IMG/VR virus record: IMGVR_UViG_3300045391_005020
Source of the DNA: a virus
Lineage: Duplodnaviria; Caudoviricetes
DNA length: 64,000 nt
Strand: one strand, 5' to 3'
How positions within the stretch are numbered: position 1 is the first letter of the stretch; the number at the start of each line of letters is the position of its first letter. Shown one piece after another: positions 1 to 64,000 of the stretch. A program made the position numbers and the translations under genes. Under the pieces are notes generated by a model. It saw only the letters and a list, made by a program, of their open reading frames with translations, had not been told where the DNA came from and searched no databases.

Positions 1-12
1 AAGGCGCTTTAT

Positions 13-26
13 GGGGGGGGGGGGGG
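13..26 (+). repeat. G14 homopolymer tract
   Basis: 14 consecutive G at the window edge, followed by AT-rich intergenic DNA. Confidence 0.9.
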
Positions 27-98
27 TACCATAACAATATATTTGATTCAAAGTATATAGACGTACAATTGGCCGGCCAGCAAAGGCCATGTCCATGT

Positions 99-749
99 AT
101 GCCAAGTAAGCCGAAATATACCAAAGAAGAAATGATAGAGAGAAGAAGGGATCGGAACAGAGTCTCGCGCGTGGGTCAAAGATATGGTGAGCTACAGGTT
201 ATCTCCCAGCGGTGGAATCCGCCGTCAGAACCTGGCGCCCGCGACGGCATGGTAATATGCACCCTTCGATGCAGCTGCGGTAAAATTGTCGAGTTGTCTT
301 CCCACGAGCTTGGAAGGCGTAAGCGTACTAACTGCGGATGCGCGACTGCTCCGATTCCAGCACGCGCGGATGTGGAGAACGATCAGGGCTGTGAGTTCAA
401 AGTCGGGTCAGTCGGATACGACATAGTGACCAACCGAATGCTGTGGTACATCGATAGTGCCTGTCGGCGTAATCTCGATTTTACGCTAACGCGAGTCCAA
501 TTCGAAAAGTTACTGTTCGGATCTTGCCATTACTGCGGGGCCCGCGGTCTATCGGAGGCTTCGAACCCAGCGCAGGGAATCCTCATCAACGGCGTGGACA
601 GAACTAACAACGGCCGCGGGTACCTGGATGGAAATTGTGTTTCATGCTGCAAGTACTGCAATATTGCCAAAAATACTCGTCCACCGCAGGTGTTCTTGGA
701 ATGGGTGGAGCGAATAGTAGCCATACACCCTCTACCTAAGGCGTCCTGA
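99..749 (+). CDS. HNH-family (homing-type) endonuclease
   Basis: N-terminal GQRYGELQV...CSCG...CGC module; C-terminal CHYCG...NGVDR...GY...NCVSCCKYCNIAK nuclease motif; ATG at 99 preferred over TTG at 69. Confidence 0.8.
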   Translation: MPSKPKYTKEEMIERRRDRNRVSRVGQRYGELQVISQRWNPPSEPGARDGMVICTLRCSCGKIVELSSHELGRRKRTNCGCATAPIPARADVENDQGCEFKVGSVGYDIVTNRMLWYIDSACRRNLDFTLTRVQFEKLLFGSCHYCGARGLSEASNPAQGILINGVDRTNNGRGYLDGNCVSCCKYCNIAKNTRPPQVFLEWVERIVAIHPLPKAS

Positions 750-750
750 T

Positions 751-1494
751 ATGCCTGTGGTCGAAACAGTCGGGCAGCGCTTTGGTCGTTTGACGGTTAT
801 CTCGGAGCACAACGTGCGCTCGCCGGGCGGCGGGTACCCTAAGCGGTGTCGAGTTAGATGTGATTGTGGCAATGAATATGAAACTTGGGCATCCACGTTA
901 TTCGGCCCCAATTGCCCAAAAAGCTGCGGTTGCCTGCGTCCGGACGGCGCGCTCGGGCCGAGCGACCGCGACTCTATAGTAGGTCAGAAATTTACCAAGC
1001 TACTGGTGCTTTCGCAGTGTAATGACGGGCATCCTTCGTGTGAGTGCCTGTGCGACTGTGGAAAGACAATTACAGCTAAACCATCCGCTCTTAAAAACGG
1101 TAATAAGGTGAGCTGTGGATGTTGGAAAAGAAGTGCCAGGAGAAAGACGCCGGAGGAGGCAGTCCCTGCCAGCCTGTGGCACGCATACAAGCAAGGCGCC
1201 TTACGTAGGGGTCTATCGTTCGATCTAACAAAAGACGAGTTCAAAGCCCTCATCCTATCGCCATGTCACTACTGCGGCGCCGTAGGAAGTTGCAAGACCA
1301 AGATACGCAAGCATGTTCTAGCGCGAAACGGGGTCGACCGCATCGATAGCGATCAGGGGTACTCCCGTACCAACTGCGTGCCATGTTGCGAAGACTGCAA
1401 CACCGCCAAGGACGATCTTCCAGTGGAGATGTTTTTGGGATGGGCCCATCGCGTTTCGGCCCACCAGGCCGGTCTCGTAAATACACTGGCCTAG
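751..1494 (+). CDS. HNH-family (homing-type) endonuclease, paralogue of upstream gene
   Basis: Two GQ(R/K)F..L.V...CxCDCG...SCGC modules plus CHYCG...NGVDRIDSDQGYSRTNCVPCCEDCNTAK. Confidence 0.85.
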   Translation: MPVVETVGQRFGRLTVISEHNVRSPGGGYPKRCRVRCDCGNEYETWASTLFGPNCPKSCGCLRPDGALGPSDRDSIVGQKFTKLLVLSQCNDGHPSCECLCDCGKTITAKPSALKNGNKVSCGCWKRSARRKTPEEAVPASLWHAYKQGALRRGLSFDLTKDEFKALILSPCHYCGAVGSCKTKIRKHVLARNGVDRIDSDQGYSRTNCVPCCEDCNTAKDDLPVEMFLGWAHRVSAHQAGLVNTLA

Positions 1495-1591
1495 TCAAGT
1501 GTAATGTCCTGACTGGACTGCTCTAAGAGACAATGAAGTTGCCAGGGCTACAGCCCATCGAGACAATAGTGTTGTCTCCAGGGGAAGCCAC

Positions 1592-2326
1592 ATGGCGGAG
1601 CAGCCCGACAGAATACAGGTAACCGCGGAAGAGCTGCGTGATGAGATGATCACGATCATGGCCGACCTGGTCATGGAGCGAGATGCCCTCAAGTTCGGCA
1701 AGTTCCTGCTGCGAGCCAATAAGTCGAGTCCGTACCAGATCGACGTCGGGGCCATGTGCCGCGGTCGCGATACCTTCACGATCGGCCGCGCCTACGCGCT
1801 TGCCATCAACCACAACTTCGGTCCAGATCTGAAGACTCTGGTCGGGGTTCCGGGCCGCGGAATCGCGATGGCGACTGTAGCCTCGTTCTACTACGCCCAC
1901 ATGTATAACTACGACTGCGCGTGGTCGTTTCCGAACCTCGCCGCGGCCAAACCGGACGAGCCGATCCCGTTCTGCGGCGCCCCGCTCGACGAAGAGTCGG
2001 CCGTGGTGATCGTCGATGACATCCTGTCCGACGGTACGGCGATCCGGGACACTATCGAGATGGTGAAGAAAACCGGCGCCAAGATTATGGGGGTCTGCTG
2101 CCTCATCGATCGCCGCGATCGCACAAAATCGAACCGGTTGGCTTCGACCGATATCGAACGCGAGACCGGCGTGCCGGTGGTCAGCTGCTGCACAGTCGCG
2201 GACCTCGTCCGTAAAATGCCTAGTTCGTACCTATCTGATGAAAAGCGCGAGCTGGTAATCAAGCACGTGACGGTGGAAACTGGTCCGCCCTTGCTACCGC
2301 CGTTCAATAAGCTGACGAACCTTTAG
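1592..2326 (+). CDS. pyrE: Orotate phosphoribosyltransferase-like type I PRTase (divergent)
   Basis: ALKFGKFLL...SPY N-terminal motif, PRPP-binding VVIVDDILSDGTAI, C-terminal GVCCLIDR; flexible catalytic loop not canonical. Confidence 0.7.
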   Translation: MAEQPDRIQVTAEELRDEMITIMADLVMERDALKFGKFLLRANKSSPYQIDVGAMCRGRDTFTIGRAYALAINHNFGPDLKTLVGVPGRGIAMATVASFYYAHMYNYDCAWSFPNLAAAKPDEPIPFCGAPLDEESAVVIVDDILSDGTAIRDTIEMVKKTGAKIMGVCCLIDRRDRTKSNRLASTDIERETGVPVVSCCTVADLVRKMPSSYLSDEKRELVIKHVTVETGPPLLPPFNKLTNL

Positions 2327-4755
2327 GCCTGACTGCGGGACCAGGCTCCGACCAGGTCCCACATGTTCTGGCTCACGATCCAGTGACCTACGTCGGATCC
2401 GACTAGCATTCCTGCCTGAGCTAGCTGCTTGGTCAGGCGCCCAATGTCCGCCGGCGCCAATACCGGGCTCGCAAATGCGGCCCTGACGTCAGCGTGTTCG
2501 ATCCTGATTCCGTCTTGGGTCTGCCGGATCGGCAAGATGTTCTCGTCGGCGAGTCTGCGGAGTAACCCGAGCGTCTTGGTTCCGATCGTGTGCTCAGACA
2601 GGATCCAGTTTGAATCCAATTGGGCAGCGCAGCTGAGCAGCAGGTGCTGTGGCCGGCTGAGGCTGACCACTGGTCCGACGATTTCGGCGATGCTGGTGAA
2701 GAAGCAGTCTGGTTTTATCAGGTCAGCGGTCGCGATCAGGATCGGGAGCGCCCGAAATACCCACCGGAGTGCCTGGAAGTCGCAGACGGATTCGACCGGG
2801 AGCCTGAGCCACTCGGGGTTCACCGCCAAGAGCTCGAACGAGCGCCGATCCAGCGACAGCATGACGTGCTTCGGCCCCGGATGGCGCATCAGTTCGACCA
2901 ACTTCTCATCCGACCATCGGCCCATAACCGGGAGGGGCCACATGGCTTCATTTTGGACGCGCTCGACCGAGGGATCGACTGAGGCCGACATCGCGAAGGC
3001 TTCGGCGGTGCGTTCCACCACGTGATTTGCCGACTGGACCGCGATGCAGAACGGTTGCTGGCCCGCATGGGTCCTGACCAGGTTGCCCAGCAGGGCCAAA
3101 ACCATCATGCAGAACCCTGGATCCAGGAATGCTTCCCACTCGGCGGGACTCAGGTTCTCCGGGTATGGGATATCGGGGCCTGCGACGCGCGACACCGCGT
3201 GCGAGACCGAATCCGAGTCGACCATGAAGCGCTGGAACCGCAGCACATCGCCTTCCCATCCGAACGGATGATCTGACGAGTAGGTCTTGATCGAGTCCTT
3301 GGAGAATTCGCGCCCGATATCGAGCAACCGAGCTCCCCACTTGGGTCCGTACCGGAACCACCCACCGTGCCTGGTGAGCAATTGCTCGAGCCACTTCACC
3401 GTTGCGGCTCCGCGGATCTTGGCTTTGTCTTCTTGGAACGGCACGACCTTGTCGTCGAACGACACGATGCCGCGCATGATCGAGTGACCCGACTTGGTGT
3501 CGTTGTGAATCTCGTCGATCCGGATCACCGCGTTGCTGACCAGCTTGCCATCCTGGGTCCAGCCGGATTTCGACTCGTCGATGCGGTCGCCATCAAATTC
3601 GATCGAGCGGCTGGTTGACGAATTACCGAAGTAGCGCGTCAGTTCGGCCGCGTCCTGGCCGGTGAAATGCGATTTGACCTGATTCTGCTCGGTGACGGTC
3701 AGACTCAGGTCTGCCGCACGTCGCGAACCTTCGGCGCCAGCACGTAGCAGGTAGGTTCCGATCGCCTGATAGGCCGGAACCGCAAGATTGGTCAGATGCC
3801 GGATCAGCGATTTCGACGTGTCCTTCTCGCGGTAGTCGGTCAGGAGCGAAAACTTCAAATCCCACTCCTGCACGGTGTGGGCGCCGTCATACCGGAGCGC
3901 CCGTTTGAGCCAGTGATGGATCGGCTGGTTATTCGATGATACCGGCAGGAACATAACGCGCTGATTCGCCAGCTGGTGTATCGGCTCTTCGTGACCAACC
4001 GGGATCGCGAACACCGTCATGCTGTTCTGATTGTCGACTGTTTGACGAACCATGAACCGCAAGGCGACTCGCGGGTCGTTGACCATCACGACTTGATCCT
4101 GCCCGATCCGGAGTGCATGTCCGTACGCGAGCGCCGCAGTGTAGCGCTGCAGTTTCACGAACATGTACCCCTGCGGGATCTTCTTGGGGTTCACCAGGTA
4201 GAGACCGACCAGACGGGACTGCTCCCAGACCGGTATCGCGAACGCGTGGTAGTTGCCCAGATCGGCCCGGAGCCGTTTCCGCTCCTCCTTGTCGAGGAAC
4301 AACTCCTCCAGGTCTGCCGCACCAAGGATCGAGTGGTTCCGTGCCAGGAGGTTTCCGTGGATCGCAAGGCTCATGCACCGAAGTTCGGTCAGGATCGCCT
4401 TCGCGGGCAGCGACATCCCTCCCTCAAGGCGCTTCTGGCCTTCCCGCCAGACCTTCAGGCAACGCTGGTTATAGTCCCGCTCCATCTGGTACGTGGACTG
4501 GCCAGCCTGGGTCATCTCAAGCCGCGCATCGATCTGGAGTTCGGCGACCGCCGCCGGCAGCTCCTGGCCGGATTTGCGCGCGTACAGCTCAACCACGTCC
4601 CCGATGAACCCGCACTGCTGGCAAATCAGGGTATCGGATCCCCGAACTTCTAACGCATCAACGGTTTGACACAAAGGGCATTGACACGAGAATGGTAGTA
4701 CATTCCGGTCACGGATTCCGCATTTTGCCAGAGCAAGGCTGAGGTCAATCTTCAT
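2323..4755 (-). CDS. Primase-like protein with N-terminal Zn finger, apparently degenerate TOPRIM and long C-terminal region
   Basis: CPLC...CQQCGFIGDVVELYA...AVAEL resembles the DnaG Zn-binding domain; FAIPVW...LVGL and YG...VVMV resemble the primase core; ATG 4755 (TTG 4767 alternative). Confidence 0.55.
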   Translation of the reverse strand: MKIDLSLALAKCGIRDRNVLPFSCQCPLCQTVDALEVRGSDTLICQQCGFIGDVVELYARKSGQELPAAVAELQIDARLEMTQAGQSTYQMERDYNQRCLKVWREGQKRLEGGMSLPAKAILTELRCMSLAIHGNLLARNHSILGAADLEELFLDKEERKRLRADLGNYHAFAIPVWEQSRLVGLYLVNPKKIPQGYMFVKLQRYTAALAYGHALRIGQDQVVMVNDPRVALRFMVRQTVDNQNSMTVFAIPVGHEEPIHQLANQRVMFLPVSSNNQPIHHWLKRALRYDGAHTVQEWDLKFSLLTDYREKDTSKSLIRHLTNLAVPAYQAIGTYLLRAGAEGSRRAADLSLTVTEQNQVKSHFTGQDAAELTRYFGNSSTSRSIEFDGDRIDESKSGWTQDGKLVSNAVIRIDEIHNDTKSGHSIMRGIVSFDDKVVPFQEDKAKIRGAATVKWLEQLLTRHGGWFRYGPKWGARLLDIGREFSKDSIKTYSSDHPFGWEGDVLRFQRFMVDSDSVSHAVSRVAGPDIPYPENLSPAEWEAFLDPGFCMMVLALLGNLVRTHAGQQPFCIAVQSANHVVERTAEAFAMSASVDPSVERVQNEAMWPLPVMGRWSDEKLVELMRHPGPKHVMLSLDRRSFELLAVNPEWLRLPVESVCDFQALRWVFRALPILIATADLIKPDCFFTSIAEIVGPVVSLSRPQHLLLSCAAQLDSNWILSEHTIGTKTLGLLRRLADENILPIRQTQDGIRIEHADVRAAFASPVLAPADIGRLTKQLAQAGMLVGSDVGHWIVSQNMWDLVGAWSRSQA

Positions 4756-6283
4756 GAACGCGATCAATTATCACAAGATGAGTCGCCTGCTGGCTGTAAC
4801 TGGCCGTCCTGCATATGTTAAGGTGGCCGGCGAGCAAGTCGACCCCGCAACTCCGGTGTATGCCGATCCCATCAAGAAGTTGTATCCCGTCCAGACCAAA
4901 GAAGCTACGTTCCTATCGTTTGTCAACGCTATTGATCAGAATGCTGACTCCCAGCAAATTCAGGAGATCCGCAAGTACGCGGCCTTCTGGAAAATCGAGG
5001 CTGACCTGGACGCCGCTGAGCAGGCCCTGATCGCCGACCGGACCGAGATGAGCCTGTCCGAGCTCCCCGACAGCGACTTTGCCCTGTGTCAGAAGCACGG
5101 CTCCGAAACGATCCGTAAATACGCCGCCGTCGACCCGACCACGACCGTCGAAGCCGCAATTGCGTTCTACGAGAACCGCACCCGCTACCCGCTCGAGTGG
5201 CGCAAGCAGGCCGCCGTGAACCTGCTGGCCCGCGCTGACCAGTTCGCGACACCGCTGCCGGCCTACGTCTCAGAATACCTCCACAAGGCCGCCGGCTACG
5301 CTGTCGCGACCACTGAAGCGATAGACCAGGCCCTCGGGGCCCGGATCGACCTGACGCCGGCGCGCGACCACGAGGCCCTCAACAAGATCGCGGTCGTCCT
5401 GAATAAGATCGCCGAGTCCGAAGAGCTCCGGTACAACACCGAGCTGGTCGCGGAAGTCCTGGGCGCGATGGATGAATACGATCGCGACATCAAACTCGCC
5501 CAGCATTACGAATCCGGCCGCCTTCCGCTCCCGGAAGAGATGCTGGCCATGACCGAAACCAGTCTCCAGAAGTACGCTGGTTGCCAGAACCGCATCGTGC
5601 GCCTCGTGAACGGCCATGAAGTCGACGTCGCCGATTTGTCGGTCGACGCGCTCGACGCGGTCGACGAGAAGCTCGCGGGCATGAGCCTGTCGAAGCTCGC
5701 CGAGGTTCTCCCGACTCTGCCAAAACCGGAAGCCGATCTCCTGATCGAGCTCCTCCCGGCTGCGCAGCACTGGAAGACGGCTGGCGACGAGACCAAGGCG
5801 GTCACTCCGGCCCCGACGCCGAATCCTGCTCCCGCTCCGGCCCCGACGCCGAATCCTGCTCCCGCGCCTGTGAATCCCAGCTTCGGTACTCCGGCCGCCG
5901 CGACCCCGGCACCGGTCACTCCGGCGCCAACCTCGGCCCCGGCGGTTCAGCCCGCCGCCCAGCCCGCGGCGACCCCGGTCGGCAACAATGCCTCGCCGGA
6001 TGAGTCGATCGATGACTACATCAACCGCATCAGCGCCCCCAAGACGGCGCCGGCGCCGACGATGAACAACACGCTCGACAACAGCACCGATATGGACGCC
6101 GACGCCGCGGCATTCGCTGCGAGTCCGGTGAAGAACTTCCAACCGGTCAAGCAGGTGGTCCCCGGCGCAACGCTTCCCAACGGCAACATCAAGGTTCCGC
6201 CCGGCAAGCTGTGGGTCGACACCCCAGAAGGCCGGCGCGCGACCGCTCGCGATCCGAACTTCCATCGCGGTTCGAACAAATAA
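4754..6283 (+). CDS. Hypothetical phage protein, helical K-x-A-rich body with Pro/Ala-rich tail; predicted internal head protein
   Basis: 509-aa ORF with phage-typical codon usage; 14 of 26 Lys in K-x-A context; start may be ATG 4778. Confidence 0.7.
   Translation: MNAINYHKMSRLLAVTGRPAYVKVAGEQVDPATPVYADPIKKLYPVQTKEATFLSFVNAIDQNADSQQIQEIRKYAAFWKIEADLDAAEQALIADRTEMSLSELPDSDFALCQKHGSETIRKYAAVDPTTTVEAAIAFYENRTRYPLEWRKQAAVNLLARADQFATPLPAYVSEYLHKAAGYAVATTEAIDQALGARIDLTPARDHEALNKIAVVLNKIAESEELRYNTELVAEVLGAMDEYDRDIKLAQHYESGRLPLPEEMLAMTETSLQKYAGCQNRIVRLVNGHEVDVADLSVDALDAVDEKLAGMSLSKLAEVLPTLPKPEADLLIELLPAAQHWKTAGDETKAVTPAPTPNPAPAPAPTPNPAPAPVNPSFGTPAAATPAPVTPAPTSAPAVQPAAQPAATPVGNNASPDESIDDYINRISAPKTAPAPTMNNTLDNSTDMDADAAAFAASPVKNFQPVKQVVPGATLPNGNIKVPPGKLWVDTPEGRRATARDPNFHRGSNK
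5805..5865 (+). repeat. 30-bp perfect tandem repeat x2 encoding PAPTPNPAPA
   Basis: ctccggccccgacgccgaatcctgctcccg occurs twice head-to-tail. Confidence 0.9.
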
Positions 6284-6286
6284 TCC

Positions 6287-6997
6287 GTGCAACACGCCAG
6301 CGACCAGCTTCGGCGCGTCGCTGGACAGTTCCTGTCCGGCGAGCGTGAAACCTACGCCACCGTCCTGTTGGGCATCCTGTTCCAGGTCTACGGCGCGGAG
6401 TGTTTGAACTGGGATCCGCTCACTCTCCAGGCGCAGATCACCGAGGATTTCGGGGTCCACATGCCTGATGTGGTGAATGATCAGCTGATGGCGATGGTGG
6501 CTGCTATGACCAGCGACACAGTATACACATCGGTCCACGCATTCGACCAAACCGTGAACGCGTTCTGCCGCGTCGGCGTCGATCACGATCAGGATATGCC
6601 GGCCCCGGAAGAAGTCGCTTGGACCGTGTTCGAACTGACTATGAACGATCCGGATCCGTACGGTCAGACCTCAGAGTGGCCGTTCAGCCCGGATATAGCG
6701 CGCTACGTTGGCGTGGTGCTGGCGGACGCTGGCCTGAAGCGCGCCCCCGAGACCCTAGAGTTTGCGATCATGCCCGAGTGGGTTCCGAAGAATCTCGGGG
6801 ATCACCCGCAAGAATTCGCCGAGGCCTATCATTCGGCTGAAGAACAGTCCGCCCAGATCGACCAGTTCGTCCAGAAGCACTTCCAGGTGCTCGTCAGCCA
6901 CCTGCACGAGATCGGGGTCGAACCGGCTCCGCCAGCCCTGGCACAAGCAGAGGATCTGCCTGAAGAAAGCCCGCTAGATCGGCTGCTTCCTGGCTGA
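6287..6997 (+). CDS. Hypothetical acidic phage protein
   Basis: 236-aa ORF starting 3 nt after the upstream stop, globular composition. Confidence 0.75.
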   Translation: MQHASDQLRRVAGQFLSGERETYATVLLGILFQVYGAECLNWDPLTLQAQITEDFGVHMPDVVNDQLMAMVAAMTSDTVYTSVHAFDQTVNAFCRVGVDHDQDMPAPEEVAWTVFELTMNDPDPYGQTSEWPFSPDIARYVGVVLADAGLKRAPETLEFAIMPEWVPKNLGDHPQEFAEAYHSAEEQSAQIDQFVQKHFQVLVSHLHEIGVEPAPPALAQAEDLPEESPLDRLLPG

Positions 6998-7190
6998 ACA
7001 GGTGCGATCGCACGATCGCGCTGAACAGGTCATCGGAAAGTTCCGAGGTTTCGGTTTGTTTTCCGCATTCCCCGCACGGCTTCTGGGCACGCACGCGTTT
7101 CACGTATGCCGCGGCCGGCTTGAGCGAATTGAATTTCCCCAAGAGCGCGGTGCTGACCAACAGTTCCTTGGTCAGGACCTTACTAGACAT
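6894..7190 (-). CDS. Small CxxC-containing hypothetical protein
   Basis: Start overlaps upstream stop; PCGECG motif; 3' end overlaps the convergent gene by about 100 nt. Confidence 0.55.
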   Translation of the reverse strand: MSSKVLTKELLVSTALLGKFNSLKPAAAYVKRVRAQKPCGECGKQTETSELSDDLFSAIVRSHLFSQEAADLAGFLQADPLLVPGLAEPVRPRSRAGG

Positions 7191-7593
7191 CGGTGGTCAG
7201 GTCCGAAGTGATCGCGATCGTGCTGATCACGCTCAAGTCGGAATTGATCTTCGCCATCTCGTCGGCAAGGACCTTGAGCTCGGCCAGGATCTCGTCCTGG
7301 ATCTCGAGGGCCTCGATCTTGCTGCCAAATACCAGATCGATTTCGGCTGAGCGGAACCAGCCGGTCTTCTCGTCCGGCAGATCGATCTGGAAATCGACCA
7401 GGTCGGACGGACGGCAGATCGCGCTGAACATGTCGGCTTCGCCTTGGCGCTGGAACAGGAACACGGCACCATCGGCGAAACCGCGGACCGGACTGCACAC
7501 CATTTTGATCCTGTAACCCTGCGTGCGGCCATCGACGAAGTCGGTGGTCTGCTGGGAGGCGATCGAAAGTTCAAATGCTGGAACTGCGGTCAT
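7183..7593 (-). CDS. Hypothetical protein
   Basis: 136-aa ORF coupled to both neighbours. Confidence 0.7.
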   Translation of the reverse strand: MTAVPAFELSIASQQTTDFVDGRTQGYRIKMVCSPVRGFADGAVFLFQRQGEADMFSAICRPSDLVDFQIDLPDEKTGWFRSAEIDLVFGSKIEALEIQDEILAELKVLADEMAKINSDLSVISTIAITSDLTTDV

Positions 7594-7849
7594 GGAACAC
7601 CTGTTTGGCGCTAGCGATCAATTGTGGGACGAGTGATTTTAGGGCCGGGTTGGCCTCGACGAAATTGGCAATCTCGATCTGGAGATGAGTCAGCCGTTCG
7701 ATGCGTTTCCGCTCCTCGCAGGCGCTGCACCCTTCTTTGACGGTGCCAGCTTCGATGACGCGTTTCCGGTACGGCGTCAACTCTGGCGCCATCCCGTCGA
7801 GCAGCGGCGAGTCGAGCATAATCAGTAGGTCAAAATCGTTGTCGCTCAT
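7571..7849 (-). CDS. Small CxxC-containing hypothetical protein
   Basis: ATGA overlap with upstream gene; GCSACEE motif in a helical context. Confidence 0.7.
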   Translation of the reverse strand: MSDNDFDLLIMLDSPLLDGMAPELTPYRKRVIEAGTVKEGCSACEERKRIERLTHLQIEIANFVEANPALKSLVPQLIASAKQVFHDRSSSI

Positions 7850-8622
7850 GCGAGGTAGGCCTTCCAGCGAACGCGTCCGCCTGCCTGGACTGCAGCGCGC
7901 TCCAGTGTGACGGTATCGCCCTGAATCATCGGTTCTCGATCGGCGTTCACGATCTCGTTTTGGCTAGCATCCAGCTGTTCACCGACGTCTCCGAGAATTC
8001 CGGCGTTATCGACAACCGGGACTTCAGCACCAGGTGCGTACGCGGTCGCGCAGCACGCACTCGCCATCGGGCTGGTGGTGCCTCCTACCGTGTCGGTTCC
8101 GACCGTGAATCCGGTGCCGCCGTCGGTCGGGAGTGTTGCGTTGATGGTGAGCCCGGCTCCGCACTGGTTGTTGTCGCGATTGCTGGTCGGCGGGTCTACC
8201 GTGATACCCGACGGGTACCCGGTCGCCGAATTCACGCTCGCACTGATAATCGTGCACGGGAACTTCAGTTTCTGGATCAGGGTTGGACGACACGCGTCAC
8301 CGTTTCGGTGCGTAACCGAGTGTTCGACCGATCCTGCATCGCCGGTTTCGATCTCGATGTCCTGCTGGATGGTCGGGCAGTGGGTTCCGAGGCTGGGCGG
8401 GAATGGCGGCAACTGCGGATGCAGGGGGCGCGGCTGCTTGAGCTTTCCGAGCGGTTCGGTCACGAACGCATACGGCCGCACCTTAAACAGCGGTGTCGCG
8501 TGACACGACTTGGTCTCGAACGGCTGCGCGTCCACGCACGAAGCGGAATGCGCTACCGTCGGATACTTGTCAGTATCGTCCAGGTCAGGCAGCTCGACTG
8601 GGCCGAAGTCAAGGTTGGGCAC
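7846..8622 (-). CDS. Cys/Thr/Pro-rich putative virion (baseplate-associated) protein
   Basis: 258-aa ORF at the end of the baseplate operon, 8 Cys. Confidence 0.6.
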   Translation of the reverse strand: MPNLDFGPVELPDLDDTDKYPTVAHSASCVDAQPFETKSCHATPLFKVRPYAFVTEPLGKLKQPRPLHPQLPPFPPSLGTHCPTIQQDIEIETGDAGSVEHSVTHRNGDACRPTLIQKLKFPCTIISASVNSATGYPSGITVDPPTSNRDNNQCGAGLTINATLPTDGGTGFTVGTDTVGGTTSPMASACCATAYAPGAEVPVVDNAGILGDVGEQLDASQNEIVNADREPMIQGDTVTLERAAVQAGGRVRWKAYLA

Positions 8623-9685
8623 GTTTCAAATCCTGCGCGTTGATCAAAACCAAGATCCGGTGTCCAGCCGGGTCCGGGACCAGCGTCACGCCATCGCCAG
8701 CCACGAGTGTGAAATTACCATCTTGGGTGTGCGCACCATTGATCGATTTCACACAATCCTTGGCCAGGGTCCCCAGATCCGGGAACCCTTTCACCTCTGC
8801 ACAATCGACCCCGAGTCCGGCGCCGAGCCGATAGCCAAGCCGGATCAGGTTCTGGGACAGATCCCCGTTCAGGACCGTATTGTGGCCAGCCTCCAGGAGT
8901 GGTGCGCTCGCGAGGGCCCCTGAGCCATCGACTTCGGCATCATGCGTGGTTGGCAGAGACGGGATCTCATCGTCGATCGTCACCGCGTGGGTTGTGATGG
9001 TCACCACGGATGAATTGACGTAGTGGGTGTACTCAGTCTCGGGCGGTTCGACCGCGACATCTACTGTGGATGTACCCTGAACCGTCGGGGTGACCTTTTC
9101 CTGTGTTTCCACTGGTTCGGTCGTGACCTCGACGCAGCCAGCCACCACGGCCGCAGTGCGATTCTGCAGCATGAATGACGATGCAGCGCCTTCAGTCTCG
9201 TCACACGATGACGGACCGGCATGAACCTTGTTCGCAACCCGGAGCGTGGTGACGTGTCCAGTATCAGAGACGCGGACTACCGACGGATCGAGTTGATCCG
9301 AGAGTCCGGTCAGGCTCGCGACCCAGCTGTCGAGCGATGCGGGATTTCCGATAAACGCGATCCCGTATCCGAGTTCCGGGTGCGGAACCGAGCTGCTGTC
9401 CTGAAGGCTCAAGATGATACGGGTGTCCTCTTCATCGGATGTACTGAACGATCCGACCAGCTTGTAGCCCGTCTTAGCCGACGACACGATCGCGAACGTG
9501 AGTTCGACGGTCGATCCATCTGATTCCACCTCGTTCAATTCGATCCCGCCATTATCGAGGAACAGCTGAAACTCGCTCGAGAGCACACACAGCATGTCGA
9601 CGAGGATATCGTCATTGAACGGCGGCGTCGCGTCGAGTCGGAACGGGAATTTCCGGTAATGATTTTCGGTTAGCCACTGGTTCAC
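8609..9685 (-). CDS. Putative baseplate/short-fibre protein, paralogue 5 of 5
   Basis: N-term NQWLTENHYRKFPF...DDILVD; C-term VKSINGAHTQDGNF. Confidence 0.7.
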   Translation of the reverse strand: MNQWLTENHYRKFPFRLDATPPFNDDILVDMLCVLSSEFQLFLDNGGIELNEVESDGSTVELTFAIVSSAKTGYKLVGSFSTSDEEDTRIILSLQDSSSVPHPELGYGIAFIGNPASLDSWVASLTGLSDQLDPSVVRVSDTGHVTTLRVANKVHAGPSSCDETEGAASSFMLQNRTAAVVAGCVEVTTEPVETQEKVTPTVQGTSTVDVAVEPPETEYTHYVNSSVVTITTHAVTIDDEIPSLPTTHDAEVDGSGALASAPLLEAGHNTVLNGDLSQNLIRLGYRLGAGLGVDCAEVKGFPDLGTLAKDCVKSINGAHTQDGNFTLVAGDGVTLVPDPAGHRILVLINAQDLKRAQP

Positions 9686-10425
9686 GTGTTCTCCCCAGTG
9701 AGCTCGATCGTCAGCTGCGCTTCGCCCGGAGTCAGGTTGATCCGGAACGGCAAGCCCGCGGCAATGAAAGTGGAACCGACGAAGTTGCTTGTCGAGAGTC
9801 CAATCAGGTTGACGTTGCCGTTCGCGTCAGGAACGCGGCCACTTAGAGTCTGGAGTCCGCGCGCCGGCGCGGTGCGGCCGGCAAATGGGTTTCCTGAGCA
9901 ATGCAGTCTGGCGCCGTTCACGGTTCGCTCAAACCACAGATCTGTCTCGGCGACCAAGTAGACGTCACCGGTCAGGATCGTGCCATCTGGGAGCTGCACA
10001 CCGGGCTGCCAATTCGGATCCGAGACGACCAGCAAATGCGGAATGACCTGAACGTCAGTGAGGAGGTGTTCGGTCTCGCGCCAGACCAAGACCATCTGGA
10101 TCACCGCGGGCGTGACGCGCGCATACCCGACCACCAGACCGTTGCGGCTGACCGGTTCGATGTCTTGCATGGAGCTCGACACGGTCAGGACGCCAACCAG
10201 GTTTGTGTCGACGTCGGTGAACCGGAGCTCCGCGGTGCCGCTGCCGGAGAGAACGATGCTGGACAGGAAGACATCGGTGGTGTCGCTGCCAACCATCAAG
10301 TTCAGATCCAGGATCGCGTCGTTATCCAGGATGTGGCCCGTATCGGTCTCGATCGCGCCGGTGCCCTGAAACGGGTACCGTTCTCCGCGTAGGGAATCTT
10401 CCCATTGTTCGTTTAGGACCCGCAT
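9682..10425 (-). CDS. Putative baseplate/short-fibre protein, paralogue 4 of 5
   Basis: NEQWEDSLRGERYPF...NDAILD; LQTLSGRVPDANGNV. Confidence 0.7.
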   Translation of the reverse strand: MRVLNEQWEDSLRGERYPFQGTGAIETDTGHILDNDAILDLNLMVGSDTTDVFLSSIVLSGSGTAELRFTDVDTNLVGVLTVSSSMQDIEPVSRNGLVVGYARVTPAVIQMVLVWRETEHLLTDVQVIPHLLVVSDPNWQPGVQLPDGTILTGDVYLVAETDLWFERTVNGARLHCSGNPFAGRTAPARGLQTLSGRVPDANGNVNLIGLSTSNFVGSTFIAAGLPFRINLTPGEAQLTIELTGENT

Positions 10426-11171
10426 GGTTCACCCTCGTCGGTCCAGACGTCACCCTCGTCGGTTGAGATCTCCACGATTCCCGGATCGGTCGGGATTTCC
10501 CGCACGTTCACGATTTCGAGATCGAGATTTCCATCGCAGTCCGGCACCACGCCATTGATGGACGTGATGGGGCGAACCTTCGGATCACCCTCGGCCGGCC
10601 GCAGGCAGCCCGGGATAGGGTCGACCGCGATCGCGGCGTCGATCGCTCGCACTACACCGGCCGTCACGGTCACGATTTCATCATCCTCGCGCTTGATCCG
10701 CAGGGTCTCTGGCACGATCTCGAGACCAGTTCCAGCTTCCAGTCGGACGAGTCCAATCAGGCTGTGCGGTCCGACGCGCATTGTCGCGGTCGCGAGCGAA
10801 TCCTGGTAGGACAGCAGTGCTTCCGGGAGGAATTCGTAGGATCCGTCAACGCGCAGACGCTGGCGACGCACACCTTCACCGAATGCCATGAATCCAGTAA
10901 CGCCGAACAGGATCGGGGTCACGGCGATTGGGGCGTGGGTGGTCAGGGCGCTCTGCAGAGTGGTCAGATACGCAGCCGGCTGGCCGTCTATCGCTAACAC
11001 GCACGATACGACCAGGTCGGTGACCGACATGCTGATCAGAGTCAGCTGGTCGCCGTAGCTGGCCGGCGCCTGGATGATGGTGTCGACGATCAGATCCTGC
11101 GCTATCGCGCCGTCATCGTTGCCGACCAGCGGGAAGGCGCGAAGCTCATTGGAGTCGTAATACGTCATCAC
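10413..11171 (-). CDS. Putative baseplate/short-fibre protein, paralogue 3 of 5
   Basis: YYDSNELRAFPL...QDLIVD; ITSINGVVPDCDGNL. Confidence 0.7.
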   Translation of the reverse strand: MMTYYDSNELRAFPLVGNDDGAIAQDLIVDTIIQAPASYGDQLTLISMSVTDLVVSCVLAIDGQPAAYLTTLQSALTTHAPIAVTPILFGVTGFMAFGEGVRRQRLRVDGSYEFLPEALLSYQDSLATATMRVGPHSLIGLVRLEAGTGLEIVPETLRIKREDDEIVTVTAGVVRAIDAAIAVDPIPGCLRPAEGDPKVRPITSINGVVPDCDGNLDLEIVNVREIPTDPGIVEISTDEGDVWTDEGEPCGS

Positions 11172-12424
11172 GCCTCCGTGGCCGGATCAGCCGGCTCGAA
11201 TATGACTTTGAACTTCTTCGACCAGGTGTTGTCGGCCGGCAGGGTGGCACAGCCGCCCATGTAATTGATGGTCGCGTCGACATGCCAGCGGCCACTCGCC
11301 GCTACTGAGTCGTCAATAGTCGCGAGATGGACTTCTGCTGAAACCGATACGGTTTCACCGGGGCTCACCGTAACCGTGATGGTGCCAGGCAGCCCGTCAT
11401 GGGTACTGGTGCTCGCACCTTCCGGTCCAAACCGCTGCACCAGCATCGATCCGCTCACGCCAGCCAGCAGAGTCTGTAGAGCCGTCGGCTTGACGATCGC
11501 AGTCAGGTCGACCGACAGCTCGTAGGTTGAAGTGTTGGTCACAGCAACCACCAGCTGGCTGAAGTAGGGACGATTGAACGATCGGCCGGCGATCTGAACG
11601 ATTCCACACGTGTGAGCGAAGGTCCCCGAGATGTTCTCGAGAGTTTCTTCGACTCGGTTCGCGGCCACCAAGGCAGTCTGGTAGCGGTTGAACTGATCGT
11701 GGTGGATCGCGGCCAGGTGATACGAGTAGTCGGCTTGTTCGGCAAACTTCGCATTGAGCTCGTCGATGTCGTCGCAGTCCAGGCACGGTTCGCACAGGTT
11801 GTAGAGCAGCAGCTTGTGCGGCTCGGTCGGGTGCGGAACAGCGCGGTGACAGCCGTCGTTCGCGAGCACAAACGAGCCGAATCCGTCCGGCTGGATTCCA
11901 GAGAGGGAGAAGACGTTGTCGCAGTCGGTTTCAGAGCAATCGACCCGGTCGACCGGATCCTGGGCTGACACGACCGTGTTGGTGTCGTTCTGAATCGAGA
12001 CGAATTTGTCGAAGGTGAGTTCGACGTCGCCGTCGAGCCCGTTCAGACTGGTCACCACCGGGTTGACGGTCACGCACGCATTCGGGGCGAATTCGACCGG
12101 CGTCGTCAGTAGGGCGTAGGTTTGGATCGCTGCAGACGAGACGATGAACCGGTAACGCGAACCGCGCGCGGTGTCGACGCCCTCCATGACCTTGTAGTCG
12201 CCCATGGTCGTCACGGTCGCGGTCGTGGTCTCGAGGATGACGGTTGCACCCTGTTTGACCTGCACGTGCGCGTTCGTGAGTGCTTGCGGATCGAAGATTG
12301 TGAGGGTGAAGATCCCAAGCGCCGGCGCGGCCACGAAACCGTCCGCGATCACGTGCGTGATCGGGTCAGTGACCTGATCACCCAGCGGATACGCGAGGTT
12401 GAGGTTTCCGGCAAGCCATTCCAT
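11168..12424 (-). CDS. Putative baseplate/short-fibre protein, paralogue 2 of 5
   Basis: EWLAGNLNLAYPL...VIAD; VFSLSGIQPDGFGSF, CEPCLDC then coiled coil and beta-sandwich-like end. Confidence 0.7.
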   Translation of the reverse strand: MEWLAGNLNLAYPLGDQVTDPITHVIADGFVAAPALGIFTLTIFDPQALTNAHVQVKQGATVILETTTATVTTMGDYKVMEGVDTARGSRYRFIVSSAAIQTYALLTTPVEFAPNACVTVNPVVTSLNGLDGDVELTFDKFVSIQNDTNTVVSAQDPVDRVDCSETDCDNVFSLSGIQPDGFGSFVLANDGCHRAVPHPTEPHKLLLYNLCEPCLDCDDIDELNAKFAEQADYSYHLAAIHHDQFNRYQTALVAANRVEETLENISGTFAHTCGIVQIAGRSFNRPYFSQLVVAVTNTSTYELSVDLTAIVKPTALQTLLAGVSGSMLVQRFGPEGASTSTHDGLPGTITVTVSPGETVSVSAEVHLATIDDSVAASGRWHVDATINYMGGCATLPADNTWSKKFKVIFEPADPATEA

Positions 12425-13311
12425 TAGCCCACCAGGAAGTTCTGGAGTGATCGCAGCGCGGATTCCAGGTCAGCGGACTTGTTGGCCTGAGTAGCCAGGA
12501 TCGATTGGATATCGCGCGCTGCTGCTTCCAGGATCTGGATTTCAGCGGTCCCGCAGCACGGCTGGGCGCAGGTATCTTTGAGGGCAAGCTGATTGGTTCC
12601 GGCTTCTATGTCGACGCATCCGACCGGAATTATCTCGAGGTTGCCCGACTCATCCGGCGTGACGCCATTGATCGATTTCACTGCCGTGCGGGCCCTCCCG
12701 CCGGTGTCGGTGCACGGGCACGGATCTTCGATCAAGACGCCGGTTTCGAGTTCGACCTCGATGGTCTGGCCGTCGACATCGATCGCGACGTTGTCGCCGG
12801 CCTGCAGAGTGACGGCGCCAGTGAGGCGTGTCTGGGCTCCGAACGCGTCCACGACTGTGATGGATGTCACGCTCGGAGCGGCTGGGAAGATGATGGTGGG
12901 GACCAAGCGGGTCGCGGCCAAGGTGAACGTGTAATTGCCAGACGCCGCGGCGATGACCGAAGCTGCGGTTCCGAATACGAACGAACCGCCGACGTCGGTG
13001 TACCCGGGTAAACCGCTGACCGTGTAGGCCGTGAACTCCTCGAAGCCCGCGAGCGGCACCGTTACGGACGCCACATCGGCGACCCCGTCGACCGCAACGG
13101 TCAGAACCATGCCGGCCCCGAAGGCCGCGATCTGGCGAATGTAAAACTTGGTCGAATCCAGATTCGGCGGAGCCACCAGGCGCGCGTCGACGATCACATC
13201 GTTCGGGAGCTCGAAGGTAGCGGTGGTGTCGAGACGAGTAGCGAAGTCGACGAGCGGGTAGGCTCGATCAGAGTTTTGGTCGTACCAGTTTTGGTTGATG
13301 ACTTGCGTCAT
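12424..13311 (-). CDS. Putative baseplate/short-fibre protein, paralogue 1 of 5
   Basis: NWYDQNSDRAYPL...NDVIVD; VKSINGVTPDESGNL, CAQPCCG then coiled coil. Confidence 0.7.
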   Translation of the reverse strand: MTQVINQNWYDQNSDRAYPLVDFATRLDTTATFELPNDVIVDARLVAPPNLDSTKFYIRQIAAFGAGMVLTVAVDGVADVASVTVPLAGFEEFTAYTVSGLPGYTDVGGSFVFGTAASVIAAASGNYTFTLAATRLVPTIIFPAAPSVTSITVVDAFGAQTRLTGAVTLQAGDNVAIDVDGQTIEVELETGVLIEDPCPCTDTGGRARTAVKSINGVTPDESGNLEIIPVGCVDIEAGTNQLALKDTCAQPCCGTAEIQILEAAARDIQSILATQANKSADLESALRSLQNFLVG

Positions 13312-13326
13312 GGGACTCCATGGCTG

Positions 13327-15036
13327 TTACACCAGCGTGAACCCGAGTCGCAGGAACCCGAGATTGCCCGTGAATCCGTCGGTTGAGAGGCGGTTGATTC
13401 GCACCTGGACGATCGCGCCGGCGGGGACGTTCGCGATATCAGGGGTGACATCGAATTCTGCCGCTTGTCCGGCCACGACCGCGCGGCCCGCGAGCGTCGC
13501 GAGGCTGGTCCAACTGGTTGGCAGCGCGGCGTTGGTCGAGCTCGGAGCGACGATGCGGTAATCGATCGTGACGCCGGCCGGCACCGTGCCGGTTAGGCTG
13601 CTGTACAGCCACGGCTTGAGCCGAAGGGTCGCGGTCGGAGGCGCGAGGCGCGAGACTTCGAGGTTGAAGATCGGGTTCGAGGTGCGGCCGGCTGCCAGCG
13701 TGATGACTTGGATACCGTTGATCGAGTCCTGACGAGCATTCGCGAGATCGACCAGGTCGGCGTTGCCCTGGAGGGCGTCCGAGTTGGTGACGCTCAGCGT
13801 CATCGGACCGTAGTAGCCTTCGGTCGCGGTTCCGTTCGCGGCATTGATGGTCACGCCGGCGCCCGGGATGATGCGGCTCACTACCGGTCCGCGGCGATGC
13901 TTACCGGCGCTGACGCTCTTGAGTCCAAGCGCACCTTCGTCGGTGTCATTCAGGTTTGGGAGGACGTCGGTTACTTTCGCGAGCAGGCGACCCGAGGAGG
14001 CCGGCTGTCCCGAGGCGTTCACGTACTGGATATCCAGGACGGACTGTGGGTGCTTCTCGAGGCGCGTCACAACTGCGTTCGAAGTCGCGAAGAGCAGGCG
14101 CGAGAACCAGAACTGTACGACTTCCGCGGTCAGGCTGACGCTATAATCGACCGGCCACGGCGCGGTGCCGTAATCATCGGTCATCCACCAGATGCCGAAC
14201 TGATTCACTACGATGGTACCAGAATCCAGGATGGCGCCGCCCTGATCGAAGCTCACGCCCTCGAGCGGAATCGGTGGGAACGAGGCGCGGAGTTCGGCTT
14301 CGTCCGGATGTTGGATGTTGTATCCGAACTTGGCGCCTGCCGGAATCTGGATGGTCGGGAAATACGGAGCAGCGGCGGGCAGCCAGCCGCGGACGGCGGT
14401 GTTGGGCGTATTGACCAGATGCGGATTTCCGACTGACGGATCCACGACAGTTCCGGCTGGATCGCCAACCAGGTCGAACTGGAAGTGCGTGTGGGAGCCG
14501 TACACGGGCGGCGCCGGCTTGGCCAGGAACGTGCCGTCCGGTAGCGCTTGCCCGACGTAGATCGCGAGCGGTCCCGGTTCGAGCGAGATCTTGCCCTCGT
14601 CCTCGCTGGACAGGAAGTAGTGCCCCGGCGCGAAGACCGCGTCTTCCATGACGGCGGCCCACTGGACCTCGGTGATGCTGGAGATGCGGCCACTGAGCGC
14701 GACCGTTCCGGAGGTGGCGGTGTCGAGCGCCAGCAGGATTCCGAACACGTAACCGGATCCGGCGGTCAGACCGCCAACGGTGTCATCGGCGATCGCGGCG
14801 AGCGCGGGTTTGAAGACGTTGTCTGTGTCGAGATACAGCGGAGTACCGACGACCATGCCGGATTGCAGGACCGCATTGGTCATGCGCAGCAGCTGGCCGG
14901 CCTCGAGCGCATCCAAGACCTCCTTGAGGTGCTGGGTACGCTGCGTCAGGTCCTGAGTCGGTTTGTTGGTTTCCGACGCGCTGACCGGATCGCCATCCGT
15001 GAGCAGATGAACGGTGTCTTTGAAAGGCGTCGTCAT
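13327..15036 (-). CDS. Baseplate-associated fibre/attachment protein
   Basis: N-terminal DGDPVSA...NKP..DL..RT..LK typical of fibre N-termini; beta-rich; follows the wedge genes. Confidence 0.6.
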   Translation of the reverse strand: MTTPFKDTVHLLTDGDPVSASETNKPTQDLTQRTQHLKEVLDALEAGQLLRMTNAVLQSGMVVGTPLYLDTDNVFKPALAAIADDTVGGLTAGSGYVFGILLALDTATSGTVALSGRISSITEVQWAAVMEDAVFAPGHYFLSSEDEGKISLEPGPLAIYVGQALPDGTFLAKPAPPVYGSHTHFQFDLVGDPAGTVVDPSVGNPHLVNTPNTAVRGWLPAAAPYFPTIQIPAGAKFGYNIQHPDEAELRASFPPIPLEGVSFDQGGAILDSGTIVVNQFGIWWMTDDYGTAPWPVDYSVSLTAEVVQFWFSRLLFATSNAVVTRLEKHPQSVLDIQYVNASGQPASSGRLLAKVTDVLPNLNDTDEGALGLKSVSAGKHRRGPVVSRIIPGAGVTINAANGTATEGYYGPMTLSVTNSDALQGNADLVDLANARQDSINGIQVITLAAGRTSNPIFNLEVSRLAPPTATLRLKPWLYSSLTGTVPAGVTIDYRIVAPSSTNAALPTSWTSLATLAGRAVVAGQAAEFDVTPDIANVPAGAIVQVRINRLSTDGFTGNLGFLRLGFTLV

Positions 15037-15037
15037 G

Positions 15038-15589
15038 TCAGTTCGCCTTCGTGATCCAGGTGCAGCTGGCTTGCCCGCCGCCGGTCACCGGGACCGCCGT
15101 GCTGAGCACGAAGCGGGCGTACAGGACGTCCTGGAGATGGTTCGAACCGGCCGGGGCTGCCACCAGGCAGACTGCGAAGATTTTGGAGTCCGAACCGGCG
15201 CTGAACGGCAGGCTGTTGAGCAAGCCGGTCGACGAGGTCGTGAGCGCGTGGAACGTGACCTGGTTGCCATCGTGGTCGCCGTCAGCGGCTTCGATCAGAG
15301 GCTCGGCGATAAGGGCGGCCCGGATGATGTCGCGCGGCGCAGTGTAACCGTGGATGTCGGCCGCACGGTCGGTGCGGGCGACCGCGCCGGCGCTCGGGGT
15401 GCCGGCGGTATTCTCGTATTCGAAGTAGACGTGCGAGATTCGGTAGTTGGATTTGCCGGCCAAGAGCTGCGCGATCACGTCACCGCCGGTGTAGACCACA
15501 TCGTTGTGGCCATCTGCTTCGGCGCCGGCGTCGTTGCGGACCAGTACGCGACCGGTCAACCGTTCTGGAATCTCGAATGTGTCGCGCAT
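15038..15589 (-). CDS. Baseplate/tail-fibre attachment protein
   Basis: N.VVY.G...IA.LL N-terminus and LYARF...V...WI C-terminus, as in tail-collar-type proteins; position after wedge genes. Confidence 0.55.
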   Translation of the reverse strand: MRDTFEIPERLTGRVLVRNDAGAEADGHNDVVYTGGDVIAQLLAGKSNYRISHVYFEYENTAGTPSAGAVARTDRAADIHGYTAPRDIIRAALIAEPLIEAADGDHDGNQVTFHALTTSSTGLLNSLPFSAGSDSKIFAVCLVAAPAGSNHLQDVLYARFVLSTAVPVTGGGQASCTWITKAN

Positions 15590-17043
15590 CAGTTCACCAT
15601 GATCACGGGATCAAAGTCAGTATAGGTCAGCCCTGGTCCCGTCGTATCCATGGTCTCCGTCGGGGCCTGGATGGCATCGTAGACCGTGGCCGAGGCGTCG
15701 GACGTCTCTGTAAGATTTAACAGATCATCCACGGGTTGTAACGCGGATTGTACCACCAGGAGGGTGCCAGCCGGCAGCAGGGTCTGGATTCTGGTCAGGA
15801 ACCCGGGTTCGAAGCCCAGGAAGTGTTCCGGTTTGACCACTACCACGATCAGGTTCTGGCCCACGATATTCTCGACCATGAACTTGAGCGGATTGACCGC
15901 GACTTCGTCGGAAATGTCGTCCACGCCGACCCATTCAGCCAGGAGCTTGCCGGCGTCGAGGCCGCGCTGGTGGGTCTGGGCCCAGAAGGCCTCGACCGCC
16001 GCCTGGTCGCCGTACACCGTGAACCGGACGTCCTGGGTCTCGGTATCGAACTGGAATGTTTCATCCACATTCGGGAAGACCAGGCTATTGGACCCCACGG
16101 AAAGGCCCGGCAGGGACGAATACGGCCGCGCTGAGCCACTCGAGCACTCGAAGACCTGCACGGTGTCGACCAGGAGCTGACCTGGCTCCAGAGCGTCTCC
16201 AACGGTCACCAAGGGGGTGGCATCGGCATGGGCCCGGTAGACCCGCTTGTCGGTCACGATCGCCAGGCCTTCGTCGTCGACCTCGATCAGCTCGACGGTT
16301 TCGTCGCCGACCGCGTCCTGGAGCCCGACCGAGCCCAGGATACCGCGCTGGAGGTCAGCGATCGACGGTCCCTGGACCAACATCGACCAAGCCGACAGGA
16401 GGGTCTTGCAGTAGGCTTCGCTGGACTGGCCGTGGATCCCCAGGACAGCTCCGTACCGGAGGAACGGGAGGTTCTCGTCCTGCTGGACGTTGCGGGCCCA
16501 CAGCAGGACTTGGTGGTCCACTACGGCGCCGGTCGAGTCGTAGATCGGGAGCCGCGGCAGGAGCTCGAACGGGTTCTGGGTGAACCGGATCACCTGGGTC
16601 TTGGGATCGAACTGGAAAGTCGAGGCATCAAAGACGTGGTCCGGATCCAGAATCTGGTCGACCAAGATTCCGATGCCTCGGATGTCGGCCGCAAGCTGCC
16701 ACGCGTAGGGCTGTGATTCGATCTGGCCGTACACCAAACCATCGCCATAGGTTCGTCCGGACCCATACCGGACCATATTCGTCTCTAGGGTCAATTCGGA
16801 CTCTAGGAGACGGATCAGGCGCCACTGGCGAGCCACGAACGGTTTGATGGTCTGGATCGATCCGGCCGACGCGGTCTCGATCGCTCGCAGGTACACGTCG
16901 GCGTTGACCTGCAGGTCGGCCCAGGTGTGCTTGCGCAGCAGTTCGGCGTCTTCCAGGTAGTCGCGCCAGAACGTCCCGAGCTGGTTGTACAGCTGATCGG
17001 GATTGCTGAGCGTACCGGTCAGGATCGGATCAGCGGGAAACAA
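15589..17043 (-). CDS. Baseplate wedge protein (gpI/gp7-like position)
   Basis: Directly after the baseplate J-like gene; C-terminal ..LLPAG motif. Confidence 0.55.
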   Translation of the reverse strand: MFPADPILTGTLSNPDQLYNQLGTFWRDYLEDAELLRKHTWADLQVNADVYLRAIETASAGSIQTIKPFVARQWRLIRLLESELTLETNMVRYGSGRTYGDGLVYGQIESQPYAWQLAADIRGIGILVDQILDPDHVFDASTFQFDPKTQVIRFTQNPFELLPRLPIYDSTGAVVDHQVLLWARNVQQDENLPFLRYGAVLGIHGQSSEAYCKTLLSAWSMLVQGPSIADLQRGILGSVGLQDAVGDETVELIEVDDEGLAIVTDKRVYRAHADATPLVTVGDALEPGQLLVDTVQVFECSSGSARPYSSLPGLSVGSNSLVFPNVDETFQFDTETQDVRFTVYGDQAAVEAFWAQTHQRGLDAGKLLAEWVGVDDISDEVAVNPLKFMVENIVGQNLIVVVVKPEHFLGFEPGFLTRIQTLLPAGTLLVVQSALQPVDDLLNLTETSDASATVYDAIQAPTETMDTTGPGLTYTDFDPVIMVN

Positions 17044-18637
17044 TGGTCAACTCCACGCTGGCGGGGTCGCAGCAGAAGTAGGTGTTGGCTGCCCCTATGC
17101 CGTTCTCGGGCGATTCGACGAGCGTCAGTTCGGGGCCCGTCTCGATCGCGTGGTCGGTCTGGTCTGGAGCCAAGATGGTTCCACGCAGCACGGTATTCAC
17201 GACGTCGCCACGCGGCACTAGGTCCGCGATGGCGCGGTGGATCACGAATGAGCTCAGGGACGAGGTGCCGAACGGAGTTTCGTTCACGGCCGCAACGATC
17301 GCGCTCCGAAGATCCGCGATCGTAGGAGGGACAACGCTGGACGGGATCCTGATCGTTGCCTGCACGCTGATTTGGCACGGCACGCCGGCGCGGACCAACA
17401 GATCTTGTCCGGCAGGCCGGCGCGTCGAATCGGTCACGTACGCGTTGACCGCATCGATCGAGGGCATGTAGACCAGATCGACGTCGTACTCGCGCTGTTC
17501 ATTGAGCGTATACGGCGCTTCGCCGGTGGTGTCGATGAACAGAACGTTCAATGTCGCGTACGCCGAGTAGGCCGCGTCTTGCGCGGTCACGAACGTCGGT
17601 TGGTACAGCGGCTCGGTCGAGACCCCGATCGTGACGGATTCCGGCTGATTGCCGCCCAGTGCCGACAGGCCCGCGGCCCGAATCGCAGTGACCCGGTACA
17701 CGCCCGAGCTGTCAGCACGGGGAATTGAGAGCAGCACGCGCTGCGCCGACGCCTCCACGACGGTGCCGGTCATCCGGAGCGTCTTGGTGCGGGGGAACTC
17801 AGTCGTGCGAACGTAGATGTCTTGCTTGCCGCCTTGGCTGATGCCGAACAGGTTTCCAGCATCGCGAACCATCAGCGGACTTCCGACGCCGATCACGGCA
17901 GCGGTCGTTCCTGGGAACGCGTCTGCCAGGCTGGCCTGTATGTGCTCGGGTCCGGCCAGGACTTTCGCGGTGATGCCGGCCGCGGCGCGGGCCAGCAACT
18001 CCTCGTTGGTTTCGCGGGTGTCGCCGCCTTCGAAATCGGCCGCGACGATCGCTTCTTCCATACCGGTCAGCGGATCGGTGATGGTCAGGACCGTGTCGGC
18101 CAGCAGCCGGCCGTCAGAGCCGGTCTTCTGGGCGGTCACCGAGATGGTGAACTCGTAGCGGTTGTCCGAACGGAGGATCAGGCGGCGTACGTTGGCGCTC
18201 TCTTGAACCCCGACCGAGTCCGGAGCGTAGATCCGGTAGTCCACGGTAGTCGCGAAGGCTTGGTTGTTGTAGGTGAACGCGAAACCAGCCGGGATCTGGT
18301 ACGGGATCGCGGCCGATACGATGATCCGGACCGGGCCGCTCGCGGCGGTTGCGTCACGGCGCACGATGAAGTAGTTCGAGACCAGTCGGTCGACTTCCTC
18401 GTCGGTCACGGTCACAATGTTGTCCGAGATGGCCTGCAGGCTCATCGAGTTCGACAGCGACACCAGGCGGGCCTGGTGGCCAGCCGCCAGCAATGCTTCG
18501 GGTTCAACCAGGAGACCGTCGAGGGCGGAACCAGGCGAAACGTCGAGGTTCGGTTTGGATTCGACCAGGATTGATTTCACCAATTCGCGATTGGAGTCGA
18601 GCTCAGTCAGCGAAACGGATGTGACAAGGTCAGTCAT
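17030..18637 (-). CDS. Baseplate J-like wedge protein
   Basis: DVSPGSALDGLL, R..AT.ASG.V, IPAG..F, VTAQKTG..G, FEGG..RETNEEL..R motifs. Confidence 0.85.
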   Translation of the reverse strand: MTDLVTSVSLTELDSNRELVKSILVESKPNLDVSPGSALDGLLVEPEALLAAGHQARLVSLSNSMSLQAISDNIVTVTDEEVDRLVSNYFIVRRDATAASGPVRIIVSAAIPYQIPAGFAFTYNNQAFATTVDYRIYAPDSVGVQESANVRRLILRSDNRYEFTISVTAQKTGSDGRLLADTVLTITDPLTGMEEAIVAADFEGGDTRETNEELLARAAAGITAKVLAGPEHIQASLADAFPGTTAAVIGVGSPLMVRDAGNLFGISQGGKQDIYVRTTEFPRTKTLRMTGTVVEASAQRVLLSIPRADSSGVYRVTAIRAAGLSALGGNQPESVTIGVSTEPLYQPTFVTAQDAAYSAYATLNVLFIDTTGEAPYTLNEQREYDVDLVYMPSIDAVNAYVTDSTRRPAGQDLLVRAGVPCQISVQATIRIPSSVVPPTIADLRSAIVAAVNETPFGTSSLSSFVIHRAIADLVPRGDVVNTVLRGTILAPDQTDHAIETGPELTLVESPENGIGAANTYFCCDPASVELTIVSR

Positions 18638-19044
18638 TACAACCTCTCGATCGGGATGATGAAGTCAGTCTCGCCGTCCTGAGTGGTCAGCCGAACTGTC
18701 AGAGATAAGGAATCTTCGAAGAGCGCATGGGTCACCAGGTCGGCGCTGACGATCTGCTCCGATTTCGGGAGCGTCGATTGATCGCCTAGTTGCCGGATGA
18801 GCCTGAAGGTAGACGACGTGAACTCGAGCTGGATGGCGGCGTCGGTGTTGAGCTTGCCGGTCTTCATCGCGATCGGGAAGTTGGTACCGCGGTCGCGGGT
18901 CGCGTCGAACTCGCGCAGGAACAGATTGGTGAACTTCTGGGCCGCTTTCGCGGTACCGTCGAGCGCACGTGCAGGGTCAGCATACGCCAATCGGGATGGC
19001 GTCGGCTGATTGTTGCCGCGGATGATCTGTATATCGAGCGTCAC
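18637..19044 (-). CDS. gp25/GpW-like baseplate wedge subunit (sheath initiator)
   Basis: 135 aa, G..K.AQKF...FL...RGT.F...E.I pattern, immediately upstream of baseplate J. Confidence 0.65.
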   Translation of the reverse strand: MTLDIQIIRGNNQPTPSRLAYADPARALDGTAKAAQKFTNLFLREFDATRDRGTNFPIAMKTGKLNTDAAIQLEFTSSTFRLIRQLGDQSTLPKSEQIVSADLVTHALFEDSLSLTVRLTTQDGETDFIIPIERL

Positions 19045-19448
19045 TGGACGCTTCCGATCTTGTCGGTGCCGACGATCTGCTGTTTGAACAGACCGTCGTA
19101 TTTGTCCTCTTGTTCGAGGGTATATCGGAGGTGTACCAGCATTTCACGGCGGCCTTGCTTGCGCGCCAGGTTCGAACGTCGGAATGCCTCAAGAGCATCG
19201 ATCTGAAGCAGCAGCCCGATCTGGTCGTCGCTCGAGTACTCACCTGTCTGGCTGGTATGAGCAGCCAGCAAGGTTTTCTCGAGTTCCTCCGTGACCGGCA
19301 TCCCGTATTTTCCAGGGTCCAAATCAAACGGTTGTGGCTCGACTTCAGCAAAATCGGCCGACTCCAAAGCATTACTCAGTTGGACGCGCGACTGTTTGCG
19401 AGCCTTGATAAATTCCTTGGTCTCATCGTAGATCTGACGCTTACTCAT
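19041..19448 (-). CDS. Hypothetical protein
   Basis: ATG 19448 overlaps the sigma stop; helical, charged. Confidence 0.65.
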   Translation of the reverse strand: MSKRQIYDETKEFIKARKQSRVQLSNALESADFAEVEPQPFDLDPGKYGMPVTEELEKTLLAAHTSQTGEYSSDDQIGLLLQIDALEAFRRSNLARKQGRREMLVHLRYTLEQEDKYDGLFKQQIVGTDKIGSVQ

Positions 19449-20307
19449 AGAACTGGTCCAATCTCGCCTGGATCCTGGCAGCACGTTGGCTCACGGCCGA
19501 CGGCGACAGCTTGAGGCGTTTGGCAATCTCTTGGTTCGACAGCTCGGGTGCGTTTCGGTAGCCGGTACGGTACTGCAGGATCAGACGATCGATGTCGCCG
19601 AGATCGTGGTAGACCGCGTCGAGCCAATCCTGCTCGGGTGTGCTGGCGTTCTGGACGTGGTCGTAAGAGGAATCGTCCTCGTCGTTCTCGTCTTGGTTCT
19701 CGATTACGCTGAGCGGAACGCCCTGACGCATCTTTGCCCGTACTTTGACGACACGCTTGACGGGAAGGCCAGTCGAGTCGGCGATCTCTTCGTCTGAGGC
19801 TTCGCGACCCAGGTTGTTCTGGATGTCGTCGATGGCGCGCAGAACAGCGCCGCGGTCCTGCCGCAGCTGTCTCGGCAGCGCGAGCGGCTCCTGAATCTGC
19901 GAGGTCGTGTGGCGAAGTTCCTGGAGGTGTTGGGAGACGTGCGTCTTGAGGTTCGCCCCGAGAGTCGGGTCGAACGACTTCACGGCCTTGACTGCGAGCA
20001 GCTTGGCGCGCTGACGGATGATCGGGTTGTCGGTACCAGCGTAGTGTTTGACGGCCGCGTCGATCGAGGGCTGCAGCTCTTTGATGACAGCCTGCATGGT
20101 GTCGCGGCCCGGCTTTGTCCGGTACGCGTCAATCGGCTTGATTTCGGACTTCGCCTCTGGTCCAGTCTCGCCCAACAGATCGAACGCGTGCCCCAGTGCC
20201 GGCTTAGGCGGGCGGCTGGGTGAGGGAAGCGCCCCGGTATTGCTCGGTCCAAATGGGGTGAGTGTAGGACTCGAACTCGAGGTTTTGTTGTGCGGTCGAT
20301 CGAACAT
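19441..20307 (-). CDS. Phage-encoded RNA polymerase sigma-70-family factor (FliA/SigF-like architecture)
   Basis: Region 2 AVKSFDPTLGANLKTHV, region 3 LGREASDEEIADSTGLP, region 4 HTH LSNQEIAKRLKLSPSAVSQ; true start may lie downstream of 20307 because of a 100-nt overlap. Confidence 0.85.
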   Translation of the reverse strand: MFDRPHNKTSSSSPTLTPFGPSNTGALPSPSRPPKPALGHAFDLLGETGPEAKSEIKPIDAYRTKPGRDTMQAVIKELQPSIDAAVKHYAGTDNPIIRQRAKLLAVKAVKSFDPTLGANLKTHVSQHLQELRHTTSQIQEPLALPRQLRQDRGAVLRAIDDIQNNLGREASDEEIADSTGLPVKRVVKVRAKMRQGVPLSVIENQDENDEDDSSYDHVQNASTPEQDWLDAVYHDLGDIDRLILQYRTGYRNAPELSNQEIAKRLKLSPSAVSQRAARIQARLDQFYE

Positions 20308-21679
20308 ACCCGACTTCTAACACTGTCCCGGCGGTTTTTGACACGGCATCTGCCGTTAGCTTAACCATTTGGACCGATCCGTAAACCGCAGTATTACCAC
20401 CAAACCCGGCAATCGTAGGGTATTGTATTTTAACTGGCGTCAGGCACCCGATATCCAGTCGCAATGGGCACACCACCTGGAGGGTGCGGCCCACGTAGGC
20501 CTGCTCGAGCGCCAGTTCTTTGCAGTATCCGTCGGTGATGTCCTTCTGGGCGCTCGCGGTCCCGATGACCTGACCGGTGCGGTTGATGAGCTGGCCCATC
20601 CAAGCGGGCGACTGGACCGGCATCACAATCCCGAGCGGCTTTTGGTCGAGTCCAGGTCGGATGTGGCTTCCGATCACCAGGTTCTTTGAACCGCGGGTCT
20701 CGATGCTGCTTGGGCCGGACTGGGTCATCACGACGCCTCCGCAGCTCTCCGGTTGCTGATCCTGCCACTCGACCGCGATGATGCTGCTGGGCATGATCGA
20801 GACTGCGTGGCTGCTCGGAAAGAACGGGCTATACGGAACCACGGCGATCCCGAGTGGACTCTCAACGGTCCTGAATTTGAACTCCTGCCCAAGGCTGACG
20901 ATGCGCGTGAAGAACGAGTGCATCCTGAAGTCGCCGGAGAACAGGGCTGTTAGGTAGCGCGCCAGATTACTGCTGAAGGTAACACTAGCCCAGCTCCCCT
21001 TTGGGGTGAGGCGCCCTCTGATGGTCCCAAGAATTTCGGCGGCAGTTGTGTTGGTGGATCGCAGGACAGCCGCGAGTTGGTTGAGCGCGAGCGGATCCGT
21101 CGACCGTCCGGCGCCTGAGGTTGCGATGGCGTTCAGAACGCGCCGCAGTTCCACCCAGAAATCTTTGCTGAGCTCGGCCCCGATGAAGTTTGGATTGTTG
21201 TTGGCGATCTGCGGATCGCGGTCCGTCTGACCGATCGGAACCGTAGTGTCCAGGAACGAGTTGGGTACCAACTTGCTCAACTGGAGTGTTCCTGTGTTGA
21301 GCTTGGCAGCGTTGCTGACCAGAGCGATCTGAAGGTTGAAGGCACCCTTCGAGAGATTCGATGGGCCCGTATCGTTGACTACGCCATCGAAAATCTTGTG
21401 CGACCCGGCGGGAACCAACGTGGTGTTTTCAGCTGGGTCCTTCACCGTTTCCTCTACGTCCATCCAGACAGTGGCCGGGGTACCGCGAGGAAATTCGAAT
21501 TGAGTGACGCCAGTCTTGCCGTCAGCGCGCAACCCGACCGAGAAGTCTGCAGTCGCGACCGACAACGTATTGGATAGGAACGTTACGTCGAACTTCGCGA
21601 GCGGATACGACTGTCCACCGATGTCGACCCGCGCCGTGAACGGTATCGCCGTCGTCTTGATGATGTCAGCGTCGCTCAT
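20204..21679 (-). CDS. Putative baseplate hub protein
   Basis: 491 aa, IFDGVV motif near the N-terminus, position downstream of tape measure. Confidence 0.5.
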   Translation of the reverse strand: MSDADIIKTTAIPFTARVDIGGQSYPLAKFDVTFLSNTLSVATADFSVGLRADGKTGVTQFEFPRGTPATVWMDVEETVKDPAENTTLVPAGSHKIFDGVVNDTGPSNLSKGAFNLQIALVSNAAKLNTGTLQLSKLVPNSFLDTTVPIGQTDRDPQIANNNPNFIGAELSKDFWVELRRVLNAIATSGAGRSTDPLALNQLAAVLRSTNTTAAEILGTIRGRLTPKGSWASVTFSSNLARYLTALFSGDFRMHSFFTRIVSLGQEFKFRTVESPLGIAVVPYSPFFPSSHAVSIMPSSIIAVEWQDQQPESCGGVVMTQSGPSSIETRGSKNLVIGSHIRPGLDQKPLGIVMPVQSPAWMGQLINRTGQVIGTASAQKDITDGYCKELALEQAYVGRTLQVVCPLRLDIGCLTPVKIQYPTIAGFGGNTAVYGSVQMVKLTADAVSKTAGTVLEVGYVRSTAQQNLEFESYTHPIWTEQYRGASLTQPPA

Positions 21680-22377
21680 CGGTCAGCAAGCCCCACCACA
21701 ACCGCGGCCAGCCGGTCCAGCTTGAGCGGAGTGTGGAGATACCAGTGCATGAGCTCTGGCGTCAAAACCGCAGCCGGATTCACTCGATCTAGTTTGTCGA
21801 GTGCGTCCGCAACCCAATTGGCACCGTGGCGCTTGTACGACACCGTCCACGAATCTCCGGTCTGCGGCGCGTTTCCGTAGACGCGCACCGCTCCGCGATC
21901 GAGTGGGAGATTGATGAGGCTCGAAATTCCGTCGTTCATCGAAAACGAGGAGGGCCTGGAGTTTCCGAGATCGTCGGTCGTCGTCGCCGTAGTGGTGGAC
22001 GTGAGAGTCACGGTCCACTCAGCGGTGTCCGGGGTGTCGGAGTTGATCACCAAGTTGAGCGACGATGGATTGGAATTCGACCCGGTGTACTGAACCACTA
22101 TTCCGGAGAGCGCGAGGCGGTCCTGGATCGCTTTCGGCGAGTAGGTGACGCGATGGTCTTTGGCGGTGATGTGGTGCGTCAGCGGAGACTCGGCCACGAG
22201 TGCGGTCAGTTGCAGACAGCGCAGAAAGTGTTCTTCGCGTGACAGGCCGGTTCCGATCACGGTGGCGCGGATACTCGCCTCTTCGGGCGAGACGACGCGT
22301 TCGGTGAATTCGGGCCACACGAAGCCGCCCGGCGCGATCGGGTTGTTATCCAGGGTGGCGAGGAAGTGATTGATCAT
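21676..22377 (-). CDS. Hypothetical tail/baseplate protein
   Basis: ATGA overlaps at both ends. Confidence 0.65.
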   Translation of the reverse strand: MINHFLATLDNNPIAPGGFVWPEFTERVVSPEEASIRATVIGTGLSREEHFLRCLQLTALVAESPLTHHITAKDHRVTYSPKAIQDRLALSGIVVQYTGSNSNPSSLNLVINSDTPDTAEWTVTLTSTTTATTTDDLGNSRPSSFSMNDGISSLINLPLDRGAVRVYGNAPQTGDSWTVSYKRHGANWVADALDKLDRVNPAAVLTPELMHWYLHTPLKLDRLAAVVVGLADR

Positions 22378-22832
22378 TGGGCCAACCAAGCTGCGAACTG
22401 GAGGGTGCCCGCAAACAGGTAGCCGGATTCGCTAGCGGCCGACAGTTTGAATCCGGTCACGTATCCCAGGAACGTCTTCTTCCCGATGGTCAGCTGACCC
22501 GGCAGTGGGTTAGTCGGGCTCAGGCGTTTCTCGGCGTAGTACTGAATCAGTTGGTCAGTGCCGCGTTCCGAATCACCGCCGGAGTCACCGCATGAACTGT
22601 TCAGGATCATGCTGACCAGCATGGTTCCGATATTGTCGCCGAATGGCACCACGTAGATGGCCCGATCCAGCGAGGCCTGAAACTGAGCGGCGACGGATTG
22701 ATCGACCTCGAGCTTGGTCACCACGCCGTGCAGCTGTGCTCCGTTGAGGTCGATCGATAGCGCCATGGCCTGCGGATTGTGCGATTTAATCGCAACCAGA
22801 CGTCCTGGAGTTCCGTCGAAGATAACGCTCAT
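22374..22832 (-). CDS. Tube-like tail initiator/baseplate protein
   Basis: 152 aa beta-rich, YVVPFGD..G motif, immediately after tape measure. Confidence 0.5.
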   Translation of the reverse strand: MSVIFDGTPGRLVAIKSHNPQAMALSIDLNGAQLHGVVTKLEVDQSVAAQFQASLDRAIYVVPFGDNIGTMLVSMILNSSCGDSGGDSERGTDQLIQYYAEKRLSPTNPLPGQLTIGKKTFLGYVTGFKLSAASESGYLFAGTLQFAAWLAQ

Positions 22833-25120
22833 TTGGTACCACCTGGCCCGACGCCGTGGACCTGTCTGAAGCGTGCGTCAGGCGTAATACTGGCAGTCGC
22901 GGTCGCCTTCGACGAAGGAATTTCCTGTCCGTTCTCGTCCATGATCTTGATCATGACCTGCACGGCCATCGGTTCCTTCTCGGTGCTGCTCGCAGATCCA
23001 ACCTTTCCAGCTTCAGCGGCCTGATCCTTCGCGACTTCCGCGGCGCCCTTGGCAGCTGGGTCATACTTCTGCTCCAAGAAGTTCGAGATCTGGGTGTCAC
23101 CGGCCATCAGGGTCTTGTTCGCTTTTCCGAGCTTCTCGATCGCAGCCTTGCGCTGCTCCGGAGTCGCGTCCTTCGAGTCCAAAATCTTCTGGGCATCTTC
23201 GGCGTCCGTCTCGGCCTTCGAATACGCCTCCCTGTCTGCCTTGTCCATCGCCTCGAGCGCTTGCTGGAGTTCTTCTGGAGCGGCGAGTCCGGCGCTCGCC
23301 GCCGCGGCAGCGAAGTTTCCGGTCTTGAGTAGCGTCTGGAGATTTTTGATCAGACCAGCACCATGAGCCTCGTGCAGCGCGTCGCCGATCATATCCGAAG
23401 TGCTGAGTCGACGACCCTCTTCCTTGACCGCTTCATCCGACTGTCCGACACCGCGAGCCTGCGCCGCGCGAGACAAGTACTGTTGGAAATACGGATCCTC
23501 CGACATGCCGGATCGCAGCACTTCCTTCACATCGCCGCCAACCGACAAACCGTTCAGGGCGGCATCGAAGTCCATCGACTGGTAGCCGAGCAGCATCTTG
23601 TTTTGCTCTTCTCGGTTGAGCGCTTTGAACGCGCGAAGCTTCGGGTCATCCTCGCCGAGCATCTCTTCGATCTCGCGCATCGCCAGGCCCGGGAAGGTAC
23701 GGCTGAGGTCGAAGCCTCGCATGCGACCCTGCTTGGCAAGTTCGCCGCTCACGATGCTGAATTGAGCGTCCGTCGCGTTCACGCCGGCAGCCTGCATTGC
23801 GCGAGCTTTTCCGGACGTCGCCTTCTGAATTCCGGTGAGGTATTCCGCGATCTCGTCCGAATCGCCGCGCTGCAGCACATCCATCAGGTGTTCTTTATCG
23901 GCCGCGTCGCCGGCGATCATGATTCCAGCCATGGTGCGCATGTATCCGGCTTTTCCGTATTCGGCAGTCGCTTCCGCTGCCTCCTGGCCGCGTAATTCAG
24001 CAATACCTCCCATGAGTCCGCGATGCTCAGCAGCAGCGCCGGTGCGCATGGTGCGCTCGACCAGTTTTCCTTGCGCTGCGGCTTCCATGTTGAACAGCAA
24101 GCTTCCGCCGCTGTGCATCTGGAGAGCGCGGCCTGCGTTCATCATCTCTTGGGCCGTCATACCGGCGGCACGACCGAGGCCTTCCAACTCATTCAGGAGC
24201 TTGGTGATCGCGTGGGACTCGGTTCCCGAGTTTGCGGTCAGTCCCATCTGCTGTTGAATCATCGCGATCTCGCCAGCACTCGCCCCGGGAGCAATCGAGT
24301 TACGGATTGCCCGCCCGATCTCGGCCTGATTCTTGCCAACGCGCATACGTTCCATGGCGTCTATGTCGGCCTGCGATTTTCCTGCCGCACGCATTCGGTT
24401 ACGATCTTCCTGCGTGAAATCGGTATCGATCAGGCCCAAGTCGGCCCCGAGCTCTACAAAAGTTGCGAAATCGTCGCGAGTGAACCCGGCCATGTTGGTG
24501 GCGCGGCGGTATCGCCGGCCGTCCTTCTCTCCGACCGTGAATTCGTCGAACGCCGCGCCGAGCGCATCCATGCGGTGCTGATTGAACCGACCCATCGGAT
24601 CCATCATCTGAGCCGTCGTGGCCAGTGTCCGACCGGCGTCGAAGACGGCAGTAGGAGACATCGCGAGCTGGAGGTTCCTGAGCTCGGGCATCATCTGCAT
24701 CATCATCGGGCTCATGCCGCTCAGCATTTTCCCAAAGCCTTGGGTAGGATCCATTCCGAGCGCTCGAACCATGTCGGTCCCTTGCGCACCGAGGCTAAAC
24801 GAGCCCACCGCGCGCTGCAGAGCGAGCTGCTCACGCTGCAGGTACGTGTTTGCGAATGGCGACATCTGGTAGGGGGTCAGGTCGATGTTGAACGACTGCC
24901 CCAACATGGCTGCGACCATCGCAGCGGTCTGGCCGGTTTGTCCCCCGCCGGCGAGAGTGCCGAACAGACCGCCTCCACCCTGGCCGTACATGCTCGGCAT
25001 CGACATGCGTGGCACGTACGTGCTCGGTCCGCCCATCCCGGCCTGACCCTGGGTCAGTGCCTGGAGGATGACCGGCATCATCGCCATCATCATCGATTGG
25101 AAGTCTAGTTCGTCAGCCAC
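22829..25120 (-). CDS. Putative tape measure protein
   Basis: 763 aa, Ala/Gly/Met-rich helical protein, preceded by an overlapping chaperone pair and followed by baseplate genes. Confidence 0.7.
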   Translation of the reverse strand: MADELDFQSMMMAMMPVILQALTQGQAGMGGPSTYVPRMSMPSMYGQGGGGLFGTLAGGGQTGQTAAMVAAMLGQSFNIDLTPYQMSPFANTYLQREQLALQRAVGSFSLGAQGTDMVRALGMDPTQGFGKMLSGMSPMMMQMMPELRNLQLAMSPTAVFDAGRTLATTAQMMDPMGRFNQHRMDALGAAFDEFTVGEKDGRRYRRATNMAGFTRDDFATFVELGADLGLIDTDFTQEDRNRMRAAGKSQADIDAMERMRVGKNQAEIGRAIRNSIAPGASAGEIAMIQQQMGLTANSGTESHAITKLLNELEGLGRAAGMTAQEMMNAGRALQMHSGGSLLFNMEAAAQGKLVERTMRTGAAAEHRGLMGGIAELRGQEAAEATAEYGKAGYMRTMAGIMIAGDAADKEHLMDVLQRGDSDEIAEYLTGIQKATSGKARAMQAAGVNATDAQFSIVSGELAKQGRMRGFDLSRTFPGLAMREIEEMLGEDDPKLRAFKALNREEQNKMLLGYQSMDFDAALNGLSVGGDVKEVLRSGMSEDPYFQQYLSRAAQARGVGQSDEAVKEEGRRLSTSDMIGDALHEAHGAGLIKNLQTLLKTGNFAAAAASAGLAAPEELQQALEAMDKADREAYSKAETDAEDAQKILDSKDATPEQRKAAIEKLGKANKTLMAGDTQISNFLEQKYDPAAKGAAEVAKDQAAEAGKVGSASSTEKEPMAVQVMIKIMDENGQEIPSSKATATASITPDARFRQVHGVGPGGTK

Positions 25121-25464
25121 TGCTCAAGGTCCTTCGGATCAGCGAACTCGAGGTACCATTGGACGATCGGGTCGAGGCTGTCGCGCATCTGTACATTTTG
25201 CTTCTTTGGATCACCAAACCAAGGCATGGCTTCAGCTTGGAACCGTTCGATGGCGTCGATCGCGTAGTTCTGACGGAACTCGGCATCCTGGCCCAGATCG
25301 GTCATGGCCTGGACTCCAATTGCCCGCTGGGCAACCAGTTCCATCACTCGTAGGTAGATCTGGCGCTCAACGTCCCGCATCCGGAGTCGAGCACCGACCC
25401 ACCACCGTTGGGACTGATCACAAGCCTTGAAGTCGATCGCGCCGATATCCGAGGCACGCACCAT
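25105..25464 (-). CDS. Tail assembly chaperone, downstream (T-like) ORF
   Basis: -1 frame relative to the upstream chaperone, open from 25548; ATG in TGATG overlap. Confidence 0.65.
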   Translation of the reverse strand: MVRASDIGAIDFKACDQSQRWWVGARLRMRDVERQIYLRVMELVAQRAIGVQAMTDLGQDAEFRQNYAIDAIERFQAEAMPWFGDPKKQNVQMRDSLDPIVQWYLEFADPKDLEQWLTN

Positions 25465-26291
25465 CAGGTGCCGGATACGGCTTTCCAAAAATCCGGGTTG
25501 TTGGCGTTCAGGGTCATTTTGGCGACCAGGATTTCGAATCGGACCCACTCGGTCCGGAGCGCCACCACGAGCGGATGCGGCAGGTCCTTGAGGAGCTGAT
25601 CATACGCGACCCGGATGGCGCCGCGGTACTGGTCGTCCTCTTTGGTTTTGGCCTCGAACGGTTTGAATATGCGCGGCACGCCGCCTGGAGACTGAAGTGT
25701 CATCAGTGCGGCGGTGAACTGGTAGTCGCGCAAGCGACGCAACCGATCGGCAGCCACGATCTCACTCGCGGCAGGTCCGACCAGACCGTCGCGACGTTCG
25801 TCGCGGTAGGTCTGTTGACCGCACTCTTCTTCCTCGGCCGCGCTGCGAGTCCGGAAGGTGACTTCGATGTTGCCGTCGAATAGTTTGTAGGACTTGCTGA
25901 AGAACGGCGCACCGAGCAAGAGGGCCAGGAACTTCTTCTTGTCGTCGGCCTCGACCGGCTGCTCGGCTTCCTTGGTCGCCCAATCCGGATTGATACCACT
26001 GAGTCCAGCCGCGGATGCCCCGCCGTCGGTCCCGCCTACTTTCTTTGCGTTGTCCTCGGGACGCGGACCTTCGGTTTCGTGGGTGAAGCTGGTTTCGAGC
26101 TTCTTGGCAGTCTTGATGCGCTCGATCACACCTGGAGGCGGAACTGGAACCGAGACCTTTGCGGCTTGCTCAGCCGGCTTCTCATCTGCGGCAGGAACCA
26201 CGCGGTCGCCGACGATCCGGCCGGTGCCGGCGAGTGCGTCGAGTTCATCTTGGGTCAGTTCAGTTACTTTGAGGCCTTGAGGCTGATTCAT
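25464..26291 (-). CDS. Tail assembly chaperone (G-like) with disordered N-terminus
   Basis: Position before tape measure; VTFRTRS..EE motif; ends NPDFW. Confidence 0.65.
   Translation of the reverse strand: MNQPQGLKVTELTQDELDALAGTGRIVGDRVVPAADEKPAEQAAKVSVPVPPPGVIERIKTAKKLETSFTHETEGPRPEDNAKKVGGTDGGASAAGLSGINPDWATKEAEQPVEADDKKKFLALLLGAPFFSKSYKLFDGNIEVTFRTRSAAEEEECGQQTYRDERRDGLVGPAASEIVAADRLRRLRDYQFTAALMTLQSPGGVPRIFKPFEAKTKEDDQYRGAIRVAYDQLLKDLPHPLVVALRTEWVRFEILVAKMTLNANNPDFWKAVSGT
25488..25494 (-). other. Candidate -1 ribosomal frameshift slippery site G GAT TTT
   Basis: GGATTTTTGG near the end of the first chaperone ORF; the -1 frame is open into the next ORF. Confidence 0.5.
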
Positions 26292-28639
26292 GGTTTCTTC
26301 CCGATGCGGTAGTTGCGGTCTACGGTCACGTTGGTTTCATTCTCGAGCTCCGGTTCCGTCTCGTCGGTGGCTGGCTTGACCTCACCGGTCGCAAGGTCGA
26401 CGAACAGATCGACGTTGTGCAGCCGGAACGTGGATTGGGTACTCCACGCCTCGTAACCCGGAAGCGCCGATGTCGGCCGGCTGTCGCCGGCGGGCGACAG
26501 GATGGTCTTCTCGACCCACGTTTCGGATGCTCCGCGATTGCCGCGACGCGCGATGGTCTGCCAGCGCGACTCTGGTAATTCGAACGAGCGTTCGTGGTCG
26601 AGATTCAACTGCTGCGAGGTCATGAAAGAGAAGCCGAGCTTCGGCGACAGTTCTTGATTGAGCGGGGTCCTGAGACCCAGGAGTTTGGTCAGCTTGGTGA
26701 TCGCGGCGGTCACGAGTTTGCCCGCCAGGGTCTGGAGCGTGTCGGCCTGCTTGGAGTAAGGTGAGGTGTTGAAGCTCTTGATCTGGCCAACGCCTCCGAC
26801 GGCCCCGACTCCGCCCGTTGCGCTGACGTTTCCATCGACTGCGATGTCGCCGTCGACAAAGAAACCTTCGCTCACGTAGGCAGGACCGTCGACCGAGAGC
26901 TGCCCTGGCATTGTGGCGGAATCAGCCAAGAACGAGTAGTGGCTGACCTCTCCGACCGCGACCAGCATCTGGTTATCGAGCTTGAACGTCATCGAGACTG
27001 ACTTCACCACGGTGTCGCCGGTGAGGGCCTGCAGGACCAAGTCACCGCTCGTGGCGGTCACGCCCACTTGCGTGCCTTCGCCGTACAGGCCGGTCTTGCT
27101 CTTGAGCACAATGCCACCGATCTGCTGATCTGTACCGGTCCCGGACTTGGATGTGTCGGCGGTTGAACGCGATTCGATAAGGACGCCGCCCTGCCCGCCA
27201 TTGGCGCCCAGAAGTGCGAGCTGATCTTCCGCTTTTACACTGACGCGACCGGTATTTGCGGCCACGTCGATATGCCGGTTAGCGCGCAGTCCAGCATCGC
27301 GGCCCGCGATCGCGACCAGGTTTCTTCCGGCCGCGAGCACGATGTCGTTCGGGGCGCTGATCATGACCGATCCGCCGCTCATCAGCACTTGGCTATGGAA
27401 TGCGTCCTCGACCAGAACTGATCCGTCGGGCATCAGGGCCACGAGCGAGCGGCCCACGTAGAACCGCTTGGTCTTCTCGTGTTCGTCGACCGTGATGTCG
27501 AATCCGGCGGCGCGCGGCATGCGGCGCCACATGTCCGCGGTGTAGACCGTGTGGGTCAGGTCCGCAGGGACTTCTTCCGGGCTTCCGTTATCCGGCCACT
27601 GTTCGGGCAGGCGCTCGACTCCGCCGCGGCCCTTGAACGACGTCACCGAGTGGACGACGTCCAGTGCACGTTGGGCCCACGTCAGACCATCCGCATCGCC
27701 CGTCAGGGCTTTGCGTGGATCGGTCACGACGCCTTCACGAACGTCCGGTTCGTCGAGCGGTTGCTCTTCCAGAAGAGCCGGATCGCTTGGTACTTCGGCC
27801 TGCGATTCTTCCGGAACCACGATGCCAGCGTAGCGCTGTAGGTACACTCCGGCCGCGCTGGTAACCGAGTAGGATCCGTCGGTCCCGACAAACTCATGGA
27901 ACAGGGCCGGGCGCGCGACGCCTCGCTCGGCGCTTGGAGCGACGAAGCGATGACGACCACCGTGCACGGCCCCGCCCAGCTCGAGCGTGCGAGGCTGCAT
28001 GTCCTGCACGGCCTCATACGGGTAGAACACGCGGCCGGCAGAATCCACGATCGCGTTTCCAAGCCGACGGTCGTAGGCGGTCTCGGCCAAGGTTAGGAAC
28101 TCGAAATCGAGGCCGGCCAGGCGCGTTACTTGGGAATCGTGCCAGCACCAGAGACCGCAATACGGACCGCCGCGGATCCAGCTGCGGAACAGCTCGACTC
28201 CAACGCCTCCGCCTCCGTGCGGGCTGGTCATCGCCCACTCGCCGTTCACGAGGTCGTGCATCGCGTCGTTTGGACGGGTGGTCAGCTGATGGATCGTCTG
28301 GTCGTACATCCGGCCGATCGCGCGCTCGTGGCTTTTGAAACCGGAGACCTGCGGGTACACGGACGGCTGCTGAGGATCGACTGCCGAATCCATGGGGAAG
28401 ATCGGGAGGGTCGTGGCGATGATATGGCAGAGCCATTCGCCCGGGTTGAAGGCAACCCACACGTAGGTTCCAGCCACGATGGTACCGGACTCCACTATTC
28501 CGCCCGGGCCGCGCGATGTGCCGCTGTAGGTGCCTCGGAAACGGCCGAAATCGGTGATGACCTCGTAGTGGTTGGTACCCTGGTAGACGCCGACAATTTG
28601 CCCTATGGTGATCTGGAAGGGCTGATAGATACCCGGCAT
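26288..28639 (-). CDS. Baseplate central spike (gp5/VgrG-like) protein
   Basis: N-terminal OB-fold-like region followed by beta-helix-type repeats (VMISAPNDIVLAAGRNL, VSVKAEDQL, IVLKSKTG). Confidence 0.65.
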   Translation of the reverse strand: MPGIYQPFQITIGQIVGVYQGTNHYEVITDFGRFRGTYSGTSRGPGGIVESGTIVAGTYVWVAFNPGEWLCHIIATTLPIFPMDSAVDPQQPSVYPQVSGFKSHERAIGRMYDQTIHQLTTRPNDAMHDLVNGEWAMTSPHGGGGVGVELFRSWIRGGPYCGLWCWHDSQVTRLAGLDFEFLTLAETAYDRRLGNAIVDSAGRVFYPYEAVQDMQPRTLELGGAVHGGRHRFVAPSAERGVARPALFHEFVGTDGSYSVTSAAGVYLQRYAGIVVPEESQAEVPSDPALLEEQPLDEPDVREGVVTDPRKALTGDADGLTWAQRALDVVHSVTSFKGRGGVERLPEQWPDNGSPEEVPADLTHTVYTADMWRRMPRAAGFDITVDEHEKTKRFYVGRSLVALMPDGSVLVEDAFHSQVLMSGGSVMISAPNDIVLAAGRNLVAIAGRDAGLRANRHIDVAANTGRVSVKAEDQLALLGANGGQGGVLIESRSTADTSKSGTGTDQQIGGIVLKSKTGLYGEGTQVGVTATSGDLVLQALTGDTVVKSVSMTFKLDNQMLVAVGEVSHYSFLADSATMPGQLSVDGPAYVSEGFFVDGDIAVDGNVSATGGVGAVGGVGQIKSFNTSPYSKQADTLQTLAGKLVTAAITKLTKLLGLRTPLNQELSPKLGFSFMTSQQLNLDHERSFELPESRWQTIARRGNRGASETWVEKTILSPAGDSRPTSALPGYEAWSTQSTFRLHNVDLFVDLATGEVKPATDETEPELENETNVTVDRNYRIGKKP

Positions 28640-28646
28640 AGCCTCT

Positions 28647-28674
28647 AAAGTAACATTACTGCCGGTAAAAGCAA
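28647..28674 (-). promoter_or_regulatory. Putative promoter TTGCTT-N16-TACTTT, probably leaderless
   Basis: -10 ends 7 nt before ATG 28639. Confidence 0.5.
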
Positions 28675-28744
28675 ACCTATTGAACCGATGAACCGATCGT
28701 GTAGCTGGCCGTAACCGTCGGGCCCTCCGTAGGATACGGTTTTC

Positions 28745-28773
28745 TTGCGATTAGACAACTTCTGGGGTACATA
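28745..28773 (+). promoter_or_regulatory. Putative promoter TTGCGA-N17-TACATA
   Basis: -10 ends 5 nt before ATG 28779; no SD. Confidence 0.4.
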
Positions 28774-28778
28774 GCTAC

Positions 28779-29570
28779 ATGGTACGTACCTTAGTCATCG
28801 GCCTGTTTTTCTTACTCGTTTCGCGCCTGGCAGCCAGTGAAGCGGACCTGCGTGCCTACCTAGACGCATATACTCGGGAGTCGTTCGAAATCAGCGTGCG
28901 AGCCTTCGAGTCCTCCTCCCAATGGCTCACGCGACTCAAAACCAACGACATTGGTCGTAACATGGAAACCGACGATAACCGCAACAAGCTCGTCGTTCTG
29001 GCTTCCTACATGGAGCGTGATCATGAAGCCGTGAAAGATTTCATAGCGGCGAGCGGCGGTTCCTTACGCAACAAGATGTTGTCAAAGCTGGACCCTGAGG
29101 AAGACGAGACCAAGGGGATCGCACAGCTCGATGAGTTAATACGAAACAATTACCTAAAGAACTTCATGGCTTTCTCTTCGAATCCGAAATTGGTCGATCT
29201 GTATTTCGAGATCCATTCGGAGGACGTGGGCGACAAGGAAACGGTCCAAAAGATCTATAGCGATTTCGCCGCATCTGATCTAGCAAACAATCGTCGTGCC
29301 GTGACTGGCTTTTATAACTGGATTAAGTCCGCTGACCTTAGCCCGATCGATGGGGAAAAATCGCTCAACTATAAACTAAAAAACTTGCAGTCGTTTAAGA
29401 AAAAGCTCGAGGCGATGGACGGCACCTTGGACGAAAAGTTGGATCAGCTCGACAAACCGAAAGGAAAGCGTCACGCGTTTGACGAGACCTTCTCCGAGGA
29501 GTTGTTTAACGCCGTACGAGAATTCGTGAACTTTGATAAAGCCAAAATCTACTTCGAGAACCGTCCGTAA
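28779..29570 (+). CDS. Exported/periplasmic hypothetical protein (moron-like insertion)
   Basis: Sec-type signal peptide MVRTLVIGLFFLLVSRLAA; opposite strand; visibly lower GC than the flanks. Confidence 0.75.
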   Translation: MVRTLVIGLFFLLVSRLAASEADLRAYLDAYTRESFEISVRAFESSSQWLTRLKTNDIGRNMETDDNRNKLVVLASYMERDHEAVKDFIAASGGSLRNKMLSKLDPEEDETKGIAQLDELIRNNYLKNFMAFSSNPKLVDLYFEIHSEDVGDKETVQKIYSDFAASDLANNRRAVTGFYNWIKSADLSPIDGEKSLNYKLKNLQSFKKKLEAMDGTLDEKLDQLDKPKGKRHAFDETFSEELFNAVREFVNFDKAKIYFENRP

Positions 29571-29599
29571 ACGAAAACGGGACCGATGAACGGTCCCGT
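29569..29599 (-). terminator. Intrinsic terminator after the tail tube gene
   Basis: acgggaccg-N5-cggtcccgt stem followed by a T-rich run on the minus strand; lies between convergent genes. Confidence 0.8.
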
Positions 29600-29625
29600 C
29601 TCCTGCTTCACTCGCGTCGACTGGT

Positions 29626-30084
29626 TTACAGCGACATGCCGGTGAACATCAGGACGAGTCCCGAATTCACCACGAATTCCGCCGAGTTGGCGCCCATCGA
29701 GACCGAGGTCGCGACCGGACCAGCCAGCTGCATGGTCGCTTCCGCTTCGACGCCGCACGAACCGGCGCGATTGCCAGCGGTGAGCGTGAGCGCGCGGCTC
29801 GTCGCTTTACAGATGTCGCTCAGCTCGGACAGGAGACCGGTGACGATCCCTTTCGGGCCGACGATCTGCTGCAGCGAACCTTGTCCCTGAGTACGCCCTT
29901 CGACGTAGTACTGGTTACGCGAGCCCAGTTCCCAGATGCGCGTCAGCTGACGCTCATACTGGATCTGGACCTGCTGGACCAGCGCGCCTTCGAGACTTCC
30001 ACTGCCTCCGCCCAGCGTCAGGCGGAACGTCGTGCCCTTGAAGACACCAGCCAATTTTGAATCGGTTCCAAATACGTCAGCCAT
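29626..30084 (-). CDS. Tail tube protein
   Basis: 152 aa directly after sheath; LVQQVQIQY.R...RIWELGS...YYV.GR..G pattern. Confidence 0.8.
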   Translation of the reverse strand: MADVFGTDSKLAGVFKGTTFRLTLGGGSGSLEGALVQQVQIQYERQLTRIWELGSRNQYYVEGRTQGQGSLQQIVGPKGIVTGLLSELSDICKATSRALTLTAGNRAGSCGVEAEATMQLAGPVATSVSMGANSAEFVVNSGLVLMFTGMSL

Positions 30085-30095
30085 GGTGTCCTCTA

Positions 30096-32390
30096 TTAGA
30101 CGATGATGTCCAGTGTACCGTTGTTGAGCGGGATCGGCAGGTTCAGCTGCATGCGCGCGACAACGCGGTCGAGCAAGGTCGCGTGCGGACGCAGGAAGAC
30201 GAGCGAGCCATCGGTCACCTGTCCGCCGAGGGTCACGCTGAACTGCGACGACTTCATCTCGTTGATGCCGGCGATGATGTCGGCTTCCATCTTGTCGAGG
30301 TTCGACTGCACCACGTTGGTGCGGCCGACTGACGGAGCCAGGATGCCTTTGAAGAAGTAGCTGATCGAGTCCAGATTGACCGTCGCGCTGTCTTCAGCGC
30401 GCTTGGTGTCGGTCAGGTCGGTCGTGAGCTGCTTGCGGATGTAGACGCGACCGTCCGGCGCCTGCGTGACGATGTAGCCGCCGTAGTTGGCGACTTCGTC
30501 GAGCAGTTCCCCGAAGGTCTCGCTGGCTTCCTTGAGATCGTCCCAGTCCAGCACTTCCGCGTTGGACAGGCCCTGGTGCGGAGCCGAGGCGCCGCGCAGA
30601 GCGGCGAGGCTGCAAGCCAGGAAGTAGCTGGCGACGCGAGTGCCGACGCGGCCCGGGTTGGGCGGGAACACGCTTGTGACGCGGCGATTGCTGCGTGCGC
30701 GGGTACGGGTGCCCCAGTCGACAACCTGTTCGGTCGGATTCAGATCGCGCCACACTTCATAGGTGCTGGCGGTGTTGACCGGGCTGGCAGGACCAGCCAG
30801 GAGGCGAACTTCTTCCTCGGACAGGACCGCGTCGACCGTGAAGGTCGAGTACGAGTCGTTGCCGAAACCGTCGGTCGTGTACAGCGCGCGGACCTTATCG
30901 CCCGGACGAACGCCGTTGGTGATGAACAGGCCGTCATCGTCGTGAACCACCAAGTTGGAGGTTCCGTCGATCGTGGCCATGCCGGTCTGGAGCTGCTTGG
31001 TCGTGTTCAGCGCGAGCGCCATCATGCAGGTCGTCCAGCGGCCAACCAAGGCACCGGAGCGCTGGTTCGCCACCCCGATGCAGGCGTCGATCGACGCTTC
31101 ATCGTGGGTCAGAGGAACGATGCGGTAGAAGTCTTCACGTTCCTTGAGCTTACCCAGGGCGGCGAGGTAGCCGTCGACGTCGTCGGACGCGACCGCGATC
31201 GCCTTGACCGTGGTTCCGGCCGCGTTCGAGAGAGCGCGGTAGCAGCCGTAGCTGAGGACGCAATCCGGATCATCGAGACCGGCGAAGTTGTCAGCAACGT
31301 CGGTGACGTCATCGATATCGTGCACGACGTTCGCGTCAGCGGTGCGCAGCGCGCGGTAGCTGACGTAGCCGGTGCCCAGGATCACGTCGAGCTCGAGTGA
31401 GCCCGTACGCGCATGGGTGGCCAGAATGCCGGCCTTGAGAGTGATCTCGGTCGCGTCGCCTTCCCAGTTCAGTTCGGGAGCGTGGCCGAGGCGATTCTTG
31501 TTCACCACGATGTCATCCGGGATCGCGATCTCGGTTTCGAGGTTGGTGGCCCACAGGGCTTCGATGACGTTGTTGGCCAGGATCAGTTCGTGGACCGCGC
31601 CTTCGGTAGCAGCGGTGACGTTGATCGTCCACACGTCGCCTTCCTTGAGCTCATCGCCGCCGAACGTGATCGTCACGCCGAGCGAGCCCAGCGGAACCGC
31701 GACTGCGTCGGTGACCGCGTACGGACCGCCGGCGTCGACGTTCGTCGAAGTGCTGAAAGTCACCTTGGCGGTGCCGTCGGTATCTCCGCCGGTCGTGCAG
31801 CGCACGATGTAGACGGTGTCTTCAGTGCCCGTGTAGGTACCGGCCGAGCTGGTCAGCGGCTGAGTGTAGCCACCGCCATCCGGCTCATTGTCTCCGTCGG
31901 CGACTGGATCGTCGATGTCGGCCGCGACTTCGTCAGCCACGAAACCGGTGACGCTGGTCAGCTGGGTGGCGCCGCCACCGAGCTTGGTCAAGCGAACGAT
32001 GTCGCCGACCTTGACGTCGCACGGGATGGCGCTGGTGCGCGGGAAGCCCGGCTTGTCGACCCAGTTGATCGCAGTGTTGCGGATATGGTTCAGCCCATCT
32101 TCCAGATTCTGGGTGCCGCTGGTTTCGTCGTCGAGATACCGGAGAGCCGCGTCATCGAGACGAACGGTGGTGAACAGCTGATCCACGACTTCGCCAGCCT
32201 GGCGACCAGGCCACGCGACGGTGAGATCTGCCCCGGCGTAAGCGCCCAGCAGGACCGCTTCCTTGCCATCTTCGTACTTACGGACGGCGTAGTCCGGCCC
32301 GATCAAGAGGGCGCGGAGCTGGTTGACGGTAGCATCGGTAGCCAGCGTGAACTGCTGGTTAATCTCAAACTGCGGGACGACTTGAACCAT
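30096..32390 (-). CDS. Tail sheath protein
   Basis: 764 aa; YRIVPLT, LACSLAAL, PHQGLSN, YIRKQLTT, NLDSIS, C-terminal LPIPLN. Confidence 0.88.
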   Translation of the reverse strand: MVQVVPQFEINQQFTLATDATVNQLRALLIGPDYAVRKYEDGKEAVLLGAYAGADLTVAWPGRQAGEVVDQLFTTVRLDDAALRYLDDETSGTQNLEDGLNHIRNTAINWVDKPGFPRTSAIPCDVKVGDIVRLTKLGGGATQLTSVTGFVADEVAADIDDPVADGDNEPDGGGYTQPLTSSAGTYTGTEDTVYIVRCTTGGDTDGTAKVTFSTSTNVDAGGPYAVTDAVAVPLGSLGVTITFGGDELKEGDVWTINVTAATEGAVHELILANNVIEALWATNLETEIAIPDDIVVNKNRLGHAPELNWEGDATEITLKAGILATHARTGSLELDVILGTGYVSYRALRTADANVVHDIDDVTDVADNFAGLDDPDCVLSYGCYRALSNAAGTTVKAIAVASDDVDGYLAALGKLKEREDFYRIVPLTHDEASIDACIGVANQRSGALVGRWTTCMMALALNTTKQLQTGMATIDGTSNLVVHDDDGLFITNGVRPGDKVRALYTTDGFGNDSYSTFTVDAVLSEEEVRLLAGPASPVNTASTYEVWRDLNPTEQVVDWGTRTRARSNRRVTSVFPPNPGRVGTRVASYFLACSLAALRGASAPHQGLSNAEVLDWDDLKEASETFGELLDEVANYGGYIVTQAPDGRVYIRKQLTTDLTDTKRAEDSATVNLDSISYFFKGILAPSVGRTNVVQSNLDKMEADIIAGINEMKSSQFSVTLGGQVTDGSLVFLRPHATLLDRVVARMQLNLPIPLNNGTLDIIV

Positions 32391-32406
32391 TTGCGTTCTC
32401 TCTGGC

Positions 32407-33114
32407 TTAGGTTATATCGATGTTAAGGCTCTTCAGGCGGGGTGCCAAGGGCTGTATTGTCCAGGCGTCTTCATAGGCGTAGGTTATATCGATGGGCACG
32501 CCAATCCGGTTGCCTAGCCCGTCGAGCACCCCGAGTTCACCCATTCCGACGACCTGGAAGTCCATCAGGTAAGGCAGTCCGACCAGGGCCGGGCTCAGGA
32601 ACGTGAGGGTGTGGAACACCTCGAGCGCGATGTTCTCGGCTTCGCCGTCGGTCTCGGCGATGCAAAAGACGCGATGGTTGCCACTTACGAAACGCACGTG
32701 GTCGACCGCTCCGGTTTCACGGTTCGAGACGCCCATCCGATCACCCATCAACTTGCGCTGCGACTGCAAATCACCGCGTTTTATGATCAGGGCCGGCATC
32801 TGACCGGCGTTCTTCGGATCGAACCGGGTATTTGGTGTGATCCGAATCTTCGACAGCGTCGCGTCCGATGACCACACGTATTGCTTGAGATCAGGATCCA
32901 TGATCAGGGCCGGATTGGCGAAGTGATTCGCCAGCACGCGCATGATCAGGCCGGTGATCAGCAGCGGCGTCAGGCCGGAGCAGCAGAGCGGCTGCAGATC
33001 CTGTAGGTTGTGCATCTGTACAAACTCCGCGGTCGAGCCTTCGCCGGACGCGGTCGCGAAGTCGATCTGGTGGCCTTCGCCATCATTGTGCGGTTCGCAG
33101 GTTTCGTTGCTCAC
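32407..33114 (-). CDS. Putative tail terminator/completion protein
   Basis: PALIIKRG motif; immediately upstream of sheath. Confidence 0.55.
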   Translation of the reverse strand: MSNETCEPHNDGEGHQIDFATASGEGSTAEFVQMHNLQDLQPLCCSGLTPLLITGLIMRVLANHFANPALIMDPDLKQYVWSSDATLSKIRITPNTRFDPKNAGQMPALIIKRGDLQSQRKLMGDRMGVSNRETGAVDHVRFVSGNHRVFCIAETDGEAENIALEVFHTLTFLSPALVGLPYLMDFQVVGMGELGVLDGLGNRIGVPIDITYAYEDAWTIQPLAPRLKSLNIDIT

Positions 33115-33329
33115 GAGAATCTCAACGGCTTCGGAACAATAGAGTAGGTTTTAAGCGATTCGGTGCAGAGAGGTTGCGTCGAGACTGGTTCCCTACGCGG
33201 AGAGACCGGTGCCGGCGGGGTCGCTACGGCAGTGGTGACTGCGGCAGGCGCCGCCGGCGCCGGCGGGGTCATCGGTTCGACCGGCTTGGCGCCGTTCTTG
33301 GATTTCCGGAGCGTCGGCTTGCGGCTCAT
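33111..33329 (-). CDS. Small Pro/Ala-rich hypothetical protein
   Basis: 4-nt start/stop overlaps with both neighbours. Confidence 0.55.
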   Translation of the reverse strand: MSRKPTLRKSKNGAKPVEPMTPPAPAAPAAVTTAVATPPAPVSPRREPVSTQPLCTESLKTYSIVPKPLRFS

Positions 33330-34132
33330 GGGGTCGGAACCTGGTACACGATGCTCGACTGCGGCACCTCTTCGAGGTGCAGATTCAGGACCAGATCGAT
33401 GCCGCGGTGGCGCGCGATCGCGGTGATGTCATCGACGATGCGGTACCGCTTGTTCGAGCCCTTCTGGACCCACACGTCGTTGCCTTCCGGCGCCGGCCAG
33501 GCCAGGGCCCGGACGGTTTCCATGACGGCCGTGATGAGACCTTGCTCGTTCGTGAGGCGGCGCAGGCGCTGCGACGGATCCATCGTGACCGCGTACTCGA
33601 GGGCCGGGTAGTACCCGCCTTCGACACCGGTCCCGAAACAAGTCTCGCAGTGCGCGTTGGTGGTCATTCCGGTATTCGGATCGGTGCAGTCCGGACACGG
33701 GTCGCCCCACTGGCGGCGCTTGAGCAGCCAGCCGGCCGTTCCGGCGCGTTTCTTCTGCAGCATGGTTTCTTTCCGGATGATCTCACGGGCCAAGCGCCAG
33801 TCGTAGTGGGACCAGTCCATATAGGCCGAGACCGCCTGGGACTCGTACGAGACGCCGTTGCCGTCGACCAGGATGATCCGGTAGAAGGTTGATTGGTCGT
33901 GCTGGGCGAACACCGGATGGTTGTCGTACAGCCACGGCTGATCGACGGTCTGGCTGATGTTCTCCCAGGCAGTGTCGTTAACGGCGCGACCGCGCTGCAG
34001 CGTGAACTGGTACGGTCCGGGCTCGGCGAACGCTTCGTTCATGGCCCAGCTGACCAGGACGCGCTGCTGGGTGATGACGTTGAAGTGATTCTCCACCGAC
34101 AGTCGTTTGAAGGGGCGCGGCTTATCGGTCAC
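33326..34132 (-). CDS. Putative neck/head-closure protein with Zn-ribbon insertion
   Basis: N-terminal FN3-like part, LLKRR..G..CPDC...CETCFGTG..GGY; position in the neck cluster. Confidence 0.55.
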   Translation of the reverse strand: MTDKPRPFKRLSVENHFNVITQQRVLVSWAMNEAFAEPGPYQFTLQRGRAVNDTAWENISQTVDQPWLYDNHPVFAQHDQSTFYRIILVDGNGVSYESQAVSAYMDWSHYDWRLAREIIRKETMLQKKRAGTAGWLLKRRQWGDPCPDCTDPNTGMTTNAHCETCFGTGVEGGYYPALEYAVTMDPSQRLRRLTNEQGLITAVMETVRALAWPAPEGNDVWVQKGSNKRYRIVDDITAIARHRGIDLVLNLHLEEVPQSSIVYQVPTP

Positions 34133-34133
34133 G

Positions 34134-35000
34134 TCAGAGTCCGATGCCCCAGGCTTTGTCGATGTTGATCTTGATCTTCTCAGCCAACATCCACTGACGG
34201 AATTCTTCCATCAAGGAATCGGAGATTGCCTGGTATTCCTGCGACTTGTTCTGGTCGTCGATCGTCATTCCGCCGGCGCTGTAGTTGAGCTGGTTGCGGC
34301 GATACGAATGCGCACGCATCCGGTACAGCTGCGCGATGGTGCCCTGGATCCAGCGGTACCGATACGGGAAGCTCTTGACGGTATGGCGTGCGACGGGCGG
34401 CGGAGTTTCGTTCCACAGATCAACGACCTGACGGATCGCGTGCATGATCTGTTCATCCGAGAATTCGACGCCATCGAGCAAGCTGACTTCCGTCGGGAGC
34501 AGATCGTCGAGGCCTAGTCTGACTTCAGCGATCGTGAGCGTGCCGGATCCACGCATCTCGCTGAACACCGTCGGTTCAAGCGCGAGGTAGCAGGGCCAGG
34601 TGTCGACCAGGTAGTCGGGGTTGGAGAAGCGGCCGACTTCGCATACGTACACGCCCGGGTGGCAGGTCATGTCGTTCGTAAGGATGAACTCGATCATCCC
34701 TTTGCATTCCGGTTTTGCGACTTCGAGGATCGTGCCCTCGACATCGAACAAAACCTTGCTGGACGAGAATGATTCCTTGGCGCGCAGCCGCACCTTTGCG
34801 GTGCCTTCACTCAGCTCGTGCTGGTAGTCGAACTTCGCGGTCGGGGCGTCTTCGTTGGTGGGCTCGGCCACGAGCGTGACGGCTTTGCCGTTCTCGTCAG
34901 TGAGCCGGAACACGATCTGTTTGCGACCGGTCGCGGGTAGACGGATGGTTTTCACCTGGGCCGCTTTGGATCCAGGCTTGAGTTCGACCGGATCAATCAT
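34134..35000 (-). CDS. Putative head-tail adaptor (neck) protein
   Basis: LLD..EFSDEQI...WN..PP...RNQLNYSAGG..IDD helical adaptor-like C-terminal domain. Confidence 0.6.
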   Translation of the reverse strand: MIDPVELKPGSKAAQVKTIRLPATGRKQIVFRLTDENGKAVTLVAEPTNEDAPTAKFDYQHELSEGTAKVRLRAKESFSSSKVLFDVEGTILEVAKPECKGMIEFILTNDMTCHPGVYVCEVGRFSNPDYLVDTWPCYLALEPTVFSEMRGSGTLTIAEVRLGLDDLLPTEVSLLDGVEFSDEQIMHAIRQVVDLWNETPPPVARHTVKSFPYRYRWIQGTIAQLYRMRAHSYRRNQLNYSAGGMTIDDQNKSQEYQAISDSLMEEFRQWMLAEKIKINIDKAWGIGL

Positions 35001-35003
35001 GGG

Positions 35004-36023
35004 TTAGACCTGACGGACCGTGCGGTCGCCGAGGACGACTTGTTGATCGGTCGTGCGCATGATTCCCAGCGCGGTACCGATCCGCTGCGTGACCGCGTCT
35101 TGCCATTCGGCAGCCGCAACCTGCGCCCAGTCGGAGTGGCCCTGAGATGTGAAGCGCTTGGTGACTTTCATGCCAGACTTGATGGGACGCATGTCCTGGG
35201 CCAGGAACACGCCGGCCGGATTGTCGTTGGTCTGACCGAAGGTTCCGCCGAAGTCGACGACCGCGGGGCCGTAGCGTTCGACCAACTTCTGGTCGATGTG
35301 ATTGAGGTCGATTCCGATCGTGGCGTCGATGGCGCCGTTGATTGCTTCGAGTTCCTCGCGGACGACCGAGCTGAGCGGGTAGTTGTCGTTCGGGGTGCCG
35401 AGACGCGAACCGTTGGTGACCGGGTAGTCTGTGAACGCCACGATGTCGTAGCCGGCTGACTGCCAGTCGCCGATCGAGGGATTGTAGGTGAACGTGATGG
35501 TGTCGCCGTAGCTGAATCCGCCCGGGAAGGTGATGCGGAGCTGGCGCGGATCTTGGCCCAGTTCGACGGTGTCGAACGGCACCGAGAACCCGTTGGCCTT
35601 GACCGATAGCCCAGCTTCGAAGTCCGTCGAGGACAGCGGCATGCTGGTCACCAGGGTGATGACGTTCGGTTCGATGATCGAGAGCGCGCAAACCGCGGCC
35701 AACAGGGCGGCGTGCTGGGACTGGTTGGTTGCGCCCACGTCGGTGAACGACGGCGCGAGCTCGTCAGACAGATTCTCAATGTTCGAGACATCGTCGTCGT
35801 AGCTGACCAGAACAGTGTCTTCGTTTGAGATCACGCCAGCCATCTGGAACGTGATGGTGTCAGCCGCCGTCAGGTCAGCCGAGTTGGCGAACTTCTGGGC
35901 GCCGTTGACCTTGAACGTGAACCCTTCGCCGGGCCGGTTAGTCGAACTAGTGATCGCCTGGTCGTAAACGACGTCGATGGTCGTTTCCCGGGCGATGATG
36001 ATGCTGACGGAGGGGGTAGTCAT
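35004..36023 (-). CDS. Virion surface protein with two SwmB-like beta-sandwich repeats
   Basis: Two repeats of F..K.NG...(I/L)T...G...DT(V/I)...Y...(S/A)FTD...TN. Confidence 0.6.
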   Translation of the reverse strand: MTTPSVSIIIARETTIDVVYDQAITSSTNRPGEGFTFKVNGAQKFANSADLTAADTITFQMAGVISNEDTVLVSYDDDVSNIENLSDELAPSFTDVGATNQSQHAALLAAVCALSIIEPNVITLVTSMPLSSTDFEAGLSVKANGFSVPFDTVELGQDPRQLRITFPGGFSYGDTITFTYNPSIGDWQSAGYDIVAFTDYPVTNGSRLGTPNDNYPLSSVVREELEAINGAIDATIGIDLNHIDQKLVERYGPAVVDFGGTFGQTNDNPAGVFLAQDMRPIKSGMKVTKRFTSQGHSDWAQVAAAEWQDAVTQRIGTALGIMRTTDQQVVLGDRTVRQV

Positions 36024-36029
36024 ACCGTA

Positions 36030-36057
36030 ACTTTAGATCCAGGCTGGACCCCAGCAA
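36030..36057 (-). promoter_or_regulatory. Putative leaderless promoter TTGCTG-N16-TAAAGT
   Basis: -10 ends 6 nt before ATG 36023; near-copy of the element at 61836-61864. Confidence 0.65.
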
Positions 36058-36065
36058 CTCGCTTA

Positions 36066-37064
36066 TTACAGATCGTCGTCAGAAGTGCTGTTTTTGTTAC
36101 GATTCAGCAGGTCTTTGAGGGGGTCGGGTTCGGTGGGTTCAATCTCGAGGGTTGGGTTGACCTTGAGGGGGTCCGGAGTGGCGCGATCGAGCGCCAGGAT
36201 CTCGTTCGAGAGCCTGAAGAGCATCAGGACCAGGACTTCGCGGATGCGCTCGACCTGCTGAACGTCAGTCAATTTGTCGGCCAGGCAGGCCTCGCGGCAC
36301 TGCTGGTAAAACTTGCCCAGCAGGTCATTGTTCCAGCGGTCCAGGAAGGTCTTCTGGGCCGCGGATGGGATCTTGGATTCCAGGAATTCGTCACGGATAT
36401 CCAGGAGGACGCGGTCGAGCGCCGCCTGGAGCCGTTCCCAAGCCAGCTGACCGGCCCCGAGGAACATCTGGGCCTCGCAGTTGCGCATGAAGCCGTACCA
36501 CTGCGAACAGTAGATCTCCATCATGGTCCGGAGCTCGCGGTTGCGCAGCTGTGGGATGTGGGTGTCGAGCAGCAGGACCATGTCGCGTGCATACGACATC
36601 GCCTCGGTGTTGTCCGAGCTGAAATGGAACCCGTAGCTGCGGGCCTTGCGGGATACGGTGCTCAAAACCTTGGCTGCGTACGGGATCGGGAGTCCCAACA
36701 TGACCAGGTTCTCGGTAATCGAGAGGATCTCGGTCGCGGCCAGAAGTCCGAGCGCGCCGGTGGTGCAGAACTGAGTGTCTGAGATGGTGTGTTCCGCAAC
36801 CGCGATGCCGCACACGAAGGCGGCATAAAGGAGCAGCTTACCGATCCCCTTGCGCATCCCTTCGCTCGATAAGGTGCGGGTCTTACGAGCCACCCAGACC
36901 CCGCAACCGAAGTCGAGGGCGAGCAGGATCCCGAGGCCCTGGAGAGCCAGCGCGTGTGGCATCAGGGCGGCGCAAATAACAGCGACCCCGAGTTTGTACC
37001 AGATCACCTGGCCAGCTTGGACCAGGAAGTCAGAAATTGCCGTTTTGATAAGCGCGAGATTCAT
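36066..37064 (-). CDS. Holin (phage holin family 4-like) with long C-terminal soluble extension
   Basis: LDF..G...A.....SS..MRKG..KL...E..SI.EN...LG.PIP signature with 3-4 hydrophobic segments in the first ~140 aa. Confidence 0.8.
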   Translation of the reverse strand: MNLALIKTAISDFLVQAGQVIWYKLGVAVICAALMPHALALQGLGILLALDFGCGVWVARKTRTLSSEGMRKGIGKLLLYAAFVCGIAVAEHTISDTQFCTTGALGLLAATEILSITENLVMLGLPIPYAAKVLSTVSRKARSYGFHFSSDNTEAMSYARDMVLLLDTHIPQLRNRELRTMMEIYCSQWYGFMRNCEAQMFLGAGQLAWERLQAALDRVLLDIRDEFLESKIPSAAQKTFLDRWNNDLLGKFYQQCREACLADKLTDVQQVERIREVLVLMLFRLSNEILALDRATPDPLKVNPTLEIEPTEPDPLKDLLNRNKNSTSDDDL

Positions 37065-37149
37065 GGCCAACCACCCGTAGGCCACCCCGGCCCAGACCCC
37101 CAATTTATCAACTCGGGGTAATGGTTGGAAGTTCCAATGATATAAGAAC

Positions 37150-37632
37150 TTAGACTTTTACTGCGAGTTGCAGCAAGTCAAATAGCGCCCCTGGCGAAAT
37201 CCCGCCCGGGACTTGAGTTCGGAGCTTTTCGATGACCGGATCCCAATCACAGGGCACCGGGAGCTCGCGGCTGGCATCGACCAGCATGCGGGCCACCAGC
37301 TCGCTACAGATCAGCTGATGGCGCCCTGGTGGATGTCGGAACCGAAACCCAAAGGCCAAAATATCGCGCCAGTCATAGGCCGAACCAAGGTACAGCGACA
37401 GCCATCCGAAGAACCATTCATCCGTGATCCATGGGACCGGGAAGCAGAAGTCTGGCTGATCGACTCGATCGGCGCGCCAGGTGCAGGTCCCGTACTGCTG
37501 GTGTGCCTGCGCGACCATTGGAATTCCGTTCACCGTATGGTTGACCACGACGTGGCAGAAGGGCGATCCAGTCACGATGCTGACGATGCGTCCGATGATT
37601 CCGCGCGGACGATAGAACCCGAGCGTGATCAC
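37150..37632 (-). CDS. Permuted papain-like (YiiX/YebB, NlpC/P60 superfamily) amidase/peptidase
   Basis: SPFCHV (His), G..YD, ICSELVA (Cys), ISPG.L motifs; GTG start overlapping the upstream TGA. Confidence 0.8.
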   Translation of the reverse strand: MITLGFYRPRGIIGRIVSIVTGSPFCHVVVNHTVNGIPMVAQAHQQYGTCTWRADRVDQPDFCFPVPWITDEWFFGWLSLYLGSAYDWRDILAFGFRFRHPPGRHQLICSELVARMLVDASRELPVPCDWDPVIEKLRTQVPGGISPGALFDLLQLAVKV

Positions 37633-38405
37633 GGCAACGTGGTGAGATTCGCCGCGGCCGAGTATGCGAAACAAGCTGCGTTGAGGGTGCACTTGCAGCG
37701 GACTTTGTAATCGTCGGATGCGGACAAGGTTGGGGTCTGATAGGACGTGCTGGTAGCGCCGTTGATATCGGACCAAGTCGTTCCTCCATCGGTCGACTTC
37801 TGCCACTGATGGGTGCGCGCCGGATGTCCGGCCGACACGATCGTGAACGTTGCAGTTTGGCCGGTGGCTTTGATCTGATCCGACGGTTGAGTGGTAAACC
37901 AGGGCGTGTTGACCAGCACCATGACTTCCGTGAACGTATAAGGCGCATCACCGACGACGCCGCTGTAGTCGAGCTCGACCGTGCCACCGGCCAAAATCGT
38001 CGGCTTGTAGACCATAAGGTAGAGACCCATCACGGCGTCGATCCAGGCGATCACCGCATCAATCGCATCTTTACCTGCCTGGTTGCTGGTGCTGTCGATG
38101 CTCCATTTGACGAAACGGAGCATCCCGCCGACGTCGTACCATTCCAAAACCGTGTCCCACGCAGCTTGCCATGCGTCGTGGACGAGGGTCAGGCGACGCT
38201 TCTGTTCGACTTCTTCGGCCTTCATCGCCGCGTATTCGGCTTGTTGGTCGGCCATCAAATCCTGAAACTCCGCCCACGTCACTGTGACCCAAGGAGCCGA
38301 GGGCTCAGGGTTAGCGTCCTGAATCGACTCGGCCACCCAAGTCTCCGGGAAGTCCTCCGGGTTTGGAGCATCAGCGTAGGTCAGATAGGAAACGTTCGTC
38401 GGCAT
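37629..38405 (-). CDS. Fibre-associated protein with C-terminal immunoglobulin-like domain
   Basis: P.FTTQPSDQ...GQTATF...QWQKSTDGG.TW..I.GAT..SY...Y.VRC. Confidence 0.75.
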   Translation of the reverse strand: MPTNVSYLTYADAPNPEDFPETWVAESIQDANPEPSAPWVTVTWAEFQDLMADQQAEYAAMKAEEVEQKRRLTLVHDAWQAAWDTVLEWYDVGGMLRFVKWSIDSTSNQAGKDAIDAVIAWIDAVMGLYLMVYKPTILAGGTVELDYSGVVGDAPYTFTEVMVLVNTPWFTTQPSDQIKATGQTATFTIVSAGHPARTHQWQKSTDGGTTWSDINGATSTSYQTPTLSASDDYKVRCKCTLNAACFAYSAAANLTTLP

Positions 38406-38406
38406 A

Positions 38407-40614
38407 TCAGCTCGCAAAGTTCGCGATGTAGGAGTCGACCAGCAGACTGCGGTTCGCGTTTCCGGTCGCAGTCATGCGCGTGATCGAGAACATCGGCGCG
38501 AACTCGTTGCCGGCCGCGGTCGGCAGCGTGCCTGCCACGGTTCCGATCGAGGTTCCGTTCACGTAGAACGTGATGGTGTCATTCGCCGCGTTAGCACGCG
38601 CCTCGAGAACCTGCCATCCGGTCGCGACTGCAGTCGATGACGTCGTGGTGGTACGCGCGGCAGACGCTGCGCTCTTGAGACGCCAGTTCACCGATGACGA
38701 GTGTTCGTATTCGAAATAGAAACCGTTGTTCTGATCAGTTGTGCTGTTGGCGACGATCAAATCGCCGAACCCTATTCTGAGGCGGTACGGGTTCGTCGCG
38801 TCTGACAGCGCTTCGATATTGACGACCGCAATGAATCCAATGCTCCGGCCCATCAAGAACGGCAGCACGCCCTGGTACAAATTAAGCTGAGCGCGGTTGT
38901 TCACGTTTCCGCTATTCGCGGTCATGCGAGCGACGCCACGGTGAGCAGTGGTCTGAGCCGCCGAATCCCACGTGACCGAGCCGCCGCCGGTAGTAACGGT
39001 CCAGCCGAGGAGGCCGGTATTTGCGCCGGTCAACCAGTCATCGACGATGTGCGAAGTGTTGCTCGCCAGTGCAGTGACGAGACCTTTTGCGTTGGCAGTC
39101 ACCACCGCGTATGGGAATGTTCCTACATTCGAGTTGACGGTCGCGAGCGTGAGCACGGTCGATCCGTTCGGCGACGACGCGTCACCGCTGAATGCCGGCA
39201 TTTCTGCGGTCTTGAGCAGACTTCCTGCGGTAAGACCAGCGTAGCCGTTTGCGGCATCTTTTTCGGAACGGAACTGGACTACGGTAGGATCCGCGTTCAC
39301 CGCTGGATTTCCGGACACACCGTCACCGTCCGTTACCGTCGTGCCGGTTCCGGCCACGATGGAACGCTTTGTGAACGTGTCAGCCGCAGTCTCGACAACG
39401 AGACCGGCGGTGGAGTTGAGCCCCGCCAGTGCCGTCAGGGTAGCGTCGAGTGGCTGTTTGGTCGCCAATGCAGTCACGACCGCTGACTGGCTGGGAACGC
39501 GGGACGCGGAGTTCGCCGATAGTGTTCCATCGGTGTCGAGCGCAATTCCACCCTTAATGAGTTTTCCGGTAGTGCCGTCGAACTGGGCGAAGTGGCCGTC
39601 AGTCGCGGACGCCGGACCGATCACCGCGCCGTCGAGGTTCTTCTGAATGACGTTCCAATTCGCGCCGACACCGGCCTGCGTTCCCGAGGCCGTGCCGTCA
39701 GTCGTGCAGATCGCCATATCGCCGACTTCGACGTTTACGCCCGACGCTCCGCCGATCTTTCCGGCGACCGAGATGAGGTAGAACCAGCCGGCGTCAGCAG
39801 CCGGATAATTTGGGCTCGCCGAGCAGTCGATGACGCCCTTGTAGACAACCGCGTTGGCGGTCGCGATCAGTTGATCAGCGTAGGTCTTGATAGCCTTCTC
39901 GGACGGGATCGTCGCATCCGAATTGCCGGCGAGCGTTCCGTCGGTCGAGAACGTCAACTGGCCGAAGGTATCGGTGCCGGTCGAGTAGGGGATTTTGTTA
40001 GAGCCCGTCGCGAGGCCGGAGAGAGCTGCCAGCGTGGCGTCGTAGGCCTGAACGTCGGTTCCCGGAGTCAGGTTCAGGACAGCCCGTGCAACTGCCACAC
40101 TCGATGCGATGAAGAGGGCGTCGCCGACCGTCGTCGATCCTAGAGCCGCGCGCTGTGCAGCCTGAGTGGATGCGGCCAAGAATGTGCGCGCTACCGAGGT
40201 TAGATCAGTTGTCGAAAATGCGTCGCTGCCGGTGGCGTAGATCAACTTGTCGGCCGCGGTCGCAACAGCCGCGAGAGCCGTCAGAGTCGCGTCGAGCGGC
40301 TGTTTGCCAGCCAGGTCGGTGACCAGATTCGTGATATCTGATTCGGGGTGCGTGTGATTGAACGGCGCGTAGCGTGACCAGGTCGCGACGCCGGCCGCGA
40401 TGTTGGTCAATGTGTAGACGACGTGGTTGGTCGTCTCGAGCCAGTTGGTGCCAAGCGGATAGCTATTGTCCGAGCCAGTCGGGGCCGAAGCGCTCCGGAC
40501 ATGGACCTGCACCAAATTTCCGTCGCCATCAAGGGCCTCTTCGCCGGCCGTGATGACGCGGCTCTGGTCCTTGGTTTCATCATTGATGATCAGAGCTTTG
40601 TTGAGATCCGTCAT
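38407..40614 (-). CDS. Tail fibre protein 2 with lectin-like C-terminal domain
   Basis: [12 protein letters not shown] repeats, H.H..SDIT.L motif, Gly/Thr/Ala-rich shaft, beta-sandwich tip. Confidence 0.8.
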
Positions 40615-40615
40615 A

Positions 40616-41011
40616 TCACGTCTTCTTGTTGCGATCCACGTAGGTCATGGGTTCGCGCGGACGCGTCCGGACTGGTTCGTAGTTGAGGCGGGTCAGTAAT
40701 TTCTTGGCGTCGACCAGAACGTTCGCGACGTCGCCGCGCAGGTAGAGGAACGCCTGCTTGCGCCGCATCTCGAGCATGAAGTCCTCGAGGATCAGGAAGA
40801 GCTGTCCGAGCTGGTGCACGACCTCGTCGTTGGGTTTGATCTCGGGGCTCTGAATCACGACCAGGTTGTCCTGCTGGACGGCTTTCAGGCGCGCCTCGGC
40901 GTCGGTCAATTCAGCCATCGCTGCATCCCAGACGGTCTGGCCAACCTTCTTGCCATTCATGACTTGCTCTAAAACGAGCCTGATGTTGTCCACCGACACC
41001 TCACTGTACAA
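40616..41011 (-). CDS. Hypothetical helical protein
   Basis: 131-aa ORF; real start probably a GTG slightly downstream because the TTG overlaps a -10-like box. Confidence 0.6.
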
Positions 41012-41059
41012 ATTACAGGTGGGCCCCTGTAATGCACCAAAACCGGCCCCGTGAGGCGC

Positions 41060-42016
41060 TTACTGGACCTGGAAGGTCAGGATCGAGTCGAACTGGGCTG
41101 GGTTCATGCCCGTGATGGACTTCACGTGGGTCCAGGTTTCGCCGTCGTTCGACCCCTCGATCTCGAGACCCGAGGTGCCAGGCCAATAGGGTCCGATCAC
41201 CAGTCGGATCGACCTGATCGTCTGGGCATGCTGGAGATCGCAGCTCCACCAGGCCTGGCTGTGATCGCGCAGCACGTTTGTGGACCAGTGGGTCCCGAGA
41301 TTGCCGTCGATCGCGTAGTGGGCCGGATTGTTTCCGCTGTTGTCCGAGTTGGTATCGGCGGTGACGCCGTACTCGGCCAGCGCGATGTTGTTCACGAACG
41401 GGTACTCGCACGCGAGTCCGATCTCGTGGTACGACCAGTTGCCCTTCTGCTTCGAGTTGCTGGTCAGACGCCAGTAACGGAAGCAGTAGAGCTGGTTGGG
41501 GCCGCGGCCACTCGGGACGCGAGCGACTGGCTCGTTCGACAACGTAGACTTTTTGGCCGACTTGCGCTCGGGAGCTTTCTGTTCCAGAGGCTTGTGCTTC
41601 TCCACCTTCGGCTTCTGCAATTTCTGCGGCTTCGGGGCTTCCGGCTTCGGCTTCTTGGGCTGCGAAACTTCCTGACCCAGGTTGAAGACCCGGCCCTTTC
41701 GGCCCGGCGTGACTTCCTGTTTCGGCAGTTTCGGCTCGGCCGGCTTTTCGACCTTCTTTACCGCGGGCTTCGCGACCGGCTTCATCACCGGTTTCGGCGG
41801 AAGTTTCGGAAGCGGTTTCGGGTTCGGGGACAGCTGCTTACCGCTTTGATCGAACACGCGACCACGGCGTCCGACGTGAACCTTGGGTTCAGTCGGTTTG
41901 GCTTCAGGAGCCTTTGGGGCGGGCGCTTTCGGTGTCGGAGCCTTAGGGGCTTCTGTCTTCTGGTTCGCCGGGAACACGCGCCCGCGGCGTCCAACGTGTG
42001 GATGCTTGTCCGTCAT
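41060..42016 (-). CDS. Protein with Lys/Pro-rich repetitive N-terminus and C-terminal discoidin (F5/8 type C)-like domain
   Basis: GR(R/K)GRVF x3; AIDGN..T.WS...W..CDL...I..I.L...IEGSNDG.TW. Confidence 0.75.
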   Translation of the reverse strand: MTDKHPHVGRRGRVFPANQKTEAPKAPTPKAPAPKAPEAKPTEPKVHVGRRGRVFDQSGKQLSPNPKPLPKLPPKPVMKPVAKPAVKKVEKPAEPKLPKQEVTPGRKGRVFNLGQEVSQPKKPKPEAPKPQKLQKPKVEKHKPLEQKAPERKSAKKSTLSNEPVARVPSGRGPNQLYCFRYWRLTSNSKQKGNWSYHEIGLACEYPFVNNIALAEYGVTADTNSDNSGNNPAHYAIDGNLGTHWSTNVLRDHSQAWWSCDLQHAQTIRSIRLVIGPYWPGTSGLEIEGSNDGETWTHVKSITGMNPAQFDSILTFQVQ

Positions 42017-42022
42017 GACTCG

Positions 42023-42508
42023 TTACGGCTCCGTCGGCCAGGTTGGGGTATAGGCGATGAGGGCAGCTTCGTCGGCGCAGGCATCGATCTCGGTGTCGGC
42101 GGTTTCGGGAAGATCGCGAAGCGCCTGCCGGAAGGCCGCGTAATCGTCCTTCTCTTGCTGGGTTCCTACGGCCTGCAGGCGCAGCCACTCTTTGTCGGAG
42201 GCATCGAGACGCTGGTCGCGTTGAGCGCGGACGTCAGCTTTCGCCTGTATCTTCGCAAGCGAGACATCGGTCGTGACGACATCATCGTCGAGACGCCAGC
42301 ACGACCGGAACCTGCGCGAAGTAGGGACGTCGTCTGCATCAACCTTCACGTAGTCGAGATCACCGAACTGCTCCGGCGCATCCTCTTGGAGCTTAGTTGC
42401 GATTCGATCGAGGTATTGATCCTCGGTCTCGCCCTCGATCATCTCCTCAAGTGGCGTGGTGACAGAGACAGTGCCGTCATCATTTTCCCAGACGATTACT
42501 TTGCTCAT
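42023..42508 (-). CDS. Tail fibre assembly chaperone
   Basis: VRAQRDQRLDASD...RQALRDLP...WPTEP signature. Confidence 0.85.
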   Translation of the reverse strand: MSKVIVWENDDGTVSVTTPLEEMIEGETEDQYLDRIATKLQEDAPEQFGDLDYVKVDADDVPTSRRFRSCWRLDDDVVTTDVSLAKIQAKADVRAQRDQRLDASDKEWLRLQAVGTQQEKDDYAAFRQALRDLPETADTEIDACADEAALIAYTPTWPTEP

Positions 42509-42897
42509 TATTGGTCTCCGAAAACGACGACCGAGTTAAAGCCCATGTCGTCAAGGGAACCCGTATTGGAGACGGTGGCCTGAATACGGACAGCACTACC
42601 GCTGAAGGACTGAGAGGTAAACGAACGGTTAGCCGTCGATCCGCCCATAGCAACGGCGGCATAGGAGCTGCCGCTCATCGGTGTGGTAAAGTTAACCGTT
42701 GCGTCACCGACCCCATTATCCGTCATCGACGTCACATTGTAGCTGGCGGCGATCGTTATAGTGGACGAGTTAGAATAACGCACCCATGCCTTAGCGACGC
42801 CCGGATGATTACGAACGCGATTCGGATATACGGGACGCACCGATGCCGACTCCGCTTCCAACTCTGCTTGGGTAGCTTGCCCAGGTTTATAAGTCAT
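42508..42897 (-). CDS. Stand-alone fibre-tip-like domain, copy B
   Basis: AKAWV...SYNVTS.TDNG.GD.TVNFT..M...Y motif; 129 aa. Confidence 0.75.
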   Translation of the reverse strand: MTYKPGQATQAELEAESASVRPVYPNRVRNHPGVAKAWVRYSNSSTITIAASYNVTSMTDNGVGDATVNFTTPMSGSSYAAVAMGGSTANRSFTSQSFSGSAVRIQATVSNTGSLDDMGFNSVVVFGDQ

Positions 42898-43286
42898 TAT
42901 TGATCCCCAAAAACGACGACCGAATTGAAGCTCATATCGTCGGCTGCGCCCGAGGTAGATACGGTCGCCTGGACGCGAACGCTTCCTGTATTGAAAGCTG
43001 TAGACGTGAAAGAGCGGCCAGCACTTGCGCCGCCCATAGCAACAGCTGCATACGACGTGCTGCTCATTGCTGTCGTAAAGTTAACCGTTGCGTCACCAAC
43101 TCCGTTGTCGGTCACCGACGTGACGTTGTAACTGTTGGCAATCGTGAGAGTGGACGCGTTGGTGTAGCGCACCCATGCCTTCGCAACACCTGGGTGGTTG
43201 CGAAGGCGATTAGGCGGAACAGGCCGTACCGATGCCGATTCCGCCTCCATCTCTGCTTGGGAAGCCTGCCCAGGTCTGTACGTCAT
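42897..43286 (-). CDS. Stand-alone fibre-tip-like domain, copy A
   Basis: 129 aa from ATG 43286, about 78% identical to copy B; TAATG coupling. Confidence 0.75.
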   Translation of the reverse strand: MTYRPGQASQAEMEAESASVRPVPPNRLRNHPGVAKAWVRYTNASTLTIANSYNVTSVTDNGVGDATVNFTTAMSSTSYAAVAMGGASAGRSFTSTAFNTGSVRVQATVSTSGAADDMSFNSVVVFGDQ

Positions 43287-43296
43287 CTCATATTCC

Positions 43297-46200
43297 TTAG
43301 ATGATGTGCCAGTTGGTGCCGTCGCTTTGGACGGTGGTGGCGTCGTACTGATCGGTGATCGGAATCGACGACTGACCGTCAATGTTTCCGCTCGTCGCTG
43401 TAATGTTGAGCGTGTTGGCCGAGGCCGTCTTCTTAATCACGAACATGCGACCCGTATGACTCGACGCCGCCGGTAGCGTCGCGGTCAGGGTCGCTGAGGT
43501 GGTATCGAACAGGACCGTGTGGTCTGTTTCGATCAGCGAGTAGTTGCCCGACTTGGACGAGATCGCCTGAACCCAGCCGGTACCCTTGATGCTTCCGATA
43601 ACCTGGAGCAGGTTGACGGAGTCGTCGGTCGACGTTCCGAGCAGCAGTCTACCGCTGGTCGTAAACATCGCGCGATAGGTGTTGTTGGTCAGGAAGCCGA
43701 TGCCGGTGGTGGACTGGAGATGCAGTGCCGACCCGCCTGCGTTGGCCGTGTTGTTTCCGCCGTTGGTGAAGACAAAGCCCGCGTTCGAGGTGATATCGTT
43801 GCTGAGACGCAGCGCAGTCGTCGCGCTGCTTCCGGTGCTGGTGTTCTCGATCGTGAGAAGATTGAGACCGCCGTTGTTTGCTCCGGTACCAATCATGGCG
43901 CCGGTTACCGTCATCGTGGATGAGCCGTTATTCCATGTGAAGGCTGACGACGCCCCGAATGCACCGGAGTTGTTATACTGGATCTGGGTGTTCGATCCGG
44001 CTGGCGTCGAGCCCGATCCATTGGATGCTGCAGTGATGCGGCCCTTGGCATCGACCGTGATGTTTGCGCTGGTGAACGAACCGACGTTCGAGTTGACCGT
44101 CGCTAGCGTGGTGGCGACCGAGCCAGCCGACGTCGTGATATCGCCCGTGAGGGCCGGCATGCGCGCGGCCAACAAGGTGCCGGCATTGAGGTTGCCGGCG
44201 TCGCGATAGAACGAGCCGTTCTGTCCGCCCAGTAGTTCGACGTTCAGATTGCTGACCTGAGTCGTGCTAGCGATAACCAGCGGAGCCGTTCCGGTGCTGA
44301 CAGTGGAGGTGATCTGACCGCTCGAGCTGACCGCTCCCGCTGTCAGGGTTCCGCCGTTCAGGTTCAGCGGAGATGCGCCACCCGAGGCATAGAGACCAAG
44401 GTTGATCAGCGCTGTGCGGAGATCAGTCGTGTTGGTCGGCTGTACAACCGCGCTTGCGCCAAAGAAACCAAGCATTGCGGCGGTGCCGCTGGCTTCAGCA
44501 CGGATGCACTCGCGTGCGGCAGTGTCGTATGCGGAGAGAGTGAGCCGCGCTTTTCTGGTAGCGTCAGTAGCTGTTGCCCAAGACGACGAGATAAATGCCT
44601 GGTCTCGATCATTCGTCGTGTCTGACTTAGCGCGTAGCGAGATACCCGAGCCGAAACCAGTTGTCGGCGTTCCCGAGCTATTGTGTGCGGCGATGATTGT
44701 GTTGGTTGCCGTGTTGGTGGCCGAGTCGCTCACGGTAAGCGATGCCGCGGATGTCGATCCACTTCCCGTTATGGCGATAGATCCGCCCGAGGCCGACAAG
44801 GTTGTAGCATTAAGCGTTGTGAAGGTTGCAGCGCCCGGCGTTCCGCCGCCGATTGTTCCGGGAGACGCGAAGGTCGCGCCGCTGAGCGACGAGGCATTCA
44901 GATTCGCTACGTTGGTCGTGCTAGCGACGACGAAAGGTGCTGTACCGGTCGAGACCGTAGAAGTGATCTGGCCGGAAGCCGACAGCGTCGTGAACGTACC
45001 GGAGCCAGGGGTGCCGTTACCGATTGAACCCGGCGACGCAAAGGTCGCCCCGTTCAGCAAGTTTGCGTTCAGGTTCGCGACGACAGTGGTGCTCGCGACA
45101 GTCATCGGCGCGGTGCCGGTGGCCTGCGTCAGGTTAAGCGTCGTCATTCGGGATTCGCCGTTGACGATAAGGAATGTGGAGGCCACGTCTGTCGTGGTGT
45201 TGATCAACAGGTGGCCGCTGCTGTTCAGCGTCATCCGTTTCGTCGGCGACACACTACCAGCGCCGGCGTTCGTGTAGAATTCGACCTGACCAGGAACGGT
45301 CGTTGAGTTATTTATCGTGCCAGACGGACTCACGGCCAAGCGGATTTCACCAACCTGGACGTAGTTCAGGCCGTCAGCGGCCCAGCCGCTCAACCCAAGA
45401 ACGGGATCGCTGTTGTTAACAACAGTCGGAGCGCCAGTAAGGCCAGTCGAGCGATTCTTGAAGCACTGAATCTGTGCGAAGTTTTGATTCGCACCGTTCA
45501 CGATGTAGGAGGCCAGCGCCTGGGCCGAATTGGTGGCCACGTAGCCGTGTTGCGGAGTACCAATGATCGCCGTTAGCGCAGCGTTGAACGAAGCGCCCGT
45601 GCTGCCGCTGATGAACGGATCGACATTATTGATGCTGACACCGGTGATGGTGCCGCCCGTGATCGAGACGTTGTCGGAGGCCTGAGTCGAGATTGTCCCA
45701 AGACCAAGCGTCCCTCTCGCGACCGAATTCGACGTATCGTCGAGCAGGCTTCGGGCAAATGGTGTGCAGGTGATCTCTTCGATCACGCCCGCTCCGGCGC
45801 TCGAACGACCGAGTAATTTATCCGTCGCGCTAACGTCCTGAATCTTAGAGTACGTGACGGTGCTGTTCGCTAGCTTGGCACCGGTAATCCCGAGATCCTT
45901 GACGCGAAGGATGTTCGAGTTGATTTCGATCGTAGAGCCATCGACGTTGACCGAGAACTGATTACCAGTCAGGGTGAGACCCGACCCGGCCGTGTAGGTT
46001 CCGGCGCCGCTGAACTGCGTGAAGGTGATCGGGTCGGTACCGAGAACGCCGCCCGTATTGGATGTGCAGACCCAGCCAGTGTTGTCGTTGGTCGTACCTT
46101 GTTCGACGAACACGAAAGCGGCCGGAGCTTCAGGATACGTGTCCATATCGAGAGCACGGGTCCACGAACCCGACGCGACCACGTAGATGCCGTTGTTTTC

Positions 46201-47322
46201 CGTCAGGGTCTGGTTCTTGACCAGTACGCGGTTACCAACGATCAGCGAAACGCCGTCAACGGTCTGAGTTCCCGAGAGTGTGATGTTCGCGGTTGTAGCG
46301 GCCCTTACCGAATCCTTGGCGTCCAGGCCCTGCACCCTTGCATCGACGTACGCTTTGGTCGCGGCATCTTGCGGGCTGACCGGATCCAAGAGATTAGTCA
46401 GGAGCTGGCTGTTCCAGCTGACCGATGAAAGAGGCGCGGCCATCTGATCGAGACGGCTGAGACGGACCTGCGTATCGAAATCGCTAATCGTCGACGCGGG
46501 TTGCGCGTTGATGTGATTGGAGCGGTCGAGGTAGTAAGCGCCGTTGTGAAGCTGGAGAGTATCGGCGTCGTTTGTGCCGGTGTGGTTGGCTCGGTCGAGA
46601 TAATACGCACCGTCTTGGTTTTCGAGCAGCGAGGCGTTGCTCGCAGTTCCCGTAATTCCACCAGTCGCCGACAGCGTAGTGAAGTAGCCAGGTGCCGGAT
46701 TAGTGCTTCCGATATCAGGAGGGGACGCCAGTGCGTTTGCGAGGTCGTCAGCGACTATGAATCTGAAACCAGGCGCTGCATTGGCGCCGCTCACTGGTCC
46801 GGCGAACACGCGATTTGCACCGGTCGTTGACTGACCAGTACCGCCATTCGCAACGGCCAGCTGACCGGTGAGGGTCGAAACCGACTGAGTTCCAGTGTGA
46901 TTAGCGCGGCTCAAGTAGTAGGCGCCGTTCTGACCTTGCAGAAGAGCAGAGTCAGCAGCGTTGGTCGCGTTCGTGGCAGTATCGGCGTTACCGAACAGGT
47001 TTCCGGTCACATCGCCGGTCACGTCACCCGTAAGGTTGCCTGTCACGTCGCCAGTCAGATCGCCTGCGAACTCATCGGCGGCAGCCTGTCCTTGAACGTA
47101 TATACCGGCGGTGGTGATGGCCAGCCGCTCCATGCCCAAAACAACAAAGCCCATCTTCTCCGCACTGACGGTGCGGTCGAAGTAGTAGCCGATCCGGCCC
47201 GAATCCGTGTGGGCCGTGGTCGCGTAGTTGTTGTTGCTCAGCGGGGCGGCAACGGCGAGCGACGAGGCGCTGCCGAGGATACCGCTACGAATGCCGAGAC
47301 GAGCTAAGAGCGACTGTTCCAT
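43297..47322 (-). CDS. Long tail fibre protein 1
   Basis: 1341 aa Gly/Thr/Ser/Asn-rich; DAATKAYVD, VRAATTANITLSG.QTVDGV...RVLVKNQ....NGIY module, internal repeats, C-terminal SDGTNW. Confidence 0.88.
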   Translation of the reverse strand: MEQSLLARLGIRSGILGSASSLAVAAPLSNNNYATTAHTDSGRIGYYFDRTVSAEKMGFVVLGMERLAITTAGIYVQGQAAADEFAGDLTGDVTGNLTGDVTGDVTGNLFGNADTATNATNAADSALLQGQNGAYYLSRANHTGTQSVSTLTGQLAVANGGTGQSTTGANRVFAGPVSGANAAPGFRFIVADDLANALASPPDIGSTNPAPGYFTTLSATGGITGTASNASLLENQDGAYYLDRANHTGTNDADTLQLHNGAYYLDRSNHINAQPASTISDFDTQVRLSRLDQMAAPLSSVSWNSQLLTNLLDPVSPQDAATKAYVDARVQGLDAKDSVRAATTANITLSGTQTVDGVSLIVGNRVLVKNQTLTENNGIYVVASGSWTRALDMDTYPEAPAAFVFVEQGTTNDNTGWVCTSNTGGVLGTDPITFTQFSGAGTYTAGSGLTLTGNQFSVNVDGSTIEINSNILRVKDLGITGAKLANSTVTYSKIQDVSATDKLLGRSSAGAGVIEEITCTPFARSLLDDTSNSVARGTLGLGTISTQASDNVSITGGTITGVSINNVDPFISGSTGASFNAALTAIIGTPQHGYVATNSAQALASYIVNGANQNFAQIQCFKNRSTGLTGAPTVVNNSDPVLGLSGWAADGLNYVQVGEIRLAVSPSGTINNSTTVPGQVEFYTNAGAGSVSPTKRMTLNSSGHLLINTTTDVASTFLIVNGESRMTTLNLTQATGTAPMTVASTTVVANLNANLLNGATFASPGSIGNGTPGSGTFTTLSASGQITSTVSTGTAPFVVASTTNVANLNASSLSGATFASPGTIGGGTPGAATFTTLNATTLSASGGSIAITGSGSTSAASLTVSDSATNTATNTIIAAHNSSGTPTTGFGSGISLRAKSDTTNDRDQAFISSSWATATDATRKARLTLSAYDTAARECIRAEASGTAAMLGFFGASAVVQPTNTTDLRTALINLGLYASGGASPLNLNGGTLTAGAVSSSGQITSTVSTGTAPLVIASTTQVSNLNVELLGGQNGSFYRDAGNLNAGTLLAARMPALTGDITTSAGSVATTLATVNSNVGSFTSANITVDAKGRITAASNGSGSTPAGSNTQIQYNNSGAFGASSAFTWNNGSSTMTVTGAMIGTGANNGGLNLLTIENTSTGSSATTALRLSNDITSNAGFVFTNGGNNTANAGGSALHLQSTTGIGFLTNNTYRAMFTTSGRLLLGTSTDDSVNLLQVIGSIKGTGWVQAISSKSGNYSLIETDHTVLFDTTSATLTATLPAASSHTGRMFVIKKTASANTLNITATSGNIDGQSSIPITDQYDATTVQSDGTNWHII

Positions 47323-47360
47323 TGTGGATCACCAATTCTGCCAATTACCAATTCGAAATC

Positions 47361-47765
47361 TTAGTCGAGACCTTCGGTCGTGTACTCGATCATCCAATCC
47401 AGCACGACCAGGAGCGTGTGCGGGATGTCCGCGTTCTTGTCGAGCTGCAGCCATTCTTCTTTGATGGCTCCGCACTCGACGTCATGTTTGACCTCGAGCA
47501 TCTTCTTGTACTCGATATTGAACTTCTCGATCGCCTCTTTGTCGTCCTGTTTCTTGTCGAGACCGCACTCCTTGAGCAGCGCTTCGCGTTGCTCATCCAG
47601 GAGCTGGACGACTTCGATCAGTTTCTTGAGACGCTTAGCGAACACGATCTTCGCTTTGGCGTCGAACTTGTAGAGGGCCTTGCCGTCTTTGTCGACGATG
47701 GACAGCCGCTTGATGGCGTCGGCCGACTCGATGGCCTCTTGGCCGGTGATGCTATACTTGGACAC
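47361..47765 (-). CDS. Small helical fibre-adjacent phage protein (DUF1617-like)
   Basis: Strong SD AAAGGA before GTG; K..K.L..........R..L...G pattern. Confidence 0.6.
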   Translation of the reverse strand: MSKYSITGQEAIESADAIKRLSIVDKDGKALYKFDAKAKIVFAKRLKKLIEVVQLLDEQREALLKECGLDKKQDDKEAIEKFNIEYKKMLEVKHDVECGAIKEEWLQLDKNADIPHTLLVVLDWMIEYTTEGLD

Positions 47766-47827
47766 TTGGGTTCCTTTCCCCGCAAGAGTTTTGAAATAAC
47801 CGCTGTTAGATTAGGTCAAAACTATTG

Positions 47828-48316
47828 TTACGCATCACTTGTATGGCGCCGGATGTGAGCGGCCCAGCCGCTCGAGCCGGCCGTGGCTCGAAGACGAAAC
47901 GCAGTGCCGGAGATATCCACATCCAGGGTTACATCGATGGTTCCGGCTGTCAGGACCACGTTGTTCTGGGTATGGAAAGCCGAGATGTTGTCGTGCACGG
48001 CCCGGATGGTCGTGCTGTACCGTTCATTGCCTTTTACCAGATTCACCGACCACTCGACGTCTCCGACCGCGGACTTCAGGACCGAGTCGAGAGTCTGGGC
48101 GCCTGGCGCCAGCGCGACCGAAGCGACCGTGCCGGCCTTGAGGCCGAGCTCCTGGAGTGCCGCCTCGACATCGGTTCCGACGAAGTAATCGCCGGTATCC
48201 GTGATCGAGCTGTTGGCCGCCGTGTTTGGCGGCAGCCAACCCGGATCGAGCTTGCCGAGACCATCGGCGATGGGGACGCGGTTTGCGCCTGGATTCGGGG
48301 TTGCATACGTGGTCAC
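47828..48316 (-). CDS. Putative virion protein
   Basis: GKLD..WLP and D.G.YF.GTDVEAALQEL fibre/decoration motifs. Confidence 0.65.
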   Translation of the reverse strand: MTTYATPNPGANRVPIADGLGKLDPGWLPPNTAANSSITDTGDYFVGTDVEAALQELGLKAGTVASVALAPGAQTLDSVLKSAVGDVEWSVNLVKGNERYSTTIRAVHDNISAFHTQNNVVLTAGTIDVTLDVDISGTAFRLRATAGSSGWAAHIRRHTSDA

Positions 48317-48549
48317 GGAAGCACCTGGATAGGAGTCGAGTCGGCGAGATTGAGGACCAGCGAATCGTCCGAGAGATCGCGCAGGTAATCAGTGGTGTCG
48401 TCGACACTGGTGAAATACCGCAAGATGAACGCCGGCGTCATTACCGGAATACCCGCGCGCACACGATTGATCGGCGATCTAGGCACCAGACGGATCTCGG
48501 GAATCGAGATCGTTCTTTTGCCGTTGGTGTCGCGAAACCGTCTACTCAT
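48313..48549 (-). CDS. Small hypothetical protein
   Basis: 78 aa, GTGA overlap with the next gene. Confidence 0.55.
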   Translation of the reverse strand: MSRRFRDTNGKRTISIPEIRLVPRSPINRVRAGIPVMTPAFILRYFTSVDDTTDYLRDLSDDSLVLNLADSTPIQVLP

Positions 48550-48572
48550 GGGTCAAAGTCCTCTGCGGTAAC

Positions 48573-48607
48573 AAAAGAGGCCGAGTCCGCGTAGCGAACC
48601 CGGCCTC
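48573..48607 (-). terminator. Intrinsic terminator
   Basis: gaggccgggttcgc/gcggactcggcctc stem (with G-U pairs) followed by TTTTGTT. Confidence 0.75.
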
Positions 48608-48630
48608 CTTCAGTCGGGCCTCAGAAGGGA

Positions 48631-50724
48631 TTAGCCCTGAGTACCGATTGCCACGAAGTTCGTGTTGATGTCCGTCGGAGTCAGCGACGCGCCGGTACCG
48701 GTCCACGTCGACAGAGCGATGTAGGCGGTGTGGCGATCCGTGCCCGACTTGGTCGGATTCTGGACGGTGTCGTCATTGTCGATCCAGATGTCGCCCTTGG
48801 TGACGACGTAGCCGTTTTCACCCAGGCCGCTCGACGTAGCGTCGGTCGACTTGAAGTGGATGCCGACCTGCTGGGTCTTCTCGGCCGGAACGATCTGGTT
48901 CGGTTCGCCGATGCGAACGAGCAGCTGGGTTGCGGTGATCGCAACGCCAACCGGGATGATCCAGTACCCGAGGGTCGTCGGGACCGTCGAGGTAATGTCG
49001 CCCGGGTTGGCCGGGTCGGCGTAGTACGCCGCGCCCGGAGTCAGGCCGGTGAAGCCGGGCAGGAGGCCCGAGAACACCACGCCATCGCCCTGGTCGATCG
49101 TATCTTCGTCGACGTAGTCATCGCCAGTCGCGAAGCCGATCGGTTCAGCCAGAGTGGACTGGCTGGCGTCGAGCAGCGAAACGTGGTTGGACGAAGCGCC
49201 GTAACCGACGAGGCGAGGGCCGTCCGAGGTCGCGTCGATCGCGCCTTCCGCAACCAGGGTCTTATCCAGGAGGCGGTTGGTGACGAAGTTCGAGACCGCA
49301 GCGTCCAGCTTGCCGATCGCGACAACGAGCGAGTCATTGTCGGCGACGTAGGTGTTGGACGAGTAGTCGCGCGTCGTCGAGTTGGTGCCGCCGATGGCAG
49401 CAGCCAATTCGGTAAGCGCAGCTTCGACCTGCGTGCCAGTGTAGTAGTTGCCAGCGTCGGCGATCAGGACTTCGGCAGCCGTGTGGCTGATGTCCAGAAC
49501 CTTGCTGTAGTGACCCGAGCTGGTGCCGTTACCGGTCAGGATGTAGATGCCGCGCTCGGCTTCGTTGCCGGTCGTGCCCTTGATGATGACGTACTCGCCG
49601 GCCGAGAAGGCAGTGATGCCGGCCTGAGTGATCGCGAGCGCGATGGTGTCGAAGTTGCGGACGCGGTTCTGGGCCTTGGTCCAGAGTTCCGCGAGAGCGG
49701 CTTCGACGTCGGTGGCGGTGAAGTTGCCAGCCGCGTCTTCGATCTTGATGCGCGACGCGCCGTTGCCGGTCGTGGTCAGGCCGAGGCTGTCAACCCGGAG
49801 GTTGACCGCTTCCTGCGTGGCCATGCCGGTCAGCATGCCGGTGAACGAAGGAACGTTCGTGACGACCTGTTCGTCAGAAATCGTGCCGACCGCGCCAGCT
49901 TCATCGCCGAAGAATTCGCTGTCAGTGACGCCGGCGAAGGCGGGGAGCTTCATGAAGTCCATCGACGCGAGCACGAAGCCCAGGTCGAGAGACTGCGACG
50001 GCATGTTGAAGGCCGTTTCGACGCCCGAGATGTAGCTATAGAAGCTGATCACGTACTCGGTCGTGTAGGTCAGACGGGCATAGACTTCGTTGTTCGAGCC
50101 ATCGGTAACGATGTCGCGCGAAGCCGCCTTGCGGACCGGGATCTGGTAACCGAACTCGGTCGTCAGGATGACGCCGTTGACAGTCGAAGTACCGGCGCCA
50201 GTGGCGTCGGTGAAGGAACCGTTGTCGAGCACGAGAGCAGCGATGGCGGAGTCCCACGCGTTCGAGCTAGTACCGGAAGCGGTGACGCCGCGCAGGCTGG
50301 TGTCGCCGCGCTTGTAGAACACCTGCTTGGTGCCGATTTCATCGAGAGCGGTTTCGACCGTCGAGCCGGCGTAGAAGCCGTTCGTGTCGAGGATGTTCAC
50401 TTCCGACGCCTTGTCGGTGCCGTCGAGAACCTTCGAGTAGTCCGAGGCGCTCGCGCCCTGGTTGGTGTTGACCTTCCAGACGCCCTTGTCGGCGTTCGGG
50501 AAGCCGGTCGACGCATTGTCGCCGCCGTTGATCATCACGAATTGGCCATTGTACAAATTGGCCGTGTCGGCGATCGCCGCTGCGAGGGTTGCGTAAGCGG
50601 CCAAGATACCGGCCGGGCTGCCGCGCAGCACGAAGGGGACGTTGTTGTTGTCGGTCAGGACATCGGACCCGTTCAGGGGGCCGTGCGTGTCGCCAAGGTC
50701 AACGAATACAGTGCGGTTAGTCAT
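48631..50724 (-). CDS. Large virion decoration/head-fibre-like protein
   Basis: 697 aa, three D..G.(Y/F)....VE.AL.E repeats, capsid-cement-like GLTPG..YY...G.IT domain; own promoters and terminator. Confidence 0.7.
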   Translation of the reverse strand: MTNRTVFVDLGDTHGPLNGSDVLTDNNNVPFVLRGSPAGILAAYATLAAAIADTANLYNGQFVMINGGDNASTGFPNADKGVWKVNTNQGASASDYSKVLDGTDKASEVNILDTNGFYAGSTVETALDEIGTKQVFYKRGDTSLRGVTASGTSSNAWDSAIAALVLDNGSFTDATGAGTSTVNGVILTTEFGYQIPVRKAASRDIVTDGSNNEVYARLTYTTEYVISFYSYISGVETAFNMPSQSLDLGFVLASMDFMKLPAFAGVTDSEFFGDEAGAVGTISDEQVVTNVPSFTGMLTGMATQEAVNLRVDSLGLTTTGNGASRIKIEDAAGNFTATDVEAALAELWTKAQNRVRNFDTIALAITQAGITAFSAGEYVIIKGTTGNEAERGIYILTGNGTSSGHYSKVLDISHTAAEVLIADAGNYYTGTQVEAALTELAAAIGGTNSTTRDYSSNTYVADNDSLVVAIGKLDAAVSNFVTNRLLDKTLVAEGAIDATSDGPRLVGYGASSNHVSLLDASQSTLAEPIGFATGDDYVDEDTIDQGDGVVFSGLLPGFTGLTPGAAYYADPANPGDITSTVPTTLGYWIIPVGVAITATQLLVRIGEPNQIVPAEKTQQVGIHFKSTDATSSGLGENGYVVTKGDIWIDNDDTVQNPTKSGTDRHTAYIALSTWTGTGASLTPTDINTNFVAIGTQG

Positions 50725-50760
50725 GGAACAATACTCCGAATTTCAGCTGAGGAGATGTTA

Positions 50761-50789
50761 ATTATACCGATGCGGGCGCTGCCCTACAA
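50761..50789 (-). promoter_or_regulatory. Putative promoter TTGTAG-N17-TATAAT
   Basis: Consensus -10, 17-nt spacer, upstream of GGAG SD and ATG 50724. Confidence 0.65.
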
Positions 50790-50846
50790 CCTCGGGTGCT
50801 CTAAGACCTTGGGACATTCCAGGTGGCTTAGAGCCAACTGCTGTAC

Positions 50847-50875
50847 AAATTACGGGTCTCAGCCAGGACCAACAA
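50847..50875 (-). promoter_or_regulatory. Putative promoter TTGTTG-N17-TAATTT
   Basis: Spacer GTC...GACCC resembles the elements at 57016-57044 and 61836-61864. Confidence 0.55.
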
Positions 50876-50901
50876 GTCCTGTTGCTCTAAGGGGAAAGGT
50901 A

Positions 50902-51111
50902 TTAGAGCTTGGAAATGAAGCGCTCGACTTCCTTCTGCTGATCTTCAGACAGACGGGTCTTCATGGCTCCGTAGATGGCCTCGACAATGACCTTGTTCAT
51001 ATTCGCCTGACCGCCATTTTTCTTGGCGGCCTGGACGGCGGCTTCCTTGATGAGCCGATGCAGCGGCTCGGGGAATCGGGCATTGAAGGCTTTGCCGGTA
51101 CGCAGAGACAT
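50902..51111 (-). CDS. Arc-like ribbon-helix-helix DNA-binding protein
   Basis: KAFNARFPEPLHRLIKEAA...NMNKVIVEAI matches the Arc/RHH pattern. Confidence 0.75.
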   Translation of the reverse strand: MSLRTGKAFNARFPEPLHRLIKEAAVQAAKKNGGQANMNKVIVEAIYGAMKTRLSEDQQKEVERFISKL

Positions 51112-51113
51112 GG

Positions 51114-51716
51114 TTAGTTCTGCCTACCGATGGCGACCCAGTCGGCGGTCGTGTGGGTGATGGTGGTGGCCTTGCACACATAGACTGTGCAGGCGTTTGT
51201 GGTCGGATCAGTCCAGCGATCGCCCTTACGATACGTCAGCGGCAGGACGGTCGCGGCGTCGCCGTAGTAGTCCTTGATCTCGCGCTCGATCGAAACGACC
51301 GGCTTTTCCCACCGATCCTTGACCCAGCAGTACAGATCGTCTTCGTCGGTGTCGTAGAACCGCCAACCGGTGTCAGCGAGCGTCAGGGTGGCCCCGAACG
51401 CGATTCTGTCAGCGGTGGTGCCGTGGCGAGGCCACAGATCGCTGATGTGCTTGGCGATAATCGACAAGCCGATGAACGCGCCCTGCGGATGCGATTCCGC
51501 GGTGGTGCCATCGTACCCGCGGGTCACGCCCGTCAGGGTATTGCCGGTGATTCCGGTGTAGAGGACGACTTCGTTGGTGTACGGGTCTACGCCGCCCGCG
51601 ATCGAGGCCACGCCGGCGGACGGAAATTTGGACGCGTCCAGCAGCGCAATAGAAGTGTCGGTGTCGCTGATCGGCGCGGCGAGCACGCCATAGACGTTGT
51701 TCTTGACCGGTAACAC
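51114..51716 (-). CDS. Putative virion protein
   Basis: E...YTG.TGNTLTGVTRG.DGTTA..H..GA module common in phage structural proteins. Confidence 0.7.
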   Translation of the reverse strand: MLPVKNNVYGVLAAPISDTDTSIALLDASKFPSAGVASIAGGVDPYTNEVVLYTGITGNTLTGVTRGYDGTTAESHPQGAFIGLSIIAKHISDLWPRHGTTADRIAFGATLTLADTGWRFYDTDEDDLYCWVKDRWEKPVVSIEREIKDYYGDAATVLPLTYRKGDRWTDPTTNACTVYVCKATTITHTTADWVAIGRQN

Positions 51717-51748
51717 GCTCGGTTACCTCGTGGCCAAATACCCTCTCG

Positions 51749-52060
51749 TCACAGCACGGCCCCCAGGAGCTTCCGGATCTTCGTGATCTCGTCGACGACC
51801 CCGCGCACCACGAGCTTCGCATAATCCTGTCCGCCCGAGTTGTGTGAGAAAACGACGACGAGTTGGGCGAATCCGGTTATTGGGGTGGTGATGTTCGAGA
51901 GCGGGAACTGATAGATGCCGGGGATCGCGGACTCAACCGCGACGTTGCTGGACAGGGCCAGGACCGTGTTGGTGTCCTGTCTGAGCACCTGGACCGTAAC
52001 GGAACCCGCCGCGGGAAGGACTGCTGCGGCGATCGGGTTTTCGTATTGGGCGTAGCGCAC
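51749..52060 (-). CDS. Small beta-rich putative virion protein
   Basis: 103 aa, PGIY motif, GTG start just after a promoter-like element. Confidence 0.6.
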   Translation of the reverse strand: MRYAQYENPIAAAVLPAAGSVTVQVLRQDTNTVLALSSNVAVESAIPGIYQFPLSNITTPITGFAQLVVVFSHNSGGQDYAKLVVRGVVDEITKIRKLLGAVL

Positions 52061-52066
52061 GCAAAG

Positions 52067-52094
52067 ATATTAGACCTTTGCTGCCAGGAAACAA
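52067..52094 (-). promoter_or_regulatory. Putative leaderless promoter TTGTTT-N16-TAATAT
   Basis: -10 ends 6 nt before GTG 52060; no SD. Confidence 0.55.
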
Positions 52095-52117
52095 ATTTAT
52101 TGGTCCGATTCGGACGC

Positions 52118-52498
52118 TTAGTCCCACTCGATGCGGCGCGAGACCGCAGTGACCGTGTCGACCTGGACCGTGAATAGGTACCACAGGGTGGTCGTGACGT
52201 TCATGGTATCGGTGACGGTCAGCTCCACGCAGGCGTAGCGGCCGTTGTCGCCGGGCGGGTACAGATAGGCCCAGGAATTTCCGGTTCCGACGCCCGAGCC
52301 ATCGGCGCGTTCGAACCGCGACAGGAACTCGCTGTGGGTATTGGGCTTGGACTCGGGACCGAGCGAGCTTCGCAGCTCCCACGTGTACGACACGATCGGG
52401 GCCGTGCATAACTCCAGTATCGTGATCTGTTGGGTGCCGGTGAAGTTGTTGATGACGACCTGGAATGGCAGGCCGGCGAAGAGGGCCGAGCCAAACAT
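52118..52498 (-). CDS. Small Ig/PKD-like putative virion protein
   Basis: SYTW...Y...G.Y..V.LTVTD pattern; TGATG coupling. Confidence 0.55.
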   Translation of the reverse strand: MFGSALFAGLPFQVVINNFTGTQQITILELCTAPIVSYTWELRSSLGPESKPNTHSEFLSRFERADGSGVGTGNSWAYLYPPGDNGRYACVELTVTDTMNVTTTLWYLFTVQVDTVTAVSRRIEWD

Positions 52499-53238
52499 CA
52501 GACCGCCGTCCTGGTGACCGACTCGAGTTCTTCGTCCACATCCCAGGCGTAGTTCAGGATCAGCTGCTTGTTATCCGAGGCGCGCGTGATGGTCTTCTTC
52601 GACAGCAGGCCGGTCATGTTGCTCCACTCGTAAGCGATCGTGAAGAGCAGCACGACCTTGGCGGGCGTGTCGTAGTGACGCTTGTAATCAAGGTCGCCGG
52701 TGGTGCCGTTCCAGGTGTACTCGGTGTAGTAGTGCGGGTACTGGGACTTGAACTGCAGCTCCATCTCGAGCTCGGAGTTCAGCTCCTCGCTCTCGGGCGG
52801 CGGCTCTGGTGGCGAGTTGTCCGCCAGCTTGGTGTACTGGAGGTTGCCCTGCAGGATCGTGATCTCGCGCTGGGCGTTGAAGAGGCCCAGGATGCGATAC
52901 TGGAGCTCTTGCGGGTGCAGGGACGTGATGACATCGAAACCTGTGTGGTCGCCCGGGATGTGCCAGCCAATACGGCCCGACTGCGGTCGCTCGAGCGGCC
53001 AGTTGGTCACACCCGGCGTGAACGTGATCGAGACCAGCTGGGCGCCCTTCTTGTCGAAAATCGCGAGCCGCGGGTACGGCAGGTTGATCGGGAAGGTATT
53101 GTCGTCGAACGTGAGGATGAAGTTCAGGTCCAGGTTCTGGTCAGACGCCATCTCGACCGGATGTGCCGGGACCGGTACTCCATGCGAAAACGCACGGGCG
53201 ATCTCGACCGTCTGTTCGACCGTGATGAGCTCGGTCAT
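52498..53238 (-). CDS. Putative virion protein
   Basis: 246 aa, two beta-rich domains separated by an acidic/Pro linker. Confidence 0.6.
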   Translation of the reverse strand: MTELITVEQTVEIARAFSHGVPVPAHPVEMASDQNLDLNFILTFDDNTFPINLPYPRLAIFDKKGAQLVSITFTPGVTNWPLERPQSGRIGWHIPGDHTGFDVITSLHPQELQYRILGLFNAQREITILQGNLQYTKLADNSPPEPPPESEELNSELEMELQFKSQYPHYYTEYTWNGTTGDLDYKRHYDTPAKVVLLFTIAYEWSNMTGLLSKKTITRASDNKQLILNYAWDVDEELESVTRTAV

Positions 53239-53241
53239 GCG

Positions 53242-53391
53242 TTACCTACGCGGAGAGACGGGCTTCTTGTGGAGCCCACTAAGCTTCTTCAGTACCGCGT
53301 CGTCGGCCAGACTGGACTTGCTCTTGCGCTTGGCCGCGGCGGTTTTGACGTGAAGCAGAACGTACAGGGTAGCGAGCGCTGGGTATTCCAT
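53242..53391 (-). CDS. Unannotated 49-aa basic peptide
   Basis: MEYPALATLYVLLHVKTAAAKRKSKSSLADDAVLKKLSGLHKKPVSPRR; fills the gap and stops 3 nt before the next ATG; below the ORF-track cutoff. Confidence 0.55.
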   Translation of the reverse strand: MEYPALATLYVLLHVKTAAAKRKSKSSLADDAVLKKLSGLHKKPVSPRR

Positions 53392-53420
53392 AGAGCCGTC
53401 CACAGATGAGATTACCAACA

Positions 53421-53450
53421 AGAAAGCCCGGGGAAATCCCCGGGCTTTCT
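53421..53450. terminator. Intrinsic terminator after the major capsid gene
   Basis: Perfect 13-bp inverted repeat agaaagcccgggg-aaat-ccccgggctttct. Confidence 0.85.
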
Positions 53451-53473
53451 CTAGTGCAGTCCGTTACGGACTA

Positions 53474-54409
53474 TCAGCTCGTTGCGATGCGGACGCGGGC
53501 GACAGCGGCAGGGTTGCCGATCGTGGCGCCGCGCTCACAGTACGCGTAGAACTCCAGGTTGAACGCCTTCTTGTCGACGTACATCGTGGTGTCTTCGAGC
53601 ACGTAGCTCTTGCCGAGGAACTCGGGGCTGGCGAACAACCAGAACTCCGACTCACCGACCAGCTCGTGCTTGTTGGTGATGACCCAGTTGACGCCCAGCA
53701 GTTTCTTCTGCTGGAAGCCGTCGACGAACATCGACTCGCTGAGGTCGCCGCCGGCCGTGTCGCGGCCGAACTTGGCAACATCTTCGATCGTGATGTTGTT
53801 GCAGAGGATCGTGACCGCTTCGAGGTGCGCGAAGGTCCGCTTCAGGATCTTCTTCATCTCGAAGAGCGAGGAACGGGTGATGCCGTTCGCGTCGACGATC
53901 TTCTTGTTCTGGATGATGCCCGTCTCAGGGACGGTCGAGCCTTCGGAGCCGACGATGCTCTGGCACGCGGCCAGCATCTTGCGGTCGAACTCGAAATCCA
54001 TGTCGAGGATCGCGTTGTCCGAGATCACCTGGCGGATGTCCATTCCGTACGTGCGGAGTTCGGACATGTCCTTGGTGAATTTCGGGGTGACGATGCGATC
54101 GAAGTACACCGGGTAGCGGTCGCCGCGGAAGTAGTACTGGATCGGCTGCTGGCCGAGCGGGATCGTGATGGCGGCCGGCGAATTCGGTTCGCGTTCGACC
54201 AGCTTCACGTTCTTGTCGGTGTTGAGCTGCGGGGTGAGTTCGTCATCACCGATCTTCACCGCGGGCATGATCTTCTCGAAGAAGCTGCTTTCGCGGATGC
54301 GGATGCGGGTGAAATCCGTCACCATATCGGCGGCTTCTTTGATCTGCCCGGCTTCGAGCATACCATAAAAAGCGCGGTTTGACTGTTGTGCGCTGACTTT
54401 AGTGGTCAT
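53474..54409 (-). CDS. Major capsid protein (HK97 fold)
   Basis: 311 aa after protease-scaffold-decoration genes, followed by a strong terminator; RESSF..KI.P N-arm, E-loop-like EREP, C-terminal G.TIGN..AV. Confidence 0.82.
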   Translation of the reverse strand: MTTKVSAQQSNRAFYGMLEAGQIKEAADMVTDFTRIRIRESSFFEKIMPAVKIGDDELTPQLNTDKNVKLVEREPNSPAAITIPLGQQPIQYYFRGDRYPVYFDRIVTPKFTKDMSELRTYGMDIRQVISDNAILDMDFEFDRKMLAACQSIVGSEGSTVPETGIIQNKKIVDANGITRSSLFEMKKILKRTFAHLEAVTILCNNITIEDVAKFGRDTAGGDLSESMFVDGFQQKKLLGVNWVITNKHELVGESEFWLFASPEFLGKSYVLEDTTMYVDKKAFNLEFYAYCERGATIGNPAAVARVRIATS

Positions 54410-54439
54410 GACTATCTGTTTCTTTTCTGGTATGTTGGT

Positions 54440-54982
54440 TTAGGCGACAGGAACCGTGGTGCCGGCGACGTATGCCGGGTAGAACGCCAAGGTCGCGTAG
54501 CCGTCGGGGCCAGTGTACTTGCCGCGCGGGCTGACGTAGCCGACGATGACGTCGGTTGCGCCGGCCAAGCAGAGCTTGCCGCGGTCCGCGTCGGCGGTCG
54601 CAGCGTTGCTGAGGCAGGTCAGAGGAGCATCCGGAACCAGGCCAGCGTCGTCGACGAACTCGGTCGAGCTCAGTTCGGCGGCGGCCTTCCAGCTGATGCA
54701 GCCGAAGCGCGGTTCGCCGGCGTACGGCATGCCGCGGTCGCGGGTCACATCAGGATAGTTGTTGAGGTCAGTACCGGACCACGCGTACAGCGGGGTGCGG
54801 CCGACGTCGAGACCTGGTTCGAGCTTGCCGCCCGAGGTGATCGACATCACGCGGCCGGCCACGGCTGCTGCGACGGCGAGGGGGTCGCTGTCCAGGATAC
54901 CAGTGTGGTCGACGATGGAGTTGCGGTCGCCCTTCAGCACTTCGAGCTTGTGGGCGCCCATTGAGGTTTGGATACCAGTCAT
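54440..54982 (-). CDS. Putative capsid decoration/cement protein
   Basis: 180 aa immediately upstream of MCP; E..(S/T)TEF...PL......G.L......VG.V pattern. Confidence 0.6.
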   Translation of the reverse strand: MTGIQTSMGAHKLEVLKGDRNSIVDHTGILDSDPLAVAAAVAGRVMSITSGGKLEPGLDVGRTPLYAWSGTDLNNYPDVTRDRGMPYAGEPRFGCISWKAAAELSSTEFVDDAGLVPDAPLTCLSNAATADADRGKLCLAGATDVIVGYVSPRGKYTGPDGYATLAFYPAYVAGTTVPVA

Positions 54983-55022
54983 TTGATGATTCCTACTTGG
55001 GACTTCTTTTTGGGGTTATGGA

Positions 55023-55466
55023 TTACCGGGCGCCAGGCAGACGATTCAGGGCGGAAACCGTGTGGCGATCCCACACGTCGTCTGCCGTCTCTGGTTTGGT
55101 CTCGTTGATCACAACGGTGCCGACCTTGGGGGCCGAATCGATGTAATCCGCGACTTTGGTGAGCGCGTCGAGAGCCTTCTCATGGCTCAGGACATTGGCC
55201 GCGAACTGGTCGCGACGCTCAGGGGAGGAGAGCAGGCCGCGATCGAACAGCTTGTCCGCGGCCGTCTTGGCCAGCGGGGCGATCTTGGCTGCCGCTTCTT
55301 GGGCTGCCTGATCGCGCTTCGAGCCGGCGTCTTTCGACGAGCTCAGCTCAGCTGCGAGCTTGGTGTTCTCTTCCGTTTTGGTTGTGAGGGCTGACTCGAG
55401 CTCGGCGATTTTGGTCGCCTGGGCTTCGATGGTGTCAGCAGCCTGCTTGATCAGTTTGGCGCTCAT
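55023..55466 (-). CDS. Small coiled-coil scaffold-like protein
   Basis: 147 aa helical; 7 of 14 Lys in K-x-A context. Confidence 0.65.
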   Translation of the reverse strand: MSAKLIKQAADTIEAQATKIAELESALTTKTEENTKLAAELSSSKDAGSKRDQAAQEAAAKIAPLAKTAADKLFDRGLLSSPERRDQFAANVLSHEKALDALTKVADYIDSAPKVGTVVINETKPETADDVWDRHTVSALNRLPGAR

Positions 55467-55474
55467 GGGGTCCC

Positions 55475-56986
55475 TTATTTCGCAGCCGCGGTTTCGAGTT
55501 CGGCGACCTTGCTCAGGATCTGCCGGCGGACTTCGATCCGCGCAGCCGCCATCTTGGCAGCGGCGGGGTCACTGTGGTGATGAGCCTTCTGGGCCATGAG
55601 GGCCTTGAGGTCATCCATGGTCAGGCCCATCTCGTGCAGGACTTGCTCGAGGGCCTGTTGCTCTTCCGGGCTCTTGGGGGCGAGAACCGACGAGTCGTTC
55701 GTCATGGCGTCAGCCGGGTGAGCGGCAGGGGCGTCATGCTTCGGAGCATCGTGCGCGGGAGCATCATGAGGGGGCAACGCTTCGGCTTTCTTCTCGCCCT
55801 TGTCGGCCGGAAGATCCTTCTTGGCGTTGTTGTCGACTTCAGCTTTGGTACCGACCGCTTCGCCTTCGGCAGGCTTCAGCTCGGCCTTCTGGACCTTCGG
55901 GGCTTCGATGCCGCCTTCAGCGTCTTTGGTACCGTCTTCGACGTTGTCGCCGATCATGCCTTCCGCGATCTTGACCGCGTAGGCGTAACCAGCATCGACC
56001 GCCTCCTTGTGGAGGGTGGCGATCTTTTGGAGATAGAGGGGATGCTCGGGGCCGATGTTGGCCGCGGCCATCTTGGCTTCGAGGCCTGGATCTTCGACCA
56101 TCTCGCCGCCGGCAGCAGCCGGATCAGCGGCAGGAGCCGGAGCGCCCATCGGGGCCGGGGCACCCATCGGAGCAGGAGCCGCGCCGCCAGCTGCAGCGGC
56201 CGGATCGCCGGCAGGAGCAGCAGCGCCGCCCGCGCCGTGCAGTTCCTGCATGGCCTGGGTCAGCTCTTGTTCGCTGATCGCGCCGCTCTGGACGGCTTCG
56301 AGCAGAATCTTTTCAGCATCTTCCTCGGAGAGAGCGCCGGATTGAATGGCCTGCATGAGGCCATCGGCCGACTGGTCGGCAACAGCGGGATCGGCCATTC
56401 CGGCCGCAACCTTGTTGGTCGCGCGGGCCTGCTTGACCAGGAATTTCTCCAGGCCGCTCAGCTCGCGGGTCTCTTCGGAAGCTTTCTTATTGAGGATCGC
56501 AGCCAGCTTGGCTTCCGCTTTCGCGGTGTCGGGCTTCGCCGGCTCTTCAGCTTTTTTTGCGGAGGCTTCCATTTCGGAAGCGACCTTGCGCAGTTCTTCG
56601 ACCAGGGCCGACGCGGTCTTCTTGTCGTCGCCCTTGATCCCGCCTTCGGGGCCGTTGGCGGCTTCGTGTTTCACTTCGAGCTCAGCGCCCTCGGTGCCCT
56701 TCTGGCCGTCAGTCGAAACCGCGGTCGCGCCGTCGGTCGACATTTCGAGCGAAGCGCCGGACGGGTTGGTCTTGGCGCCGCCGTCGACCATCGCCTTGGT
56801 GCCCTTCGCCGCTTCAGACTTGTTCGACGCCATCTGGGCGCCGGTCTCGACCGCTTTGGTACCATCTTCGGCGCCGTCGCCGGGAGAGGCGGTTTTGACC
56901 GCAGCTTCAGCGGTCTTCTTGTGATCATCGCCAACCTTGTTGATCAACGTGTTCAGGCGCTCGAGGATTTGCTTGCGGTGCGACAT
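55475..56986 (-). CDS. Low-complexity scaffold/internal core protein
   Basis: Ala/Glu/Lys/Pro-rich, between protease and MCP; ATG 56986 has an AGGA SD; many K-x-A motifs. Confidence 0.7.
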   Translation of the reverse strand: MSHRKQILERLNTLINKVGDDHKKTAEAAVKTASPGDGAEDGTKAVETGAQMASNKSEAAKGTKAMVDGGAKTNPSGASLEMSTDGATAVSTDGQKGTEGAELEVKHEAANGPEGGIKGDDKKTASALVEELRKVASEMEASAKKAEEPAKPDTAKAEAKLAAILNKKASEETRELSGLEKFLVKQARATNKVAAGMADPAVADQSADGLMQAIQSGALSEEDAEKILLEAVQSGAISEQELTQAMQELHGAGGAAAPAGDPAAAAGGAAPAPMGAPAPMGAPAPAADPAAAGGEMVEDPGLEAKMAAANIGPEHPLYLQKIATLHKEAVDAGYAYAVKIAEGMIGDNVEDGTKDAEGGIEAPKVQKAELKPAEGEAVGTKAEVDNNAKKDLPADKGEKKAEALPPHDAPAHDAPKHDAPAAHPADAMTNDSSVLAPKSPEEQQALEQVLHEMGLTMDDLKALMAQKAHHHSDPAAAKMAAARIEVRRQILSKVAELETAAAK

Positions 56987-57015
56987 TGGGGTGGGTTCCT
57001 GATGATCTGGTGTAA

Positions 57016-57044
57016 AAATTACAGGGGTCAGTTTAGACACGCAA
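57016..57044 (-). promoter_or_regulatory. Putative promoter TTGCGT-N17-TAATTT for the scaffold-capsid operon
   Basis: Spacer GTC-N6-GACCC shared with 61836-61864. Confidence 0.55.
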
Positions 57045-58373
57045 GTCGTTACTTGCGGCAACAGCGGTTAGGACGGCTTCGTCCGCTCGGTTGCTTGGAT
57101 ATGCAGCGAAAGCCAGCTTGTAATGCAGATACAATCGCGAGAGCCCGAGATGCTCGGCGCGATCGATTGCGATCCCGGCCGACTTGACTGAATCGGCTGG
57201 TTTCATGATCGTGATGCGAACAATTCGAGCCCCGACCGGTTGCGCCTTCATCGACGCCTTCTCGTTCAGCTCGGACGCAGTATCTTCACCGAAGTCCAGA
57301 TTTGACACGTCGTTGTGTCCATCCAGTGAGGACATCTCGGGATCCTGTTCTTCCAGGAGTCCACTGAAGCCGCCCTGCACATCGGGTTCGCCGCACATGC
57401 AGGCCAACTTGGATTGGCCGACGATGATCTCGGTGAAATCCTGGAACGACAGCATGTGACCAGCGCGGTGAAGGGTGGTCAGCACCGCTTCAACTCCGTG
57501 CAAATCTGCTGCCTGCTTGATCTGTTTGACCGCGCGATCCGAAAGCTTCATCGGACCCGCGCCCGACACGGCCTTGCCGTGACCCGCGACGCGCTTCTCA
57601 ATTTCAGCCAACCGGACGAGGGTCGCCTTCTTGACCTGATCGTCGTCGAGCCCGTACGCCTCTGCCAATTCGTGGCCGCCAATCACGCCATTTTGTGACG
57701 CGACCTTGGCCAGCGCGTACCCGATCCTGTCGGCCGGCTTGTAGACCGTGCTGATGTCGAAGTACTTCGGGTTCGGATTCTGCATGTAGATCTGGCGACC
57801 GTCCGCCAGCACTTCACCCAGCTTGGTCTTGATGTGATCGCAGTGGTGGCGCGCGGTCGGGGCCTTATGGCCGCAATAGCTGCAAACGTCGTAGTCCTGC
57901 TTGGAACCCATCGAAACCGGAATGTCTTCACCCCGCGCGAACGCGTCGAGTTCTTCTGCGTACTTCGTGTTGTCGAGTGCGATCAGAAGTTCGATGCGGC
58001 GCATGTCCGGATTGTGGGCAGTCGCCAGCACTTCGCCGGTTTTCAGGATCGGCGAGTGGTTCTTGTGGTTCTTGAAAACGTGACCGTTTTCTTTGAATCC
58101 AGTATGGGCCGTGACATTGTCTTTTTCGCTGAAGCCGTCGCAGTTGCGGTTCGGGCCGTACGCTTCTTCGTCGCCGACCGCGAGCACGTGCAGAACCGAG
58201 TGGCCCTTCACGCCGCCTTCGTCGGCGATCTTCTGCAGAGTCTTGCTGAATAGTCCATCGGCCGCTCGCTTCTCGAGCCAGCCCGCGTCGACGCCGCGGC
58301 GATGCAGCGGAACCAACGCGACGTTAAGATCGTTGAAGTCGTACGAGTCGGTGAGGATCAGTTTGCGAATCAT
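57033..58373 (-). CDS. Putative prohead (capsid maturation) protease
   Basis: N.N.D.F, VF.NH.N (His), VSMG (Ser), CSYCG...C.H Zn site, FDIS.V..PAD; upstream of scaffold and MCP. Confidence 0.72.
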   Translation of the reverse strand: MIRKLILTDSYDFNDLNVALVPLHRRGVDAGWLEKRAADGLFSKTLQKIADEGGVKGHSVLHVLAVGDEEAYGPNRNCDGFSEKDNVTAHTGFKENGHVFKNHKNHSPILKTGEVLATAHNPDMRRIELLIALDNTKYAEELDAFARGEDIPVSMGSKQDYDVCSYCGHKAPTARHHCDHIKTKLGEVLADGRQIYMQNPNPKYFDISTVYKPADRIGYALAKVASQNGVIGGHELAEAYGLDDDQVKKATLVRLAEIEKRVAGHGKAVSGAGPMKLSDRAVKQIKQAADLHGVEAVLTTLHRAGHMLSFQDFTEIIVGQSKLACMCGEPDVQGGFSGLLEEQDPEMSSLDGHNDVSNLDFGEDTASELNEKASMKAQPVGARIVRITIMKPADSVKSAGIAIDRAEHLGLSRLYLHYKLAFAAYPSNRADEAVLTAVAASNDLRV

Positions 58374-59320
58374 GGGCGAGCGAGCTGTTCGGGCGGGAAG
58401 AATTTGTTGGCGGTGTACCCGAGCGCCGACCCGAGACCGAGCGATAGTCCCACACGGCCCTTGCTGGCAATCGGGTCGCGTGCAGCGCGAATGTCCGAGA
58501 AGCCCTTCTGGAGACGCGGGAGGGTTACATCAGAGCCGGTGCGCTTCTGCAGTTCTGCCTGAACTGCCGGGACGGTGTAGTCCCAGCCGCCGATGCGCTG
58601 CTTCGCGCCTGGGTTCTTGTTCGCCCAATCCAATGCCTTCAGCATCTGGTTGGTGTTCGGATTCTTGTAAGCCAGGTTCTTGGCCTGCGTGTACATCCGA
58701 TAGATAGCAGTCAGCGGGTCGAGACGCGCATTGCCGGTCATCGGATTTTCAGGCGTGCTGCCTGGCGCGTTGAGGTGATCCATGATCAACCTGCTGAGAT
58801 TCTCTTTACCACCGAGCGCGGTGTTGAGCTGACGGGCTGGCGCGACTGCAGGCGATTCGCCCGACGCCGGCGCGGTTGCGGTTGCGGCCTGCAGGGCGAC
58901 ATCATTCATGCCCTGCATGTTTCCGGTCATCTTCCGTGCCGAGTCGAAGAAATTCCGGACTAGCGGAAGTTTTGAAAGAAACGGAGCTGCGGTACCGGCG
59001 GAGAATCCGCCGAGACCAGCGAGATTTACCGGGCCATTTCTGGCCGCTTCGAGATTCGCTTCAGGAGTGCCCGGGGCCGGAGGCGGAGTAGTCTTGGGCA
59101 CGATGCCGGTAGCTTCCATCGCGGGACGCCAGTGCTTCCATCCGTAGTATCCGGCTGCACCAACGCCGCCCAGAATCCCGAGGGCCGCGAGCCACTTCTT
59201 CCAGTGCTCCTTCTTGGCCTGTTGGACTTCGGGATCGTTGTCGTTGTCGGTCGATTCGACGTCTTCGTCGAACATATCCGGCTGGATCACGTCTTCAGCG
59301 GCGAGCTTCTCGAAGGTCAC
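58370..59320 (-). CDS. Hypothetical protein with Gly-rich hydrophobic segments
   Basis: Acidic N-terminus, WLAALGILGGVGAAGYYGW and GLSLGLGSALGY segments. Confidence 0.65.
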   Translation of the reverse strand: MTFEKLAAEDVIQPDMFDEDVESTDNDNDPEVQQAKKEHWKKWLAALGILGGVGAAGYYGWKHWRPAMEATGIVPKTTPPPAPGTPEANLEAARNGPVNLAGLGGFSAGTAAPFLSKLPLVRNFFDSARKMTGNMQGMNDVALQAATATAPASGESPAVAPARQLNTALGGKENLSRLIMDHLNAPGSTPENPMTGNARLDPLTAIYRMYTQAKNLAYKNPNTNQMLKALDWANKNPGAKQRIGGWDYTVPAVQAELQKRTGSDVTLPRLQKGFSDIRAARDPIASKGRVGLSLGLGSALGYTANKFFPPEQLARP

Positions 59321-59321
59321 G

Positions 59322-60779
59322 TTAGACGTCTTTCTTGCCGCGGGCGCGAGCCAGCGTGTCGAACGGGAGTGAACCTTCGGAGGCGAGCGACTGACGCATC
59401 AGGCTCGACAGCTCAGCGGTGCTGAGATTCGGGTTCACGCCTTTGACCTTGTTGTATGCGCTGACGACATCCTGGATCGGATGTTCACGGATGTACGGGT
59501 CGGCTAGCAGTTCCTCGATATTGCCGCGCGAGTCGGCGTTCGAGATCTGCTGACGAATGCTAACCGGCAGCGCGGTTTCCTCGGTGAGGGGTTCCGGTTT
59601 ATCCTTGCTCGGATCAGCGACCGAACCGGCGGCGCCGCCGTACAGATCGATCTGATCGTTCGGATCCATGCCGGCGCCAGTCATTTTGTCCGGCAGGTTC
59701 GCGATATCGCCCGACAGAGCCTTGACGCCTTCCGCGGCGCTGCCCAACCCGAGACCGATCGTGACGGCAGTCTTGAGATATTCGTCGGCGTTTTCGAGAC
59801 CGGCGCGCAGCAGGTCGCGCGCAGCCAGCTTCTCGCCCGCGATCAGGTACGCGGCTTCAACGCTGTGCATCGCGTCGACTAGTGACTGTTCGCGCGGCGA
59901 CACATCATTGAGGCCGGCGAGCTTCTCGCCCGAGGCGCGCTTGTGGCCCAGACGATCGAGGCTGCCCGCTTCGAACAGCATCGCGATCGTTTCGTCGCTG
60001 ACGCCCGAGAGGATCGCGAGCTTTTCGATCCGATCGAAACGCGGGGAGTCGGTGCGGCGGAATTCATCCGCGAGCTTGAAGAGGCCGTCGAGTGCAATGT
60101 CGTAGGCCTTGGTGTAGGCCAGCGACGCTTCGTCGGCCGCGTGCTTGATCGCGGTGAGCTGATGAAACGGATTGCCGGTCGTGCGGCCTTCGCCCGAAAT
60201 GTCGACTTTGACTTGGTGATGATCGCCCACCGTGACCGCAACCTTGGTGGTCTTGTGGGTCAGCGGATCCGGTCCGCCGAGCGCGTTCTGGAATGCGGCG
60301 GCGTGGTCTTCCTTGTTGCCGGCCAGGTACGAACCCTTGTCGTGATTGGATTCCAGAGCGGCCTTACGACGACGCTTCAGCTTCGGAGCGTTGGTGACCG
60401 GCATGTCGAGCGCGGCAGCCAGCTTGGGCTCCATCGCGTCGGTCTTCTCGTTCTTCTCGGCGTCCTTCTCGTCCTTCTTGGCCGCGGCGTCTGAGGCCGG
60501 GTCGGCGTCGTAGAGGCGCTGGTTCACCACTTCGGCGTTGGTGATCGGGAAGGCTTTGTCCTTCTCGTTGGCGTCCGAGTTGGCCAGCACCGAGAGGGTC
60601 TTGGAGTTGTTGATCGCGTGGCTGACCCGGAGGACTTCGTTCGAGGTCAGTTCGCCGTCGCGGGCGACTTTCAGGAGGGCGGCGTTGGGGTCGATCCCGA
60701 TATTCATCAGACCGATCGCCTGCTCGGCGCACTTGATCAGGTGCTGGTGCCGATCATCGGACATCAATTGGAGTGACAT
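59322..60779 (-). CDS. Hypothetical head-module protein, K-x-A rich
   Basis: 485 aa helical; about 12 K-x-A motifs. Confidence 0.7.
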   Translation of the reverse strand: MSLQLMSDDRHQHLIKCAEQAIGLMNIGIDPNAALLKVARDGELTSNEVLRVSHAINNSKTLSVLANSDANEKDKAFPITNAEVVNQRLYDADPASDAAAKKDEKDAEKNEKTDAMEPKLAAALDMPVTNAPKLKRRRKAALESNHDKGSYLAGNKEDHAAAFQNALGGPDPLTHKTTKVAVTVGDHHQVKVDISGEGRTTGNPFHQLTAIKHAADEASLAYTKAYDIALDGLFKLADEFRRTDSPRFDRIEKLAILSGVSDETIAMLFEAGSLDRLGHKRASGEKLAGLNDVSPREQSLVDAMHSVEAAYLIAGEKLAARDLLRAGLENADEYLKTAVTIGLGLGSAAEGVKALSGDIANLPDKMTGAGMDPNDQIDLYGGAAGSVADPSKDKPEPLTEETALPVSIRQQISNADSRGNIEELLADPYIREHPIQDVVSAYNKVKGVNPNLSTAELSSLMRQSLASEGSLPFDTLARARGKKDV

Positions 60780-61584
60780 CTTTTACCTCTGGTGTAGCCA
60801 AGTAGTCCGCGGCCCGCGGTTCGATCGCAGGTAGTGTTAAATTACGTACATCGGTTGGGTCGGCAACTTTGAACGGAACGCTTCGGACGAATTCGGCCAG
60901 GACAGCCTGGCTGGATTCGTCGGCGCCGATGTTCTTGACGGTCTCTTTAATCTGGCGGTCAACGTCGATGAAGACCCGGAGGACCTCGATATCGACCTCT
61001 CCGCCATGGCCTGCCAGGCACATGGAGCTGATTAGGGACTGCTTCGCGACAATGTCCTTGATCCGCTCCGCCATCTTTTCCCGCAGAGCGGGATCCTGGT
61101 TGCCGGTGGCGTAAGCCTCGAAAATCTGGGGACCCGCCATCCAGGCCAGGCGATGGACCACGCCGGCCCTATCTCGCAGGTTCATAGGGCCGTACAGGCC
61201 GCCGTGGAATAGCTGGCCGACGATCCAGGCCGGAGCCTCAAGGCGGGGCCGGACGTCGAAAAAGAGATCGTGGTAGGCTTGGACGTCCGCCGGCGCGCAC
61301 GGCACCTTGGCGGCGAAATCCTCGTTCTTGGCGCCGGCGAGCAGCATGCCCTCAACGAACAACCGCTCTTCGAAGCGGTTCGGCTGGATGAATAGCTCGT
61401 AGGCTGCGGCCGTCGGGGTGTCGGGCCATGGTTCGCCGCGGTCGACCGCGCGCTTGAACCGGTAGGCGTCTACAGTGGCAGCGTCCGCGCCGCGGAGATG
61501 GTAAACCGCCTGGGAGTCAGTGTATTCAGCGACCTCGGACGCTTTGGCCCAACGCCAATCGAGACGGCCGGGGGCTAGGGACAC
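60754..61584 (-). CDS. Hypothetical phage protein
   Basis: 276 aa; DWRW and Y..LFFDV..RL motifs. Confidence 0.7.
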   Translation of the reverse strand: MSLAPGRLDWRWAKASEVAEYTDSQAVYHLRGADAATVDAYRFKRAVDRGEPWPDTPTAAAYELFIQPNRFEERLFVEGMLLAGAKNEDFAAKVPCAPADVQAYHDLFFDVRPRLEAPAWIVGQLFHGGLYGPMNLRDRAGVVHRLAWMAGPQIFEAYATGNQDPALREKMAERIKDIVAKQSLISSMCLAGHGGEVDIEVLRVFIDVDRQIKETVKNIGADESSQAVLAEFVRSVPFKVADPTDVRNLTLPAIEPRAADYLATPEVKDVTPIDVR

Positions 61585-61587
61585 GGA

Positions 61588-61791
61588 TTACTTCGCGGGA
61601 GTCGCAGCCGCGCGTTCGGTTTCCTGAATTTTCAGGGCGTGCGCGTGGAACTGAGCGAACTGCTCTTCATTCAAGCCCATGTCCTGGGCGGCTTTGATGA
61701 AGCCCAGCTCGTAGGCGTCATTGCGCTCGCGAGCGTCCTGCTCGGCGATCTTGGTCAACGCTTCTTGGTGGGCCTGCTTGGTGAACGACAT
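61588..61791 (-). CDS. Small head-module protein
   Basis: 67 aa with GAGGA SD; KQA, KIA, KAA motifs. Confidence 0.7.
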   Translation of the reverse strand: MSFTKQAHQEALTKIAEQDARERNDAYELGFIKAAQDMGLNEEQFAQFHAHALKIQETERAAATPAK

Positions 61792-61835
61792 ACAGATATC
61801 CTCGAGGTGGAAGCCGTTAGCTACGTAGGACTTTC

Positions 61836-61864
61836 ACTTTAGGGTCCAGATTGACCCCCAGCAA
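61836..61864 (-). promoter_or_regulatory. Putative promoter TTGCTG-N17-TAAAGT
   Basis: Spacer contains the GGGTC-N6-GACCC dyad; near-copy at 36030-36057. Confidence 0.65.
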
Positions 61865-61878
61865 GCCTATTGTAACGA

Positions 61879-63999
61879 TCAGCCCTGCATGGTGGCGTTG
61901 AGGCCGAGTCCGTAGAACTCGGGGTCGCCGGCCAGTGAGCGCTTCTTCATGAACAACACGAGCTCACCCAGGGACTCGAACGAGGCCTTGAGGTCGTCGG
62001 TGAATTCAACCAGGTCTTCCTTGCCGTACCGTTCGGTGAACTCGTCGTAGTGCCAGTGCAGGAGGAACAGGAGGCGGCCCAGGCGGTCCATGCCCGAAAC
62101 GATCGTCGGGAGGAATCGCTCGACCATGTCGGTCGGGTTATGGGTCTTGATCAGCGAGCTCAGGACCGAGGCGTCGAACACTTCCTTCTGGCCGGTCTGA
62201 CTGGCGCGCTGGACGGCTTGGCTGGTCGACTCGGTGTCGGTGTCGCCGTCATCAGAGCCGCCGAACGGCGAGTGGTACTGGTAGAACGCGCGGTTGTCTT
62301 CGCTGGGCTCACGCTCGACCCCGTAGGACGGGAACTTGGTCGTGTGATGGTTCGACATCAACCCGCCCTCGGTCTCGTCGGTGACTTCCGGGAACGGCAG
62401 AAGATTGGCGGCGTACTTGACTCGGTACTCGGTCGGGGCGTCCGCTTCCTTGATCAGGATCTTGGCGTCGTGTGCGGACAAGCCGTGCCGGCGCATCAAG
62501 TAGCTGAGGGCACCGACTTTGGTATATGAGTCAGAACCGTCGAGGTCCTTAATCCCGATCTCGTCGTTCATCTTCCACACTTTGATCGGCGACGCGGTCT
62601 TCTCGAGCTCGGTCAGGATCGTGTTGTGGTCGCCGAAGTCGGAGTGGTGCAGCTGCGATTCCGAGATCGGAGTCTTGTACGAGTAATCTTTCTCAGTGAA
62701 CCGGTTCAGCACGATGGCGCGGAAGCGTCGCTCGTTGACGACCAACTTCTCGGCCAGGTACCGGATCTGACCAGAGCCAGCTTCGGTGACGACAATTTCG
62801 CGCACTCGTTGGTCCGGAGCGCCGTAACGCCACGGCGCCGGGCCATTCAGGACCGACCATGGATGATTGCGTCCGCACCAGTCGCGGGTGATGTAGTACG
62901 ATCCGCGGACCTTGAGGGTCTTGATCTCGTTCACGCCGTCGACCGAGCTGTCGATCTCGAATCCGAGCGTGGAATCGCCGGTCTGATTGCAGAACACCAC
63001 GCAGTCGCCCGGACGGACTTTATCGGGCGAAACCGATTCATCGTCCAGGAGCTTGCGGAAATCCGCGCCGTCGTGTTGGCGCAGCGTGTAGATATGGCGA
63101 GTCGAGACCATGCCGTGACGGCCGCTCGACGGCTCGTACACCAGCATCTGGTCAGCGTCTTCCGCTTTGGTGCCGCTGATGCGGAGAATCAGGCATTCCG
63201 CGATCGAACCGTCGGCCATCAGGACATCGTAGAGTCCGCCCTGGGTTGGGTTCTGGAGAACTTGCGGGACGGTCGTGCGGTACACGATCGACTTGTTCAT
63301 CTCGGGACGCTTATCGACGACGGCGGTTCCGCCCGTGATCAGCTCTTCCTTCTGGGCATCGGTCAAATCCTTCGCACCATCCTGAGCGACCGAGCTGATG
63401 ATCGTGATGTCGTCTTCCTTCTTCTCGGCCGTCTTGGTCGGCACGTAGAAATCGACCAGGTTGTAGAACTGTTCGACGTACGAGGCGAGCTTGGGAAATT
63501 TCTGCAGGTCGCCGATGAAGCCGCGCGCGACTTCGGGACCGAACGATGCGATCGCATCCGGGAGCGACGGCAGATCCGGCTCCATCGTCATGTCCTGCAT
63601 CGAGTGGATCGCTTCACCGCTCTTCTGGAGATTGAGTCCGCCCTGTCCGCCGCCCGGAGGCAGCTGGCGCAGCTTCGAATAGTTCGGCTGACGAACACCC
63701 CGTTCTTGCTTGGACTTGGTGTCGACTTCGCCGAGTTGATTCGGACGACGATTGATGATCTGGTTGACCCAGTCTTCGGTGAGCGGGACGAACAGGTCGG
63801 AGTCGACGCTGTACAGGGCATCGAGGCCCTTGATCTCGCCGTTCATGAAGAACACGGGAGCGTAGTGCCACCCGTCGCCGATCTCGAACCCGAAGATACC
63901 GACCGCTTTGGAACCGTCGTCGTTCGACTTCACCAGCTGGAAGCCGACCAGATAGTCCAGGAGTGCCGGCGACTTATCGCGCAGACGGGCATTGGCCAA
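61879..63999 (-). CDS. Large hypothetical head-module protein, 5'-truncated by the window edge
   Basis: Open frame >706 aa running off the window; globular N-terminal part and helical C-terminus. Confidence 0.75.
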   Translation of the reverse strand: MANARLRDKSPALLDYLVGFQLVKSNDDGSKAVGIFGFEIGDGWHYAPVFFMNGEIKGLDALYSVDSDLFVPLTEDWVNQIINRRPNQLGEVDTKSKQERGVRQPNYSKLRQLPPGGGQGGLNLQKSGEAIHSMQDMTMEPDLPSLPDAIASFGPEVARGFIGDLQKFPKLASYVEQFYNLVDFYVPTKTAEKKEDDITIISSVAQDGAKDLTDAQKEELITGGTAVVDKRPEMNKSIVYRTTVPQVLQNPTQGGLYDVLMADGSIAECLILRISGTKAEDADQMLVYEPSSGRHGMVSTRHIYTLRQHDGADFRKLLDDESVSPDKVRPGDCVVFCNQTGDSTLGFEIDSSVDGVNEIKTLKVRGSYYITRDWCGRNHPWSVLNGPAPWRYGAPDQRVREIVVTEAGSGQIRYLAEKLVVNERRFRAIVLNRFTEKDYSYKTPISESQLHHSDFGDHNTILTELEKTASPIKVWKMNDEIGIKDLDGSDSYTKVGALSYLMRRHGLSAHDAKILIKEADAPTEYRVKYAANLLPFPEVTDETEGGLMSNHHTTKFPSYGVEREPSEDNRAFYQYHSPFGGSDDGDTDTESTSQAVQRASQTGQKEVFDASVLSSLIKTHNPTDMVERFLPTIVSGMDRLGRLLFLLHWHYDEFTERYGKEDLVEFTDDLKASFESLGELVLFMKKRSLAGDPEFYGLGLNATMQG

Positions 64000-64000
64000 G

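What the first reader, a model, noticed from the sequence alone, without database searches (positions are those of the whole stretch)
4754..6283. Orphan gene 50 kb from the head cluster carries the K-x-A signature most strongly
Seen: 14 of 26 Lys are K-x-A (KVA, KEA, KYA x3, KQA, KAA, KIA x2, KLA x3, KTA x2). A KTA sits at the boundary between the helical body and the disordered Pro/Ala tail. The gene is on the opposite strand, next to replication-type genes. Inference: it is a capsid-internal or ejected protein whose tail is removed at maturation. It is an independent test of the K-x-A hypothesis.
Basis: partly seen in the sequence, partly recalled or inferred. Interest (0 to 1): 0.7.

Follow-up and report, generated by a model that had tools for sequence, protein, structure and literature searches.

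The report
Lysine-x-alanine-studded jumbo-phage head-protease substrate candidate
A jumbo-phage gene next to the primase carries the same repeated Lys-x-Ala motif that otherwise marks only the proteins around the head-maturation protease, so it is probably an unrecognised prohead protein cut by that protease, at a cleavage motif I found no report of.

Summary
ORF 4754-6283 (+, 509 aa) has 14 K-x-A among 26 Lys (4.3 expected, p about 1e-5).

The signal is specific. Among about 190 ORFs of the 148.6-kb phage contig, K-x-A is enriched only here and in four or five adjacent head-module ORFs at 55-61.8 kb. One of those is a T4 gp21/assemblin-fold maturation protease. The rest of the proteome sits at O/E 1.02. 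Two other genomes repeat the pattern, one complete and one at 47% GC with only 25% identity.

The protein founds a large unannotated family of 1501 cluster representatives with no Pfam, PHROG or solved-fold match. K-x-A is the top gapped pair in nearly every member (O/E 3.9, against R-x-A 0.6). Sites turn over between about 200 alignment columns.

The Pro/Ala tail is optional. When it is present, a K-x-A sits at the body-tail junction in 38 of 41 members, and the tail beyond is not enriched. The major capsid proteins of five phages share one K-x-A at residues 24-29.

Best reading, inferred and not shown: K-x-A is the protease's cleavage motif (P3 Lys, P1 Ala). The conserved helical body would be a sacrificial prohead core component, and the tail would be released rather than discarded.

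Virion presence and cleavage are untested.

The parts
4754..6283 (+). Target ORF, 509 aa. Founder of a large unannotated jumbo-phage family.
   Evidence: ORF, 14 of 26 Lys as K-x-A. (14 close homologues; 1501 cluster representatives at E<=1e-3). (no Pfam or PHROG family).
4754..5773 (+). Conserved, mostly helical body (residues 1-340). It carries 12 K-x-A sites, at nt 4820, 4898, 4973, 5117, 5204, 5285, 5384, 5405, 5492, 5570, 5669 and 5693 (first base of each Lys codon).
   Evidence: AF2 pLDDT is 80-94 over most of the body. K23, K122, K178 and K273 sites are invariant in 15 sequences. Motif-level selection with turnover across about 200 alignment columns.
5774..5782 (+). Junction site K341-T-A343 between the body and the disordered tail.
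   Evidence: pLDDT below 50 from residue 341. (a K-x-A lies 8-27 residues after the LPTLP motif in 38 of 41 tail-bearing members; the other 3 have K-x-G or K-x-S there).
5783..6280 (+). Pro/Ala-rich, predicted-disordered C-terminal tail (residues 344-509) with one K-x-A (K430, nt 6041-6049). It varies between lineages and is optional.
   Evidence: (tails are absent in about half of the family and are not K-x-A-enriched beyond the junction).
6287..6997 (+). Co-oriented downstream gene (236 aa, acidic, function unknown, 4 nt after the target's stop). Not K-x-A-rich (1 of 3 Lys).
   Evidence: A 226-aa gene holds the same position in relatives L002-L004. No family or Atlas hit.
2323..4755 (-). Divergent partner: a primase-helicase-like protein (DnaG zinc ribbon / Toprim / DUF927 lead). 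Its ATG overlaps the target's ATG in CATG. K-x-A-poor (1 of 31 Lys).
   Evidence: Atlas score 0.96, 202 shared features. (a 748-888 aa divergent partner is conserved). (start overlap conserved in L014, L015, L017)..
4922..4934 (-). Promoter-like element (CAATAG-N2-TTGAC) inside the target's coding region. It faces the primase-helicase gene, 167 nt upstream of it.
   Evidence: 20 copies of ACAATRG-N2-3-TTGAC on the contig, mostly intergenic.
57033..58373 (-). Head maturation protease (446 aa) with a T4 gp21/assemblin fold. 11 of 31 Lys are K-x-A. The invariant K212-P-A and K223-V-A lie in the disordered linker after the catalytic domain.
   Evidence: phrog_18299, E 3.9e-10. (35% identity to Arash gp222 and the Vibrio phage D69 homologue; 31% to phage G gp19). 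(5jbl_A: Z 10.5, rmsd 3.0, 141 aligned; VZV protease Z 7.2)..
55475..57061 (-). 528-aa Ala/Glu/Lys/Pro-rich, scaffold-like protein beside the protease. 18 of 49 Lys are K-x-A.
55023..55466 (-). 147-aa K-x-A-rich head-module protein (7 of 14 Lys).
59322..60779 (-). 485-aa head-module protein. 13 of 35 Lys are K-x-A, all within residues 1-340 and none in residues 341-485.
   Evidence: No homology to the target.
61588..61791 (-). 67-aa head-module protein with 3 of 5 Lys as K-x-A.
53474..54409 (-). Major capsid protein (311 aa). It has a conserved N-terminal K24-E-A26 site (nt 54332-54340).
   Evidence: E 2e-28 to Arash MCP gp226; the K-E-A sites align. (Arash gp226 matches phrog_2522, major head protein). 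(same site at residues 24-29 in Arash, D69, G003 and G004).

Best explanation
Proposed mechanism. The 509-aa protein is a component of the assembling prohead and is processed by the phage's own T4-gp21/assemblin-fold maturation protease. K-x-A, more fully hydrophobic-x-K-x-A followed by A/S/G/E, is that protease's recognition motif. Cleavage most likely falls after the Ala, with P3 Lys and P1 Ala.

Fate of the parts. The conserved helical body (residues 1-340) has a site about every 26 residues. It would be chopped into small peptides, as a sacrificial core or targeting module in the manner of the T4 prohead core proteins. Where a C-terminal tail exists, as it does here, the conserved junction site (K341-T-A343) frees it from the body.

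Shown here: the motif statistics, their specificity, their conservation and turnover, the restriction of the motif to the head module plus this gene in three genomes, the protease fold, and the conserved N-terminal site in the capsid protein.

Inferred: that K-x-A is a cleavage site, which bond is cut, that this protein enters the prohead, and what the released parts do.
For: 1. Of about 190 ORFs on the contig, K-x-A is enriched only in the target and in ORFs 55023-55466, 55475-57061, 57033-58373 and 59322-60779, plus 61588-61791. The remainder shows 168 observed against about 165 expected, O/E 1.02.
2. One of those ORFs is the maturation protease. Its model matches T4 gp21 at Z 10.5 and herpesvirus proteases at Z 7.2 and 5.2. 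An intein in a relative sits right after the invariant PVSMG. Invariant K-x-A sites lie in the linker after the catalytic domain.
3. The pattern repeats in the complete genome G003 and in the distant G004 (47% GC). There the only ORFs at p<0.01 are the target's homologue and neighbours of the protease.
4. The cultured phages Arash and D69 have a 35%-identical protease and show a sharper L/M-x-K-x-A-S/A/G motif in the flanking head proteins. Phage G gp19 and Catera gp94 are also enriched.
5. The MCPs of five phages share one K-x-A at residues 24-29, and the sites align.
6. Within the family, K-x-A has O/E 3.94, against R-x-A 0.62, E-x-A 0.91 and A-x-K 0.61. It is the top pair in almost all of 156 members. 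Lys in columns that rarely hold Lys are still followed by Ala at +2 in 23-34% of cases against 12-13% expected.
7. The target is not homologous to the other K-x-A-rich proteins.
8. The junction site is conserved in 38 of 41 tail-bearing members, and the tails are not enriched.
9. From established knowledge: assemblin-fold proteases read a P3-x-P1 pattern. T4 gp21 cuts at L/I-x-E, phiKZ/SPN3US at S/A/G-x-E (PMC10052503), and herpesvirus assemblins at V/L/I-x-A then S. T4 internal proteins and Alt are gp21 substrates encoded away from the head cluster.
Against: 1. There is no proteomic or biochemical evidence for cleavage or for presence in the virion.
2. The body is predicted to be well folded (pLDDT 80-94). 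Most of its sites lie within predicted helices or a strand, and four are invariant in position, which would also fit a structural role.
3. The gene is tightly and conservedly paired head-to-head with a primase-helicase-like gene. That hints at a link to replication.
4. Arash and D69 have the protease clade and the motif but no detectable member of the family. The protein is therefore not a universal requirement of this protease system.
5. No promoter element is shared with the head genes. A sigma-70-like match upstream (10 of 12) is at the level expected by chance.
6. The literature searches found no report of a K-x-A cleavage motif, so nothing published supports it.
Confidence: 0.55

Rival explanations
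1. K-x-A is a binding or targeting motif and not a cleavage site. Repeated copies would dock these proteins to the protease, the scaffold or the inner capsid surface, as a multivalent capsid-targeting signal, and the target would be packaged largely intact.
For: This rests on the same specificity data: the motif occurs only in head-module proteins plus the target. The body is predicted folded with many sites in helices. Arash proteomics reports high sequence coverage (81-100%) for its K-x-A-rich gp220, gp223 and gp225, although that sample also contained many non-structural proteins.
Against: The protease itself has invariant sites exactly in the linker after its catalytic domain. The MCP has a single conserved site at the classical N-terminal processing position. 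The junction site in tail-bearing members looks like a processing point. The P5/P3/P1 alternation (L-x-K-x-A) suits binding as a beta-strand in a protease groove.
Confidence: 0.15
2. The target is a replication-associated protein that partners the primase-helicase. Its K-x-A content would be a structural peculiarity of its helical fold and unrelated to head assembly.
For: Head-to-head pairing with a primase-helicase-like gene is conserved, with overlapping start codons. The gene lies 29-55 kb from the head module in three genomes. Several sites are invariant in position. The family is absent from Arash and D69 although they have the protease.
Against: Sites turn over among about 200 columns, and Lys in rarely-Lys columns are still followed by Ala. 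The specificity for Lys and Ala is strict (R-x-A 0.62). The same motif is enriched in unrelated head proteins and nowhere else in three proteomes. The primase partner has 1 K-x-A among 31 Lys. The junction site is conserved while the tail sequence is not.
Confidence: 0.12
3. K-x-A marks lysines that receive a post-translational modification or a cross-link, for example methylation, acylation or an isopeptide bond. The reader would be an enzyme other than the protease, acting on a set of head proteins and on this protein.
For: The specificity for Lys over Arg is strict, as expected for chemistry on the epsilon-amino group. The motif is confined to a set of proteins with a related function.
Against: No candidate modifying enzyme was identified in the head module. 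The motif travels with the protease clade across very distant phages, including the protease proteins themselves. The positions of the sites (MCP N-arm, the linker after the catalytic domain, the body-tail junction) are typical processing points.
Confidence: 0.08

Closest known systems
T4 prohead protease gp21 and its substrates (scaffold gp22, gp67, gp68, internal proteins IPI-III, Alt); cleavage at L/I-x-E
   Same: The protease has the same fold (5jbl_A: Z 10.5, rmsd 3.0 A, 141 of 165 residues). A three-residue P3-x-P1 motif is repeated many times in core proteins and in the protease itself. Some T4 substrates (IPs, Alt) are encoded away from the head gene cluster, as the target is (established knowledge).
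   Different: The motif is K-x-A and not L/I-x-E. There is no sequence or fold similarity between the target and any T4 core protein. The target has sites along a 340-residue folded body, not a short N-terminal targeting peptide. Cleavage is not shown here.
phiKZ gp175 / SPN3US gp245 prohead proteases and their propeptide-bearing head and ejection proteins (S/A/G-x-E)
   Same: Both are jumbo phages with multisubunit RNA polymerase genes. N-terminal propeptides hold several motif copies and are removed, while a C-terminal part stays (PMC10052503). That layout resembles the target (12 sites in the body, a junction site, a tail that is not enriched) and the 485-aa head protein.
   Different: The motif differs. 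The target family has no homologue in those phages: tblastn against 50,697 phage records found nothing. In half of the family there is no C-terminal part at all.
Herpesvirus assemblin maturational and release sites, (V/L/I)-x-A then S
   Same: The protease belongs to the same fold family (VZV protease Z 7.2, HCMV protease Z 5.2). P1 would be Ala and P1' a small residue, A/S/G/E, which are 15, 6, 8 and 14 of 66 sites in the window proteins.
   Different: P3 would be Lys and not an aliphatic residue. Herpes substrates have one or two sites, not a dozen. The comparison rests on established knowledge and was not tested here.
Pfam DUF6582 (PF20223)
   Same: Two Atlas searches place a 156-aa viral cluster near residues 1-104 or 1-162 of the target, and 19% of that cluster's members carry DUF6582 (TM 0.53-0.59 by the small protein). 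From memory, the segment D-F-A-L ... R-K-Y-A-A-x-D resembles that family's motif.
   Different: The HMM does not match the target even at E<=10, and it matches nothing on the contig. The function of DUF6582 is unknown and no paper mentions it. This is a lead only.

Membership tests
Substrates of assemblin-fold (T4 gp21-like) prohead proteases | The phage encodes such a protease | tested here: met
   ORF 57033-58373 matches phrog_18299 at E 3.9e-10. Its model against 5jbl_A gives Z 10.5, rmsd 3.0, 141 aligned. H62, H103 and S154 are invariant or nearly so. An intein follows PVSMG in a relative.
Substrates of assemblin-fold (T4 gp21-like) prohead proteases | The protein carries the short P3-x-P1 motif shared by the protease and the other head-core proteins, above chance | tested here: met
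   14 of 26 Lys are K-x-A, p 1.5e-5. The motif is confined to the head module plus this gene in three genomes. Family O/E is 3.94.
Substrates of assemblin-fold (T4 gp21-like) prohead proteases | The protein is present in proheads and is cleaved at the motif during maturation | not testable with these tools
   The phage is known only from metagenomes. No cultured phage with the family was found. The Arash proteome is trypsin-based and includes 116 of 272 proteins.
Phage scaffolding / prohead core proteins (T4 gp22-like, functional class) | Encoded in the head module beside the protease and the major capsid protein | tested here: not met
   The gene lies 48.7 kb from the head module, on the opposite strand, beside a primase-helicase-like gene. 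It lies 29 kb and 55 kb away in G003 and G004.
Phage scaffolding / prohead core proteins (T4 gp22-like, functional class) | Largely alpha-helical protein that is absent from mature heads because it is degraded or expelled | tested here: inconclusive
   The body is mostly helical and sites occur about every 26 residues. Its fate in the head is untested.
T4-type internal proteins with an N-terminal capsid-targeting sequence | A short N-terminal peptide that ends in the protease motif and is removed | tested here: inconclusive
   The first site, K23-x-A25, is present in all 14 aligned close homologues with an N-terminus and in 83% of 156 members. A targeting function cannot be tested here.
Pfam DUF6582 (PF20223) | Match to the family HMM above the gathering score (27.3 bits) | tested here: not met
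   No Pfam match to the target at E<=10. PF20223 finds nothing on the contig at E<=10.
Pfam DUF6582 (PF20223) | Shared fold with family members | tested here: inconclusive
   Atlas rows give TM 0.53-0.59 by the 156-aa cluster representative, of whose members only 19% carry DUF6582.

The most novel reading that the evidence does not exclude
K-x-A (hydrophobic-x-K-x-A then a small residue) would be a previously undescribed cleavage specificity of a widespread clade of gp21/assemblin-fold prohead proteases. That clade runs from these 150-215 kb RNA-polymerase-encoding jumbo phages to the cultured phages Arash and Vibrio D69, and perhaps to phage G and cluster C mycobacteriophages. The target family (about 1500 cluster representatives, a fold with no solved relative) would be a conserved sacrificial prohead core protein, encoded beside the primase and not in the head module. 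In some lineages it would deliver a variable C-terminal cargo into the capsid.
Probability: 0.4. Interest if true: 0.7.

Novelty: new variant of a known kind. Interest (0 to 1): 0.6.

Why it matters
If K-x-A is the cleavage motif, substrates of the head protease could be predicted from sequence alone across a large, uncultured jumbo-phage clade. This would work as L/I-x-E does for T4 and S/A/G-x-E does for phiKZ-like phages.

It would add a third kind of specificity, with Lys at P3 and Ala at P1, to the assemblin-fold proteases. It would also assign a first role to a protein family of about 1500 clusters that has no annotation.

The motif part can be tested at once in the cultured phages Arash and Vibrio phage D69. 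The prediction is that their capsid protein begins after Ala29.

The case also shows that a head component can hide beside replication genes and still be found by its motif signature.

Tried and rejected
- **Family scans of the target and its neighbours.** Pfam and PHROGs found nothing for the target (Pfam at E<=10).
- **Search of cultured phages.** tblastn and megablast against 50,697 phage records gave no match.
- **Solved structures.** The sequence profile found nothing meaningful in the PDB. Foldseek against the PDB gave nothing at E<=0.001. The best VIA-align Z was 6.9, on a three-helix segment, which is within the noise for helical proteins. Among viral predicted structures only two uncharacterised models matched.
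- **DUF6582 lead.** It came from the Atlas. The HMM did not confirm it and no paper mentions it.
- **Paralogy with other K-x-A-rich proteins.** hhalign of the family profile against the 485-aa head protein and against Arash gp220 gave probabilities of 0.1-0.2%. Paralogy is rejected.
- **Family profile in Arash and D69.** No match in either whole record.
- **Whole-contig search of L002 and L005.** Those records are not held, so I used IMG/VR relatives instead.
- **Regulation.** A contig-wide promoter-like element was found, but no copy precedes the target. The sigma-70-like match upstream is at the chance level. Expression timing stays unresolved.
- **Literature.** I found no report of a K-x-A cleavage motif. 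The Arash, phage G and jumbo-capsid papers give no cleavage-site data.
- **Names of homologues.** Cluster look-ups gave no names.
- **Downstream 236-aa gene.** The Atlas search gave no usable hit.
- **Complex prediction.** Not run. An enzyme-substrate pair is a poor case for that tool, and I claim no specific binding partner.


Full report
**1. The observation**

ORF 4754-6283 (+) encodes 509 aa. It has 26 Lys, and 14 of them are followed two residues later by Ala. Composition predicts 4.3, the binomial p is 1.5e-5, and 1 of 20000 shuffles reached 14. The excess lies in residues 1-345, with 13 of 19 Lys against 2.9 expected. The tail has 1 of 7 against 1.3 expected. An AlphaFold2 model built on 15 homologues gives a confident, mostly helical body (pLDDT 80-94). 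From residue 341 the model is disordered, so K341-T-A343 does sit on the boundary.

**2. The setting**

- The window is the reverse complement of one end of a 148.6-kb viral contig, estimated 74% complete. Relatives lie on contigs of 155-215 kb, so this is a jumbo phage.
- From about 7 kb to 64 kb the minus strand carries a structural module. It holds a baseplate wedge gene at 17030-18637, tail fibres at 38-47 kb, and a head module at 52-64 kb.
- The target and a 236-aa gene behind it form a two-gene plus-strand islet at the far end of that module, convergent with it.
- On the other side the target is head-to-head with a primase-helicase-like gene (Atlas score 0.96 for DnaG zinc ribbon / Toprim / DUF927 clusters). 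The two ATGs overlap in CATG.
- The divergent pairing is conserved even for distant members, and the start overlap is conserved in several relatives.

**3. How specific K-x-A is**

I called about 190 ORFs on the contig and tested each one. K-x-A is enriched in these ORFs:

| ORF | Size | K-x-A among Lys | p |
|---|---|---|---|
| 4754-6283 (target) | 509 aa | 14 of 26 | 1.5e-5 |
| 55023-55466 | 147 aa | 7 of 14 | 0.009 |
| 55475-57061 | 528 aa | 18 of 49 | 0.007 |
| 57033-58373 | 446 aa | 11 of 31 | 3.5e-4 |
| 59322-60779 | 485 aa | 13 of 35 | 4.9e-4 |
| 61588-61791 | 67 aa | 3 of 5 | 0.065 |

- All other ORFs together give 168 observed against about 165 expected, an O/E of 1.02.
- In the five head ORFs K-x-A is the most enriched gapped pair, with O/E 2.35.
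- The signal is not a general property of Ala-rich helices. In the target's family the O/E is 3.94 for K-x-A, 0.62 for R-x-A, 0.91 for E-x-A and 0.61 for A-x-K.
- The flanks suggest a longer motif. Leu stands two residues before the Lys in 30% of sites, three times background. A, S, G or E follows the Ala.

**4. The protease**

- ORF 57033-58373 matches a head-maturation-protease PHROG at E 3.9e-10.
- It is 35% identical to a structural protein of Salmonella phage Arash (gp222) and to Vibrio phage D69. It is 31% identical to phage G gp19 and also matches cluster C mycobacteriophage gp94.
- A model of residues 1-270 (pTM 0.69) matches T4 gp21 (5jbl_A: Z 10.5, rmsd 3.0 A, 141 of 165 residues). 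Varicella-zoster protease follows at Z 7.2 and cytomegalovirus protease at Z 5.2. The next rows are unrelated folds at Z 4.7 or less.
- H62 is nearly invariant, and H103 and S154 are invariant.
- In one relative an intein is inserted right after the invariant PVSMG, as often happens at active sites.
- Two invariant K-x-A sites, K212-P-A and K223-V-A, lie in the low-confidence linker just after the last strand of the catalytic domain.
- In 76 homologues the part from that linker onward has K-x-A at O/E 3.96.

**5. Replication in other genomes**

- From IMG/VR I fetched a complete relative, G003 (191.5 kb, terminal repeats, 63% GC). I also fetched a distant one, G004 (155.6 kb, 47% GC), whose target homologue is only 25% identical.
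- In both, the ORFs with K-x-A at p<0.01 are the target's homologue and ORFs flanking the protease, and no others.
- The result at 47% GC also rules out a DNA-level or GC-driven artefact.
- In Arash and D69 the proteins around the protease are again K-x-A-rich and show a sharper L/M-x-K-x-A-S/A/G motif.
- Phage G gp19 (8 of 32) and Catera gp94 (18 of 72) are enriched too.

**6. The capsid protein**

- ORF 53474-54409 is a full-length homologue of the Arash major capsid protein (E 2e-28). That Arash protein matches a major-head-protein PHROG.
- The MCPs of the window, G003, G004, Arash and D69 each carry one K-x-A at residues 24-29, and the sites align. In G004 it is the only K-x-A in the protein.
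- This is the classical position for removal of an N-terminal peptide by a prohead protease (established knowledge).

**7. The target's family**

- A word-indexed search found 14 homologues at 34-64% identity. A full profile search found 1501 cluster representatives at E<=1e-3, 242 of them at E<=1e-30.
- None carries a name.
- K-x-A is the most enriched pair in nearly all of the 156 members examined.
- Four sites (K23, K122, K178, K273) are invariant among the 15 closest members.
- Selection also acts on the motif itself and not only on fixed positions. K-x-A occurs at about 200 alignment columns. Lys in columns where Lys is rare (under 5%, and 5-15%) are followed by Ala in 23% and 34% of cases, against 12-13% expected (p 1e-14 and 1e-73). 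Some of this may reflect misalignment of conserved sites, but the trend is monotonic.
- The target is not homologous to the other K-x-A-rich proteins, so unrelated proteins share the motif.

**8. Body and tail**

- The conserved unit is the body of about 310-340 residues, which ends in an LPTLP...DADLL segment.
- Of the 87 members with a clear LPTLP motif, 42 stop within 25 residues of it and 41 have tails longer than 45 residues.
- In 38 of those 41 a K-x-A lies 8-27 residues after LPTLP, often as P-K-T-A-A. The other three have K-x-G or K-x-S there. Beyond the junction the tails are not enriched (19 observed, 26.8 expected).
- The 485-aa head-module protein has the same layout, with 13 sites in residues 1-340 and none in residues 341-485.
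- This is the layout of phiKZ/SPN3US head proteins. Their N-terminal propeptides hold several motif copies and are removed, while the C-terminal part stays (PMC10052503).

**9. Interpretation**

- The most economical reading is that K-x-A is the recognition motif of the gp21-like protease and that the target is one of its substrates, which places it in the prohead.
- Known proteases of this fold read P3-x-P1. T4 reads L/I-x-E, phiKZ-like phages read S/A/G-x-E, and herpesviruses read V/L/I-x-A then S (established knowledge).
- On that pattern I infer P3 Lys and P1 Ala, with a small P1' residue and Leu at P5. Alternating residues would face the enzyme in an extended strand.
- A cut after Lys cannot be excluded, and tryptic proteomics would not see it.
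- With a site about every 26 residues, the body would be reduced to small peptides, like the T4 core proteins. In tail-bearing members such as this one, the junction cut would release the tail.
The tail would be what is spared, not what is discarded. Because half of the family lacks it, the conserved function must lie in the body.
- I put 0.55 on the substrate reading. The rivals are a non-cleaved docking motif (0.15), a replication protein with a coincidental structural motif (0.12) and a lysine-modification motif (0.08).

**10. What weakens it**

- Nothing here shows cleavage or presence in particles.
- The body is predicted to be folded, and most of its sites lie within predicted helices or a strand.
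- The conserved pairing with the primase gene is unexplained.
- Arash and D69 have the protease and the motif but no detectable member of the family.
- The promoter-like element ACAATRG-N2-3-TTGAC occurs 20 times on the contig and precedes the head-module genes 61588-61791 and 61879-64044. One copy lies inside the target and faces the primase gene. None precedes the target.
- I found no published K-x-A cleavage motif. That makes the motif possibly new, and it also leaves it without outside support.

**11. Comparison and novelty**

- By function, the closest known systems are the substrates of T4 gp21 and of phiKZ/SPN3US gp175/gp245.
- The target cannot be filed as a scaffolding protein by position, because it is 48.7 kb from the head module.
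- It has no sequence or fold relative with a known role.
- DUF6582 is a lead from the Atlas only, and the HMM does not confirm it.
- I rate the finding a new variant of a known kind. It would be a protease substrate with a different motif and an unannotated family, encoded outside the head module.

Noticed in passing
window 4922-4934 (-), 28682 (-), 47827 (-), 61872 (-); further copies on the contig beyond the window: A promoter-like element, (A)ACAATRG-N2-3-TTGAC(T), often followed by an AT-rich hexamer. It occurs 20 times on the 148.6-kb contig, mostly in intergenic DNA 30-130 nt upstream of genes. Genes preceded by a copy include the head-module genes 61588-61791 and 61879-64044 and the primase-helicase gene. 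It may be a promoter class of this phage.
   Followed up: partly
relative G002 (IMG/VR contig of 180,134 bases), loci L024 and L026; protein P0214: In one relative the head maturation protease is interrupted by an intein (PF14890). The intein is inserted right after the invariant PVSMG that holds the presumed catalytic Ser154.
   Followed up: partly
window 4751-4757: The start codons of the target (+) and of the primase-helicase-like gene (-) overlap in the palindrome CATG. The target's Shine-Dalgarno sequence (GAGG) lies in the neighbour's first codons. The arrangement is conserved in relatives L014, L015 and L017.
   Followed up: partly
window 3-749 (+) and 751-1494 (+); 1592-2326 (+): Two tandem HNH / endonuclease VII-like paralogues (PHROG E-values 2e-12 and 8e-22) are followed by a phosphoribosyltransferase-domain protein (PF00156, E 6e-10).
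   Followed up: no
window 1-24: The first 24 bases, which end in a run of 14 G, are not part of the contig that holds the rest of the window (window place 25 = contig end). This is probably an assembly or adapter artefact.
   Followed up: no
beyond the window end, in window-equivalent coordinates 64112-66079 (-) and 66907-71313 (-): Large ORFs just upstream of the head module look like multisubunit RNA polymerase beta/beta' genes. One carries an NADFDGD motif. Arash annotates RNA polymerase subunits in the same neighbourhood and reports them as the most abundant proteins in its particle preparation.
   Followed up: no
window 58370-59320 (-): The 316-aa ORF between the protease and the 485-aa protein has a hydrophobic, Gly-rich segment that may span the membrane. 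Its only K-x-A is at residues 5-7 (F-E-K-L-A then A-E-D), as if only a very short N-terminal peptide were removed.
   Followed up: no
window 43297-47322 (-): A 1341-aa protein strongly matches families labelled head decoration or virion structural protein (phrog_2647, E 2e-61) over residues 260-520, and matches tail-fibre families more weakly. Its place in the virion is unclear.
   Followed up: no
window-equivalent 79606-82359 (-), outside the window: A 917-aa ORF far from the head module has a borderline K-x-A excess (12 of 53 Lys, p 0.03). It may be a further substrate candidate.
   Followed up: no

What the first reader, a model, noticed from the sequence alone, without database searches (positions are those of the whole stretch)
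4754..6283. Orphan gene 50 kb from the head cluster carries the K-x-A signature most strongly
Seen: 14 of 26 Lys are K-x-A (KVA, KEA, KYA x3, KQA, KAA, KIA x2, KLA x3, KTA x2). A KTA sits at the boundary between the helical body and the disordered Pro/Ala tail. The gene is on the opposite strand, next to replication-type genes. Inference: it is a capsid-internal or ejected protein whose tail is removed at maturation. It is an independent test of the K-x-A hypothesis.
Basis: partly seen in the sequence, partly recalled or inferred. Interest (0 to 1): 0.7.

Follow-up and report, generated by a model that had tools for sequence, protein, structure and literature searches.

The report
Phage head protein with cutting sites
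This gene, shared by a whole group of large bacterial viruses, encodes a protein studded with evenly spaced Lys-x-Ala sites that look like cutting marks for the virus's head-building protease, a signature not found in my literature searches and testable in a cultured phage.

Summary
The count is right: 14 of 26 Lys are K-x-A (shuffle p≤5e-6); 13 lie in the folded body (aa 1-343). The gene is not an orphan. It is a single-copy gene in 17/17 near-complete related genomes (Arash-like phages with their own multisubunit RNA polymerase) and has 1,717 relatives. Its orthologue in cultured Salmonella phage Arash was detected in virion preparations. K-x-A is 4.2-fold enriched across the family and specific to Lys and to +2. 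It sits at the body/tail junction in 47/52 tailed homologues. It also flanks the herpes/T4-fold prohead protease and occurs once near the capsid protein N-terminus (56/59). This strongly suggests the maturation-protease motif, but no cleavage is shown. Tail removal is only part of the story: about half the family, Arash included, has no tail, and the body's sites are evenly spaced (longest piece 48 aa). Best reading: a prohead-core protein, with two DUF6582-like repeats, digested into small peptides like T4 gp22/gp67/gp68. A trimmed, retained or ejected protein is the main rival. New variant of a known kind; interest 0.58.

The parts
4754..6283 (+). 509-aa gene; single-copy core gene of Arash-like phages; orthologue of Salmonella phage Arash gp242 (GenBank numbering) and Vibrio phage D69 gene 0296
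   Evidence: codon GC3 0.79 supports this frame over the reverse-strand shadow ORF
4754..5782 (+). Conserved, mostly helical multi-domain body (aa 1-343) with 13 K-x-A sites about 25-33 aa apart
   Evidence: AF2 pLDDT 83.5, pTM 0.54; spacing test
4820..4828 (+). K23-V-A25, the most conserved site (94% of close, 84% of distant homologues); ends a short N-terminal leader before a low-confidence loop
4844..5302 (+). Two tandem DUF6582-like units (aa 31-96 and 99-183)
   Evidence: hhalign of unit 1 vs unit 2: 89%, E 2e-6; PF20223 hits 16/123 homologues, none for this protein; Atlas fold TM 0.54 by target
5570..5578 (+). K273-Y-A275, conserved site in a low-confidence linker (pLDDT 53) before the C-terminal domain
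   Evidence: K-x-A within ±2 residues in 95%/86% of homologues
5774..5782 (+). K341-T-A343 at the body/tail junction
   Evidence: 47/52 tailed homologues have K-x-A in this 20-aa window against 12.7% of windows elsewhere in tails
5783..6280 (+). Lineage-specific Pro/Ala-rich low-complexity tail (aa 344-509) with one K-x-A (K430); includes a perfect 30-nt tandem duplication at 5805-5865
   Evidence: absent from 73/156 homologues
6287..6997 (+). 236-aa gene 3 nt downstream, K-x-A-poor; orthologue of Arash gp243 (GenBank numbering); conserved neighbour
   Evidence: profile match E 6.7e-10; nearby in most loci
2323..4767 (-). Divergent primase-like gene (Zn-ribbon/TOPRIM/DUF927 look-alike) whose 5' end abuts or overlaps the 509-aa gene
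   Evidence: feature search 0.96; no Pfam hit; same arrangement in many relatives
57033..58373 (-). Putative prohead protease (herpes/T4 gp21 fold; invariant His103 and Ser154), flanked by K-x-A on both sides of the catalytic domain; the proposed enzyme
   Evidence: PHROG 18299 E 3.9e-10; VIA Z 10.2 to VZV protease (rmsd 2.9, 114 aligned) and Z 10.1 to T4 gp21 (rmsd 3.0, 135 aligned)
54332..54340 (-). K24-E-A26 of the major capsid protein (53474-54409): the one conserved K-x-A of this family's capsid proteins
   Evidence: 56/59 capsid proteins; other positions at about half of chance; homologue of Arash gp226
55023..57061 (-). Two K-x-A-rich genes between protease and capsid genes (7/14 and 18/49 Lys), scaffold-like by position
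   Evidence: same pattern in 79/80 related head clusters
59322..60779 (-). K-x-A-rich head-cluster gene (13/35 Lys)

Best explanation
The protein is a conserved component of the prohead core of Arash-like phages. SHOWN: it is a core gene; K-x-A is under selection in it; the same motif marks the protease's own domain borders, the scaffold-position genes and one capsid-protein site, and not tail or replication genes. INFERRED: K-x-A (preferred context hydrophobic-x-K-x-A-small) is the recognition sequence of the phage's herpes/T4-fold prohead protease, most likely cut after Ala (about 70:30 over a cut after Lys). The folded protein does its job during head assembly, possibly near the portal given its linkage to the terminase gene. 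The protease then opens it at linker sites (K23, K273, K341) and digests it at the remaining sites into peptides of 48 aa or less, as T4 gp21 does with gp22, gp67 and gp68. Cutting off the Pro/Ala tail is one of these cuts, needed only in lineages that acquired a tail. My odds: motif is the protease site, about 0.85; this protein is a substrate inside the prohead, about 0.8; digested throughout rather than trimmed, about 0.55 overall.
For: Family enrichment: 1,945 of 3,606 Lys against 460 expected; Arg-x-Ala is depleted (0.63x) and other offsets are at most 1.5x. All 30 further homologues found via the protease are enriched. Junction motif in 47/52, followed by Ala/Gly/Ser in 37/47. Protease fold and catalytic residues; K-x-A before its domain in 100/101 and after it in 79/101 homologues; present after the domain also in Arash gp222, D69, phage G gp19 and Bxz1 gp95. 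One conserved capsid-protein site. Even spacing: longest piece 48 aa against 83 for random placement, p=0.012; 86/123 homologues at p<0.05. Gene present in 17/17 near-complete genomes picked by the protease. Arash orthologue in virion LC-MS, 12 unique peptides and 359 spectra (PMC10585845 Table 2, listed there as Gp243). A cluster of HK97-type (S78) prohead proteases carries DUF6582 in 11% of members (a lead). Precedent: T4 gp21 degrades gp22/67/68 (PMC9958956); SPN3US gp245 cuts after A-X-E, repeatedly in long propeptides (PMC10052503).
Against: No cleavage has been observed for any member. Nine of the 13 body sites lie in predicted helices and one in a strand, so they need unfolding first; solvent exposure could not be computed. 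Even spacing could partly reflect helix lengths, homologues are not independent, and Arash gp242 alone is not significant (p=0.17). The Arash orthologue is readily detected in virion preparations with a reported 100% coverage, which fits a retained protein. However, that table lists 116 of 252 proteins, including metabolic enzymes and the scaffold-position proteins, and gives 100% coverage from 2 peptides for some large proteins. The gene is never in the head cluster. No sequence or fold link to T4 core proteins was found.
Confidence: 0.55

Rival explanations
1. Trimmed and retained. The protease cuts only exposed linker sites (after K23-x-A25, K341-x-A343, perhaps K273-x-A275). The folded body, or its domains, stays in the head as an internal or ejected protein, for example alongside the packaged RNA polymerase.
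For: The best-conserved or position-tracked sites fall in low-confidence linkers. The body has invariant non-motif residues (R150, E261, LPTLP segment). The Arash orthologue is detected in virions, as are the RNAP subunits. In SPN3US most substrates lose only propeptides.
Against: It does not explain why 54% of all Lys in the bodies are K-x-A, evenly spread, while the retained capsid protein avoids the motif outside one site. Half the family has no tail.
Confidence: 0.25
2. K-x-A is a docking or packaging signal, not a cut site: a short helical surface motif by which core proteins bind one another, the capsid protein or the portal.
For: Most body sites are helical, with a hydrophobic residue at -2; the motif is shared by many head proteins.
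Against: The motif sits exactly at the protease domain borders, once at the capsid N-terminus and in an unconserved disordered linker. These are the places where maturation proteases cut, and the residue after Ala is small as at herpes-type sites (own knowledge).
Confidence: 0.12
3. Composition artefact: an Ala-rich helical protein gives K-x-A by helix periodicity, and the gene is a replication accessory next to the primase.
For: Ala content is 16.5%; some Ala positions are structural in the DUF6582-like fold; the primase-like gene is adjacent.
Against: Specific to Lys and to +2; absent from other genes; present in the unstructured junction; in Arash and D69 the gene lies on the structural-gene strand after the tail genes; orthologue detected in virion preparations.
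Confidence: 0.03

Closest known systems
Salmonella phage Arash gp242 (GenBank OQ632216, 174466-175335; called Gp243 in PMC10585845) and Vibrio phage D69 gene 0296
   Same: Orthologue over nearly the whole body (profile E 1.5e-11 in 63 proteins; whole-genome E 4.9e-7 plus 0.004); followed by the same neighbour gene; K-x-A 8/22 and 10/20, several at matching positions; Arash protein listed as 'structural protein' from virion MS.
   Different: No Pro/Ala tail (289 and 283 aa); lies on the structural strand. No function, motif or processing was described in the paper ('protease' and 'cleav' do not occur in its text).
T4 prohead core proteins gp22, gp67, gp68 with protease gp21
   Same: Works like: core proteins digested to small peptides by a protease of the same fold (PMC9958956).
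   Different: No detectable sequence or fold homology; T4 cuts after Glu (I/L-x-E, own knowledge); the T4 genes lie in the head cluster (own knowledge), this one does not.
SPN3US/phiKZ ejection proteins with protease gp245/gp175 (A-X-E motif)
   Same: Large myovirus with packaged RNA polymerase; a short three-residue motif shared by many head proteins; protease self-cleavage next to its domain (PMC10052503).
   Different: Their sites cluster in N-terminal propeptides and the mature part is kept; here the sites run through the whole conserved body; motif is K-x-A, not A-X-E.
DUF6582 (PF20223)
   Same: Two N-terminal units resemble it by profile (16/123 homologues, best E 4.7e-8) and by predicted fold; it occurs in some S78 prohead-protease clusters.
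   Different: This protein has no Pfam hit; DUF6582 is about 83 positions and has no known function; the C-terminal half is unrelated.
Herpesvirus assemblin (clan SH); phage G gp19 and mycobacteriophage Bxz1 gp95 proteases
   Same: The window's protease shares the fold; G gp19 (8/32, p=0.002) and Bxz1 gp95 (19/71, p=4e-4) are its homologues and are K-x-A-enriched. Assemblins cut Ala-Ser bonds (own knowledge).
   Different: Assemblins prefer a hydrophobic P3; here it would be Lys. Phages G and Bxz1 gave no match to the 509-aa family. I found no published cleavage motif for these proteases.

Membership tests
Arash gp242 family (uncharacterised) | Full-length profile similarity to Arash gp242 | tested here: met
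   two segments covering profile positions 45-150 and 178-347
Arash gp242 family (uncharacterised) | Linked to a gp243-like neighbour | tested here: met
   window 6287-6997 profile hits gp243 at E 6.7e-10
T4-type degraded prohead core proteins (gp22/gp67/gp68) | Protease motifs distributed over the whole chain | tested here: met
   13 sites, longest piece 48 aa; rests on the inference that K-x-A is the motif
T4-type degraded prohead core proteins (gp22/gp67/gp68) | Present in proheads, degraded in mature heads | not testable with these tools
   needs prohead vs virion proteomics; the Arash virion MS is not discriminating
T4-type degraded prohead core proteins (gp22/gp67/gp68) | Sequence or fold homology | tested here: inconclusive
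   no PHROG, Pfam or PDB match; absence does not exclude
T4-type degraded prohead core proteins (gp22/gp67/gp68) | Encoded in the portal-protease-scaffold-capsid cluster | tested here: not met
   about 50 kb away here; near terminase or tail genes in relatives
SPN3US/phiKZ-type ejection proteins | Motifs confined to a removable propeptide, mature domain free of them | tested here: not met
   13 of 14 sites are in the conserved body
SPN3US/phiKZ-type ejection proteins | Retained in mature head and ejected into the host | tested here: inconclusive
   orthologue in Arash virion MS, low-specificity list; ejection not testable
DUF6582 (PF20223) | Pfam score above the gathering cut-off | tested here: not met
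   no hit for this protein; P0099 scores 27.0 against 27.3
DUF6582 (PF20223) | Distant profile and fold similarity of the N-terminal units | tested here: inconclusive
   16/123 homologues hit; TM 0.54 by target over 106 residues
Clan SH prohead protease (for window 57033-58373) | Herpes/T4 gp21 barrel fold | tested here: met
   Z 10.2 (rmsd 2.9, 114 aligned) and Z 10.1 (rmsd 3.0, 135 aligned), above unrelated rows at 6.7 or less; Foldseek hits were only at E>0.05
Clan SH prohead protease (for window 57033-58373) | Invariant catalytic His and Ser | tested here: met
   His103 and Ser154 invariant in 56 sequences; assignment as catalytic is by motif, not by superposition
Clan SH prohead protease (for window 57033-58373) | Proteolysis at K-x-A | not testable with these tools
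   needs an in vitro assay or N-terminomics
mReC (multisubunit-RNAP-encoding Caudovirales; PMC7481178) | Tailed phage encoding beta and beta' RNAP subunits with NADFDG motif | tested here: met
   beta' C-terminal subunit in 16/17 near-complete relatives
mReC (multisubunit-RNAP-encoding Caudovirales; PMC7481178) | RNAP falls in the mReC clade of an RNAP tree | not tested
   no reference mReC sequences at hand
mReC (multisubunit-RNAP-encoding Caudovirales; PMC7481178) | Capsid protein best hit PF07068 | tested here: inconclusive
   no Pfam hit at E≤0.1 for the window's or six relatives' capsid proteins

The most novel reading that the evidence does not exclude
This would be a general loading route into the capsids of RNAP-packaging phages, run by a Lys-P3/Ala-P1 protease. 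Tails are at chance level for K-x-A beyond the junction (35 of 272 Lys), which this reading predicts, but so does simple neutrality of a dispensable tail.
Probability: 0.15. Interest if true: 0.72.

Novelty: new variant of a known kind. Interest (0 to 1): 0.58.

Why it matters
Protease maturation of phage heads is well known, but cleavage motifs have been mapped for few large phages (T4, phiKZ, SPN3US). If K-x-A is the motif, the core proteins of a widespread, mostly uncultured clade of 160-230 kb RNAP-packaging phages can be picked out from sequence alone, even genes far from the head operon such as this one. It names a candidate essential assembly protein for the clade. It predicts a specificity for a protease family that includes phage G gp19 and mycobacteriophage Bxz1 gp95. 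It can be tested at once in the cultured phage Arash, possibly by re-searching existing spectra. The mechanism class itself is not new.

Tried and rejected
Pfam and PHROGs on the protein itself: no hit. tblastn of the body, and of a distant homologue, against cultured phages: no match; the Arash orthologue appeared only with profiles (missed with the 21-sequence profile, found). Foldseek PDB, VIA-align and PDB sequence search of the body: nothing above generic helical-bundle level, best Z 5.9; BFVD gave only two uncharacterised viral proteins. Complex prediction of body with the 236-aa neighbour: no answer, score 0.00, not used as evidence. Sequencing runs: no RNA holder listed. Promoter scan: one sigma70-like site at 4666-4693, chance level (0.6 expected). 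Solvent exposure could not be computed because model coordinates are not returned. Full contig of this genome not retrievable; G000 is a 148.6-kb part that ends at the window start, so the terminase position here is unknown. The phage G structure paper was not held; the phage G multi-omics preprint gives no cleavage motif. Literature searches for K-x-A or KxA with prohead protease, for DUF6582, and for newer Arash/D69-group papers found no description of the motif; subscription papers are not covered. I first misread the Arash table: paper numbering is one higher than GenBank here, so the orthologue is Gp243 (12 peptides), not Gp242 (21 peptides). The reverse-strand ORF 5270-6586 was rejected as a shadow frame. 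No phylogenetic correction was applied to family counts.
Full report
1. Observation. Window 4754-6283 (+) encodes 509 aa. With 16.5% Ala about 4.2 are expected. The binomial p is 7.9e-6 and none of 200,000 shuffles reached 14. K-x-A is the strongest of 1,600 pair/gap combinations in the protein, and this gene has the lowest p in the window. Thirteen sites are in residues 1-343 (13 of 19 Lys); the tail has one in 7, which is chance. Four other window genes are enriched, all in the head cluster: 55023-55466, 55475-57061, 57033-58373 and 59322-60779. The remaining genes show 57 of 640 against 62 expected.

2. The genome. The window is part of a 148.6-kb virus contig; the matching protein is on record on a 214.9-kb contig. 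Portal, both RNA polymerase subunits, protease, capsid, sigma-like and baseplate genes match Salmonella phage Arash, a 181-kb myovirus. The capsid protein matches only Arash and Vibrio phages D69, D148 and D181 among cultured phages. The RNAP carries the NADFDG motif, as in the mReC lineage (PMC7481178); I did not test clade membership on a tree.

3. Not an orphan. A profile finds 1,717 relatives at 50%-identity representative level. Among genomes picked by their protease, not by this gene, it is present once in 17/17 near-complete and 31/32 overall; 16/17 also have the RNAP subunit. A 160-sequence profile finds Arash gp242 (E 1.5e-11; whole-genome E 4.9e-7) and D69 gene 0296. The downstream 236-aa gene matches Arash gp243. 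The Arash paper numbers these one higher. Its virion LC-MS table lists the orthologue with 12 unique peptides and 359 spectra and the neighbour with 3 peptides (PMC10585845). This is weak evidence for location, because 116 of 252 proteins are listed, including metabolic enzymes, and the coverage figures are implausible. In relatives the gene usually lies within 10 kb of the large terminase gene, often back-to-back with the primase-like gene. In Arash and D69 it lies on the structural strand after the tail genes.

4. Anatomy. AlphaFold2 on 21 sequences gives a confident but loosely jointed body (pLDDT 83.5, pTM 0.54), with confidence dips at residues 21-30, 91-100, 271-280 and from 341. Residues 31-96 and 99-183 are repeats of each other (hhalign 89%, E 2e-6) and resemble DUF6582 (16/123 homologues; Atlas fold match). 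A helical bundle (about 184-276) and a small C-terminal domain ending in a conserved LPTLP segment follow. No solved structure matches. The tail (344-509) is Pro/Ala-rich, contains a 30-nt duplication, and aligns only with the closest relative. Of 156 homologues, 73 have 10 residues or fewer after the body and 52 have more than 40; Arash and D69 have none.

5. The motif is selected. In 160 bodies 1,945 of 3,606 Lys are K-x-A against 460 expected, and 159 are individually significant. Arg-x-Ala is depleted and other offsets are at most 1.5-fold. All 30 further homologues are enriched. K23 is kept in 94% of close and 84% of distant homologues, K178 in 97/64%, and K273 within two residues in 95/86%; K218, K247 and K306 are local. 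In tailed homologues the junction sequence is not conserved, yet 47/52 have K-x-A in a 20-aa window there, against 12.7% of windows further into the tails; four of the five exceptions show K-x-G or K-x-S. The residue after Ala is A, G or S in 37/47. These counts are not corrected for relatedness.

6. What the motif most likely is. Gene 57033-58373 hits a PHROG head maturation protease and is homologous to annotated prohead proteases of Rhodococcus E3 and Gordonia Stormageddon, to phage G gp19 and to Bxz1 gp95. Its model matches varicella-zoster protease (Z 10.2) and T4 gp21 (Z 10.1), and His103 and Ser154 are invariant. K-x-A lies just before its domain in 100/101 and just after it in 79/101 homologues; the downstream site is also seen in Arash, D69, G and Bxz1. 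The capsid protein has one conserved K-x-A near residue 24 (56/59) and about half the chance number elsewhere. 79/80 related head clusters contain at least one enriched gene. Sites at the protease's borders, at the capsid N-terminus, through scaffold-position proteins and in a disordered linker are where T4 gp21 and SPN3US gp245 cut (PMC9958956; PMC10052503). I infer K-x-A is the maturation site (about 0.85). A cut after Ala fits the tolerated small substitutions at that position and the small next residue, and resembles herpes assemblins (own knowledge). A cut after Lys, with the hydrophobic residue at -2 as P3, remains possible.

7. Fate of this protein. If all sites are cut the body falls into pieces of 7-48 aa; random placement would leave a longest piece of about 83 aa (p=0.012; 86/123 homologues at p<0.05). 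Together with the optional tail, and the contrast with the capsid protein, which avoids the motif, this favours a core protein that is digested after assembly (0.55). Against it: ten of the 13 body sites are in predicted secondary structure, spacing may partly follow helix length, Arash gp242 alone is not significant, and the orthologue is seen in virion preparations. A trimmed protein that is retained or ejected stays the main rival (0.25); a non-cleaved docking motif is less likely (0.12); a composition artefact is nearly excluded (0.03).

8. Comparison and novelty. It works like the T4 core substrates gp22/gp67/gp68 but is not shown to be a member: no homology was found and the gene is outside the head cluster. 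It fails the propeptide pattern of SPN3US/phiKZ ejection proteins. It belongs to the uncharacterised Arash gp242 family. My searches found no report of a K-x-A maturation motif or of this family's function, within an open-access library only. New variant of a known kind; interest 0.58.

Noticed in passing
window 4753-4756: A reverse-strand ATG of the primase-like gene (4755-4753) overlaps the start codon of the 509-aa gene in a shared CATG; L003, L004 and L030 show the same CATG at the start. If that ATG is the real start there is no intergenic room, so promoters would lie inside the neighbouring gene.
   Followed up: partly
G000 C1, L034:7362-11768 and 12596-14563 (just beyond the window end): The RNA polymerase is split unusually: beta is fused to the N-terminal part of beta' including the NADFDGD motif (1,468 aa), and the rest of beta' is a separate 655-aa gene; Arash has similar lengths.
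   Followed up: partly
L034:11811-12440; window 58370-59320; further genes between portal and RNAP in G000: Several genes have K-x-A within the first 25 residues, some followed by Pro/Ala-rich disordered stretches, a design like this protein's junction; candidates for internal proteins with short propeptides.
   Followed up: partly
tails of P0006, P0007, P0009, P0027, P0031, P0033, P0034; degenerate near aa 437-450 here: A short motif N-(T/S)-L-T-D-D-N-F recurs in otherwise unrelated Pro/Ala tails of the closest clade; not found elsewhere in this genome.
   Followed up: partly
L028 (phage G gp7, gp19, gp21) and L029 (Bxz1 gp95): K-x-A is also enriched in head-region proteins of Bacillus phage G and in the protease-scaffold fusion of mycobacteriophage Bxz1, so the motif may extend beyond the RNAP-encoding clade.
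   Followed up: partly
window 1592-2326: Phosphoribosyltransferase (PF00156), resembling orotate PRTase by own knowledge; kept next to the primase-like gene in close relatives.
   Followed up: no
window 69-749 and 751-1494: Two tandem related Cys-rich ORFs that look like HNH homing endonucleases by eye; no significant Pfam hit; absent at this place in the close relative L030.
   Followed up: partly
window 19441-20307: Sigma-factor-like gene inside the tail/baseplate module, homologous to Arash gp10, which was detected in virion preparations.
   Followed up: no
OQ632216.1 171656-172540 and gene numbering: GenBank gp240 of Arash looks like a shadow-frame call, and the paper's numbering is one higher than GenBank's in this region.
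   Followed up: partly
window 4700-6400; L030: Near-identical DNA occurs in soil and groundwater metagenomes; the closest relative's contig name points to a 0.1-micron groundwater fraction. The host is unknown.
   Followed up: no
P0141 (574 aa): One homologue carries a DUF5661 domain in its C-terminal extension behind a junction K-x-A.
   Followed up: no

What the first reader, a model, noticed from the sequence alone, without database searches (positions are those of the whole stretch)
4754..6283. Orphan gene 50 kb from the head cluster carries the K-x-A signature most strongly
Seen: 14 of 26 Lys are K-x-A (KVA, KEA, KYA x3, KQA, KAA, KIA x2, KLA x3, KTA x2). A KTA sits at the boundary between the helical body and the disordered Pro/Ala tail. 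The gene is on the opposite strand, next to replication-type genes. Inference: it is a capsid-internal or ejected protein whose tail is removed at maturation. It is an independent test of the K-x-A hypothesis.
Basis: partly seen in the sequence, partly recalled or inferred. Interest (0 to 1): 0.7.

Follow-up and report, generated by a model that had tools for sequence, protein, structure and literature searches.

The report
Predicted multi-site substrate of prohead protease
This jumbo-phage gene belongs to a very large unnamed phage protein family in which half of all lysines sit in an evenly spaced K-x-A motif; the same motif marks the phage's capsid-maturation protease and its neighbours, so the protein is most likely cut into small pieces when the capsid matures, although this has not been tested at the bench.

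Summary
In detail: ORF 4754-6283 (+, 509 aa) has 14 of 26 Lys as K-x-A (4.3 expected, P about 5e-5), the strongest excess among about 200 predicted proteins. It is not an orphan: a profile finds 1,669 cluster representatives with no named family. Across 156 members, 51% of Lys are K-x-A (1,914 against 485 expected), spaced about 26 residues apart; K and A co-vary, and lost sites reappear nearby. In five phage genomes (45-60% GC, two cultured), K-x-A ranks first of 1,600 residue-pair patterns in the head-gene cluster and is not among the top patterns elsewhere. The per-protein outliers are this family, the prohead protease and its neighbours. The protease has the T4 gp21/herpesvirus assemblin fold (Z 10.2). 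The same scan recovers T4's known I/L-x-E motif. All five capsid proteins keep K-[EQ]-A at residues 24-27. Best reading: K-x-A is this clade's cleavage motif, and the protein is a prohead-internal substrate that is fragmented at maturation, with its variable Pro/Ala tail released at a conserved boundary site. Cleavage has not been shown experimentally. It is a new variant of a known kind.

The parts
4754..6283 (+). Target gene, 509 aa (P0001): conserved body plus variable tail
   Evidence: ORF list; 14/26 Lys in K-x-A; member of a family of at least 1,669 cluster representatives
4754..5788 (+). Conserved body, residues 1-345: mixed helix/strand fold with 13 K-x-A sites about 26 residues apart
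   Evidence: AF2 model mb6a1246965c4, mean pLDDT 81.6; no informative PDB fold match; gap CV 0.45 against 0.89 for random placement, P 0.003
5774..5782 (+). K341-T-A343, predicted cleavage site at the body/tail boundary
   Evidence: 35 of 38 tail-bearing relatives have K-x-A within 35 residues after the LPTLP motif, typically PK[TV]AA; alignment A1
5783..6280 (+). Pro/Ala-rich, poorly conserved C-terminal tail (residues 344-509), with one more K-x-A at 430 and a perfect 30-bp x2 duplication at 5805-5865
   Evidence: Alignment A1: tail variable, absent from P0011-P0014; TRF
6287..6997 (+). Co-directional 236-aa acidic partner gene; not K-x-A enriched
   Evidence: Adjacent in L001/L002 and G002, about 9 kb away in G004; no family match
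2323..4767 (-). Divergent primase-helicase-like gene (zinc ribbon/Toprim/DUF927-like)
   Evidence: Atlas features 0.96, 201/256 shared; divergent arrangement also in L001, L003 and G002
57033..58373 (-). Prohead protease, 446 aa: gp21/assemblin-fold domain plus a C-terminal extension; 11 K-x-A against 3.5 expected
   Evidence: phrog_18299 E 3.9e-10; VIA: T4 gp21 5jbl_B Z 10.2, rmsd 3.0, 131 aligned, herpes proteases Z 6-8.5; invariant H103 and S154; enrichment
57699..57707 (-). Invariant K223-V-A225 just after the protease fold, in a low-confidence linker: predicted self-cleavage site
   Evidence: K223 and A225 invariant in 30 sequences; pLDDT below 50 at residues 221-229; site list
59322..60779 (-). 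485-aa head-cluster protein, 13/35 Lys in K-x-A: predicted substrate
   Evidence: orthologues in G002 and G004 also enriched
55475..57061 (-). Ala/Glu/Lys-rich 528-aa scaffold-like protein, 18 K-x-A against 10.1 expected; the true start is probably the Met at residue 27
55023..55466 (-). 147-aa helical scaffold-like protein, 7/14 Lys in K-x-A
53474..54409 (-). Major capsid protein candidate, 311 aa
   Evidence: NF042927 HK97-fold MCP, E 7.7e-7, below cutoff; 26% identical to the annotated MCP of Arash
54332..54340 (-). K24-E-A26 of the capsid protein: predicted propeptide cleavage site
   Evidence: K-[EQ]-A at residues 24-27 in all five orthologues; the only K-x-A in the G004 and D69 proteins

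Best explanation
The gene encodes a prohead-internal protein that is a multi-site substrate of the phage's own capsid-maturation protease. The protease (57033-58373) has the T4 gp21/herpesvirus assemblin fold. I infer that it cuts after the Ala of K-x-A, with the wider preference [L/M/F/I]-[E/V/T]-K-x-A then [S/A/G/E], that is P5 to P1'. The target carries about 13 such sites at roughly 26-residue spacing through its conserved 345-residue body, plus one at the junction with the Pro/Ala tail. On protease activation the tail would be released and the body cut into peptides of about 2 to 5 kDa, as happens to T4 scaffold gp22 and to the propeptides of SPN3US and phiKZ head proteins. Shown here: the motif statistics, their conservation across the family, their restriction to the protease, its neighbours and this family in five genomes, and the protease fold. 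Inferred: that K-x-A is the cleavage motif, that cutting is after Ala, that the protein enters proheads, and that all sites are used.
For: (1) 14/26 Lys in K-x-A, top of about 200 proteins. (2) Family-wide: 1,914 of 3,781 Lys against 485 expected, 154/156 members at P<0.01; K-x-A is the top pattern in the family. (3) K and A(+2) co-vary (odds ratios 8-224), and missing sites are replaced within +-8 columns, e.g. 94/100 at slot 272/273. The longest motif-free stretch has a median of 49 against 81 expected. There is no internal repeat and codons are mixed. (4) In five genomes K-x-A ranks first of 1,600 patterns in the head cluster and is not among the top four patterns in the rest of any genome. 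The per-protein outliers are this family, the protease and its neighbours. (5) Blind test: the top K-x-A protein of Vibrio phage D69 proved to be the orthologue of the Arash family member. (6) Positive control: the same scan on T4 gp67/68/21/22 gives I-x-E first and L-x-E second; gp22 has 16 sites against 5.8 expected and gp21 has 7 against 2.6. (7) Protease fold: T4 gp21 Z 10.2. An invariant K-V-A lies in the flexible linker after the fold. (8) The capsid protein keeps K-[EQ]-A at residues 24-27 in all five phages. (9) The unrelated substrates share the same flanking preferences, and control sites do not. This parallels SPN3US A-X-E with Val at P4 and Ser at P1' (PMC10052503). (10) The Arash homologue was detected in particle preparations with 12 unique peptides and 359 spectra.
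Against: No cleavage has been observed anywhere. No peptide-level data are available, because the Arash supplement holds only a gene table. Nine of the 13 body sites lie in predicted helices of a confidently folded domain, where a protease may not reach them. A few sites (K23, K178) sit in deeply conserved blocks and could be there for fold or function. The Arash proteome lists 116 of 272 proteins, including ribonucleotide reductases, so detection there is weak evidence for virion location. Detection with 12 peptides also argues against complete removal from particles. The gene is on the other strand, beside a primase-like gene, and its expression timing is unknown. In more distant phages with a related protease (phage G, Catera) the excess is weak.
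Confidence: 0.6

Rival explanations
1. The protein is a regulator of the prohead protease rather than a passive substrate. It would act as a pseudo-substrate or timer that occupies or inhibits the enzyme until assembly is complete, like T4 Inh, a minor head protein annotated as an inhibitor of gp21.
For: T4 inh lies outside the head-gene run on the opposite strand, is annotated 'minor head protein inhibitor of protease', and has a mild excess of the T4 motif (9 against 4.6 expected). The target has a conserved folded domain with near-invariant polar residues (R150, R197, D243, E261), which is more than a disposable scaffold would seem to need. The Arash homologue persists in particle preparations.
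Against: No homology to T4 Inh (hhalign probability 1.2%). The motif density and even spacing match T4 gp22, which is degraded, better than Inh. Nothing here separates inhibition from plain substrate behaviour.
Confidence: 0.15
2. K-x-A is a structural feature of this fold, for example a helix-packing pattern, and has nothing to do with proteolysis. The co-enrichment in head proteins would then reflect their Ala/Lys-rich helical nature.
For: Several sites are in conserved columns (K23, K49, K178, K314), and most lie in helices. Scaffold-like proteins are Ala/Lys-rich.
Against: Sites occur in helices, a strand and loops with no fixed position within the element. All tests are corrected for composition. 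Sites drift between neighbouring columns while slot occupancy is kept. T4's helical scaffold shows no K-x-A excess (rank 39). The capsid protein and the protease linker carry single, conserved, well-placed sites. Flanks of the 13 sites are no more alike than random anchors.
Confidence: 0.1
3. K-x-A is recognised by something other than the protease: a lysine-modifying or cross-linking enzyme, or a docking surface that targets proteins into the prohead.
For: The invariant residue is a Lys, a common target of modification. The motif is shared by proteins that must all reach the prohead interior.
Against: No candidate modifying enzyme was seen in the head cluster. The three-residue P3-x-P1 layout with a small P1' residue, the site in the protease's own linker and the site near the capsid protein N-terminus all match how clan-SH prohead proteases are known to act.
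Confidence: 0.07
4. The protein works with the neighbouring primase-helicase-like gene in DNA replication and is not a virion or prohead component.
For: The divergent pairing with the primase-like gene is conserved in L001, L003 and G002.
Against: The pairing is absent in G004 and Arash, where the gene lies next to tail or baseplate genes. This reading does not explain the motif. The Arash homologue is detected in particles.
Confidence: 0.05

Closest known systems
T4 prohead core and scaffold proteins (gp22, gp67, gp68) cut by protease gp21 at L/I-x-E
   Same: A protease of the same fold. A three-residue P3-x-P1 motif is over-represented in the scaffold/core proteins and in the protease itself (gp22 16 against 5.8 expected; gp21 7 against 2.6), at a density like the target's (14 against 4.3).
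   Different: The motif is K-x-A, not L/I-x-E. The target has no sequence relationship to gp22 (hhalign probability 0.1%). It is a mixed helix/strand domain rather than a simple helical scaffold, and it lies about 50 kb from the head genes.
phiKZ/SPN3US giant-phage head maturation (proteases gp175/gp245, motif S/A/G-x-E or A-X-E)
   Same: The cut is C-terminal to a P3-x-P1 motif, with Val at P4 and Ser at P1'. Long propeptides are cut at several sites, and the protease cuts off its own C-terminal part (PMC10052503). That substrates are encoded away from the head cluster in those phages is from my own knowledge.
   Different: P1 is Glu there and Ala here; P3 is Ala there and Lys here. In SPN3US most cuts remove N-terminal propeptides and leave a mature body, whereas here the sites run through the whole conserved body. 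Those motifs are proven by mass spectrometry; this one is only predicted.
Herpesvirus assemblin and its maturation/release sites ((V/L/I)-x-A then S; consensus quoted from my own knowledge)
   Same: Same protease fold (Z 6 to 8.5). Ala at P1 and a small residue at P1'. A self-cleavage site between the protease domain and a C-terminal scaffold-like extension parallels K223-V-A225 followed by Ser here.
   Different: P3 is hydrophobic in herpesviruses and Lys here. Herpes substrates carry one or two sites, not a dozen.
T4 Inh (minor head protein, inhibitor of gp21)
   Same: Encoded outside the head-gene run on the opposite strand, a head component, with a mild excess of the protease motif.
   Different: No homology. 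The target's enrichment is far stronger and evenly spaced.
T4 internal proteins IPI-III and Alt (capsid-targeting sequence removed by gp21; from my own knowledge)
   Same: Prohead-internal proteins encoded far from the head genes and processed by the prohead protease. The first K-x-A of the target lies near the N-terminus (residue 23), as in the other predicted substrates (residues 5 to 37).
   Different: The T4 proteins are cut once or twice and survive to be ejected. The target's sites span the whole protein.

Membership tests
Substrates of clan-SH (gp21/assemblin-type) prohead proteases (functional class) | The phage encodes a prohead protease of this fold in its head module | tested here: met
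   57033-58373: phrog_18299; T4 gp21 Z 10.2, rmsd 3.0, 131 aligned; it lies about 2.6 kb from the capsid gene on the same strand
Substrates of clan-SH (gp21/assemblin-type) prohead proteases (functional class) | Carries the protease's recognition motif above chance, shared with other head-assembly proteins | tested here: met
   The motif itself is inferred from enrichment; the method was validated on T4
Substrates of clan-SH (gp21/assemblin-type) prohead proteases (functional class) | Physically present in proheads and cut there | not testable with these tools
   The only evidence is detection of the remote Arash homologue in a loosely purified particle preparation. No peptide-level data are held
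T4 gp22 / Inh protein families (by descent) | Detectable sequence or profile similarity | tested here: not met
   hhalign probability 0.1% (gp22) and 1.2% (Inh); no Pfam, PHROG or NCBIfam match
Phage scaffolding proteins (functional class) | Encoded between the portal/protease and capsid genes | tested here: not met
   The gene is about 47 to 50 kb from the head cluster on the opposite strand
Phage scaffolding proteins (functional class) | Absent from mature virions | tested here: inconclusive
   The Arash homologue is detected, but so are many non-structural proteins in that preparation
Prohead protease family (T4 gp21 / assemblin; MEROPS clan SH, name from my own knowledge), for gene 57033-58373 | Catalytic Ser and His conserved | tested here: inconclusive
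   H103 and S154 (in VSMG) are invariant in 30 sequences and H62 is nearly so. A residue-level superposition on the gp21 catalytic residues was not available
Pfam DUF6582 | Match to the Pfam model | tested here: not met
   The target has no match. Five of 57 relatives match weakly. An Atlas structural row links residues 1-104 to a cluster in which 19% of members carry DUF6582

The most novel reading that the evidence does not exclude
The family is not merely disposable scaffold. It could be a conserved precursor deliberately cut into a set of about 26-residue peptides that stay in the head or enter the host, in the manner of the T4 internal peptides (from my own knowledge). Alternatively, it could be a pseudo-substrate timer that controls when the prohead protease acts. 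Either way K-x-A would define a previously unknown specificity class of gp21/assemblin-type proteases, shared by a large and almost entirely uncultured clade of phages with genomes of roughly 150 to 215 kb.
Probability: 0.15. Interest if true: 0.75.

Novelty: new variant of a known kind. Interest (0 to 1): 0.6.

Why it matters
If it holds, this gives three things. First, a predicted cleavage specificity (K-x-A, with Ala at P1 as in herpesviruses) for a widespread and unstudied branch of prohead proteases. Second, a first functional handle on a 'dark' phage protein family with at least 1,669 cluster representatives and no annotation. Third, a simple method that was validated on T4: ranking residue-pair patterns in head-gene clusters can read a prohead protease's motif from sequence alone and then find its substrates anywhere in the genome. 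The method found the Vibrio phage D69 family member blind. Two cultured relatives, Salmonella phage Arash and the Vibrio D69 group, make the prediction directly testable.

Tried and rejected
- **Family libraries:** Pfam, PHROGs and NCBIfam gave nothing for the target. Of 57 relatives, only 3 matched phrog_16160 (unknown function) and 5 matched DUF6582.
- **Cultured phages:** tblastn against cultured phages found nothing for the target, P0099 or P0150.
- **Fold search of the target:** Foldseek against the PDB gave no hit at E <= 0.001. VIA wide gave only generic helical-bundle matches (best Z 6.3, residues 183-272). BFVD gave two uncharacterised viral proteins. The ESM Atlas gave only unnamed viral clusters.
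- **Protease by sequence:** a profile search against PDB sequences found nothing, and Foldseek alone was weak (E about 0.02). The fold was shown only by the structural aligner.
- **Genome-wide bias:** rejected. The observed total is 183 against 154 expected, and the excess comes from a few proteins.
- **DNA-level motif:** rejected because codons at the sites are mixed.
- **Internal tandem repeat:** rejected.
- **Paralogy of the three window outliers:** rejected, since BLASTP finds nothing.
- **Arash supplements:** they hold only a gene table, not peptides.
- **Other:** The search for related loci with the wide alignment A3 failed for lack of a conserved stretch. The σ70-type promoter and terminator scan gave no more than chance. 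Complex prediction was not used, because enzyme-substrate pairs are a poor use of it.
Full report
**Observation.** The ORF at 4754..6283 (+) is real and encodes 509 aa. Shuffling gives 4.3 (P about 5e-5). In the body (residues 1-345), 13 of 19 Lys carry the motif against 2.9 expected. Ala is enriched only at +2, not at any other offset from -5 to +5. K341-T-A343 lies where the confident part of the model ends and the Pro/Ala tail begins. The window is part of a jumbo-phage contig: 148.6 kb is held here, and the same protein sits on a 214.9-kb contig in the database.

**Not an orphan.** The word-indexed search found 14 relatives on contigs of up to 214 kb. A profile of the conserved body then found 1,669 cluster representatives at E <= 1e-3, 945 of them at E <= 1e-10, mostly 300 to 420 aa. 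None has a named family. Of 57 relatives scanned, 3 match PHROG 16160 (unknown function) and 5 match DUF6582. The body folds with good confidence (pLDDT 81.6) into a mixed helix/strand domain with no informative match among solved structures. It does resemble two uncharacterised viral proteins in BFVD. The tail is variable and is missing from many members.

**The motif marks the whole family and behaves as a linear motif.**
- Across 156 members, 1,914 of 3,781 Lys (51%) are K-x-A against 485 expected. 154 members are individually significant, including those only about 25% identical to the target.
- K-x-A is by far the top of 1,600 residue-pair patterns in the family.
- Successive sites are a median of 26 residues apart, with few short gaps.
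- In the target the gap CV is 0.45 against 0.89 for random placement (P 0.003).
- Across the family the longest motif-free stretch has a median of 49 residues against 81 expected.
- K and the Ala at +2 appear and disappear together (odds ratios 8 to 224). Where a canonical site is missing, another usually lies within +-8 columns; for example 94 of 100 cases at slot 272/273, and the 151-160 slot is 93% occupied.
- Sites fall in helices (9), a strand (1) and loops (3), with no fixed position within the element.
- The flanks of the 13 sites are no more alike than random anchors, and the only tandem repeat is a 30-bp duplication in the tail.
- Codons at the sites are mixed.

An internal repeat, a DNA-level signal and a single structural role are therefore all unlikely. 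The caveat is that family members are related, so counts over members are not independent events.

**The motif points to the prohead protease.** K-x-A is not a genome-wide bias (183 observed against 154 expected). With improved gene calls, the outliers in this genome are:
- the target;
- the 446-aa protein at 57033-58373 (11 against 3.5 expected);
- the 485-aa, 528-aa and 147-aa proteins around it.

The same holds in two metagenomic relatives that I fetched whole (G002, 53% GC; G004, 47% GC) and in two cultured phages (Salmonella phage Arash, 53% GC; Vibrio phage D69, 45% GC). In each, the top-ranked proteins are the family member, the protease and the protease's neighbours. In an unbiased scan, K-x-A ranks first of 1,600 patterns in the head cluster of all five genomes and is not among the top four patterns in the rest of any of them. 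The top protein of D69, chosen on the motif alone, proved to be the orthologue of the Arash family member (44.6% identity, E 9e-60). That Arash protein is in turn a full-length remote member of the family (hhalign probability 96%). As a positive control, the same scan on T4 gp67, gp68, gp21 and gp22 returns I-x-E first and L-x-E second, which is the known gp21 motif. K-x-A ranks 39th there. The degraded scaffold gp22 has 16 sites against 5.8 expected, and the protease has 7 against 2.6.

**The enzyme.** The N-terminal domain of the 446-aa protein matches PHROG 18299, 'head maturation protease'. Its model (pLDDT 76) aligns best to T4 gp21 (Z 10.2, rmsd 3.0 Å, 131 residues) and then to herpesvirus assemblins (Z 8.5 to 6). 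H103 and S154 are invariant in 30 sequences. K223-V-A225 is also invariant and lies in a low-confidence linker directly after the fold. That is where proteases of this kind are known to cut themselves (SPN3US gp245). K35 lies in, and K48 just after, the low-confidence N-terminal stretch that precedes the first β-strand of the fold. The 311-aa capsid protein candidate has only two K-x-A, and one is at residue 24. All five orthologues, down to 26% identity, keep K-[EQ]-A at residues 24 to 27, and it is the only K-x-A in two of them. The protease co-occurs with the family in 7 of 9 metagenomic records, including all 4 that are at least 90% complete.

**Site profile.** The target family and the unrelated head-cluster proteins share the same preferences around K-x-A: L/M/F/I at -2, E/V/T at -1, and S/A/G/E just after the Ala. 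Control sites in the rest of the genomes lack them. Read as P5-P4-P3-P2-P1 then P1', this parallels SPN3US (A-X-E, Val at P4, Ser at P1'). From my own knowledge, it also parallels herpesvirus sites ((V/L/I)-x-A then S).

**Context.** This pairing and the 236-aa downstream partner are kept in close relatives but not in G004 or Arash. In Arash the gene follows the PAAR spike and other structural genes. In G002 and G004 it lies within about 10 kb of homologues of the genes at window 7183-15589, the distal end of the structural block. So it sits at the edge of the virion block. In Arash the homologue (GenBank gp242, paper Gp243) was detected in particles with 12 unique peptides and 359 spectra, close to the protease's 365. 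That proteome lists 116 of 272 proteins, including metabolic enzymes, so this is only weak support.

**Mechanism proposed.** The protein is made, enters the assembling prohead (inferred), and is cut after the Ala of each accessible K-x-A when the protease is activated (inferred). The cut at K341-T-A343, a site conserved in 35 of 38 tail-bearing relatives, frees the variable tail. The remaining cuts reduce the body to peptides of about 2 to 5 kDa. I put this at about 0.6.

**Rivals.**
- An Inh-like regulator of the protease (0.15).
- A purely structural motif (0.1).
- Recognition by another enzyme or by a docking surface (0.07).
- A replication role unrelated to the motif (0.05).

**Novelty.** The kind of system is well known from T4, phiKZ/SPN3US and the herpesviruses. 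New here are the predicted specificity (no report of it in the searchable literature), the very large unannotated substrate family, and the dense, evenly spaced layout of sites through a folded domain. The family is not related by descent to T4 gp22 or Inh. Everything rests on sequence statistics and predicted structures; no cleavage has been observed.

Noticed in passing
L023:1619-3523 (G002 protease; also P0210): The prohead protease of relative G002 carries an insertion of about 190 aa directly after the invariant VSMG motif that holds the likely catalytic Ser. It starts with Cys and ends with His-Asn followed by Ser, and the database copy (P0210) carries Pfam Intein_splicing (PF14890). This looks like an intein in a prohead protease active site. 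In G009 the protease matches are split within a 1,043-aa open frame, which suggests another insertion.
   Followed up: partly
window 4750-4760: The ATG of the target (4754) and an in-frame ATG of the divergent primase-like gene (minus strand, 4755-4753) overlap in the palindrome TTCATGAA. The listed TTG start of that gene (4767) even overlaps the target ORF by 14 nt. Each gene's promoter and ribosome-binding site would then lie inside the other gene. G002 shows a similar 8-nt head-to-head overlap, whereas L001 has a 179-nt gap.
   Followed up: partly
window 1-26: The first 24 bases lie off the held contig, and bases 13-26 are a run of 14 G. This looks like a contig-end or sequencing artefact.
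   Followed up: no
window 3-749 and 751-1494: Two adjacent paralogous HNH/endonuclease VII-like genes (PHROGs 374, 1035, 3118, 3322), followed at 1592-2326 by a phosphoribosyltransferase-domain protein (PF00156, E 6e-10).
   Followed up: no
window 55475-57061: The 528-aa scaffold-like ORF is listed from a TTG start. Its first 26 residues look non-native, and the Met at residue 27 (MSHRKQILERL) is a more likely start. On the opposite strand a slightly longer spurious ORF (55574-57187) misled a length-only gene caller.
   Followed up: partly
L062 (Bacillus phage G gp19, gp21) and L063 (Mycobacterium phage Catera gp94): More distant phages with a related protease show only a mild K-x-A excess, confined to the protease-bearing protein and one neighbour: phage G gp19 8 against 2.5 expected, gp21 7 against 2.8, and Catera gp94 18 against 8.3. 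The K-x-A specificity may be older than the clade studied here, or these may be chance.
   Followed up: partly
Salmonella phage Arash, OQ632216.1 172.5-175.8 kb: Gene numbers in the paper and its supplement run one ahead of GenBank from about gp241, because the paper has an extra minus-strand gp241 at 172528-172992. The family member is GenBank gp242 but Gp243 in the paper's Table 2.
   Followed up: yes
window 38407-40614: A 735-aa protein in the tail region has a C-terminal Laminin_G_3 / concanavalin-like domain (PF13385, E 1.2e-5, just below the cutoff). It is a candidate receptor-binding or fibre protein.
   Followed up: no
G004 and Vibrio phage D69, outside the head cluster: C-x-x-C is the most over-represented residue pair in the non-head proteins of G004 (63 against 21 expected) and D69 (48 against 18), pointing to many small zinc-binding proteins in these phages.
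   Followed up: no
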